Source of the DNA: Elusimicrobiota bacterium
Lineage (GTDB): Bacteria; Elusimicrobiota; UBA8919
Assembly (NCBI GenBank): GCA_043816185.1
Contig: JBDRIG010000093.1
Span: forward strand, 1 to 23,127
Reading direction: 5' to 3'
DNA: 23,127 bases
Made by a program: the position numbers and the translations under genes. The notes beneath the pieces are model-generated. The model was not told the origin of the DNA. It was given only the letters and a program-made list of their open reading frames with translations, and did not search any database. How positions within the stretch are numbered: position 1 is the first letter of the stretch; each line of letters opens with the position of its first letter. Positions 1 through 23,127 of this stretch are shown here, one piece after another.

Positions 1-2
1 TC

Positions 3-3000
3 TTTACTGCAACTGCAACGCTAACAAATAAATTGGACAATACTGCGATAAGTAATAAAACAGTAAATTTTTCCTTTGGTGCCGAAAGTGAAGAAGCAAC
101 AACCAATTCAATTGGCGTCGCAATAGCAACATTCACCGCACCAATTTCATCAGGAACATATTCTTACAGTGTAAAATTTAACGAGAACGATACCGATGCA
201 ACATATTCTTCAAGTAATGTTATGGGTAGTGTATCTGTCTTGCAACGTCCAACAACAATTCAAATAGACAATATTACAACATTGACGTTAGATGTATTTA
301 CTGCTACTGCTACATTAAGAGATAAATTAAACAATACTGCGATAAGTAATAAAACAGTAAATTTTTACTTTGAAGGAAATGTTTTTAGCACAACGACTAA
401 TTCATTTGGCGTCGCAATATCAACATTCACCGCACCAACATCATCAGGAACGTATGTTTACACCGCGACATTTGATGGTGATGAAACTTATGCGGAAAGT
501 AGTGAAGCAAAATCTGTCTTCGTTCTTCCACGAGAAACCATGCTTGTAGTCTATGATGTTTTAGATGCAGTTACTGAAAAACCGTTTATTGCAAAAAGTA
601 TATTGATGGATACTGACGCTACAGAAAATACGCCTATCGTGGGAAGAACTGTAAAGTTCACGTTTGAAACGGTAAATATAGCATATGGCGTAACGAATGA
701 ATTAGGTATAGCAACCGTTACATTTGTGACACCGCCTACACCCAAAATATACACCTATACTGCTGAATTTTTAGGTGATTCTACCTATCAAGCCAGTAAT
801 GGTGAGGCTACGGTTAGAGCTGGATTATTAACCACATTGACAACCAGCGACGTGAGTACGTTTGCATCGGAACCGTTTAATGTTCAAGCAAAACTTGTCG
901 ATGTGTATGGTGTAAAATTGAACAATAAACCTATAGTTTTCACATTTTTAAATCAAGTACCGTCTGTATTGTTCGTAACCGCAAAAACCAACGATGTTGG
1001 CATCGCAACAGCAACATTTACAGCACCTATTTCCTCTGGAACCCATATTTATACTGCAGAATTTTATGGAGATACTCTCTATGCACCAAGTAATAGTAGC
1101 TCTACAATAAATATTCAACTTAGACCCACCTCCATACTTACATATATTACAAATACTATTGCAAATAGTTCTTTCACGGCTAAAATAGAGTTAAAAGATA
1201 CTCGTTCTAATACTGGAATAGCCAATAAAAACATTAATTTTGTGTTTAATGGTTCAACAAAAACGGTTAAAACAGGTTCTATAACCACAGGCGTAGCAGA
1301 GGCAGAGTTCTTCGCAGTTTCCAATGGTTCATATACCTACACTGCAAATTTTGATGGTGACGATACTTATACAAGCACTGGCTCGACAGGTGATGTAATC
1401 GTTTCTTTACGTTTTACGAGTATGAACGTTTTTGATGTAACTATCCCTGCAAGTAGTTCGTTTACTGCTAAAATAGAACTGAAAGACCCTAGTTCTGATG
1501 AAAATATGCAGGGTAAAATGATAAAATTTGTATTTAATAGTGGACAACCAGAATATGTCGTAACTGGTACCAATAGCATCGCACAAAAAGTTTTTTTAGC
1601 ACCTATGTCATCGGGAACATATACATATACTGCTGAATTTGGTGGGGATGTTGTTTATTCGTCGAGTAGCATTACGGGAATAGTTTCAGTTGGTCAGCGT
1701 TCAACATCTATTTTAATAAGTAATATATCAGCAAGAACCAATACTCCATTTGATATAGAAGCAAAATTGATAGACAACAATACACAAAGCGGTGTTGAAA
1801 ACAAGAACTTGGCTTTTATATTTCAAGAAATTTCTACAACCAGTTTTACTAACAGTATAGGCATTTCTACTGCGACATTTGTTGCTATATCTACGGGGAC
1901 AAATGTTTATTCTGTATCTTTCGTCGGTGATAGTACATATAGCAGTAGTGCTAATAGTGCTAATGTTATCGTTGGCTATAAATCTACTATTTTACTTTCA
2001 GACGAAGCAACTGTTCGGATAAAAGATAATTTTATCGGTAAATCTATTTTGGTTGATTCTACAGGAGCTCCAATATTAAGCAAGGTTATATCGTTTAAAT
2101 TCAACAATGGCGATGTCTACGCAGGAACAACAAACGATTTAGGTATTGCCACCGCAACATTGCCTACCTCTATACTAGAATCCACAGGAACATATAATTA
2201 TTTGTCAAAGTTTGACGGTGATGTTTCTTATGTTGGTGGCGAAGATCTGAAAAAAGTTTATGTGGTTTTGCGTGAAACTAAATTAGAAACTGAGAAAATT
2301 GTTTCTGCACCAAACAAGGCTTTTGGCGTACAGGTAAAATTGTGCGATAATGTTTTTGGTAGCCCAGCATTTAATGATCCAATAGATTCAAAGTCAATAA
2401 CATTTGAATTTTACGACGGTATTTCTACCCACACAAAAGTTGCCACAACTAATTATTTAGGAATAGCAGCCACGTCCTTCACAGCACTAAGTTCTACAGG
2501 AACCTATAACTATGTAGCAAAATTTGAAGGTAATAATATTTATGAAAAAATTGGTAGCAATAATTTGGTTCAGGTTTTGATGGCCACAGGTGAAGGCAAG
2601 GTTGAAACCATTTTGTCTGCCGAAGATATAAGAACCTTTGTTAATGAGGTATTTACATCTACAGCAACATTGGTTTCCTCGGGGATACCAGTTTCATGTA
2701 AAATAATAACATTCGAATTTTACAACGGTGTTAATAATTTAGCAAGGACGACTGCTACAACTAATAATTATGGTGTGGCAACAGCAACGTTTACTGCTCT
2801 TATCTCCGCAGAAACAACATATACAGCGTCTTTTGCTGACGACGAAATTTATTCTTCAAGTAGCGATACGGCTAAAATTTCGATATTAAAACGTCCAACG
2901 ATTTTAATACCGATAGACATAGCAGTATACTCATTAGAAATTTTTACCGCTACATCTACGTTAAAAGATACTCTAACCTCTCAACCGCTTTATAATAAAA

Positions 3001-4553
3001 AAATCACATTTGAATTTTTTGATGGCATATCAACAAATACAAAAACAACTGATACAAGTAATTCGGGCGTAGCAAATGTTGATTTTATATCGCCATCATT
3101 CCCAGGACGCTATAGTTACATAGTAAGATTTAGCGGAAACGACGAAGATAGCGTATATGCGGGGACTATTGCGGAGGGTTCTATTATCGTCAATTCCAAA
3201 GGCGAACAACCATATTTAATATTGAATGATATTGTAGTTGGTCAAGAAAAGGTTTTCTATCCTACCGCAACTTTTACATTTAAGGGACTACCTGTTAAAA
3301 GTAAGTTGGTAACATTTGAATTTGAAAATAAAATTATAAAATCAACTACTAACGTAGATGGTATTGCGACAACATCATTTGTTGCGCCAACTTTTGCGGG
3401 TAATTATAAATGCACGGCAACTTTTGCGGGTGATAAAGATTATATTGGAGTTAAATCTACAGCAACAGTTTCGGTAGTAGAAATTATTGTTGTCGAAGAT
3501 CCATATTATATAAAAATAGCAACTATAACAAAAAATAAAATAACTTTTTCTTGGACGAAAGTAATAAAATATAAAGAGAAAATTAAAAATTATGTTGTTG
3601 AAAAAACAAATAGTCTTGAAGGTAGATGGGAAAAAGTATATTCTGTAGACAAGAACTCTGCTTTAACTTTTACAGATATAAGGATGGAAGGAGAAACAGT
3701 TTATTATCGCGTAAAAACTATCTTTTGTGATGGGCAGGAAAGTAAGGGATTGGCGATAATTGAAGTTCCTAATTATGTAGAAGAAATAGAAAACATTGGC
3801 TATATTTATACCAGTGAAGATAGAAATGCAAAAGTTGAACTGCCAAATAAGATTATGGATGACATACAAGAACAAACTGTTAATCAATTACCAATTAGGT
3901 TAGTAATTTCCAAAGAAGAAAATTCTAATTTTTTATTCGTGTATGATATAAAAATTGTTGATTCGGATGGTAGGGCATTGGATGATAAAATACTTAAAAA
4001 TACACCGAAAGGGATTAGAATTAGTGTTTCTTACAAGAATGTTTTAGGTGTAATTTCTGCCGCTGGTTCTTCCAAAGAGTCTGTTGTCGGTTCTTCCGGA
4101 AAGCCTGCCGCTGGTTTAAATGGGCAACAAGTTGCAATCTACTGGTTCAATAGCGTTGAATGGATAAAATTAGGTGGCACGAACAATATATTCTCAAGCG
4201 AATCTTATATATATTCTCGTACAATAGGAAAATTTGGATTAAAAGCTGGTTCATTAGCGAAAGAGTTCACTTTAACAGAAGTAGTTCCAAAAATATTCAC
4301 ACCAGAAGAATCTTCCGATGTAATAAACAAGGTCAGATTTATATTCGAGAATCCGAAAAATAGTGAAGTTACGATAAAAATATTTGATATAACAGGAGCA
4401 ATAATAAAAAGAAATCTTGAAAGGGAATCAGATAATATTCTTTGCTGGGATGGGCGTGATATAAACAGCGATATTGTTAGAGGTGGAATATATATTTACC
4501 AGATTGAGTCCGAGGAAAAAATTATTACAGGAACAATAGTAGTAGCTAAATAA
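3..4553 (+). CDS. Giant surface/adhesin-like protein, 5'-truncated by window edge: ~12 tandem ~98-aa bacterial Ig-like repeats, FN3-like domain, linker domain, and a C-terminal FlgD-Ig/T9SS type-B-like (gliding motility-associated) sorting domain
   Basis: The frame is open from nt 3 (FTATATLTNKLDN...), so the TTG at 33 is not the true start. Recurring unit: 'F.ATATL.D.....I.NKT..F.F......TTN..G.AT.TF.AP..SGTY.YTA.F.GD..Y..S'. FN3-like 'KITFSWTK...YVVEK....W.....FTD....GETVYYRV'. C-terminus 'VVPKIFTP...RFIFENP...VTIKIFDITG...WDGRD...GGIYIYQI...GTIVVAK*'. Confidence 0.85.
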   Translation, partial: FTATATLTNKLDNTAISNKTVNFSFGAESEEATTNSIGVAIATFTAPISSGTYSYSVKFNENDTDATYSSSNVMGSVSVLQRPTTIQIDNITTLTLDVFTATATLRDKLNNTAISNKTVNFYFEGNVFSTTTNSFGVAISTFTAPTSSGTYVYTATFDGDETYAESSEAKSVFVLPRETMLVVYDVLDAVTEKPFIAKSILMDTDATENTPIVGRTVKFTFETVNIAYGVTNELGIATVTFVTPPTPKIYTYTAEFLGDSTYQASNGEATVRAGLLTTLTTSDVSTFASEPFNVQAKLVDVYGVKLNNKPIVFTFLNQVPSVLFVTAKTNDVGIATATFTAPISSGTHIYTAEFYGDTLYAPSNSSSTINIQLRPTSILTYITNTIANSSFTAKIELKDTRSNTGIANKNINFVFNGSTKTVKTGSITTGVAEAEFFAVSNGSYTYTANFDGDDTYTSTGSTGDVIVSLRFTSMNVFDVTIPASSSFTAKIELKDPSSDENMQGKMIKFVFNSGQPEYVVTGTNSIAQKVFLAPMSSGTYTYTAEFGGDVVYSSSSITGIVSVGQRSTSILISNISARTNTPFDIEAKLIDNNTQSGVENKNLAFIFQEISTTSFTNSIGISTATFVAISTGTNVYSVSFVGDSTYSSSANSANVIVGYKSTILLSDEATVRIKDNFIGKSILVDSTGAPILSKVISFKFNNGDVYAGTTNDLGIATATLPTSILESTGTYNYLSKFDGDVSYVGGEDLKKVYVVLRETKLETEKIVSAPNKAFGVQVKLCDNVFGSPAFNDPIDSKSITFEFYDGISTHTKVATTNYLGIAATSFTALSSTGTYNYVAKFEGNNIYEKIGSNNLVQVLMATGEGKVETILSAEDIRTFVNEVFTSTATLVSSGIPVSCKIITFEFYNGVNNLARTTATTNNYGVATATFTALISAETTYTASFADDEIYSSSSDTAKISILKRPTILIPIDIAVYSLEIFTATSTLKDTLTSQPLYNKKITFEFFDGISTNTKTTDTSNSGVANVDFISPSFPGRYSYIVRFSGNDEDSVYAGTIAEGSIIVNSKGEQPYLILNDIVVGQEKVFYPTATFTFKGLPVKSKLVTFEFENKIIKSTTNVDGIATTSFVAPTFAGNYKCTATFAGDKDYIGVKSTATVSVVEIIVVEDPYYIKIATITKNKITFSWTKVIKYKEKIKNYVVEKTNSLEGRWEKVYSVDKNSALTFTDIRMEGETVYYRVKTIFCDGQESKGLAIIEVPNYVEEIENIGYIYTSEDRNAKVELPNKIMDDIQEQTVNQLPIRLVISKEENSNFLFVYDIKIVDSDGRALDDKILKNTPKGIRISVSYKNVLGVISAAGSSKESVVGSSGKPAAGLNGQQVAIYWFNSVEWIKLGGTNNIFSSESYIYSRTIGKFGLKAGSLAKEFTLTEVVPKIFTPEESSDVINKVRFIFENPKNSEVTIKIFDITGAIIKRNLERESDNILCWDGRDINSDIVRGGIYIYQIESEEKIITGTIVVAK
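38..455 (+). repeat. Near-identical intragenic DNA repeat, 294-bp period (first two Ig-like units)
   Basis: caatactgcgataagtaataaaacagtaaatttt at 38 and 332; ttggcgtcgcaata(g/t)caacattcaccgcaccaa..tcatcaggaac.tat at 112 and 406. Confidence 0.9.
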
Positions 4554-4602
4554 TTCTATACGAGTGTGTAATGCCTTTTTAATTGTCTCGAGATATAAAA
4601 TT

Positions 4603-6270
4603 ATGAAAAAAATTATTTTTATTACGCTTTCACTATCCGCTATCTACTGTCTAATAGCAACCAATTCATACTCTGCTTTTGAAGACATGGATGGTGGGCC
4701 AAGGGTTAAATCTATGGCTGGTGCATTTGTTGCACAAAGCGACGATGTCAATAGTATATTTTATAATCCAGCAGGAATAATAGGAATAAAAAGAAAAGAA
4801 ATATTGTTAACATATGAAAATTTATTAATTGGTCTATCGGACAATAGCAATATCGCTCATAATTTAATAGTATTTGGTTCGCCGATTAAATATAAAACAC
4901 AATATTTGGGCAATGCGTGTATCGGATATAACAATTTGTCGTTAAATAATTTATATAATGAAAATTTAATATTGTTTAGTTGTGCACATAGGTTTAAAAA
5001 TAATCTATCTGCCTTGTCTGCTGGGTTGAATTTTGGTATTATGACGGTAAGTTATAGTGAAGATGAATATACAAAAATCAATCCTGTGTTTGAAAATGTG
5101 TATCGGAAGACAGGATTTAATTTAGATATAGGTGCAATTTACAACTGGAAAAATATAAATTTTGGTATTTCAATAATGAATCTCAATGAGCCAGATTTAG
5201 GATTAAAATACTCTAACAAAGTTAGTAGAAAAATAAATTTTGGAGTGAGCGTTAAGCAAGAAGCATCTATATGGAATGCGGAAATTACGTCGATGAATAA
5301 AGACCTCAAACTTAAAATAGGTACAGAAAGATTGTTGCTGCCAGAATTATTAAAACAAAAAATTCTTTTACGTACTGGAATAAATATTGGTTCTCGTGAA
5401 TATAGAAATATAAGTGTTGGCACTGGATTTAAGGATAAAAATTATTTAATAGATTATTCGTTTATATACCCGCTTGGTGGAATATCAGGTACAATTGGTT
5501 CACATCAATTAGGGCTAACCTATCGATGGGGTGAATCAATCGAAGAAGAAGCAAAAGTGGAATTATCAAAATTACTAGAAGCATCAGGATATATTGAAAA
5601 AGCGAGATTTGCTGAAAAACTCTTGCCATCCGAACCAGTTGAAATTTCCCAACAAGAACGTAAACAGGCACAAGAATTAATAGCGTCTGCAAAAAAAGAA
5701 ATCGATGCTGGGTATTACAAAAATGCACTTGAAAAACTTAAAGCAGCACGGCAAATACTTAAAGATGCTCCTGCAGTTAACGAATTGATTATTAAAATTG
5801 AACCTATAGCACAAATAATTCCTGAAATAATCGCTGTTGATAAAAAAGATTCATTATTGAGAAAAGGTATAGATAAATATTTAGCCAACAATGGAGAGAG
5901 TGCGCTAAATTTCATGATTTATGCTTCACAATTATGGTCTCAAGATGAAAATATTAAGCTATTAAAAGATATTATTATGGAAAAATTCTCTGAAACTAGT
6001 CCTACTGTAGAGAGAGTTCTTCCAGGGATAACCATAGTCGATCAACTACTACAAGATGTGTTAGGCTTGATTCGCTCTAGCAGATTTGTTCAGGCAGTAG
6101 TTGTATGCGAAAAAATCTTAGAGGTAGAACCTGATAATGTAATTGCATTAACAAGGCAAGGTTCTGCATACTGGGCTATGAATAAAAAAGAAATGGCTAA
6201 AAAAATATGGGAAAAAGTATTAAAACTTGATCCCAATAACAAAGAAATTATCGAATTTTTTAAAAAATAA
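4603..6270 (+). CDS. PorP/SprF-like (T9SS-type) outer-membrane beta-barrel with C-terminal TPR domain
   Basis: Likely start is ATG 4603 (MKKIIFITL, signal peptide). N-terminal 'GPRVKSMAGAFVAQSDDVNSIFYNPAG', alternating beta-strand pattern, 'NLNEPDLG', and barrel end 'DYSFIYPLGGISGTIGSHQLGLTYRWG' resembling the PorP/SprF GSHE motif. Helical TPRs follow ('CEKILEVEPDN...AKKIWEKVLKLDPNN'). Confidence 0.7.
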   Translation: MKKIIFITLSLSAIYCLIATNSYSAFEDMDGGPRVKSMAGAFVAQSDDVNSIFYNPAGIIGIKRKEILLTYENLLIGLSDNSNIAHNLIVFGSPIKYKTQYLGNACIGYNNLSLNNLYNENLILFSCAHRFKNNLSALSAGLNFGIMTVSYSEDEYTKINPVFENVYRKTGFNLDIGAIYNWKNINFGISIMNLNEPDLGLKYSNKVSRKINFGVSVKQEASIWNAEITSMNKDLKLKIGTERLLLPELLKQKILLRTGINIGSREYRNISVGTGFKDKNYLIDYSFIYPLGGISGTIGSHQLGLTYRWGESIEEEAKVELSKLLEASGYIEKARFAEKLLPSEPVEISQQERKQAQELIASAKKEIDAGYYKNALEKLKAARQILKDAPAVNELIIKIEPIAQIIPEIIAVDKKDSLLRKGIDKYLANNGESALNFMIYASQLWSQDENIKLLKDIIMEKFSETSPTVERVLPGITIVDQLLQDVLGLIRSSRFVQAVVVCEKILEVEPDNVIALTRQGSAYWAMNKKEMAKKIWEKVLKLDPNNKEIIEFFKK

Positions 6271-6280
6271 TAGTAAAAAA

Positions 6281-6970
6281 ATGGAAAAAACAAATAAAAA
6301 AGTACTTCAATCGCCGCTAATATGGTTAACTGTATATTCTGATTGGATAACCAATATGACGTTGTTTTTCATTCTTTTGTTTTACGTTGCTTTTACTGCT
6401 ATGGACAAAGGATTGAGAGAAGATGAGATGTATAAACTTATGAAAGGAATGGTTTCAACGCTTAAAAAGCAAACTTTCAAAGAAGAATTAAACGAAACAA
6501 TATCAAAAATTACAGAAATTAAAGAGGTATCTGGTATAACTATTGCTGAGAAAGAAATGAAAGTGACATTATCAGAAACAATTCTTTTTGATTCTGGAAA
6601 TGCCGTATTGAAAGAGAATGGTAAAAAAATTTTAATCCAAGTAATGCAGAATTTTAAGGGTTTGCAATATCCAATATTAATTGAAGGACATAGTTGTAAT
6701 CTTCCCTTAAAACAAAAAATATCACCAAAGCTTAAAAAATGGGAGTTGGCTATTCTTCGTTCAGCTGGATCAGGTCCCTATAGGGATAATTGGGAACTTT
6801 CTACCACAAGATCAATCAAAATTGTTGAATTTTTGACGCATGAAAAAATTATTGAACCGAAGAGAATTAGGGTTGTTGCTTGTGGACCCTCAGAACCACT
6901 CTTCCCGAATGATGGCGAGGAAAATCGCAAAAAAAATCGTAGAATAGAAATAAAAATAATAAAAGAATGA
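6281..6970 (+). CDS. MotB-like stator protein 1 (N-terminal TM with conserved Asp, OmpA-like C-terminal domain)
   Basis: Likely start is ATG 6281. TM 'WLTVYSDWITNMTLFFILLFY' matches the MotB W..TY.D..TLL..FF.LL pattern. OmpA-like domain 'ILFDSGNAVLK...IEGHSCN...DNWELSTTR...KNRRIEI'. Confidence 0.85.
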   Translation: MEKTNKKVLQSPLIWLTVYSDWITNMTLFFILLFYVAFTAMDKGLREDEMYKLMKGMVSTLKKQTFKEELNETISKITEIKEVSGITIAEKEMKVTLSETILFDSGNAVLKENGKKILIQVMQNFKGLQYPILIEGHSCNLPLKQKISPKLKKWELAILRSAGSGPYRDNWELSTTRSIKIVEFLTHEKIIEPKRIRVVACGPSEPLFPNDGEENRKKNRRIEIKIIKE

Positions 6971-7557
6971 ACAGAAAAGATGTTAATAATTTAGCAAGCC
7001 AATCTTACCAACTGCCATATATTTCTTTAATGACCGTCCTGTGTATATACTTTATAAGCCTATATGTATATTTCAATAAGTTAGCTGCTAAAAACACAAA
7101 ACAAAAAAGTGAAATTACACAGGAAATATTTGATGAAATTGAAGAAATAAGTAAAGATGTGGCTAATGTAGAGATTACCCAAGATAAAATAAAAATAACA
7201 CTCCCGTCAGATATAGTATTTAATTTAGGCGATAGTAGTATAAAAAAAGAATTAGAACCAGTATTGAAAAAACTGGCTAAGACATTTAAACTCCTACCAG
7301 AAGAATATCTAATAATATTTGAAGGACATACCGATAATTCTCCCGTCTGGTACGGTGGAAACTTTTTTTCCAATTGGGAATTATCTGCATATAGAGCATT
7401 AAGCTTGCAATATTTTTTTGTCGACGAAGGTATTAAGCCAGAAAAAATGCGTATTGTAGGGTATGGCGAATTCAAATTATTGTTTCAAAATGATACCGAA
7501 GAGCATAAAACAGCTAATAGAAGAGTGGAAATTATATTGAAAAAAAGGGGAAAATAA
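6967..7557 (+). CDS. MotB-like protein 2 (TM lacking the conserved Asp, canonical OmpA/MotB peptidoglycan-binding domain)
   Basis: ATGA overlap with the upstream gene. TM 'YQLPYISLMTVLCIYFISLY'. Domain 'FEGHTDNSP...NWELSAYRA...VGYGEF...NRRVEI'. Confidence 0.85.
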   Translation: MNRKDVNNLASQSYQLPYISLMTVLCIYFISLYVYFNKLAAKNTKQKSEITQEIFDEIEEISKDVANVEITQDKIKITLPSDIVFNLGDSSIKKELEPVLKKLAKTFKLLPEEYLIIFEGHTDNSPVWYGGNFFSNWELSAYRALSLQYFFVDEGIKPEKMRIVGYGEFKLLFQNDTEEHKTANRRVEIILKKRGK

Positions 7558-8291
7558 TGATTGCTGATATAATGAGTATAATTTTTTTCTTTTCATCGGT
7601 TTATTTTTCTTTCCCTGACGGCGGAACAATGTTGGTAAAATTTGGTAAAGAAAATAATAATGAGATTGCGGATGTGATTAAAATGGATATGTTAAAAGGA
7701 GAAAAAGTATACAATGTTCTGTCGTTATTAGGATGGAAACCACGTATTGATTGGTTAATTTTAACCCCCTACGATAATAAATTGGATGATAAAATGTATC
7801 ACGTTTTTAACAACTTTAATATTGGGGAAATTTACTTCACTTTTGATTATCGAAAATTTAGTAAACGTTTTGAAATATTGAATGAAGATATTGGTAAAAT
7901 ACTTCTTCAAATATCGTTAAACAATTATCGAGTTTTTAATCTTAAGGAAAAGGAAACAATAGATCTTTTACAATCAATCTCGGGCGTTAAATTCTATAAA
8001 ATATTACCTATTGAAAAATTACAAGGCCTAAAAGAAAGCCAGCATATATGTTTTATCGTAGAGTATAATCAAATAAAGATTTTAATTACAAGCGAGTTAA
8101 CGAAAGAAGAGCAAAATTATATTATTACAAATTTTGCAGATAAAATTAAATCACAAATATTTTACCATCCAGCGAATATCGAACCAGAGTTTTTTTACGC
8201 AGTTAATGCGTCTTGGAAAATTCAATACGGCGAGCATAGAGCATTATTAATTAATGGTGAAAAGATTTTTGAGAGGAGGGATGCTAAATGA
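7557..8291 (+). CDS. Hypothetical protein, degenerate ComEC/Rec2-like metallo-beta-lactamase fold
   Basis: TAATG coupling. 'RIDWLILTPYDNK' and 'FIVEYNQIKILITSEL' resemble ComEC-MBL 'IDLLILTHPHxDH' and 'LxYGxxSFLFTGD' without the His/Asp ligands. Confidence 0.5.
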   Translation: MIADIMSIIFFFSSVYFSFPDGGTMLVKFGKENNNEIADVIKMDMLKGEKVYNVLSLLGWKPRIDWLILTPYDNKLDDKMYHVFNNFNIGEIYFTFDYRKFSKRFEILNEDIGKILLQISLNNYRVFNLKEKETIDLLQSISGVKFYKILPIEKLQGLKESQHICFIVEYNQIKILITSELTKEEQNYIITNFADKIKSQIFYHPANIEPEFFYAVNASWKIQYGEHRALLINGEKIFERRDAK

Positions 8292-8737
8292 AAAACAAAT
8301 CAAAAAGAAGTTTACTGATGTTGATTAAATCTAATATTCCAGGAATTAGAGAATATATTTCTCTATCTTTTATAGTTTTAATCATACTGTTATTTTTAGT
8401 GATATTCAGCAGTTATTTGTTTATTAAAAGTCTTCAAATAGGTCAGTATGCTGACACTATAATTAGTAGAAATGCGTATGTAATAATAATTTTTTGGATA
8501 GTATCCACAATAATTTTGTTTCTAATTTTTGTAAGGAAAATATTGGAAATGAGCGAGCATATTGTAGGCCCTACAAGAAGAATAGAACGAGAATTGGATA
8601 AAATACTTAATGGTGAAAAAAATATTCATATTGTTCTAAGAAGAAGCGATATCTTGTTTGATGTAGTAAAAAAAATCAATCAAGTATTAGATATGTTCGA
8701 AAAAAAATATGATAAAGATAGCAATGAAAATTTATAA
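8288..8737 (+). CDS. Small two-TM membrane protein with a C-terminal HAMP-like domain and no output domain
   Basis: SD gaggagg and ATGA overlap. Two hydrophobic segments, then 'SEHIVGPTRRIERELDKILNGE...LRRSDILFDVVKKINQVL'. Confidence 0.65.
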   Translation: MKNKSKRSLLMLIKSNIPGIREYISLSFIVLIILLFLVIFSSYLFIKSLQIGQYADTIISRNAYVIIIFWIVSTIILFLIFVRKILEMSEHIVGPTRRIERELDKILNGEKNIHIVLRRSDILFDVVKKINQVLDMFEKKYDKDSNENL

Positions 8738-10895
8738 AATCTGTATCTTGTTGTATCGAAAACCGACTTCGATACCGATTAAATCCGCGTCTATGTTTGG
8801 AGCGGAGCGTTTATGCTCATACGTCTTGACTATTTTTACATTGTTATTATTAAATGGATTTGTTACAGCAGTAGACAATAAAATGTTAATTATGCTCTCT
8901 TCGTCTGGATATAATGGTGGTAGCGGATTTATTGACGAAGCAAGAAGTGTTGCTACAGATTCGCAAGATAATATTATTGTTGTTGGTAAAAGCAACGACA
9001 ATCTTTCTATTGTAAAATATAACAAAAGTTTAATGCAGATTAATTCCAAAATAGAAATTACAACAGGAACGGGACGTGGTGTCACGACGGATAAACTTGA
9101 TAACATTATCGTTATAAGTGAAAAAAGTAATATTCAAGGAATTATAAGTTATTACACTATAAAATATGATTCAGGCTTAAACGTTATTTCTTCTACTACC
9201 TACAGTCAGGTTAGTATTAACAATATGCCTTCTGCGGTAGCGATAGACAACGAAGATAATATAATTGTTACGGGTTATAGTTCTGACGGAGCAACGCTGA
9301 GCTGGGTTACAATAAAATACGATAAAGATTTGAGGGAAATTTCCTCAGTGATTTACGACAGTGGTTGGGATGATAGAGCTACAAGTTTAGCAATAGATAG
9401 CCAGAACAATATAATTGTTTCAGGTTATAGTTCTGACGGAGCAACGCTGAATTGGGTTACAAAAAAGTATGACAAAAATCTAAATGAAATATTTTCAGTA
9501 ATTTATGACAGTGGCGGAATTGACATATCTAATGCTGTGGCAATAGATAGCCAGGACAATATAATTGTTTCGGGCTATAGTTTTGACGGAGCAACGCTGA
9601 ATTGGGTTACAAAAAAGTATGATAAAGATTTAAAAGAAATTTCCTCAGTAATTTATGACAGTGGCGGAATTGACATATCTAATGCTGTGGTAATAGATAG
9701 TAGAGATAATATAAGTGTTACAGGATACACAGACAATGAAGGTACATATGATTATCACACAATAAAATATGACAAAGATCTAAATAAAATATCTTCAGGA
9801 ACTTACAATGGGGGTGGAATCGACATATCTAATGCCGCAGCAATAGATAGTCAAGACAATATAATTGTTTCAGGTAAGAGTGCAGATGATTTTTTTACTA
9901 TAAAATATCTTGGGTCACCACAATTAACATCAGCATCAACTGGATATCAAGGGGAAACAATAGGTGTAATAATCGATGGAAGGAATTTCTATAACGGAGC
10001 AGTTGTTAAATTTGGCCATCAAGGAATTATTGTTTCTTCTTCTATGGAAATAATGTCCAACAGAATTTTCGCAAATGTAACTTTTTCTTCTTCCGTGCCA
10101 TTAGGAAAACATAGCATAGATGTTTCAAATATAGACGGTGAAACAACAACAAAATCAAACATTATTGAAGTGATGCGAAGAAAATTAATAAATTCGTTAA
10201 ACGATGAGGAAATCAATTCAGTGTTCGATACAGGAGAGATAGATTTATATATACCTGCTGGAACTTTTCTACAAGATTCCACGATGACAATTTCTTCAGT
10301 CGATAATGCTTTGCTGCAAAATGAAGGAATGTATACTTTTAGTGATGTATGTGTAAGAATTAATATTGAGCCACAAATTGTTTCTCAAAAAGAATTCATT
10401 TTAACCTTAAAATATCGCGATGAATACGTTGCTGGGTTAGACAAAAACCGTCTCGTTATTGTTTGGTATAGTTCTACAACCTTGAGTTGGTATGATATTC
10501 CATCAACTCAAAATATTGCCACTAACGAAGTTAGTTGTAAAACTAAAAACACTAATACCATATTTGCCTTAGCGACACTCCCACCTCTATACACTAATTT
10601 AAGTAATGTAAAGGCCTACCCTAATCCATATAAACCTGGCAGTAATGGGGATTTTGACAATACATCATTGGGTGAAGGGATGGTATTTTCAAATCTTACA
10701 CCAGAGTTTAATATAAAAATTTTTAATATTGCGGGGGAACTTGTTTTTGAATATGAAGGAGAATCAGATGTTTATGGAAATTATTTGTGGAATACAAAAA
10801 ATAATCAAGGTGCAAAATTACACAGTGGATTGTATATATATTTCATAAAAAATGATACACAACAAAAAAAAGGAAAAGTGTCTATAATTAGATGA
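8709..10895 (+). CDS. Secreted beta-propeller (SBBP/delta-60-like repeat) protein with IPT/TIG-like domain and T9SS type-A-like C-terminal sorting domain
   Basis: Start is 8709 or 8724. About 7 copies of 'AVAIDSQDNIIVSGYS......W.T.KYD.DL.EI...YDSGG.D'. IPT-like 'PQLTSASTGYQGETIGVIIDGRNF'. C-terminus 'VKAYPNPYKP...FSNL...IKIFNIAGELV...WNTKN...SGLYIYFI...KGKVSIIR*'. Confidence 0.8.
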   Translation: MIKIAMKIYKICILLYRKPTSIPIKSASMFGAERLCSYVLTIFTLLLLNGFVTAVDNKMLIMLSSSGYNGGSGFIDEARSVATDSQDNIIVVGKSNDNLSIVKYNKSLMQINSKIEITTGTGRGVTTDKLDNIIVISEKSNIQGIISYYTIKYDSGLNVISSTTYSQVSINNMPSAVAIDNEDNIIVTGYSSDGATLSWVTIKYDKDLREISSVIYDSGWDDRATSLAIDSQNNIIVSGYSSDGATLNWVTKKYDKNLNEIFSVIYDSGGIDISNAVAIDSQDNIIVSGYSFDGATLNWVTKKYDKDLKEISSVIYDSGGIDISNAVVIDSRDNISVTGYTDNEGTYDYHTIKYDKDLNKISSGTYNGGGIDISNAAAIDSQDNIIVSGKSADDFFTIKYLGSPQLTSASTGYQGETIGVIIDGRNFYNGAVVKFGHQGIIVSSSMEIMSNRIFANVTFSSSVPLGKHSIDVSNIDGETTTKSNIIEVMRRKLINSLNDEEINSVFDTGEIDLYIPAGTFLQDSTMTISSVDNALLQNEGMYTFSDVCVRINIEPQIVSQKEFILTLKYRDEYVAGLDKNRLVIVWYSSTTLSWYDIPSTQNIATNEVSCKTKNTNTIFALATLPPLYTNLSNVKAYPNPYKPGSNGDFDNTSLGEGMVFSNLTPEFNIKIFNIAGELVFEYEGESDVYGNYLWNTKNNQGAKLHSGLYIYFIKNDTQQKKGKVSIIR
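9240..9880 (+). repeat. 150-bp (50-codon) intragenic tandem repeat encoding propeller blades
   Basis: g(c/t)(g/a)ataga...(g/a)a(c/t)aatataa starts recur at 9240, 9390, 9540, 9690 and 9840; the 9390 and 9540 units are nearly identical. Confidence 0.9.
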
Positions 10896-12004
10896 AAAAT
10901 TATAATTTCCCAGTCGCTATTAGCTTAATCTTTTTTTTAATTACAAGTGCTGTTTTTTCGGCACAGTTTTTAAAAATAGGTATAGGGGCAAGACCCGTCG
11001 GTATGGGAGAAGCATTTACTGGATTATCAGACGATAGTTATGCTATTATATACAATCCCTCAGGATTATCGAAGATTAGTTATTTAGAACAAACTTTTAT
11101 GCACGGTATTTGGTTGGAAAATATAGGTATAAATTGGGCATCTGTCGTTCATCGTGTAACAAAGGTTGATACTATTGGCGTTGGTATAGAATATTTAACC
11201 AGTGGCGACATAGAAACGACTAATAAATATGGTAACAGTTTGGGTTTTTATGATATGTCAGACTTGATGTGTATATTATCTTATGCTAAAAAATTTAGAA
11301 ACATTTCAGTAGGTATAAATATTAAAACTTTTCAAGAAAAAATAGAAAACGAAAAAGCAAATGGAATGGCATTGGATATTGGCATGTTATTTAATTTGCA
11401 TAAATTACAATTAGGTATTGCTGCTCGCAATATTGGCAGTGGAATTAAATTTAGGGCAGTATCTGCACCGTTGCCATTGAATATACGATTAGGTGGGGCA
11501 TATAAAATTTTAGATAAGTTTTTAACTACTACGGATATCAGTTTTTATTCAGACAATAATAAACTTAACCTTCATCTTGGTGGAGAATATACTTATTATA
11601 AAATAAAAAATTTCATTTTTAATACTAGATTGGGATTTAATACAACCACCATTGGTTGTTTAGGTTTTTTATCAGGTTTATCTGCTGGTTTTGGGGTATA
11701 TCACAGTAATACTTGCATTGATTATGTATGGCAACCGTATGACTTTTTTGGTTCAACACATAGAATAAGTTTGACATGGAAATTTGATTCTAAAATAAAG
11801 AAAATAGAAATTGTAGGCAGAAAAACTGAATCTGAAATAAAAAATGTAGAAGATATGTATAAAGATGTAATTCAGTGGTATCAAAAAAAGATTTTAGTAG
11901 AAAATCTTTCAAAAAATGAACAGATAATAATTCTAAAAAGGATTATAGAAAAATTTGAACCCTTAGGCGTGGATGTTTCCGAAGTAAAAAGTGAATTAAA
12001 ATAG
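10892..12004 (+). CDS. PorV-like (UPF0164/FadL superfamily) outer-membrane beta-barrel with short helical C-terminal extension
   Basis: ATGA overlap with the upstream CTD protein. Signal peptide, then 'AQFLKIGIGARPVGMGEAFTGLSDDSYAIIYNPSGL', typical of PorV. Barrel end 'FGSTHRISLTWKF'. Confidence 0.8.
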   Translation: MKNYNFPVAISLIFFLITSAVFSAQFLKIGIGARPVGMGEAFTGLSDDSYAIIYNPSGLSKISYLEQTFMHGIWLENIGINWASVVHRVTKVDTIGVGIEYLTSGDIETTNKYGNSLGFYDMSDLMCILSYAKKFRNISVGINIKTFQEKIENEKANGMALDIGMLFNLHKLQLGIAARNIGSGIKFRAVSAPLPLNIRLGGAYKILDKFLTTTDISFYSDNNKLNLHLGGEYTYYKIKNFIFNTRLGFNTTTIGCLGFLSGLSAGFGVYHSNTCIDYVWQPYDFFGSTHRISLTWKFDSKIKKIEIVGRKTESEIKNVEDMYKDVIQWYQKKILVENLSKNEQIIILKRIIEKFEPLGVDVSEVKSELK

Positions 12005-12016
12005 ACTTCGTCGTAA

Positions 12017-12099
12017 GATTACGCAGATTGATAAAAAAGATTATATAAATACACCGTCGCGGCTTAATCTACATAATTCTGTTTATAATCTGTGAAATC
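12017..12099. repeat. Degenerate intergenic inverted repeat of the GATTACRCAGAT...ATCTGYGTAATC type
   Basis: gattacgcagatt (12017-12029) pairs with aatctgtgaaatc (12087-12099), with degenerate inner copies (gattatataaat, aatctacataat). Confidence 0.55.
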
Positions 12100-12129
12100 A
12101 TAATTTCTGTTAGTTTTTCAACAGAAATT

Positions 12130-12789
12130 ATGATAAATGGTATGATTTATATTCTTTTTATTTTCATTAATTTGGTATATGCCGAAAAACTTATCGATTC
12201 AGGAATTACAAAATACCTCGAGGGAGATCTTGTGTCAGCGGCTTCAACGTGGAATCAAGTTTTAATTAATGAACCTGATAATTTAGTTCTAAAAGAATTA
12301 GTAGGTAACTGCGATATTACTCTTGGTAAAGAAGCACTATTTAATAAGGATTATCAAACAGCATCTTTACATTTTAAGAATGCATGTAGCGTGTTGTCTG
12401 AAAATAAATGCAATTATTTAAGATCACTTATTTTTCTAACGGAGATAGAAAATAATTTTCCAACGGGGGATGAAATTCTTTATAAAGATATTTTAGAGTT
12501 AGATATAAAAAACGAAAAATGGAAAAATTTTGATCTAATATTTGCCAATAAAAAAATTGTTCAAACGACTACAAAATTCACTCAGCCAATGACACAGGAA
12601 AAATTTATTATACATTATATTTCTTACAACGAAACCTTTGAAACAATTGCGGAAAAATATTATAAAAATCATAATCTTTGGGAAAAGATATGGAAAAACA
12701 ATCCACACATTGAAAATCCACACAGACTTTTTGTGGGAGATAAGATTTTAGTTCCTATAGATCCAAATAATTCAGGAGGTGTAAAATGA
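12130..12789 (+). CDS. Exported TPR + LysM peptidoglycan-binding protein
   Basis: Signal-like N-terminus (…LVYA-E). TPR-like 'GITKYLEGDLVSAASTWNQVLINEPDN'. C-terminal LysM 'HYISYNETFETIAEKYYKNHNLWEKIWKNNPHIENPHRLFVGDKILVP'. Confidence 0.8.
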   Translation: MINGMIYILFIFINLVYAEKLIDSGITKYLEGDLVSAASTWNQVLINEPDNLVLKELVGNCDITLGKEALFNKDYQTASLHFKNACSVLSENKCNYLRSLIFLTEIENNFPTGDEILYKDILELDIKNEKWKNFDLIFANKKIVQTTTKFTQPMTQEKFIIHYISYNETFETIAEKYYKNHNLWEKIWKNNPHIENPHRLFVGDKILVPIDPNNSGGVK

Positions 12790-14165
12790 AAGTTGTTAAA
12801 TTTTTATCTATTCTATCTATTTTTTGTTTTGTTCTTGCTACTAATGTTCGGTCTTTAGATAAGACAGTAGCGGAGGTAGGTATTGAAGAAAGATTAAGGC
12901 AAACACTTACTTCGTACTTAGGGACACAAAATGTTATTGTAATAGTAAAAATCAAATTGTTTGGAAAAGAAGTTGAAGAAAAAACGGTTGGCAAAAAAAT
13001 TAGACGTTGGAACGAATTAGAAGAAATAATTTTACCAGGAGTTCCAGCAGCAACCGATATGATTAAAAAAACACCACTTGAAAAAGAAAAGTATCAAGGA
13101 ATAAAAAGTATATCTGTATCGGTTTTTATTGGGGAAAGTTTTCATGCGAAAACCATAGATGGAGCTAAAAAACTAATTTCAGATATGCTAAATCTAAATT
13201 TTAATACAGGTGATATACTAACTATCGAGAATTATAATGTACCAAAAAATTTCTCGAAATTATTTAAAATAAGTGAAATGATACCAATATTCGTAGCAGT
13301 TGTTTTACCTTTATTTTTTCTTGGAATTTTTTTTATAAGTAGATTTTTTATTAAAATAAACAGATTTTCTAAGGATTTAATCGAGGGTATATCTAAACAA
13401 AAAGTTGCAAGTGGAGTAGAAGCGATTGAAAGTATATCCGCAGGTATTGATAAAGCAGAAAAGTTACCATCACAACTTCGTATTGAAACTGGGGTATCGC
13501 AGGAGATCCAACAATTGTTTAGGTTTGTCAACGAAGATAATATTGAAGACATTAGAAAGATATTAAGTGAAGAATCGTCCGAAGCAATATACAAGATTTT
13601 GCATTATCTACCCACAAAGTTGGCATTTAGTGTTATTCCGGAAGAAAAGCAAAAAGAAGTTATCAAACACTTTATGAAAAAAGAATATACAACGCCCGAA
13701 GAAATAAAACAAATTGAAAATAAAATACGAATAAAACTTCAATATAATATTGGAGGAGCAGCAAAATTAGCTAAATTACTTCAAGGCAGTGGTAAAATTT
13801 CACAAGAAAATATAGTTGACATTTTAAAAAAGGGGGCACCTGAATTTGCATCTGAAGTGGAGGATAAATTATTTAAGTTTGAATATATTCTTGAATATGA
13901 TGAACTAAATTTAAAAAGGATATTTAGATCTGTCGGAGTTGATATTTTTGCACGATGTCTAAAAGATTGTTCTGAGGAAGTTATTAAAGAGTTTCATAAA
14001 AAATTGGGTCAAACAATAACTAATTTGATAAACGCGAAAATAAAAATTTTACCATCATTTGAAAATGAGGAAACAGACGCTAAATCCATATTGATGTTAA
14101 GCATAAAGAATTTAATGAAGAAAGAATTGATTCCAATATCAGAAAAGATTAAAAAAATGTTATAA
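12786..14165 (+). CDS. FliF-like ring-domain / TM / FliG-like (middle + C-terminal) fusion protein
   Basis: SD ggaggt and ATGA overlap. Periplasmic part 'EERLRQTLTSYLGTQNVIVIVKI...LPGVP...IKSISVSVFI...KKLISDMLNLNFNTGDILTIE' resembles the FliF C-terminal ring domain. TM at ~13278-13350. FliG-like 'ILSEESSEAIYKILHYLP', 'IGGAAKLAKLL', 'PEFASEVEDKLFKFEYILEYDELNLKRIFRSV'. Confidence 0.75.
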   Translation: MKVVKFLSILSIFCFVLATNVRSLDKTVAEVGIEERLRQTLTSYLGTQNVIVIVKIKLFGKEVEEKTVGKKIRRWNELEEIILPGVPAATDMIKKTPLEKEKYQGIKSISVSVFIGESFHAKTIDGAKKLISDMLNLNFNTGDILTIENYNVPKNFSKLFKISEMIPIFVAVVLPLFFLGIFFISRFFIKINRFSKDLIEGISKQKVASGVEAIESISAGIDKAEKLPSQLRIETGVSQEIQQLFRFVNEDNIEDIRKILSEESSEAIYKILHYLPTKLAFSVIPEEKQKEVIKHFMKKEYTTPEEIKQIENKIRIKLQYNIGGAAKLAKLLQGSGKISQENIVDILKKGAPEFASEVEDKLFKFEYILEYDELNLKRIFRSVGVDIFARCLKDCSEEVIKEFHKKLGQTITNLINAKIKILPSFENEETDAKSILMLSIKNLMKKELIPISEKIKKML

Positions 14166-14232
14166 CAAGAATGAAAAGATAGGATCAAGAATGAAGAAAT
14201 GGACAGACGATTTTTAGCGTTTTGTTGTTATT

Positions 14233-14349
14233 GCGACTGTGTCACAATGAGCTAAAAAGTTGCATTTTTATAGAAGATAGCAACTGATGGTAAAATATGG
14301 TACTGCAATTCAACACTAGATGGTAAAAGATGGATTGCGACACAGTCTG
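14233..14349. mobile_element. MITE copy 1 (~117 bp, non-autonomous, TIR GAGACTGTGTCRCAAT-like)
   Basis: TIRs gactgtgtcacaat (14235-14248) and attgcgacacagtc (14334-14347). The 113-bp core matches the reverse complement of 22916-23028 with 6 mismatches by manual alignment. Confidence 0.85.
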
Positions 14350-14567
14350 AATGACCAAAAGTAGAGCTATAACACAGTCTGATTGCGAACATTTTTCAGT
14401 AAAAACCATAGGATTCTGCTGATTGGCCTACCTATTCTAATCCTCGTTTTATTATCTCAAGCGGAAAACCAAGCCGTGCATCGCAATTTTCTCTCTCGCC
14501 AGGTGCAAGATGAAACAAAATCTTTTTGCTATCAAAGGTTATCACTACCTCGTTAAGTTCAGTTTGC

Positions 14568-14791
14568 CATTGTGGGCGACCTTGTCCGTCATTGTGGGCG
14601 AAGCGAAGCAATCTCGTCTTGTCCGTCGTGCCCCGCCCCCTGCCTGTCATCTCGACTGAAAGGAGAGATCTCTCTGTTTCGACTAGAAGAGATCCCTCGG
14701 TCGCTACGCTTCCTTGGGATGACAAGCGGGATTGCTACGGCTTCCTTCGGAAACCACGCAATAACCAAAAGTGGAGTTGTGACACAGTCTC
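14568..14791. repeat. Composite palindromic repeat: outer CGTCATTG...GCAATCTC / GGGATTGC...CAATAAC element containing a nested TGTCATC...GATGACA element, ending in a MITE-type TIR
   Basis: Outer arms at 14587-14615 and 14728-14765. Inner 80-bp imperfect palindrome at 14645-14724. TIR ttgtgacacagtctc at 14777-14791. GC-rich relative to the surroundings. Confidence 0.8.
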
Positions 14792-14856
14792 TACGACGAT
14801 TGAATCTTCCGTGTCCATCTGCGTCAACCTGTAACAGAGATTTTCAGCAAAAAAAC

Positions 14857-14884
14857 TTGATTTTTATTTTAAACTTTGTATAAT
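14857..14884 (+). promoter_or_regulatory. Putative sigma70 promoter of the bamA-lpx operon
   Basis: TTGATT (14857-14862), 16-nt spacer, TATAAT (14879-14884); bamA ATG at 14894. Confidence 0.6.
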
Positions 14885-14893
14885 CAAAATATT

Positions 14894-17155
14894 ATGAATA
14901 AAAAAATTGTTTTGTTTTTTATGTGTTGGACGGTTGCTTTAACTTTGCTTTTTTCTCAAGATTTGAAACCAAAAAAAATTATGGCCATTGAGTTTTCAGG
15001 TTTAAGAAATGTTAAAGTACAAGCTGTAAAAGATGCTATAAAAATGAGCAAAGGCGACTTATTTAGTCAAAAATCCGTTGATGAAGATATTCTAAATATT
15101 TATAAACTTGGTTTTTTTTCAGACGTTGCGGTCGATGTTTCTGATTTCAAAGATGGTACAAAAATAACAATTATTTTGCAGGAAAAACTCATAGTAAAAA
15201 AAATTGACTTTAAGGGCAATAAAGAATTTTCCAATAGAAAATTAAAAGAAGAAATTTCTTCAAAAGAAAAAGAGGGTTATGATACTAGAAAAATTTTAGA
15301 CGATTGTAGTAAAATGACCATGCTTTACAAAGATAAAGGTTACGCTGATGTGAATATTGGAGATTTTTCAACCACCGACGATATAACTGGTTTTGCAACG
15401 GTTACCTTTGCAATTACCGAAGGTAAAAAAGTACTTATTGGCGATGTTACAATCGATAATGTAAAAAATTTTAAGGCAAAAAAAATTAAAAAACTTTTTA
15501 ATACCAAGAGAAAAAAGATTTATAAAGATGAAACTTTCAAAACCGATATTGAAAAAGTAGAATTATTTTACAAAGACCGTGGATATTTGGCTGTGAAAAT
15601 TGCCGAGCCAGAAATTACTTACAACGATACACTTACAAAAATGTTTATAAAAATTAAAATTGAGGAAGGGAGACAATACAAGAATGGAAAAGTAGATTTT
15701 TCGGGGAATATTGTAGTATCTTCGAACGATCTTCTAAAAGTTTTTAATTTTAAAAAAGGCGAAATTTTTAATCAATCCTTGTATGATGAGGGTAAGTTAA
15801 ATGTCAAGTCATTTTATGATGAGATTGGCTATATTCATGCAAAATTTTCCGAAAATTTGGATAAAAACGACGAAACAGGTATTGTAAATTCACTTTTCAC
15901 AATTATCGAAAACGACATTGTTTATATCGATAAGATTTATATTGACGGTAATACCAAAACAAAGGAATATGTAATAAAAAGAGAACTTCTTGTAAAGGAA
16001 GAGGATGTTTTTGCTGTAGGAAAAATTAGAAAAAGCCAAGAGCGGCTCTACAATCTTGGATTTTTTAAGGATGTAAAGGTTGATATAGAGCAAGCAAGTC
16101 AACCAAACAAAGCCAATCTTATCATTGATGTCGAAGAAGATAGAACAGGGCTTGTTTCTCTCGGTGCGGGATATTCCTCGGTTAACAAAGTCGTGGGCAC
16201 ACTTCAAGTTACAGAATTAAATCTTTTTGGCAGAGGGCAAAAGTTGAATCTTACATACGAGTTTGGTTCCCGTCGGCAAAATTATGAAATCAGGTTTACC
16301 GAACCATATTTTTTTAGAAAAAAACTTTCATTTGGGGCAGATATTTTTAATACAAGCGTCTGGAGAAATTATGGTAACGATTCTACTGCTTACAGAGAAA
16401 AAAGAAGTGGTGGCGACATAAGAATTGGAAAACCGTTTTCTAATATTTCCGCTATTAATTTTATTTACACATACGAAGAGGTAGAAGTTTTTGATATAGA
16501 TAGTGATTTAGTTGGTCAAATAACTGCTTCAAAAGATGTTTCGTCTTCATTAACGTCCGTAATCAGTTATGATACAAGGGATAATGTGTTTGATACAAAC
16601 AGGGGTTCTAAACATTCACTTTCAGTAAAACTTGCAGGTGGTCCTTTAGGTGGAACTATCAATTTTTATAAACCAACATTAACAGCATCAAAGTTTATTC
16701 CAACACTTTGGAAATTTGTATTTGGATTTAATTCACAAATATCATATGTTAAGGAATTTTCACCGTCGGGAGAAGTTCCTATTTACGAAAGGTATTTTTT
16801 AGGTGGAGCCGATACGGTGCGTGGCTATGATTTTGGAGAAATAGGACCATCTGAAAAAGGGAAAATAATTTTTGTATCTAATTTGGAGTACAAATTTCCA
16901 CTTGTTCAGGAAAAAGGACATTCTATCTTATCCGCTGCGATATTTGCCGATATAGGTGGTTCTTGGAGTAATAGTGAAGATGTGAATTTAGAAATTGGTT
17001 CAGAAGAAAACCAACTTAAATCTGGTGCAGGGTTTGGCATTCGCATAAGACCGATGCCAGTTTTGCCTATTAGAATTGATTGGGGATATGGATTCAATCA
17101 TAAGTCTGGAGAACAATTATCACAATTTTATTTTACAATGGGACAGGTATTTTAG
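14894..17155 (+). CDS. bamA: Outer membrane protein assembly factor BamA
   Basis: Start ATG 14894 (MNKKIVLFF). Five POTRA-like domains ('IYIDGNTKTKEYVIKREL', 'SQERLYNLGFF'), 'NLFGRGQ', 'ERYFLGGADTVRGY', C-terminal 'FYFTMGQVF'. Confidence 0.96.
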   Translation: MNKKIVLFFMCWTVALTLLFSQDLKPKKIMAIEFSGLRNVKVQAVKDAIKMSKGDLFSQKSVDEDILNIYKLGFFSDVAVDVSDFKDGTKITIILQEKLIVKKIDFKGNKEFSNRKLKEEISSKEKEGYDTRKILDDCSKMTMLYKDKGYADVNIGDFSTTDDITGFATVTFAITEGKKVLIGDVTIDNVKNFKAKKIKKLFNTKRKKIYKDETFKTDIEKVELFYKDRGYLAVKIAEPEITYNDTLTKMFIKIKIEEGRQYKNGKVDFSGNIVVSSNDLLKVFNFKKGEIFNQSLYDEGKLNVKSFYDEIGYIHAKFSENLDKNDETGIVNSLFTIIENDIVYIDKIYIDGNTKTKEYVIKRELLVKEEDVFAVGKIRKSQERLYNLGFFKDVKVDIEQASQPNKANLIIDVEEDRTGLVSLGAGYSSVNKVVGTLQVTELNLFGRGQKLNLTYEFGSRRQNYEIRFTEPYFFRKKLSFGADIFNTSVWRNYGNDSTAYREKRSGGDIRIGKPFSNISAINFIYTYEEVEVFDIDSDLVGQITASKDVSSSLTSVISYDTRDNVFDTNRGSKHSLSVKLAGGPLGGTINFYKPTLTASKFIPTLWKFVFGFNSQISYVKEFSPSGEVPIYERYFLGGADTVRGYDFGEIGPSEKGKIIFVSNLEYKFPLVQEKGHSILSAAIFADIGGSWSNSEDVNLEIGSEENQLKSGAGFGIRIRPMPVLPIRIDWGYGFNHKSGEQLSQFYFTMGQVF

Positions 17156-17167
17156 GAGAAAAAAACA

Positions 17168-18178
17168 GTGACACATTTATATATTTATACGAAAAATAAG
17201 ATTGGTGATGTGCTTATTTTACACAGAAAAACTTTATCATTCTATCGCAATATCACCATTGCTACTTTGTGTCGCCACATTGCCACCGTTGTTTTATTAT
17301 TTATCGCCTTATCATCTTATCGTCCTACCACATGTCTCTACGGTGCCACAATTTCAAATCAGCGTGTTGGATGTGTGGATATGAATCGCATTATGGAGGA
17401 ATATCCTGAAGCAAAAAAAATTAAGGATGAATTATCGGCAGACCTCAGTATGCGTAAAAAAAATATAAAAAATTTTGAAGCGCAGATTGACTTAGTAGAA
17501 TTGGAAATTAAGCAGATGGAAGAGCAATTTCAAAAATATAACGAAGAACAAAAAAAAATCAAAGAAAATCAAAATAAGATACCCATAGTTACAACGACAG
17601 ATATATCATCTTCTACATGCACGGACATTGTTGACGCTGCTGTTGAATCTTCTAAAGAAGATATCGTCGTTAAATCTTCATCTGAGGCCATAACTCAAAT
17701 ATCGTCTTCTACAGGCACGGACATTGTTGATGCTGCCGTTGAACCTTCTGAAGAAGATGTTGTTAGGTCTTCATCTGAGACTATAGCTCAAACACTATCT
17801 TCTACAGAAAACACCGTTGTCGAATCTTCCATAGAAGACATTGCTGTTGAGTCTTCCGAAGAAGATGCTGTTGTTAAGCCTTCGTCTAAGTTTATAGCTC
17901 AAATATCATCTCCGACATTTACAATTGAGGACATAGAGGCAAAAGAAATCGCATTAGAAGAACAAAAAAGCGATCTTGAAAAATATATTATCGTCACAAA
18001 ACAGGAAGAGAAAACAATAAACAGCAAAGTAAAAAAAAAGATAATGGGAAAAATTTATGACATTATAAAAGAGACCTGTGATGCGGAGGGGCTTACTGTA
18101 TTGGTCGATTCTTGCAATCTTATTTATGGTGAGGACGCACAAGATATAACCGAAAAAGTTCTAAAGAAGTTGAAATAA
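17168..18178 (+). CDS. skp: Skp/OmpH periplasmic chaperone with a large acidic Ser/Thr-rich repeat insertion
   Basis: SD aggag plus GTG, directly after bamA. 'RVGCVDMNRIMEEYPEAKK', coiled coil, C-terminal 'IYDIIKETCDAEGLTVLVD...LIYGEDAQDITEKVLKKLK'. Confidence 0.85.
   Translation: MTHLYIYTKNKIGDVLILHRKTLSFYRNITIATLCRHIATVVLLFIALSSYRPTTCLYGATISNQRVGCVDMNRIMEEYPEAKKIKDELSADLSMRKKNIKNFEAQIDLVELEIKQMEEQFQKYNEEQKKIKENQNKIPIVTTTDISSSTCTDIVDAAVESSKEDIVVKSSSEAITQISSSTGTDIVDAAVEPSEEDVVRSSSETIAQTLSSTENTVVESSIEDIAVESSEEDAVVKPSSKFIAQISSPTFTIEDIEAKEIALEEQKSDLEKYIIVTKQEEKTINSKVKKKIMGKIYDIIKETCDAEGLTVLVDSCNLIYGEDAQDITEKVLKKLK
17603..17920 (+). repeat. Intragenic ~96-bp (31-32 aa) imperfect tandem repeats in skp
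   Basis: ISSSTCTDIVDAAVESSKEDIVVKSSSEAITQ (17603) / ISSSTGTDIVDAAVEPSEEDVVRSSSETIAQ (17699), plus a degenerate third unit. Confidence 0.85.
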
Positions 18179-18237
18179 GATTTGATATAAAAAATGGTGA
18201 TATAGTTTTTATATATCAACGTATCGACGGAATTTGT

Positions 18238-19326
18238 ATGGAAAAGACATTAAAAGAAATTGCGGAAATATCAGGTGGTGAAGTTTTTGGCAGTGGCGAC
18301 AGTGGTGACGAAAATATAATTATTACAAATGTAGCAGGAATTGTTGAGGCAAAAAAAGGAGATATTACTTTCGTTGCTAATCCAAAATACGAGCAATATA
18401 TTAGTTCAACAAATGCATCTGCAATAATAATATCTGAAAATCAAAAAGACAAAGTTAAAATTCCCGCTATCATTTCAAAAAACCCATACCTTTCATATGC
18501 AAAAATAATTATGTTCATTGCCAAAGAAATAGAGAAACATCCGTCGGGAATTTCCCTACAAGGGTTCGCTATGACGGGAAAGGAGCCCATTCGAGCTAAA
18601 AATTATTCGATTTCTAAATTGGCAAAAATAGGTGAAAATGTAACAATTTCAGATTTTGTTGTGATTGATGAAGATGCACAAATCGATAACGAGACAATTA
18701 TTTATCCCAATTGTTATATCGGCAGAAATTCAAAAATAGGAAAAAAGTGTCTAATATATCCGAATGTCACAATAAGAGAAAATGTAATTATTGGCGATAA
18801 TGTGATAATTCATTCGGGATCGGTTATTGGTTGTGATGGGTTTGGATATATACAGGATAACGGTTCTTTGAAAAAAATTCCTCAAATAGGAATTGTTGAA
18901 ATTGCCGACGATGTGGAAATAGGTGCAAATGTCACAATTGATAGGGCAACGACTGGAAAAACATTTATTGGGCGTGGTACAAAAATTGATAATCTTGTCC
19001 AAATTGCCCACAATGTTTGTGTTGGTGAAAATTCCATAATCGTTTCGCAAGCAGGAATTTCGGGTAGCACAAAAATAGGAAACGGTGTTACAGTTGCAGG
19101 CCAGGCGGGACTCGTAGGGCATATTACCGTCGGTGATGGAGCAATAATCGCTGCACAATCAGGGGTTATTGGCGATGTTGCGCCTCGTGAAGTTGTTTCT
19201 GGATATCCAGCAAGGCCTCATAAACAGGCAATGAAAATTTATGCATTAATACAAAAACTTCCGCAATTATTTGAAGAAATTAAAAAACTCAAAACGCAGT
19301 TAACTGTGGATAAAAAATGCAAATGA
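18238..19326 (+). CDS. lpxD: UDP-3-O-(3-hydroxyacyl)glucosamine N-acyltransferase
   Basis: 'AKKGDITFVANPKY', hexapeptide repeats, 'IGCDGFGY', 'KIPQIG.V.I.DDVEIGANVTIDRA', 'TKIDNLVQIAHNV', 'GYPARP'. Confidence 0.97.
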   Translation: MEKTLKEIAEISGGEVFGSGDSGDENIIITNVAGIVEAKKGDITFVANPKYEQYISSTNASAIIISENQKDKVKIPAIISKNPYLSYAKIIMFIAKEIEKHPSGISLQGFAMTGKEPIRAKNYSISKLAKIGENVTISDFVVIDEDAQIDNETIIYPNCYIGRNSKIGKKCLIYPNVTIRENVIIGDNVIIHSGSVIGCDGFGYIQDNGSLKKIPQIGIVEIADDVEIGANVTIDRATTGKTFIGRGTKIDNLVQIAHNVCVGENSIIVSQAGISGSTKIGNGVTVAGQAGLVGHITVGDGAIIAAQSGVIGDVAPREVVSGYPARPHKQAMKIYALIQKLPQLFEEIKKLKTQLTVDKKCK

Positions 19327-19368
19327 TAATAAATTATCGACGGTAATCTGTGTGTAAATGGAGCGACG

Positions 19369-20685
19369 ATGAATAAACAAAAAACAATTTCAAAAGAAAT
19401 TTCTTATTCAGGCACAGGGCTTCATACGGGTAACAATGTTTTAATTAAATTAAAACCTGCACAGGAAAATACGGGAATAATTTTTATAAGAACCGATTTA
19501 CCAGATAACCCTAAAATAAAAGCAGATATTTCAAACGTTCTTATAACCGTGCGAGGTACGACCATTGGGCTTGATGAAAAAATAGCCGTTCATACAGTAG
19601 AACATCTTCTGGCAACATTATTTGTTTTTGGTATTGACAATTTGATAATTGAAATGGATTCCAACGAACCGCCAATTGCCGACGGTAGTGCCTTACCTTT
19701 TATTGAACTTATAAAAAATGCTGGAATAACCGAACTTTTAGCGGAAAAAAAATATTTCAATCTTTCGAGCCCAGTTGTTTATAGAAATGACGATATTCTT
19801 ATAACCGCAACTCCTTGTGACAAATTTCATATTTCTTGTACGATTATTTATAACCACCCGCTATTAAAAACTCAGTTTCTATCTCTTGATATAACCCAAG
19901 AAATTTTTGAAAAGGAAATTGCACCAGCTAGAACTTTCTGCTTTGATTACGAAATCGAGGCACTTAAAAATAAAGGACTTGCAAAAGGTGGTTCGTTAGA
20001 AAATGCCATAGTAATAGGTGCAAAAAAGATTTTTAGTGAATTGCGTTTTGACGATGAATTTGTACGACACAAAATTCTTGATTTAATTGGCGATATTTCA
20101 CTTCTGGGAAATTTTTCTGAATTAGAAATTTCTGCGATAAAATGTGGCCATAAGAATAATATAGAATTTGCGAAAAAAATTGCTTTAAGTCAAAAAAATT
20201 CAACTACGCCTTCTTCAGGAAAACCATTGTGGCAAATACCCGACGGTAAAATGATTGACATTAATGAAATAAAAGCAACTATTCCGCACAGATATCCGTT
20301 TCTTTTTATTGATAAGGTAATTTTGGTTGAAGAAGTAAAAAGAGCAGTCGGAATAAAAAATATATCTATTGGAGAACAATTTTTTCAAGGGCATTTTCCT
20401 GAACAGCCGATAATGCCAGGAGTGTTGATTGTGGAGGCGTTGGCACAGACCGCCTGTGTTTTATTTTTATCAAAGCCAGAATTGAAAAGTAAAAAACTCG
20501 CATACTTTATGTCAATAAATAATGTAAAATTTCGCAAACCGGTTTTTCCTGGCGATGCACTTTATCTTGATGTTGAAGTGTTAAAAGCAAGACAGACGAC
20601 TGGAATAATACGAGGATGTGCTTTTGTGAACGGAAAACCTGTAACGGAAGCCGAGTTTACATTTATGTTAGTCGATAAACCCTAA
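19369..20685 (+). CDS. lpxC-fabZ: Bifunctional LpxC deacetylase / FabZ 3-hydroxyacyl-ACP dehydratase fusion
   Basis: LpxC 'GTGLHTG', 'TVEHLLA', 'EPPIADGSA', 'IAPARTF', 'EFVRHKILDLIGD'. FabZ 'IPHRYPFLFIDKV', 'FFQGHFPEQPIMPGVLIVEALAQ', 'FRKPVFPGD'. Confidence 0.97.
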   Translation: MNKQKTISKEISYSGTGLHTGNNVLIKLKPAQENTGIIFIRTDLPDNPKIKADISNVLITVRGTTIGLDEKIAVHTVEHLLATLFVFGIDNLIIEMDSNEPPIADGSALPFIELIKNAGITELLAEKKYFNLSSPVVYRNDDILITATPCDKFHISCTIIYNHPLLKTQFLSLDITQEIFEKEIAPARTFCFDYEIEALKNKGLAKGGSLENAIVIGAKKIFSELRFDDEFVRHKILDLIGDISLLGNFSELEISAIKCGHKNNIEFAKKIALSQKNSTTPSSGKPLWQIPDGKMIDINEIKATIPHRYPFLFIDKVILVEEVKRAVGIKNISIGEQFFQGHFPEQPIMPGVLIVEALAQTACVLFLSKPELKSKKLAYFMSINNVKFRKPVFPGDALYLDVEVLKARQTTGIIRGCAFVNGKPVTEAEFTFMLVDKP

Positions 20686-20693
20686 AATGCAGA

Positions 20694-20851
20694 GTAGGCA
20701 TGGTTTATAACCGTGTCGTGTGCCAGTTGTTTGCGACCGCGCAGCCTTCGACAATCTCGGTGTAGCGGTTAGGATTGCAATCCCACGGCAAGTCGCATAG
20801 CAATGCGACCGCAACAGTCGTTGCTGTTGTAGGCACGGTTTGTAACCGTGC
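20694..20851. repeat. Cluster of GTAG-tagged REP-like hairpins
   Basis: GTAGGCATGGTTtatAACCGTGTC (20694-20717) and GTAGGCACGGTTtgtAACCGTGC (20829-20851) in direct orientation. They flank an inverted doublet tGTAGCGGT...ACCGCAACa (20761-20816) with internal palindromes ggattgcaatcc and gtcgcatagcaatgcgac. Confidence 0.8.
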
Positions 20852-20935
20852 AAGATTTATACTTCTTTGCCACTGTTATGGTGGTAGTTTTGTGTCGGTC
20901 TCGCATGCGAATTTCACGTACGAACGGAGTGAACA

Positions 20936-21733
20936 ATGATTCATCCAACTGCAATAATAGACGAGTCAGCAAAAATTGAAAAAAATGTTGAAATTGGGCC
21001 TTATGCCATTATTGGTAAAAATACTATTTTATCAAGTGGGGTAAGTGTTGGAGCATTTACCGTTATTGAATATGCTAAAATTGGTAAAAATTGCAAAATT
21101 TTTTCTTCTGCATTTATAGGTGTCGCTCCTCAGGATTTAAAATATCAAAATGAGCCAACAGAGGTTATAATTGGAGATAATTGTATTATTCGAGAGTGTG
21201 TAACAATTAGCAGAGGAACATTGGCACACGGACACGGACTAACTAAAATTGGTAGCAATTGTCTTTTTATGACATATTCGCACGTTGCTCATGACTGTAT
21301 CGTTGGTGACAATGTAATTATGGCAAATTGTGCAACACTTGCAGGGCACGTTGAAATAGAGGATTTTGTGGTCATTGGTGGATTGGTTGCAATTCACCAG
21401 TTTGTAAAGATTGGAAGATTTTCTATGCTCGGAGGTGGAGCAATGGTTGTGCTTGATATTCCACCATTTTGTCAGGCACAGGGTGATAGAGCAAAATTGG
21501 TCGGTTTAAATTTAATTGGAATTAAAAGACATGGATTTACTGAAAAACAGATTAGAGACATTAAATCAGCATACAAAACCATTTTTATATCAGATATTAC
21601 CGTCGCAGAAGCAGTTGATCAACTTGAGGCATCAAAACCATTAAAAGAGGTTAAAGAATTTATTGATTTTATAAAAAATTCAAAAAGAGGAATAACAAGA
21701 CCTGGACGAATGCCGAAAAATAATATCGAATAA
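20936..21733 (+). CDS. lpxA: Acyl-ACP--UDP-N-acetylglucosamine O-acyltransferase
   Basis: 'MIHPTAIID', 'PQDLKY', 'IRECVTISRGT', 'SHVAHDC', 'LAGHV', 'HQFVKIG', 'GLNLIG.KR'. Confidence 0.97.
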   Translation: MIHPTAIIDESAKIEKNVEIGPYAIIGKNTILSSGVSVGAFTVIEYAKIGKNCKIFSSAFIGVAPQDLKYQNEPTEVIIGDNCIIRECVTISRGTLAHGHGLTKIGSNCLFMTYSHVAHDCIVGDNVIMANCATLAGHVEIEDFVVIGGLVAIHQFVKIGRFSMLGGGAMVVLDIPPFCQAQGDRAKLVGLNLIGIKRHGFTEKQIRDIKSAYKTIFISDITVAEAVDQLEASKPLKEVKEFIDFIKNSKRGITRPGRMPKNNIE

Positions 21734-21748
21734 AACAAAAAAAACTTT

Positions 21749-22537
21749 ATGTTGGGACTTATTGCAGGGAATGGTAATTTTCCATTAATTTTTATAAAAC
21801 AGGCAAAAAAAAAAGATGAAAAAATTGTTGTTGTTGCTCTTTATGACGAGACAGACAAATCGATAGAAACACTCGCCGACAAAACATATTGGATAAACGT
21901 AGGTCAACTTTCAAAACTCATCGAAATCCTTAAAAAAGAAAATATTACAAAATGCGTTATGGCGGGACAGGTTAAGCACGCAAAACTTTTTTCTGTCAAG
22001 CCAGATTTCAAAGCAATCTCACTCCTCGCAAAACTCAAATCAAAAACTGCCGATTCGTTGCTTTCAGCTGTCTGTGATGAATTAAAAAAAGAGGGAATCG
22101 AGTTTTTACCTTCCAACACTTACCTTTCTGATTTTTTAGCAAAAAAAGGAATACTTACAAAAATAAAACCTGATAAATCGCAAAGAGAAGATATTGATTT
22201 TGGTTATAAAATAGCAAAGGAAATTGCAAAACTTGACATAGGGCAAACAGTTTGCATTAAAGATAAATCAATAGTTGCGGTTGAGGCGATGGAGGGAACA
22301 GACGAATGTATTAAGAGGGCAAGCAAAATTACGAGCAATTTTGTTGTCGTAAAAGTAGCCCGCCCGAAACAAGATATGAGATTTGATATACCCATCATCG
22401 GCTTAAAAACAATTGAAACACTGAGAGAATCAAAAGTATCAGTCCTTGCGGTGGAGTCAGATAAAACACTTATTCTTGAAATTGATGAAGTCATAAAAAA
22501 ATCCGACGAGTATAAAATTTGTATAGTCGGTGTTTAA
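21749..22537 (+). CDS. lpxI: UDP-2,3-diacylglucosamine diphosphatase LpxI (DUF1009)
   Basis: 'LGLIAGNGNFP', 'LDIGQTV', 'AVEAMEGTD', 'PKQDMRFDIPIIG'; follows lpxA. Confidence 0.93.
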   Translation: MLGLIAGNGNFPLIFIKQAKKKDEKIVVVALYDETDKSIETLADKTYWINVGQLSKLIEILKKENITKCVMAGQVKHAKLFSVKPDFKAISLLAKLKSKTADSLLSAVCDELKKEGIEFLPSNTYLSDFLAKKGILTKIKPDKSQREDIDFGYKIAKEIAKLDIGQTVCIKDKSIVAVEAMEGTDECIKRASKITSNFVVVKVARPKQDMRFDIPIIGLKTIETLRESKVSVLAVESDKTLILEIDEVIKKSDEYKICIVGV

Positions 22538-22747
22538 AATTTTTAATGTAGTATGACCATTTATTTTTGTAAATCCAATCTCTAATTGCAAGGCATATAT
22601 TTTTAGTCGCTTGCGTTTGTGTGCATTGTAATATCTTTCAATTACCCTCTTTTGTGCAAAATATACACGACACCATTTTCTTTCATAATTTCTTTTTATC
22701 TCACATCAAAAGGACAAAGAAAAAGAGTGGGATGTGGTTGACTTGGT

Positions 22748-22756
22748 TGGTATAAT
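22748..22756 (+). promoter_or_regulatory. Possible extended -10 promoter (TGnTATAAT)
   Basis: tggtataat at 22748-22756; no well-spaced -35 element and the target gene lies outside the window. Confidence 0.25.
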
Positions 22757-22788
22757 TGATTGACATAAGCAGTAGTTTGTAGCATCTT

Positions 22789-22810
22789 GTAGACACGGTT
22801 TTAACAGTAC
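22789..22810 (+). repeat. Degenerate GTAG REP copy
   Basis: gtagacacggttttaacagtac resembles GTAGGCACGGTTtgtAACCGTGC at 20829. Confidence 0.5.
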
Positions 22811-22879
22811 GTGGCGAGAGACGGCTTTAATAGTGCTGGGTAGTGTGGGACAGTGCAGTGCGGTATTGGGCAGTGCGTT

Positions 22880-23127
22880 GAGACTGTGTCGCAATAGCAA
22901 AATGTTCGTCATTGAGACTGTGTCACAATCCATCTTTTACCATCTAGTGTTGGATTGCAGCACCATATTTTACCATCAGTTGCTATCTTCTATAAAAATG
23001 CAACTTTTTAGCTCATTGCAACACAATCTCATTACGAGCGACCTTGCCAGTCATTGCGAGAAACGAATGAAATGAGCGACGAAACAATCTCGAACTTCAA
23101 CTTCAACACAGAGATTGCCACGTCGTC
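22880..23127. repeat. TIR-headed CGTCATT-type palindromic repeat interrupted by MITE copy 2, truncated by window end
   Basis: TIR gagactgtgtcgcaat at 22880-22895. cgtcatt at 22907-22913 resumes as acgagcgaccttgccagtcattgcgag...aaacaatctc...gagattgccacg, homologous to 14568-14615. Confidence 0.75.
22914..23030. mobile_element. MITE copy 2 (117 bp), inverted relative to copy 1, with 3-bp ATT target duplication
   Basis: gagactgtgtcacaat (22914-22929) ... attgcaacacaatctc (23015-23030), flanked by att (22911-22913) and att (23031-23033). Confidence 0.85.

Follow-up and report, generated by a model that had tools for sequence, protein, structure and literature searches.

Across Elusimicrobiota, genes for a flagellar-type ion motor are linked to genes for T9SS-like surface proteins and their outer-membrane barrels. 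Here we describe one such locus, a gene run at positions 3..14165 of a 23,127-nt stretch of DNA from an Elusimicrobiota bacterium (the window; its genome, G000, is 94% complete). On balance, we consider it probable that the run encodes a conserved envelope machine, in which a dedicated flagellar-type ion motor would be coupled, via the TPR domain of a barrel, to one giant adhesin retained at the cell surface. Such a machine would likely rotate, move or pull the adhesin, so that the cell could move over surfaces or handle a surface or a partner cell.

The gene run and its surface proteins

Every gene named in the first description of the run lies on the + strand. All six stop/start overlaps reported in the first-pass annotation hold, namely 4 nt at 6967, 1 nt at 7557, 4 nt at 8288, 29 nt at 8709 (counted from the first ATG), 4 nt at 10892 and 4 nt at 12786; the single gap, of 125 nt, precedes 12130, and promoter and terminator counts in the run are at chance level. 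The proteins which that annotation listed (CTD proteins, barrels, two MotB, a TPR-LysM protein and a FliF-FliG fusion) are all present, with two amendments: the fusion is a shortened one, and the ORF at 3..4553 is only the tail of its gene.

This ORF (+ strand) encodes the last 1,516 aa of a giant surface protein with Ig repeats; it has nine Big_3_5 matches and a T9SS-type CTD at the end. The start of the gene is on a second contig, C24, which overlaps the window's contig (C93) by a unique exact match of 141 nt, and both halves of the split gene match one ORF each in genomes G062 and G211 at 37-40% identity. The full gene has at least 4,879 codons, with DUF2341 domains in the N-terminal part of the protein. 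Contig C24 also carries motA, 75 nt upstream of the start of the giant gene and outside the window, so the view that the locus has no motA was rejected. The CTD of the giant protein is weak (TIGR04183, 19.9 bits, below the cut-off of 23); the best PDB matches of the CTD profile are PorZ (4e-6) and PorU (8e-6), then FlgD (9e-5).

The next gene (4564..6270, + strand, probable start codon ATG at 4621) encodes an outer-membrane barrel of the PorV/PorP fold with a C-terminal TPR region (PorP_SprF, 43.5 bits, above cut-off, plus TPR). Its predicted structure has 14 strands at residues 78-322 and TPR helices at 363-567 (pLDDT 87); the lowest-rmsd Foldseek barrels are PorV, 8gl6_F (3.8 Å) and 6h3i_F (4.4 Å), with FadL ranking above them by E-value. 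The TPR domain would lie in the periplasm, and we propose that this protein is both the carrier of the giant protein and the receiver of motor force.

The second CTD protein (8709..10895, + strand) combines delta-60/SBBP beta-propeller repeats with a CTD that exceeds the cut-off for CHU_C (30.1 bits) and, as in the giant protein, stays below it for TIGR04183. Its gene is a conserved member of the set and is fused in frame behind the rotor gene in two relatives. It is paired with a PorV-family barrel (10892..12004, + strand; NF033709 (PorV_fam), 155.7 bits, cut-off 90), whose gene is the conserved next gene in related loci. A TPR-LysM protein follows (12130..12789, + strand), with an N-terminal hydrophobic segment and a LysM match, and is proposed to act as a peptidoglycan anchor or bushing. 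It is also a conserved member of the set; a result to the contrary arose from windows ending too early and was overturned by longer neighbourhoods. Two further ORFs, one of 244 aa with no family and no structure match (7557..8291, + strand) and one of 149 aa with two TM segments (8288..8737, + strand), were not found in related loci and, judged from sequence, are probably passengers.

Rotor fusion and stator

The last gene of the run (12786..14165, + strand) encodes the rotor fusion, consisting of a signal peptide, a FliF RBM3 domain, one TM segment only (residues 166-184) and the FliG middle and C-terminal domains (FliG_M and FliG_C match). Pfam misses the FliF part in the window's protein, and YscJ_FliF_C matches 61 of 99 family members, while FliG_C is found in all 99. 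The model of residues 19-153 superposes on FliF RBM3 with Z 13.8 and rmsd 2.1 over 95 aligned residues. RBM1 and RBM2 were not found, as the model shows one RBM and YscJ_FliF is not among the families listed for the 99 members; nor does FliG_N match the window's rotor. A search with the rotor gave 754 matches by full HMMER and 1 by word index. Rotor paralogues number 1-5 per genome, with reading frames intact.

RBM3 carries a disordered collar loop with a near-invariant LPGVP motif (residues 83-87), in which L83, P84 and G85, inside the collar insertion, are kept in 96-97 of 99 rotor sequences. In Salmonella, FliF loops of the same region (P309-P331) are described in the cited text as binding the rod to pass torque (PMC11528121). 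The likeness shown is one of position; a PG[VA] pattern gave no match in two canonical FliF-containing proteins. When residues 345-568 of the barrel-TPR protein were modelled with rotor residues 66-102, the complex scored 0.41 versus 0.01 for the best control, with at least 65% of contacts agreeing between runs and a partner pLDDT of ∼46. In the benchmark, 116 of 157 solved pairs and 2 of 215 mismatched pairs reached the mark, and the range up to 0.60 holds only 18 solved pairs plus both mismatched ones. The predicted complex thus lends weak support to a contact between the collar loop and the TPR domain.

MotA matches 9lu9_A at E 5.5e-40 and is of the full flagellar type. MotB1 (6227..6970, + strand) has a MotB_plug match, an OmpA-like peptidoglycan-binding domain and a plug/TM region with the conserved Asp, and MotB2 (6967..7557, + strand) has an OmpA-like domain and a Ser at the ion-binding Asp position, as read by alignment to Bacillus subtilis MotB 6ysl_A. 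Among related pairs, the first MotB keeps the Asp in 43/43 readable pairs, and the second copy has it in 21/47. Torque residues are altered too. In the window's clade, FliG has T410, A417 and K418 at the positions of R281, D288 and D289, and MotA has Tyr at R90 and Pro at E98. Family-wide, the R90 equivalent of MotA is K/R in 54/62 and an acid stands at FliG 288/289 in 74/81; most relatives retain the R90-D288/289 pair in the form of K/R and Glu, the window's pair does not have it, and the R281-E98 pair is lost across most of the family (Gly in 62/81 and Gln in 39/62, respectively).

Linkage of motor, barrel and cargo genes

The first-pass annotation had expected motor genes to stay linked to CTD and barrel genes in relatives, and this expectation is borne out. 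The eight-gene set recurs in Elusimicrobiota in three gene orders; it is complete in 10 of 18 orthologous loci, in two orders, and the window has the third. Of the 16 orthologous loci whose sequence extends downstream of the barrel-TPR gene, 15 have the rotor gene directly after it, and the barrel adjoins the rotor in at least 5 rotor clades. Across 80 rotor loci, 35 of the 72 with room have a same-strand PorV-family gene no more than 4 kb upstream, 33 of these 35 also having a CTD gene, motA is the next gene in 53/73, and two motB genes are present in 42/62. Homologues of the TPR tail occur at 58/80 rotor loci versus 0/18 control windows, and PorV at 40/80 versus 2/18, the controls being few and not length-matched. 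At roughly half of the rotor loci, a PorV-family gene is missing upstream; found there instead are an unrelated 640-aa protein (11 loci) or an unrelated cytoplasmic-looking gene (5 loci). The genomes counted are related and hence are not independent samples. As to the range outside Elusimicrobiota, cluster look-ups of 20 proteins gave that phylum for 2 of them and 'bacterium' for 1, and one Firestonebacteria locus has a barrel and a CTD gene with no motor gene. The proposed Elusimicrobiota-like source agrees with homologue names.

The claim of a repurposed MotAB-FliF/FliG motor in a cell with no flagellum is also supported, and a complete flagellar system that these genes might serve was not found: FlhA and flagellin searches were negative in G000 (control positive in 4/14 for each), as were those for the FliM/FliN switch (FliMN_C) and CheW, both with positive controls. 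In the phylum, the rotor is present in 121 of 301 genomes and FlhA in 7 of 301.

Equally, a T9SS-like system outside Bacteroidota is upheld by the SprA homologue, the PorV barrels and the PorZ/PorU-like CTDs. SprA is absent from the window, as had been stated, and a homologue is encoded elsewhere in the genome, its profile matching 6h3i_A at E 4e-28. For this protein TIGR04189 gives E 6e-39 at 133 bits, below the cut-off of 200; a Pfam SprA_N match was not repeated in hmmscan, and a single-sequence PDB search was empty while the profile search was positive. SprA is found in 278/301 phylum genomes. G000 further has 13 PorV/PorP-family matches, 5 above cut-off, and 11 C-terminal CTD matches; a barrel gene directly follows 9 of the 11 CTD genes, and a motor adjoins only two, both in the window's operon. 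GldM, GldL and GldN were not found in G000 (no control genome carries them), GldL and GldM gave 0/201 in phylum genomes (control silent), and a PorU-type peptidase (peptidase C25) was not found in G000 (control silent). Thus a canonical GldLM-powered T9SS, which would have spoken against a new energy module, was not seen, under controls that were silent.

Proposed machine and alternative readings

In the mechanism we propose, the giant Ig-repeat and propeller proteins would use their signal peptides to cross the inner membrane and the SprA homologue of the genome to cross the outer one. Their CTDs are probably uncut, because no PorU-type peptidase was found, and each cargo would dock on its own barrel, like SprB on SprF. 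The fusion protein would form an inner-membrane ring with RBM3 outside and FliG inside, and MotA5 with MotB1/MotB2, wall-anchored via the OmpA-like domains, would turn it in one direction; a FliM/N or CheW switch was not found. The LPGVP collar loops of the ring may hold, in place of a rod, the periplasmic TPR domain of the barrel, so that torque or tension would pass to barrel and adhesin, and the TPR-LysM protein would tie the assembly to the cell wall. General secretion would be independent of the rotor motor. How a rotating link passes through peptidoglycan without a rod is left unexplained by this reading.

Alternatively, the motor may be a dedicated export energiser which stands in for GldLM when the cargo is very large and either pulls the 5,000-aa protein from SprA or frees the loaded barrel from the translocon. 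The absence of GldL/GldM matches in the 201 phylum genomes (control silent) is in line with this, as are the giant CTD proteins that adjoin motor loci and the higher number of CTD matches in motor-bearing genomes (21-33 in five tested) than in motor-less ones (0-8 in 23). We nevertheless regard it as unlikely. Families f4 and f7 have SprA in 50/70 and 90/92 genomes and the rotor in 1/70 and 1/92; PorV-family genes persist in 23/23 and CTD proteins in 20/23 of their tested genomes, and motor-less G030 has a CTD frame of 3,196 aa. Moreover, sprA in G000 lies on another contig with no adjoining motor gene, and pulling needs no rotor ring, ExbBD-type motors being present in the genome. These data weaken the motor as the energy module of export and as an obligate energiser of SprA. 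The first-pass annotation had offered an export or surface-motility machine; its motility half, a dedicated machine, fits better.

A second alternative is a static trans-envelope anchor or load sensor, in which a non-turning ring and stator tie the barrel of the adhesin to peptidoglycan and inner membrane, perhaps with load-gated ion flow. Consistent with this are the loss of torque charges on both partners in the window's clade, the MotB2 without Asp and the three peptidoglycan-binding domains of the run (two OmpA, one LysM). The portions of PMC9143113 and PMC12204202 cited here give a precedent, in which a TPR/OmpA protein is found together with a PorP barrel and its CTD cargo: in PorE-PorP-PG1035 of Porphyromonas gingivalis, CTD cargo on its own barrel is tied to a periplasmic TPR and OmpA partner. 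PorE, however, is one lipoprotein without a motor, whereas the run has its TPR in the barrel and its OmpA domains on stator subunits. In an anchor FliG would be superfluous, yet FliG_C is universal in the family, MotA is intact, the MotB1 Asp is invariant in the readable pairs and the K/R90-acid pair is kept in most clades, which makes the reading improbable. That chance neighbours or decaying flagellar relics lie within a surface-protein gene region, as the abundance of PorV and CTD genes in G000 (13 and 11) and the two passenger ORFs might suggest, is a very remote prospect and already largely refuted by the intact frames, the membership kept despite shuffled gene order, the 1-5 rotor paralogues per genome, the two relatives in which rotor and cargo are fused in frame and the low rates in control windows; a flagellar relic was rejected on the missing FlhA, flagellin and FliM/N in G000 and the conserved eight-gene set.

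We return to a dedicated motor coupled to a retained adhesin. In a fuller form, to which we give somewhat less than even credence, a MotA5-MotB1-MotB2 stator with one ion-binding Asp would drive a rod-less rotor ring, and the ring would haul or turn a 0.5-MDa T9SS-exported adhesin via the TPR tail of its carrier, giving type-IX-style surface motility without GldLM, widespread in free-living Elusimicrobiota. The run shares with the flagellar motor core (FliF MS-ring, FliG, MotA5B2/PomA5B2) the RBM3 fold, FliG M/C, MotA and a MotB with plug and OmpA-like domain. It differs in its natural fusion lacking RBM1/2 and FliG_N, its two different MotB, its altered torque charges, its linkage to barrels of the outer membrane instead of to a rod, and the flagellar and chemotaxis genes not found. 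With the T9SS and gliding machinery of Bacteroidota and Flavobacterium (SprA, PorV, SprF-SprB, GldLM-GldKN), G000 has in common the SprA homologue, PorV-fold barrels, Ig-fold CTDs, a barrel gene after each cargo gene (in 9/11) and a giant adhesin with an ion motor of the 5:2 type nearby; by contrast, the run has MotAB with a FliF-FliG ring, a barrel fused to TPR and CTDs that most resemble the uncut PorZ/PorU type, GldL/M/N and a PorU-type peptidase were not found (controls silent), and the phylum lies outside the FCB group. Myxococcus AglRQS-Glt, as described in the cited part of PMC9389320, is likewise a surface machine without a flagellum that has one MotA-like gene and two MotB-like ones, but AglRQS are TolQR-like generic transporters travelling along the cell, whereas the run has flagellar-type MotA, wall-anchored MotB and a FliF-FliG rotor.

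A literature search returned no published description of the motor-adhesin linkage, and the cited parts of PMC7031533 and PMC8542988 have no bearing on it. The linkage offers an answer to why non-flagellated Elusimicrobiota carry many orphan motAB and fliG copies, which have been called enigmatic (bioRxiv 10.1101/2022.07.08.499144). The cited part of PMC11285876 states that phyla outside the FCB group lack T9SS genes; in our data SprA, PorV and CTD cargo occur across one such phylum, apparently without GldLM, which raises the question of how SprA is energised there. If real, the proposed machine would be a naturally occurring cross between the two motility machines that are best studied in bacteria, and its FliF-FliG rotor, working without rod, hook or export gate, would bear on the origin of the flagellum's modules. 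The locus also has a bearing on 5:2 motors, whose two-site alternating model is directly addressed by a natural pair of MotB proteins of which only one carries the Asp.

The gene unit and its conservation

All ten plus-strand ORFs with stop/start overlaps described in the first-pass annotation were borne out on the window sequence. In family searches, the product of 3-4553 contains Ig repeats and a weak T9SS-type C-terminal signal (CTD), that of 4564 combines PorP_SprF with TPR (barrel-TPR), 6227 and 6967 encode MotB-like proteins (MotB1 and MotB2), 8709 carries propeller repeats with CHU_C, 10892 matches PorV_fam over its cut-off, 12130 contains LysM, and the rotor (12786..14165) matches FliG_M and FliG_C. 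The window is contig C93 of the genome (G000), which comprises 1.44 Mb in 112 contigs and is 94.3% complete; close homologues of the barrel and of one genome protein carry the name Elusimicrobiota.

For the MotAB motor of the earlier proposal, which had motA to be sought in the whole genome, motA lies outside the window, on the overlapping contig C24. Over its first 141 nt the window is identical to the end of C24 (reverse strand), a stretch with no second copy in the assembly. On C24, an open 3,409-aa frame reaches into the join, and a gene for a 254-aa MotA stands 75 nt before it. The joined frame is 4,879 codons long without an internal stop. In each of two other genomes, G062 and G211, a single ORF matches it at 37-40% identity, one end pairing with the C24 half (residues 7-2272) and the other with the window half (2-1516). 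Since these counterparts are 5,969 and 6,824 aa long, repeats collapsed at the join may hide extra length of this giant CTD protein. With motA and the open frame continued across the join, the unit thus reads motA, giant CTD protein, barrel-TPR, motB1, motB2, two probable passengers (ORFs 7557 and 8288), propeller-CTD, PorV, TPR-LysM and rotor. A 1,768-aa TamB-like gene (C24:11203-16509) directly precedes motA on the same strand; none was seen in the other rotor loci.

Rotor loci were 80 of the best 81 non-self rotor matches among 280; the one left out has its gene start at a contig edge. Of the 72 loci that leave at least 2.5 kb of room, 35 have a PorV-family gene on the same strand no more than 4 kb upstream of the rotor, and 33 of these 35 also have a CTD gene. 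motA follows the rotor in 53/73 loci, and two motB genes are present in 42/62. PorV was found in 40/80 rotor loci and a TPR-tail homologue in 58/80, compared with 2/18 and 0/18 control windows (247 kb, on average shorter). The rotor adjoins a barrel gene in at least five rotor clades; in one large clade, the upstream place is instead taken by a 640-aa protein of no known family, and a free TPR gene lies downstream. This protein (L040:12685-14604 and 10 related loci) is encoded directly upstream of the rotor, ends in a barrel-type C-terminal Phe and has Atlas look-alikes in Bacteroidota and Cloacimonadota.

A reciprocal scan with barrel-TPR returned 21 loci (18 orthologues and 3 with a barrel match only), which overlap the rotor-locus set in part and include related genomes that are not independent. 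Barrel-TPR is followed immediately by the rotor in 15 of the 16 orthologous loci with downstream sequence. The full eight-gene set was seen in 10 of the 18; seven others end at contig ends, and in one the last three genes do not appear within 10 kb. Two gene orders occur among these loci, and the window has a third. Linkage of the motor genes with the CTD/PorV genes, which the first-pass annotation had proposed to test, is conserved, and the gene set is real.

Rotor, stator and secretion parts

The rotor model (99 sequences, pLDDT 84) comprises a signal helix, an alpha-beta-beta-alpha-beta domain interrupted by a disordered insertion at about residues 60-105, one TM (166-184), a linker and FliG M/C. 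In structure comparison, residues 19-153 best match FliF RBM3 (8z5v, Z 13.8; 6scn, 13.7), ahead of SpoIIIAG and PrgK (Z 10.2) and unrelated folds (at most 8.8); Foldseek placed 13 FliG chains on top and FliF next. The insertion motif L83-P84-G85-V86-P87 is kept in 96, 97, 96, 85 and 89 of 99 sequences, respectively. In Salmonella, FliF loops P309-P331 exit the beta-collar, bind the rod and pass torque (PMC11528121), and LPGVP would by position be the counterpart of this rod-binding loop. The window rotor clusters with genomes of four other families, apart from its own family's paralogues, which suggests transfer or differential loss.

Two distant matches, P0097 and P0121, are natural full-length FliF-FliG fusions (RBM1-3 plus FliG), an architecture different from the truncated rotor of the window. 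In G229 (L041:3420-7151) and P0034, 66% identical, rotor and propeller-CTD protein share one frame, joined by an internal signal-peptide-like segment, possibly as a polyprotein split by signal peptidase.

MotA from C24 is of full flagellar type (E 5.5e-40 to 9lu9_A). MotB1 keeps the ion-binding Asp, and MotB2 has Ser at the position of the B. subtilis MotB Asp. In the 48 loci with two MotB, Asp is present in 43/43 readable first copies, and the second copy (47 readable) has Asp in 21, Asn in 21, Gly in 3, Ala in 1 and Ser in 1.

In the model of the 4564 product, TPR helices follow a barrel of 14 strands; FadL-family barrels rank top by E-value, and PorV has the smallest rmsd (3.8 A, TM 0.64 by target). 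The profile built from 16 CTDs best matches PorZ and PorU, with FlgD next; in both PorZ and PorU the CTD remains uncut (PMC11285876). The genome holds 13 PorV-family matches and 11 C-terminal CTD matches, 9 of the latter with a barrel gene directly downstream. SprA, missing from the window, has a 1,743-aa homologue on another contig (C112:37089-42320; L014). It matches 6h3i_A by profile (E 4e-28) and TIGR04189 below cut-off (E 6e-39), is 22% identical over 1,262 aa to a protein that exceeds this cut-off, and has SprA_N as nearest Atlas clusters, with a weak CBM_11 match. No match was found for GldM, GldL, GldN or peptidase C25, with control genomes equally silent. In G000, no FlhA, flagellin, FliMN_C or CheW was found with positive controls working.

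Genes for CTD-only mini-proteins (115-145 aa) separate the giant cargo gene from barrel-TPR at L023:12182-12577 and many related loci; the window's operon has none, and one is found at C50:33984-34400 of G000. Frames of 10,763-18,913 aa ending in a CTD occur in G028:C2, G062:C6, G211:C35 and G004:C61, and the SprA homologue may have such very large proteins among its cargo.

Proposed coupling of motor and cargo

Because the TPR accompanies the rotor most often, and no outer feature of the rotor is better conserved than the loop, we modelled their complex. TPR 345-568 with rotor 66-102 scored 0.41 (best control 0.01), with at least 65% of contacts agreeing between runs and a partner pLDDT of about 46. 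The calibration mark was reached by 116/157 solved and 2/215 mismatched pairs; at scores up to 0.60, the pairs reaching it comprise only 18 solved ones, along with both mismatches. The verdict is weak support, and binding of the rotor loop to the barrel TPR is a lead rather than a demonstration. In the most likely reading, which we favour modestly and all of whose functional steps we infer, cargo would leave the cell via the SprA homologue and remain on its own barrel, MotA5B1B2 would drive the rotor in one direction, and force would reach the adhesin via the rotor loop and then the barrel TPR.

Alternatively, the motor could be a dedicated export energiser for the giant cargo. The SprA homologue is widespread with no GldL/M match in 201 phylum genomes, although control genomes were silent for GldL/M too. 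Among 301 phylum genomes, each at least 80% complete, we found rotor in 121, MotB_plug in 131, SprA in 278 and FlhA in 7. In families f4 and f7, taken from their small genomes to be the host-associated lineages, rotor occurs in 1/70 and 1/92 genomes and SprA in 50/70 and 90/92; tested members have PorV-family genes in 23/23 and CTDs in 20/23. Hence, secretion parts exist without the motor, and an energising role seems unlikely.

A static anchor or load sensor would suit the torque residues of the window. Their positions were mapped via the rotor and MotA alignments (first MotA in each locus), with residue numbering that we take to carry over to this family. The rotor-stator pairs are R90/D288-D289 and E98/R281 (PMC12505986). 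Family-wide, the FliG R281 position is Gly in 62/81 and an acid is kept at 288/289 in 74/81; the MotA E98 position is Gln in 39/62 and the R90 position K/R in 54/62. In the window both charge pairs are lost (rotor T410, A417, K418; MotA Tyr, Pro), and the acids are also missing in four of its closest relatives. This paired loss is the chief evidence against plain torque generation in the window's clade. It may equally reflect a remodelled rotor-stator interface, which is conceivable because MotA and rotor changed together, and with the Asp of MotB1 kept we consider a static role improbable. Chance association hardly accounts for the linkage among rotor loci.

A second rotor module of the genome (G000:C2:14458-20196; L008:9459-15197) encodes a 634-aa FliF-FliG-like fusion that keeps R281/D288/E289. 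Its other members are a protein of 357 aa, probably of the outer membrane, a TPR protein, MotA and just one MotB, which has Asp; neither a CTD gene nor a PorV gene adjoins the module.

Precedent and neighbouring genes

Many motAB and fliG homologues of unclear role have been described in non-flagellated Elusimicrobiota (bioRxiv 10.1101/2022.07.08.499144); the accessible part of that text makes no mention of the fusion or of SprA, PorV or CTD genes. T9SS genes were stated to be absent outside FCB phyla (PMC11285876). Our full-text search, which mostly did not cover subscription journals, found no description of this machine (for context see PMC9143113, PMC9389320, PMC12204202, 10.1101/2024.09.23.614571 and 10.1101/2021.01.07.425829). 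The machine shares motor parts with the flagellum and carrier parts with the T9SS but is a member of neither. The window adds a complete eight-gene set in shuffled order, with motA regained across a contig break, and its analysis adds the families that have SprA without the motor, the MotB pair with a single Asp, the paired torque-charge loss and the loop-TPR lead.

Downstream of the unit, an ordinary bamA-skp run starts at 14876, followed by ORFs that, going by their sequence only, read as lpx genes. The Skp-like gene (17168-18178, family search) has a long, acidic, repeated insert, and a 438-aa ORF (19369-20685) reads as an LpxC-FabZ fusion. An interspersed repeat of ~140 nt, at 14215-14360 and 14600-14790, yields 119 blastn segments genome-wide and also breaks many G000 contigs.

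Follow-up and report, generated by a model that had tools for sequence, protein, structure and literature searches.

Adjacent MotB-type genes in Elusimicrobiota, the second often lacking the membrane aspartate, may encode a mixed pair of a non-flagellar stator

Elusimicrobiota are mostly flagellum-less bacteria. A motA-motB1-motB2 operon is widespread among them, and in this operon the first MotB-type protein keeps its membrane aspartate while the second has lost it several times. We describe here one such gene pair in the window, a stretch of 23,127 nucleotides of an Elusimicrobiota contig (JBDRIG010000093.1, assembly GCA_043816185.1). At somewhat better than even chances, the two products, B1 and B2, are unlike B subunits, predicted to form a heterodimer, of a single MotA-type, ion-driven and non-flagellar 5:2 motor. 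Since the same pairing recurs across the phylum, one motor probably contains both as a mixed pair. The A subunit would be encoded by a motA gene that has moved to another contig of the genome (C24). Most likely one B1 helix and one B2 helix would stand side by side inside the MotA pentamer, and the OmpA-like domains of both proteins would pair in the periplasm. Ion uptake would be carried out by the B1 carboxylate D21 alone. B2 would contribute a passive helix that has Ser in this protein; in relatives the residue is Asn, Gly or Ala, and in some it is still Asp. B2 would also supply a fully canonical wall-binding domain.

The membrane Asp of MotB is the essential ion-binding residue and flagellar stators have the composition MotA5B2. 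In current rotary models of MotAB, ExbBD and TolQR the two central Asp residues alternate and one ion is used per 36-degree step, as outlined in excerpts of a 2022 review (PMC9389320). If the pair is truly a heterodimer, it is a natural system for asking whether one carboxylate suffices and how stepping changes, and also whether ion handling and wall anchoring divide between the subunits. One central helix that lost its Asp repeatedly, next to another that never did, is seemingly nature's version of a test that is hard to perform cleanly in E. coli. With the pair, the flagellum-free FliG-MotA modules gain a defined type of stator, here beside type IX-like surface-protein genes. In open-access full texts and bioRxiv we found no description of a natural one-Asp MotB pair or of this Elusimicrobiota module; the supplementary alignments of PMC12505986 and PMC12204202 could contain such pairs.

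The features discussed are collected in Table 1. In B1 an N-terminal membrane helix with D21 leads through a long linker helix into an OmpA-like domain whose motif is GHSC. The membrane helix of B2 is MotB-like but has no Asp, and the OmpA-like domain of this protein is complete. The stop codon of B1 and the start codon of B2 share four bases (ATGA), and the same overlap lies between both B genes in 7 of 40 pairs. When the proteins are compared by phmmer with solved chains, D21 of B1 pairs with the Asp of Clostridium sporogenes MotB (chain 6YSF) and S20 of B2 with the Asp of Bacillus subtilis MotB (chain 6YSL). The sequence therefore confirms the residues that a preliminary description of this DNA had reported, namely the retained transmembrane Asp and GHSC in B1, and Ser at the Asp position together with an intact GHTD...R in B2. 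Both proteins pass the cut-off of 27.2 bits for the Pfam OmpA family (PF00691), B1 with 51.8 bits and B2 with 50.4 bits. The MotB_plug family (PF13677) reaches 20.8 bits in B1 (21.8 in the genome search), which is below its cut-off of 24. The AF2 model of B1 (pLDDT 89) has its best Foldseek match in PomB-C (3WPW; E 1.1e-12, TM-score 0.84 by target). The OmpA-like domain of B1 carries an insertion that had been described as about 20 residues long and given as a 22-residue string. The insertion is indeed present and overlaps that string; its exact extent is 19 residues, since 6YSF runs gap-free while B1 residues 148-166 stay unpaired. A short helix (153-162) is predicted within it in the AF2 model. 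All 17 B1 proteins of the window's subclade have the insertion and it is absent from all other sampled first-position proteins.

Table 1. Positions of the genes and residues discussed (window coordinates unless a contig is named)
Feature	Position	Strand	Remarks
Giant Ig-repeat surface protein	3..4553	+	5' end open at contig start; Big_3_5 150 bits
PorP/SprF-like outer-membrane barrel with C-terminal TPR	4564..6270	+	directly upstream of B1; PF11751 43.5 bits (cut-off 22.3), TPR families
B1, motB1-type gene, 229 aa	6281..6970	+	ATG at 6281, stop 6968-6970
B1 D21 (membrane Asp), codon GAT	6341..6343	+	sequence read directly
B1 G136-H137-S138-C139, replacing GHTD	6686..6697	+	sequence read directly
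B1 19-residue insertion in OmpA-like domain, residues 148-166	6722..6778	+	gap versus 6YSF
B2, motB2-type gene, 196 aa	6967..7557	+	ATG at 6967
B2 S20 at the MotB Asp position, codon TCT	7024..7026	+	sequence read directly
B2 G120-H121-T122-D123, canonical OmpA motif	7324..7335	+	followed by NWELS..R with R143
Secreted protein with CHU_C (type IX type-B) C-terminal domain	8709..10895	+	PF13585 30.1 bits (cut-off 27)
UPF0164/PorV-like outer-membrane barrel	10892..12004	+	PF03687 31.4 bits (cut-off 21.4)
FliF/FliG-like fusion, 459 aa	12786..14165	+	Pfam FliG_C 41 bits, FliG_M 25.3 bits
Cognate motA	G000:C24:10304-11068	-	separate contig of the same genome

The conservation of the pair was analysed in 40 motB1-motB2 pairs from 35 genomes, and the Asp columns were counted in 39 proteins of each position. 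In 38 of the 40 pairs (38 of 39 outside the window) motA immediately precedes the first B gene; the two exceptions are the window itself and one locus with an interposed PorP-like gene. An apparent natural B1-B2 fusion, a single ORF in one genome, turned out to be a run of N between two genes. The membrane Asp is found in 39/39 first-position proteins. The corresponding residue of the second-position proteins is D in 17, N in 17, S in 2, G in 2 and A in 1. The preliminary description had considered that orthologs of B2 might usually retain the Asp, this copy simply being in decay. The Asp is instead missing from 22/39 second-position proteins and from 13/17 in the window's subclade, shares that may be inflated since the matches that supplied the pairs had been ranked by how closely they resemble the Asp-less B2 of the window. 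On the tree of the 39 second-position proteins, built with the Asp column left out, at least five changes between D and non-D are required, three of them forced by strongly supported branches, and Asp-bearing and Asp-less proteins are interleaved. One branch, with an SH-aLRT support of 52, sets all 40 first-position proteins apart; the support rises to 90 with one single-gene MotB included. Eight subclades are mirrored in both halves of the tree (support 98-100). Two unlike B genes have hence been maintained, and have diversified together, beside one A gene in the 40 pairs, and the mirrored clades show that the duplication is old and that B2 is not decaying.

A functionless, decaying duplicate of B1 is therefore scarcely credible as an explanation of B2 and close to refuted. 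It would explain why a residue essential to flagellar MotB was lost, and the genome is small (1.44 Mb) with the operon scattered. However, the reading frame of B2 is intact, the mirrored old clades imply that both genes were kept since before the subfamilies split, and 12 columns are invariant over the 39 second-position proteins, including D123, R143 and N184-R185-R186. A weak hint only comes from an RNA library, in which a single 267-base contig of depth 2.9 is identical to positions 7250-7515 in B2 and nothing falls on B1. The RNA run with this contig contained 5% of the sampled words; the contig shows neither transcription nor an operon, since the data are contigs only and DNA carry-over is possible.

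The 17 of 39 second-position proteins that kept the Asp make running with two carboxylates possible, and the residues at this position do not force a mixed pair. They also favour an arrangement, one proposed for Aquifex aeolicus, in which two alternative stators share one MotA: the B1 homodimer would be the motor, and the B2 homodimer, non-conducting where the Asp is lost, would be parked, braking or anchoring. MotB homodimers are the sole solved state, and Aquifex aeolicus likewise has one motA followed by two motB genes that differ in their periplasmic regions, each MotB working separately with MotA as a chimera (excerpts of PMC4525482). Thus, the presence of motA and two motB genes does not by itself mean a heterodimer. 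However, the membrane regions of the Aquifex proteins are 97% identical and both serve a true flagellar motor, as stated in the same excerpts, whereas the B genes described here form two old, separate clades and the second lacks the Asp in 22/39. An ion-blind homodimer would in addition need phylum-wide upkeep with an invariant wall motif (39/39) and a conserved MotB-type helix. The second gene shows at least five Asp changes and the first none (0/39), which fits better with a dispensability made by a partner than with a regulator that evolved five times. We consider alternative stators unlikely, though a serious contender, and prefer the mixed pair.

The mixed pair is compatible with the predicted fold of B1 and B2. 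Two-chain folding gave a median score of 0.81 over three runs, compared to 0.00 for the best of three controls. Of the solved complexes 116 of 157 attain the mark for this score, and of the mismatched pairs 2 of 215; these counts are rough in this case, where custom alignments were used. The runs share at least 92% of the contacts and the partner pLDDT is at least 80. Contacts between the two helices are predicted one residue before the Asp position and then 2, 6, 9 and 13 residues after it; S20, I23 and M27 of B1 and I19, M22 and L26 of B2 are in this interface. This is the register described for the E. coli MotB helix (A31, M34, M38, F41, W45; excerpts of bioRxiv 10.1101/2023.03.05.530362), and D21 and S20 would face outward. 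The pass may only mirror the likeness to solved MotB homodimers, and the score does not separate hetero- from homodimers.

The same helix contacts bear on the placement of B2. It could lie outside the MotA pore and act, as OmpA_C-type anchors do in other machines of the envelope, as an inner-membrane wall anchor for the PorP/PorV-like outer-membrane parts or for the FliF/FliG-like ring, with a B1 homodimer as the stator. Pfam finds no MotB_plug (PF13677) match in B2, and in many loci the gene right behind the second B gene is a small PorP-like one (for example L042, L052, L056, L058, L059, L064, L070, L072, L074 and L078). The type VI secretion wall anchors 4B62 and 6AEO are among the further Foldseek matches of the B1 model. 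However, the residues that flank the lost Asp in the B2 helix still follow the MotB pattern, this helix can be aligned to that of a solved MotB, and the fold pairs both helices in the MotB register. This helix is also the best-conserved part of B2 in its subclade: Y14, P17, Y18, M22, T23, C26 and F29 are invariant in eight sequences that have S, A, G or D at the Asp position. The interleaving of Asp-bearing and Asp-less proteins on the tree points to one functional family, which likewise argues against an anchor outside the pore. We regard such an anchor as quite improbable, more so than alternative stators.

In OmpA-like domains the Asp of GHTD contacts peptidoglycan, and we take Asp271 of A. 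baumannii OmpA to be this residue. The diaminopimelate-binding residues of that protein are Asp271 and Arg286 (excerpts of PMC5974059). In the window's B1 the wall-binding motif has C139 in place of the Asp, and R177 is kept. Among the first-position proteins this column holds D in 37/39, with C in the window's B1 and G in one other; within the subclade the Asp is present in 15/17 and lost in 2/17, and the Arg is kept everywhere in B1. All second-position proteins (39/39) have both the GHTD Asp and the Arg. The preliminary description had suggested a conserved split between an Asp-bearing GHxC protein and an Asp-less GHTD protein. The asymmetry of the membrane Asp is conserved and old, but the GHTD Asp is lost in only 2 of 39 B1 proteins (2 of 17 in the subclade) and the Arg in none, so that a complementary loss of wall binding does not stand as a property of the system. 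Judged by their motifs, both subunits generally look able to bind the wall, and a split of ion and wall labour would be at most a late local step. In the predicted fold the insertion residues 153-154, 157 and 161 of B1 contact B2. With GHSC in B1 and this subclade-specific helix predicted to lean on B2, anchoring here may rest mainly on B2.

The window contains no MotA, as judged by Pfam and by reading its genes. The two genes after B2 (7557-8291 and 8288-8737) were considered as a hidden MotA; they have no Pfam match and by eye are not a four-helix MotA. The genome encodes four MotA/ExbB-family proteins, and one of these genes has no adjoining B gene. Compared with the MotA encoded ahead of the nearest orthologous pair (L011), this orphan on C24 reaches 297 bits and the genome's other MotA 94 bits. 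Among solved structures the orphan best matches MotA and PomA of the flagellar type (9LU9 at E 5.5e-40). The unlinked position of motA in this genome counts against the one-motor reading. A genome of the same genus has a MotA-B1-B2 operon of another subclade, with the Asp in the second gene; coming from another subclade, it holds no information on when the window's genome split its operon.

Compared to the flagellar stators MotA5B2 and PomA5B2 (6YKM, 6YSL, 6YSF, 8BRI, 9LU9), the system has a cognate MotA of the flagellar type, a B1 with membrane Asp and linker whose OmpA-like domain most resembles PomB-C and MotS-C, and a predicted helix-helix register that agrees with that of MotB. In contrast, it has two unlike B genes, one without the Asp, and an unlinked motA in this genome. 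The surroundings of the pair do not fit a flagellar stator: the window lacks motA, FHIPEP (FlhA), the export family looked for, was not found in the 94%-complete genome, and the partners are a membrane-anchored FliF/FliG-like fusion and PorP/PorV-like barrels. FliG-domain genes occur in the genome as fusions only, and a FliF/FliG module on contig C2 has a single canonical MotB.

In relatives, motA-motB1-motB2 usually follows a membrane-anchored FliG-like gene and adjoins PorP/SprF-like barrels. In 30 of 36 wider loci the FliG-like gene is the immediate upstream neighbour of MotA; in the window it is displaced. The fusion protein of the window starts with a signal or membrane helix, followed by a periplasmic part, another membrane helix and the FliG middle and C-terminal domains (membrane helices read by eye), and it matches T. 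maritima FliG (1LKV) at E 8.5e-16. In an alignment to T. maritima FliG, the FliG-like protein of the subclade lacks the charged residues of the torque helix, and the rotor-stator contact may therefore be non-canonical. Of 36 wider loci in other genomes, 27 contain a relative of the PorP/SprF-like barrel. An ortholog of the gene for the CHU_C protein comes after B2 in L040, which is the closest locus, and in 11 of the 16 loci of the subclade. The UPF0164/PorV-like barrel, whose match to PorV is weak (19.2 bits, below the cut-off of 27), is kept beside the CTD gene in L040 and L041, and in both loci orthologs of the giant Ig-repeat protein head the cluster. The latter has a weak type IX tail (Por_Secre_tail 18.3 bits, below the cut-off of 27). 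Elsewhere in the genome, contig C50 encodes a second PorP_SprF and C112 has a SprA_N match of 30.1 bits, just over the cut-off of 27. No tRNA and no Rfam family was found in the window or in its 14.1-14.9 kb spacer.

Features of type IX secretion thus occur together, with a PorP/SprF barrel and cargo with a type-B tail in the window and a SprA translocon match elsewhere in the genome. The likeness to type IX secretion and gliding systems (GldLM, PorP/SprF, PorE) extends to the PorV-like barrel and the giant Ig-repeat neighbour. In contrast to these systems, the motor genes here are MotA/MotB/FliG-like, and GldM_1st (PF12081), the one Gld motor family looked for, had no match in the 94%-complete genome. 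The type IX wall anchor PorE has TPR and propeller domains, and B1 and B2 have neither. The motor would belong to a larger machine, a module found across the phylum that combines MotA, MotB1 and MotB2 with a FliF/FliG-like membrane protein. The neighbours of this module are PorP/SprF- and PorV-like barrels as well as giant surface proteins that bear type IX-like tails. A bolder picture, which we think improbable as a whole but worth stating, makes B1-B2 the axle of a "one-legged" 5:2 motor that takes 72-degree strides or limps on a single carboxylate. Together with a FliF/FliG-like ring, this motor would be a GldLM stand-in derived from the flagellar motor, and in Elusimicrobiota with neither flagella nor GldM it would drive giant adhesins with type-B tails, held on PorP/SprF-like barrels, in their export or their movement at the surface.

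Unlike B pairs beside one A gene, and 5:2 motors, are a kind already known; the variant described here is a MotB pair with one Asp-less member. The AglR-AglQ-AglS system of Myxococcus xanthus also has one A-type and two unlike B-type genes and drives a non-flagellar surface motility (excerpts of PMC11761067 and PMC9389320). An AlphaFold prediction places a heterodimer of AglQ and AglS within a pentamer of AglR (excerpts of PMC11761067), and the 2022 review states that heterodimer or homodimer was not known for AglQ/AglS (PMC9389320). In contrast to B1 and B2, AglQ and AglS are TolR-like proteins without an OmpA domain, and AglR is TolQ-like rather than a flagellar-type MotA. For the "heterologous pairs" of TPH-vWA proteins, too, two unlike proteins have been proposed as the central dimer of a 5:2 motor; according to excerpts of PMC12204202, however, both carry the Asp, vWA domains take the place of OmpA domains and the A subunit is TolQ-like. 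A wider profile search was run with a closer alignment of eight rows. Its matches 17-80 come from Spirochaetota, Alphaproteobacteria, Planctomycetota and others and lie in the OmpA domain, at 25-40% identity.

The two MotB-like genes of the window, here called B1 and B2, overlap by ATGA, with the start of B2 overlapping the stop of B1, and like every gene discussed in the window they are read from the plus strand. Pfam finds an OmpA domain in both products (51.8 bits in B1, 50.4 bits in B2, cut-off 27.2); MotB_plug falls below its cut-off of 24 in B1 (20.8 bits) and is absent from B2. The membrane ion-binding Asp position is occupied by D21 in B1 and S20 in B2, and the OmpA-like wall-binding motif comprises the GHTD Asp and an Arg. 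Reading the sequence confirmed the codons that the preliminary description had assigned to D21, S20, GHSC and GHTD, and alignment to solved MotB chains bore out the residue equivalences, D21 of B1 matching the Asp of 6YSF and S20 of B2 that of 6YSL. The insertion of about 20 residues claimed for B1 is also real, comprising 19 residues (148-166) in the alignment with 6YSF. In the AF2 model of B1 (pLDDT 89, pTM 0.72) a long helix, 11-43, which includes the membrane span, is followed by a second helix, 47-78, and then by the OmpA-like domain, in which the insertion is modelled as a short extra helix (153-162). The nearest folds to this domain in Foldseek are PomB-C, MotS-C and a Desulfovibrio MotB-like protein.

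Positions of the features discussed, in the window and on other contigs of the same genome (C24, C50, C112)
Feature	Location	Positions	Strand	Remark
B1	window	6281 (ATG)..6970	+	229 aa
B1 D21 codon	window	6341-6343	+	
B1 GHSC	window	6686-6697	+	
B2	window	6967..7557	+	196 aa
B2 S20 codon	window	7024-7026	+	
B2 GHTD	window	7324-7335	+	
First gene 3' of B2	window	7557-8291	+	244 aa, no Pfam match
Second gene 3' of B2	window	8288-8737	+	149 aa, no Pfam match
FliG-like protein	window	12786-14165	+	459 residues, FliG_M + FliG_C
Spacer	window	14166-14875		710 bases
Stretch within spacer	window	~14586-14620		
LpxC/FabZ fusion	window	19369-20685	+	
motA	C24	10304-11068	-	L004:1381-2145
Second PorP/SprF gene	C50	36865-37656	-	
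SprA_N match	C112	38919-39293	-	1746-residue frame, 30.1 bits

Tandem MotB-like genes are very common in the phylum, Elusimicrobiota, as judged from a search of 301 genomes with B2, in which the 274 genomes with a hit represent any OmpA/MotB-like match and hence no count of pairs. From 30 short loci, read first, and 40 regions of at most 20 kb, read afterwards, we obtained 40 pairs in 35 genomes, counting the window; since they were chosen among matches ordered by similarity to the window's B2, the sample is not random. After one protein of each kind was left out because the ORF call had cut its start, the membrane Asp was present in 39/39 proteins of the first (B1-type) position, and the second (B2-type) position held D in 17, N in 17, S in 2, G in 2 and A in 1. 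The GHTD Asp is kept in 37 of 39 first-position proteins (C in the window, G in one other) and in all 39 of the second position, and the Arg is invariant in both sets (39/39 each). The Asp asymmetry is a family trait. On a second-position tree computed without the Asp column, at least 5 changes between D and non-D are needed, 3 of them imposed by branches with strong support. In a joint tree covering 88 MotB-like proteins, one branch separates off all 40 first-position proteins (SH-aLRT 52, rising to 90 once one single-gene MotB is counted in). Eight subclades recur in both halves of this tree with support of 98-100, so that the duplication is older than the subfamilies and both genes have been retained since.

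The window's own subclade was followed by a scan of species-representative genomes, which yielded 16 loci with 42-47% identity to B2, all from Elusimicrobia-labelled MAGs and 3 of them already among the counted loci. With the window added (n = 17), B1 has the insertion and the membrane Asp in 17/17, and 15 of these proteins keep the GHTD Asp, the exceptions being the window (GHSC) and one SHAG-type B1 that also has a degraded C-terminal motif. Of the subclade's B2 proteins, 11 have G at the Asp position and 4 have D, while A and S occur once each, and in the eight closest B2 proteins Y14, P17, Y18, M22, T23, C26 and F29 of the helix are invariant around this variable site. The complementary loss proposed in the preliminary description therefore holds for this genome, but as a rule only the Asp asymmetry stands. 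The GHSC of B1 is a recent local change, and a shift of anchoring toward B2 in this genome is a tentative and rather doubtful suggestion. Nine of the 11 subclade loci with a Gly B2 (L084-L090, L092 and L095) have an extra Glu at B1 Asp+5, where the window's B1 has Met; this Glu may be a second carboxylate from B1.

When B1 and B2 were folded together with custom alignments, the median score of three runs was 0.81 (0.81, 0.80, 0.81) and the best of 3 controls 0.00, above a mark that 116/157 solved complexes and 2/215 mismatched pairs pass, counts that apply only roughly here since custom alignments were used. The runs have at least 92% of contacts in common, with a partner pLDDT of at least 80. 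The predicted helix-helix register is that reported for E. coli MotB, D21 and S20 both face outward toward the expected MotA site, and the OmpA domains pair via a helix-and-strand surface, with the inserted helix of B1 contacting B2. Because MotB dimers are solved and B1 and B2 are paralogs, passing the mark reflects likeness to a MotB dimer and expresses no preference for a mixed pair. We lean slightly toward B1 and B2 acting together in the complex as the proposed heterodimer, with a single working carboxylate. Against this stand the 17/39 second-position proteins that retain the Asp, in a sample skewed toward Asp-less B2, and the precedent of Aquifex aeolicus, where two motB genes serve one motA separately: its motA-motB1-motB2 encodes MotB proteins with 97% identical membrane regions, each functioning with MotA (PMC4525482). 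For Myxococcus AglRQS, an AglQ-AglS heterodimer within an AglR pentamer is described as a prediction (PMC11761067), and a 2022 review treats the question as still open (PMC9389320). TPH-vWA proteins form 'heterologous pairs' beside TolQ-like genes with Asp in both (PMC12204202). The main text of a 2025 MotAB phylogeny (PMC12505986) contains neither 'Elusimicrob' nor 'two MotB', and searches of open-access full texts and bioRxiv did not turn up any account of a MotB pair with a single Asp.

In 38 of the 40 pairs the gene immediately upstream of the first B gene is motA; the window lacks it there, and one locus has a PorP-like gene between the two. By gene list and Pfam, motA is absent from the 23,127 nt of the window, and this lack of linkage counts against the reading proposed here. 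The genome (1.44 Mb, 112 contigs, 94% complete) has four MotA/ExbB-family genes: two ExbB-like ones, a MotA on contig C2 that is paired with a canonical MotB and adjoins a FliF-FliG fusion, and a MotA on contig C24. Compared with MotA of the closest locus, the C24 protein scores 297 bits and the C2 protein 94 bits; the C24 gene is the ortholog of the MotA preceding B pairs and, by similarity, the cognate of B1-B2. It is of flagellar type, with Paenibacillus MotA1 9LU9 as top solved match (E 5.5e-40). In our judgement the pair and the C24 MotA very probably belong together in a single stator-type complex, as part of a non-flagellar module. The C24 motA is an orphan without an adjacent B gene, its neighbours encoding a protein of 1768 residues on one side and a large secreted protein on the other, and the window's pair is the only one of the 40 with motA outside its own locus.

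The surroundings of B1-B2 are not flagellar, and FlhA had no match in the 94% complete genome. On the 5' side of B1 Pfam identifies a giant protein of Ig repeats whose type IX tail is weak, then a fusion of a PorP/SprF barrel with TPR repeats, a relative of which occurs in 27/36 wider loci. Two Pfam-less genes, a CHU_C (type-B) tailed protein, a UPF0164/PorV-like barrel and a LysM protein follow B2 in this order, and then the FliG-like protein, BamA, OmpH and lpx genes. A FliG-like gene is directly upstream of MotA in 30/36 wider loci; in the other six it adjoins the pair on the opposite strand (1) or is undetected (3), or the locus is cut by a contig end (2). The order in the closest locus, L040, is giant Ig protein, small ORF, PorP-TPR, FliG-like, MotA, B1, B2, tailed protein, PorV-like and LysM, so the window's genome has the same set, rearranged: FliG-like has moved behind LysM and motA to another contig, with two genes added after B2. 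In the FliG-like protein itself, FliG_M and FliG_C come after an N-terminal helix (signal or membrane), a periplasmic region and another membrane helix (helices by eye), which makes it a FliF/FliG-type fusion. Aligned to T. maritima FliG, this subclade's protein has no acidic or Arg residues at the torque-helix positions, a further point against the reading proposed here.

The SprA_N match, barely above cut-off, and the second PorP/SprF gene, with no GldM_1st match in the genome, represent a partial type IX-like set missing the usual motor. Together with the PorP/SprF barrel, type-B tailed, PorV-like and giant Ig neighbours, the SprA_N match and the lack of GldM make surface-protein export or movement the most attractive guess for the role of the machine.

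Five genomes (G064, G001, G010, G032 and G070) each have two FliG-like/MotA/MotB1/MotB2 clusters, which belong to different subclades; often the second B gene has the Asp in one cluster and lacks it in the other. Of the four loci in the window's subclade whose B2 retains the Asp, three (L094, L097 and L098) read PorV-like, LysM, MotA, B1, B2 and lack a FliG-like gene immediately upstream. Both Pfam-less genes after B2 are missing at the corresponding place in L040, and the 149-aa product has two hydrophobic helices by eye. The spacer behind the FliG-like gene has a higher G+C and near-repeated words, gave no tRNA and no Rfam match, and contains a stretch to which numerous short RNA-library contigs align, each with 2-3 differences; it resembles a small repeat element that different organisms share. 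Further downstream, LpxC is fused to a FabA/FabZ-like dehydratase in one gene (Pfam), within a BamA-OmpH-LpxD-LpxC/FabZ-LpxA-LpxI block.

Follow-up and report, generated by a model that had tools for sequence, protein, structure and literature searches.

Gene Content of the Locus

The window analyzed here is a 23,127-nt stretch of contig JBDRIG010000093.1 from an Elusimicrobiota bacterium (assembly GCA_043816185.1). The gene of interest is an intact open reading frame with an ATG start that encodes 459 aa and whose start overlaps the stop of the preceding LysM gene by 4 bases. A first-pass annotation made from the sequence had proposed that it encodes a natural FliF–FliG fusion outside a flagellar operon, and we confirmed this architecture: a domain of the FliF RBM3 (third ring-building motif) type, a transmembrane (TM) helix, and the middle and C-terminal domains of FliG are contained within this single frame (table 1). 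The genes between 4564 and 14165 are tightly packed, with overlaps or with gaps of no more than 125 bases.

Table 1. Coordinates of the fusion gene, its domains, and the associated genes in the window
Feature	Position	Strand	Evidence
Giant Ig-repeat surface protein, C-terminal 1516 codons (continues from contig C24)	3..4553	+	Pfam Big_3_5, Invasin_D3, Big_1
PorP/SprF-like outer-membrane barrel with C-terminal TPR, 568 aa	4564..6270	+	PorP_SprF 3.8e-11; TPR
MotB-like stator subunit, 247 aa	6227..6970	+	OmpA 9e-14; MotB_plug 1.7e-4 (below cut-off)
MotB', second MotB-like protein, 196 aa	6967..7557	+	Pfam OmpA 3e-13
CHU_C (type IX secretion-type) C-terminal-domain protein, 728 aa	8709..10895	+	Pfam CHU_C 5.4e-7
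UPF0164/PorV-like outer-membrane barrel, 370 aa	10892..12004	+	UPF0164 1.1e-7; PorV 9.8e-4 (below cut-off)
LysM (peptidoglycan-binding) protein, 219 aa	12130..12789	+	Pfam LysM 2.7e-5
FliF(RBM3)-TM-FliG(M+C) fusion gene	12786..14165	+	ORF, Pfam, AlphaFold model, fold matches, family profile versus PDB
N-terminal hydrophobic helix, residues 1–19	12786..12842	+	Helix 2–18 in AlphaFold model; hydrophobic across family alignment
FliF RBM3-like periplasmic ring-building domain, residues 20–153	12843..13244	+	Structure alignment, Foldseek, profile
Transmembrane helix, residues 162–186, FliF TM2 counterpart	13269..13343	+	Model helix; profile alignment with FliF
FliG middle domain, residues 250–321	13533..13748	+	Pfam FliG_M; structure matches
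FliG C-terminal (torque) domain, residues 347–451	13824..14138	+	Pfam FliG_C; match to 8ucs_H

The same genes are found together in related genomes. In G064 the order is giant adhesin, PorP/SprF-TPR barrel, fusion, MotA, MotB, MotB', CHU_C protein, PorV-like barrel, and LysM protein, and each gene of that locus is the best match of the corresponding window gene. In G064 the gene directly upstream of the fusion is the ortholog of the PorP/SprF-TPR barrel (43% identity), and the adhesin ortholog is upstream of the fusion gene in G064, G213, and G071. Orthologs of the CHU_C protein (42% identity) occur in the G064, G213, and G205 loci and those of the PorV-like barrel in G064 and G213, and in both G064 and G213 the LysM ortholog is the last gene of the locus. 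The gene set of the window is the same but rearranged, with MotA on contig C24, which overlaps the window contig by 141 bases that are exact, unique, and in-frame within the adhesin. MotA and the fusion gene are separated in this genome by roughly 16 kb and the contig break, and the ortholog of the window MotB follows MotA in G064.

Two further candidate associations were rejected. A 244-aa ORF at 7557–8291 had been considered as a diverged MotA; it has one N-terminal hydrophobic stretch and does not match MotA_ExbB, and the real MotA is that of C24. A link to outer-membrane biogenesis, suggested by the adjacency of BamA, Skp, and Lpx genes (and by TamB on C24), was dismissed because the genes that follow the LysM gene in G064 and G213 have no match to the BamA of the window. 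The fusion gene is followed by a spacer (14166–14875) that is GC-richer and made of dispersed repeats, in which no Rfam family was found at the gathering score or at an e value of 1 or less and no tRNA or tmRNA was detected.

The Periplasmic Half Corresponds to FliF RBM3

The AlphaFold model of the fusion protein (pLDDT 84.5) begins with a helix at residues 2–18 in agreement with the signal-like N-terminus described earlier; residues 1–19 may serve as a signal peptide or, like TM1 of FliF, as a first membrane helix. The region from residue ~20 to 153, for which a compact FliF-like ring domain had been claimed, has the α-β-β-α-β order of the RBM fold in the model, with a helix at 21–45, strands at 50–58 and 106–115, a helix at 121–135, and a strand at 144–149. 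The single predicted TM segment corresponds to a long model helix at 162–208 with a hydrophobic stretch at ~163–186, and a linker modeled at pLDDT < 50 (residues 209–240) lies between the membrane helix and the FliG middle domain. Positions 128–238 of the profile of the fusion family align with residues 404–523 of Salmonella FliF.

Structural alignment with VIA-align matched residues 20–153 of the model to residues 232–438 of Salmonella FliF with a Z score of 13.8 and an rmsd of 1.7 Å over 96 residues, and other RBM proteins ranked lower (PrgK, Z 10.1; SpoIIIAG, 10.1; EscJ, 9.3). Foldseek returned FliF MS-ring chains at e values of 2e-3 to 3e-2 with a probability of 1.0. When compared with the PDB, the family profile matched Salmonella FliF (e value 4.3e-9) and a 144-aa FliF chain (e value 8.7e-7, profile positions 35–161). 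By fold and by profile alike, the similarity to FliF/PrgK ring-building motifs on which the assignment of this domain depended is therefore present. The Pfam model YscJ_FliF_C scored 12.5 bits (e value 0.2) on the window copy, under its cut-off of 23.8, and 20.2 bits (e value 8.5e-4) on a relative from clade III of the family.

Within the periplasmic domain, residues 59–105 form an insertion that is modeled at pLDDT < 50, includes an invariant LPGVP (residues 83–87), and occupies the site of the collar insertion of FliF and SpoIIIAG. It is far shorter than that of FliF, as the 134 model residues compare with 207 FliF residues spanned. The "PG" and "GD.L.I" motifs that the first-pass annotation had singled out are family-conserved columns in an alignment of 70 sequences, in which L83, P84, G85, P87, G142, and D143 show either no variation or at least 90% conservation. 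The predicted loss of the FliF N-terminal ring domains and of the FliF-binding domain of FliG was also borne out: the FliF N-terminal family PF01514 (RBM1/RBM2) has no match in the fusion protein or anywhere in the genome, and Pfam FliG_N has no match in the fusion protein. In the gene product, an inner-membrane protein, RBM3, TM2, and a collar insertion of reduced length represent the C-terminal half of FliF and are joined to FliG M and C. Prediction of a four-copy complex of residues 24–158 gave scores of 0.00 and 0.01 against a mark of 0.42, which speaks neither for nor against a ring.

The Cytoplasmic Half Corresponds to FliG M and C

Both claimed FliG domains exceed their Pfam cut-offs, FliG_M marginally (residues 256–319, 25.3 bits vs. 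25) and FliG_C clearly (residues 347–444, 41 bits vs. 23.3), and the FliG equivalog model TIGR00207 scored 51.7 bits, under its cut-off of 226.7. FliG middle-domain chains match the model with Z scores of 9.1–9.6, and the C-terminal domain matches 8ucs_H, the FliG chain of a MotAB–FliG complex, with a Z score of 12.3 and an rmsd of 1.9 Å over 87 residues. Comparison of the family profile with FliG-MC of Thermotoga maritima gave an e value of 3.3e-61. An alternative in which this half is a magnesium-sensing or regulatory domain of the MgtE-N type on a membrane anchor, with no link to a motor, could draw on a weak Pfam MgtE_N match (e value 0.14) and on profile matches to MgtE chains at e values of 1.4e-3 to 3.5e-3. 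We consider it extremely improbable: FliG matches better by ~58 orders of magnitude and does so across both the M and C domains, the conserved neighbors of the gene are MotA and MotB, and the C-terminal half is FliG-like (3.3e-61) rather than MgtE-N-like (1.4e-3).

The three FliG motifs that the first-pass annotation had compared all fall in the guessed columns, and two of them are retained, G323-G324 and LFKFEYI, the latter on the MFxFEDI column. The third has kept its position and lost the EHPQ residues. The EHPQR-type motif of the FliG middle domain has a role in FliM binding; at its columns the window protein has E-E-S-S-E, and paralogs have E-x-P-E/D. In FliG a charged torque helix with an acidic pair faces MotA. 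In this helix the window protein has N-A-K-I-K and no acidic residues, versus K-D-E-L-E in T. maritima FliG; the paralogs of clades II–IV keep acidic residues (K-(D/Q/E)-E-x-(E/D)), and the nearest relatives of the window copy have R, K, or H in these columns. With the acidic residues lost, charge pairing with MotA may be altered or lost. The gear surface proposed in the first-pass annotation has thus, in the window copy, lost acidic torque-helix residues that paralogs have retained.

A Large Family in a Phylum without Flagella

A word-indexed protein search with the window protein found only one relative (P0001, 26% identity), and an exhaustive search was needed to find the rest. In a library clustered at 50%, the exhaustive search returned 754 proteins with an e value of 0.001 or less and 157 with an e value of 1e-10 or less, beyond what chance would give. 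Most of the best 150 family members are 450–500 aa long and are aligned from residue ~25 to 450; one of the relatives (P0002) is 36% identical over residues 18–457 of the window protein. The window protein, itself a member, scores 374.6 bits (e value 3.9e-113) against the family profile. It sits on a very long branch in the family tree (2.32 changes per column) and in the tree sample is at most 26% identical to the copies of relatives; the closest ortholog, that of G064, has 36% identity (e value 8e-74).

The survey of homologs in nonflagellated genomes that had been suggested with the first-pass annotation shows that the family is carried by 18 of the 41 related genomes and by 109 of 301 genomes of the phylum. 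Two taxonomic families account for 177 of the surveyed genomes and only 2 of these have the fusion, compared with 106 of 123 in the remaining families, where many genomes have several matches and the maximum is 6. This is a large family that is present in most free-living members of a phylum without flagella.

This 94.28%-complete genome lacks the flagellar export gate: FHIPEP (FlhA) has no match in it, and none was found in any of the 41 related genomes, whereas the same search was positive in the four flagellated genomes that served as controls. Together with the missing PF01514, this agrees with the nonflagellar setting originally proposed, and the conclusion that the host has no flagellum is supported by these two marker families. 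The absence of FlhA and of a full FliF, and the loss of FliG-N and of the EHPQR-type motif, would also be expected if the fusion were a remnant of a lost flagellum, now decaying and functionless. We find that explanation very improbable given the open frame, the occurrence of the family in 109 of 301 genomes with several paralogs each, the conservation of gene order across families of the phylum, and the residues that are invariant over 70 sequences.

Genetic Linkage to MotA and MotB

Judging from gene order and sequence similarity, the fusion gene is a member of a conserved gene set with flagellar-type MotA and MotB, an association that the first-pass annotation had missed. Of 41 related loci, 31 have MotA among the listed genes (up to 7) downstream of the fusion gene. 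All 13 clade III loci have it as the next gene, as do 9 of 10 clade II loci, the tenth of which ends at a contig edge; in the 5 clade I loci, without exception, it comes two genes later, and in clade IV 4 of 13 loci have it. In GenBank loci of the clade IV type, 12 of 30 have MotA within a 6-kb flank. In the genome studied here the gene set includes MotB and MotB' (6227–7557) as well as the MotA of C24, which in G064 are adjacent to the fusion. A paralog on contig C2 (634 aa) is followed by genes for a 357-aa protein, a TPR protein, MotA, and MotB, an order that is held in 5 of 5 clade I loci.

The stator proteins themselves are of the flagellar type. The C24 MotA matches flagellar MotA/PomA chains over its full length at 5.5e-40 to 1.7e-31 and has kept two residues, an Arg and a Glu, at columns where PomA is charged, and the MotB proteins of the family bear MotB_plug and OmpA domains. 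According to the alignment, the window MotB has kept the channel Asp of the membrane helix within a Y-S-D motif. In MotB' this Asp is replaced by Ser, and the G064 ortholog has Ala in that column.

These features bear on the possibility that the window copy is a diverged paralog that has come off its stator and, with its fold retained, now serves the adhesin and barrels as a static scaffold or membrane ring, with the C2 paralog as the working rotor. The long branch (2.32) and the loss of the acidic torque-helix residues fit such a role, as do the displaced MotA, the MotB' without its Asp, and a window MotB that scores under the MotB_plug cut-off; the C2 paralog, by comparison, keeps the R...DE pattern of the torque helix and has an intact MotA–MotB pair beside it. 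However, orthologous loci in which fusion, MotA, MotB, and MotB' are adjacent likewise have a torque helix that is basic or neutral and a MotB' without the Asp, and these are therefore traits of the lineage of an intact system rather than signs of decay. The open frame is also intact in the window copy, with conserved G-G linker, LPGVP, and GD columns, and we regard a static scaffold as distinctly unlikely.

A Candidate Nonflagellar Rotor and Its Significance

To our knowledge, flagella are the only setting in which MotAB is known to exert torque on FliG. The fusion has the appearance of a component of a motor that has not been described before and is assembled from flagellar parts. In the reading that we favor, which we hold to be probable with modest confidence, the fusion protein is the rotor subunit of a nonflagellar envelope machine driven by MotAB. 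Like RBM3 of FliF, its RBM3 domains would pack laterally to make an inner-membrane ring, on which the FliG C-domains would form a crown facing the cytoplasmic side of MotA5B2 units anchored to peptidoglycan. Ion flow would rotate MotA, MotA would push the ring, and the work would be transferred to periplasmic and outer-membrane partners so that the surface adhesin could be moved or exported, making the machine a functional analog of GldLM, the motor of gliding and type IX secretion. The fusion has no RBM1/RBM2, FliF tail, or FliG-N, parts that the covalent link between the two halves renders unnecessary.

A different use of the same parts would be a force transducer or adaptor without a full rotating ring, in which the fusion protein would recruit MotAB to an envelope complex and be pushed or pulled singly or as small oligomers. 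Ion-motive energy would then be conveyed to the outer-membrane barrels as by TonB, TolA, or GldM, without continuous rotation. We know of no nonflagellar MotA/ExbB-type motor, other than the one considered here, that does not act through a transducer, and the minimal periplasmic part (one RBM and a short insertion) and the partners, which are outer-membrane barrels with TPR and LysM modules and include no rod, would suit one. Against this, RBM3 alone builds the 33–34-mer S-ring in the best-matching FliF entries according to their titles, FliG_C in 8ucs is contacted from outside the MotA pentamer in a way that suits a ring or track, and the stators, with their plug and OmpA domains, belong to the flagellar and not to the Exb/Tol type. 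On balance, a transducer seems rather unlikely to us. The framework of MotA/ExbB-type motors is treated in a survey of MotAB evolution, which regards plug-and-OmpA stators as flagellum-specific (PMC12505986).

The association described here consists of flagellar-type stators encoded with a fused FliF–FliG where FlhA is absent from 41 of 41 genomes sampled. If the reading as a driven ring is true, the fusion would form the smallest natural rotor known and would be attractive for structural work, and it would supply the missing motor for surface adhesin systems outside Bacteroidota. It would also make the origin of the flagellar rotor–stator pair testable, as one that arose before the export apparatus or as a later exaptation. 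More tentatively, we raise the possibility of a second class of rotary machine, not derived from the flagellum, in free-living Elusimicrobiota and perhaps in other phyla: a one-protein ring (FliF RBM3, TM, and FliG M/C) spun by MotAB that drives PorP/SprF-type barrels and giant adhesins as a counterpart of GldLM, with several paralogous motors per cell. Depending on how it roots relative to FliF and FliG, the family could be a surviving relative of a preflagellar rotor–stator pair. A preprint reports that flagellum-less Elusimicrobiota carry fliG and motAB homologs whose role is unclear (10.1101/2022.07.08.499144), and a search of full-text literature, with subscription journals outside its coverage, found no description of the fusion architecture or the operon.

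Comparison with Known Systems

The flagellar rotor core, in which the MS-ring of FliF together with FliG is driven by MotAB or PomAB, shares with the fusion an RBM3 with an insertion at the collar site ahead of a membrane helix, FliG M and C domains that have both the Gly-Gly linker and the MFxFEDI-type column, and flagellar-type partners, namely MotA and a MotB that bears plug and OmpA domains. Unlike the flagellar rotor core, the fusion is one polypeptide without RBM1/RBM2, FliG-N, or the EHPQR-type motif and is encoded in a genome without FlhA; its torque helix has no acidic residues, and it is accompanied by outer-membrane barrels, a giant adhesin, and a CHU_C protein.

A natural FliF–FliG fusion already has a precedent in Chlamydiaceae, bacteria that are not thought to be flagellated (Bergeron 2016, PeerJ, PMC4768692). 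As described in that report, the chlamydial protein of ~330 aa has two RBMs and only a FliG-M-like region and is discussed as a possible injectisome partner. By the same description, both fusions are single chains of a nonflagellate in which a shortened periplasmic region of FliF is combined with a membrane helix and a cytosolic domain resembling FliG, whereas the present family has one RBM3-like RBM, both FliG M and C, and MotA and MotB encoded alongside. Laboratory fusions of FliF and FliG in Salmonella and Vibrio are reported to form rings still (PMC6079021, PMC11481574, PMC4768692); they join full-length FliF to full-length FliG, whereas the natural protein is devoid of everything between RBM3-TM2 and FliG-M.

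The five-gene C2 module (fusion, 357-aa protein, TPR protein, MotA, and MotB) has the same fusion architecture in the same flagellum-less genome. The window protein belongs to another, much diverged lineage with a different gene order, and its partners are the adhesin, the PorP/SprF, CHU_C, PorV-like, and LysM proteins, and two MotBs.

The gliding and type IX secretion apparatus of Bacteroidota comprises the SprB–SprF adhesin–barrel pair, PorP, PorV, and the GldLM motor. Searches of the genome for GldL and GldM had no match, with the controls for both equally silent, and SprA gave four partial matches, all below the family cut-off, on one SprA-like ORF of 1743 aa (open frame of 1746 aa) on contig C112. 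The window resembles this apparatus in that a gene for a giant repeat adhesin is followed by one for a PorP/SprF-family barrel, and in the CHU_C-type C-terminal domain, the PorV-like barrel, and the co-encoded ion motor of the MotA/ExbB superfamily. It differs in its motor, in which MotAB would act on a ring that bears FliG, in place of GldL5M2.

Domain Composition of the Fusion Protein

The first-pass annotation had reported a single ORF combining a FliF-like ring domain, one transmembrane segment, and the middle and C-terminal domains of FliG, and both Pfam and an AlphaFold model confirm this observation. The first 4 bases of the ORF are shared with the end of the LysM gene ahead of it. In the encoded protein, Pfam recognizes FliG_M at residues 256–319 (25.3 bits against a cut-off of 25) and FliG_C at residues 347–444 (41 bits against 23.3), together with weak matches to MgtE_N (E value 0.14) and, at residues 100–150, to the FliF C-terminal model YscJ_FliF_C (E value 0.2). 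The NCBIfam FliG equivalog model matches with an E value of 8e-14 and 51.7 bits, far under its 226.7-bit cut-off. The model, built from 70 family members (mean pLDDT 84.5), places a periplasmic domain between two hydrophobic helices and joins it through a low-confidence linker to the FliG-like part (see table).

When PDB was searched with this model using Foldseek, FliG M+C structures were the top matches (E values 2e-8 to 2e-6), followed by FliF MS-ring and RBM3 entries (E values 2e-3 to 3e-2, probability 1.0). A second structural aligner superimposed model residues 20–153 on Salmonella FliF 232–438 with a Z score of 13.8 (rmsd 1.7 Å over 96 residues, 21% identity), ahead of PrgK domain 2 and SpoIIIAG (both Z 10.1), EscJ (Z 9.3), and FliF chains containing RBM2 (Z 8.5–9.0), and residues 364–451 matched the FliG chain of the MotAB–FliG complex 8ucs (Z 12.3, rmsd 1.9 Å). 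As a check independent of structure, we compared a profile of the 70-sequence alignment with PDB sequences. It matched Thermotoga maritima FliG-MC over profile positions 254–468 (E value 3.3e-61), Salmonella FliF over 128–238 (E value 4.3e-9; FliF 404–523, the end of RBM3 and the second membrane helix), a 144-aa FliF chain over 35–161 (E value 8.7e-7), SpoIIIAG over 36–77 (E value 6e-4), and MgtE over 244–308 (E value 1.4e-3). From these fold and profile matches, we conclude that this protein runs straight from the C-terminal half of FliF (RBM3 with a shortened insertion at the collar position, and TM2) into FliG-M and FliG-C and lacks RBM1, RBM2, the cytoplasmic tail of FliF, and FliG-N. The proposed FliF-like nature of the N-terminal domain is therefore upheld, and the C-terminal region is FliG rather than MgtE-N. 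That the protein might be an MgtE-like sensor is disfavored by the gap between the two profile matches, although MgtE does appear among them.

Positions of features discussed in the text (window coordinates unless a contig, locus, or protein is named)
Feature	Position	Strand	Description
Giant protein, end	4553		continues from C24
MotB-like gene	6227–6970		upstream of fusion gene
MotB' (second MotB-like) gene	6967–7557		upstream of fusion gene
Inserted ORF	7557–8291		244 aa; no Pfam family at E ≤ 0.01
Inserted ORF	8288–8737		149 aa; no Pfam family at E ≤ 0.01
Fusion ORF	12786–14165	+	ATG start; 459 aa
Spacer	14166–14875		GC-richer; between fusion gene and BamA
Repeat of ~130 bases	about 14216–14360		in spacer
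Outer-membrane biogenesis cluster	14876–22537		BamA, Skp/OmpH-like, LpxD, LpxC-FabZ fusion (438 aa), LpxA, LpxI
Repeat of ~130 bases, second copy	22905–23034
Five-gene module	contig C2, locus L007 6459–12197		634-aa fusion first
Clade IV fusion gene	locus L043 9078–11027		TPR module at residues about 559–632
SprA-like ORF	contig C112, about 37089–42320	-	1743 aa
N-terminal hydrophobic helix	fusion protein 2–18		AlphaFold model
Periplasmic domain	fusion protein: helix 21–45, strand 50–58, insertion 59–105, strand 106–115, helix 121–135, strand 144–149		AlphaFold model; insertion of low confidence
Long membrane helix	fusion protein, from 162		AlphaFold model
Linker	fusion protein 209–240		AlphaFold model; pLDDT <50
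FliG-like part	fusion protein 250–458		AlphaFold model; all-helical

Lack of FlhA and YscJ_FliF Matches, and Distribution of the Family

The window is all of contig C93 in a genome of 1.44 Mb (112 contigs, 94.28% complete), in which neither FHIPEP (FlhA) nor YscJ_FliF (PF01514) had a match; both models were positive in four flagellated control genomes. FHIPEP was also not found in any of the 41 genomes sampled as relatives, and these results support the setting outside a flagellum that the annotation had proposed.

An exhaustive search returned 754 proteins at E values of 0.001 or less and 157 at 1e-10 or less; among the best 150 matches, most are 450–500 aa and align end to end. Of the 41 relatives, 18 carry the family, as do 109 of the 301 genomes in a sample of the phylum. 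Two small-genome families nearly lack it (1/89 and 1/88), and the remaining families carry it in 106 of 123 genomes. Many carrier genomes have multiple matches, up to six. Most of 30 related GenBank loci lie on contigs titled Elusimicrobia or Elusimicrobiota bacterium; a few are labeled Clostridia, Sumerlaeota, or Deltaproteobacteria.

Family members conserve specific residues: among 70 sequences P84 is invariant, and L83, G85, and P87 (the LPGVP motif of the insertion), G142, D143, and the FliG Gly-Gly linker (G323–G324) are at least 90% conserved. This conservation and the presence of the family in so many genomes argue against the fusion being a relic, a reading we disfavor.

Association with Stator Genes

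For phylogenetic and neighborhood analyses, we used one member from each of 40 relatives' loci together with the window copy and its paralog on contig C2 of the same genome. A quick maximum-likelihood tree of these 42 members resolved four clades (I–IV), with the window protein standing alone on a branch of 2.32, a length that makes its placement unsure. After clustering, the commonest neighbors were MotA (31 members) and MotB (53 members). MotA is encoded directly downstream of the fusion in all 13 clade III loci and in nine of ten clade II loci, the tenth stopping at a contig end; it follows after two genes in 5/5 clade I loci and lies within the same stretch in 4/13 clade IV loci. Two MotB genes usually come next. 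Among 30 named clade IV-type loci, 12 have MotA within a 6-kb flank, and many others are broken by contig ends.

Pfam analysis of three representative loci bore out this set of partners: MotA_ExbB with MotA_N, MotB_plug with OmpA, barrels resembling PorP/SprF/UPF0164/TraF_2 along with TPR and LysM, proteins with a CHU_C tail, histidine kinases, and family-less proteins between roughly 1,100 and 2,300 aa in length. The kinases were seen repeatedly in loci of clades II and IV. In clade IV the fusion itself has an additional TPR module at its C terminus, and the loci encode a conserved family-less protein of ~800–1,300 aa after the fusion gene and a giant protein of ~2,300 aa ahead of it. On C2, a 634-aa fusion (FliG_C 1e-22) is followed by a protein of 357 aa that weakly matches FlgO, a TPR protein of 325 aa, a 273-aa MotA, and a 232-aa MotB carrying plug and OmpA, an order common to 5/5 clade I loci.

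The FliG-M EHPQ-type motif is lost in the fusion protein, as judged from the motif columns of the alignment. The torque helix, K-D-E-L-E in T. maritima FliG, keeps its acidic residues in clades II and III (K-Q-E-x-E) and clade IV (K-E-E-M-D), reads R...D-E or R...D-G/A in clade I, and is N-A-K-I-K in the window protein, whose nearest relatives have R, K, H, or Q at the first acidic position. In flagella, these positions contact MotA. A rival reading is that the window copy is a diverged, stator-independent scaffold.

Gene Set of the Window Copy

A Pfam scan found no MotA in the window, and the 244-aa ORF was considered as a MotA candidate and rejected. The left end of the window has a perfectly matching overlap of 141 bases with one end of contig C24 and with no other contig; many contig ends in this assembly overlap one another by this length. 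Both open giant ORFs are in the same frame across the overlap (the difference between 10228 and 139 is a multiple of 3, as calculated manually), and the joined giant Ig-repeat protein would be ~4,900 aa (3409 + 1516 - 47), with DUF2341 and Big_3_5 in its C24 part. Upstream of the giant protein's first 3409 codons, and in the same orientation, C24 (locus L060) has genes for a TamB-like protein of 1768 aa and a MotA of 254 aa; this MotA aligns along its entire length with chains of flagellar MotA and PomA (5.5e-40 to 1.7e-31).

A single-protein search of the 301 genomes identified orthologs of the window protein in G064 (36% identity, E value 8e-74), G213, G205, and G071. The G064 order is giant adhesin, small ORF, PorP/SprF-TPR barrel, fusion protein, MotA, MotB, MotB', CHU_C protein, PorV-like barrel, and LysM protein; except for MotA, each has the corresponding window gene as its best match (34–43% identity). 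G071 and G205 retain parts of this order, and G213 is without MotAB in the fetched stretch. Given the G064 order and the C24 overlap, the window and C24 therefore carry the same nine genes, rearranged. Two ORFs at 7557–8737 are unmatched in the G064 order and look like an insertion into the operon, because they are absent from the orthologous loci of G064 and G213.

MotB keeps the membrane-helix Asp, which in MotB' is replaced by Ser in the window and Ala in G064; MotB_plug had no Pfam match in window MotB'. Because both are missing there and both MotBs of clade II keep the Asp, MotB' of this lineage may be a stator partner that binds peptidoglycan but does not conduct.

Beyond the fusion gene lies the BamA-Lpx cluster; the loci of G064 and G213 do not share this adjacency to the motor genes. 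The intervening spacer contained no Rfam family or tRNA. Its ~130-base repeat has 76 matches including the window's own, at ~94% identity and spread over 54 of the 112 contigs; some of them sit at contig ends, and shorter dispersed repeats lie further along the spacer; the 97–103-aa ORFs called on both strands of the spacer are probably repeat artifacts.

A Proposed Non-flagellar Rotor–Stator Family

Natural and engineered precedents exist: Chlamydiaceae FliF is described as a natural FliF-FliG(M) fusion (PMC4768692), and laboratory FliF-FliG fusions are reported to build rings (PMC6079021, PMC11481574). Flagellum-less Elusimicrobiota have been noted to encode numerous motAB and fliG homologs of unclear role (preprint 10.1101/2022.07.08.499144), and a MotAB survey classes plug-bearing stators as flagellar (PMC12505986). 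Our search of full-text literature outside subscription journals turned up no account of the RBM3-TM-FliG architecture or of its operons. The protein is a natural FliF-FliG fusion in a widespread, essentially undescribed, putative non-flagellar rotor–stator family. The window copy represents a divergent branch of it, in which the torque helix is altered and the fusion is linked to a set of adhesin and outer-membrane-barrel genes.

The family is homologous to those parts of the flagellar rotor that build the ring and receive torque, it has conserved linkage to flagellar-type stators, and the flagellar export gate is absent. These findings support the earlier interpretation as a rotor-type protein, with ring assembly as the predicted part of it. 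RBM3 domains may form an inner-membrane ring whose FliG_C crown would be driven by peptidoglycan-anchored MotA5B2 units, passing work to periplasmic and outer-membrane partners. Alternatively, the fusion could be a non-rotating force transducer.

An ORF on C112 resembles SprA of the type IX translocon in four segments (best E value 1.3e-17, below cut-off). GldL and GldM models had no match in the genome, and the controls for both searches were likewise silent. A giant adhesin gene next to one for a PorP/SprF-family barrel, together with CHU_C and PorV-like proteins, recalls how SprB and SprF are arranged in gliding Bacteroidota, which suggests movement or export of the adhesin as the output of the putative rotor.
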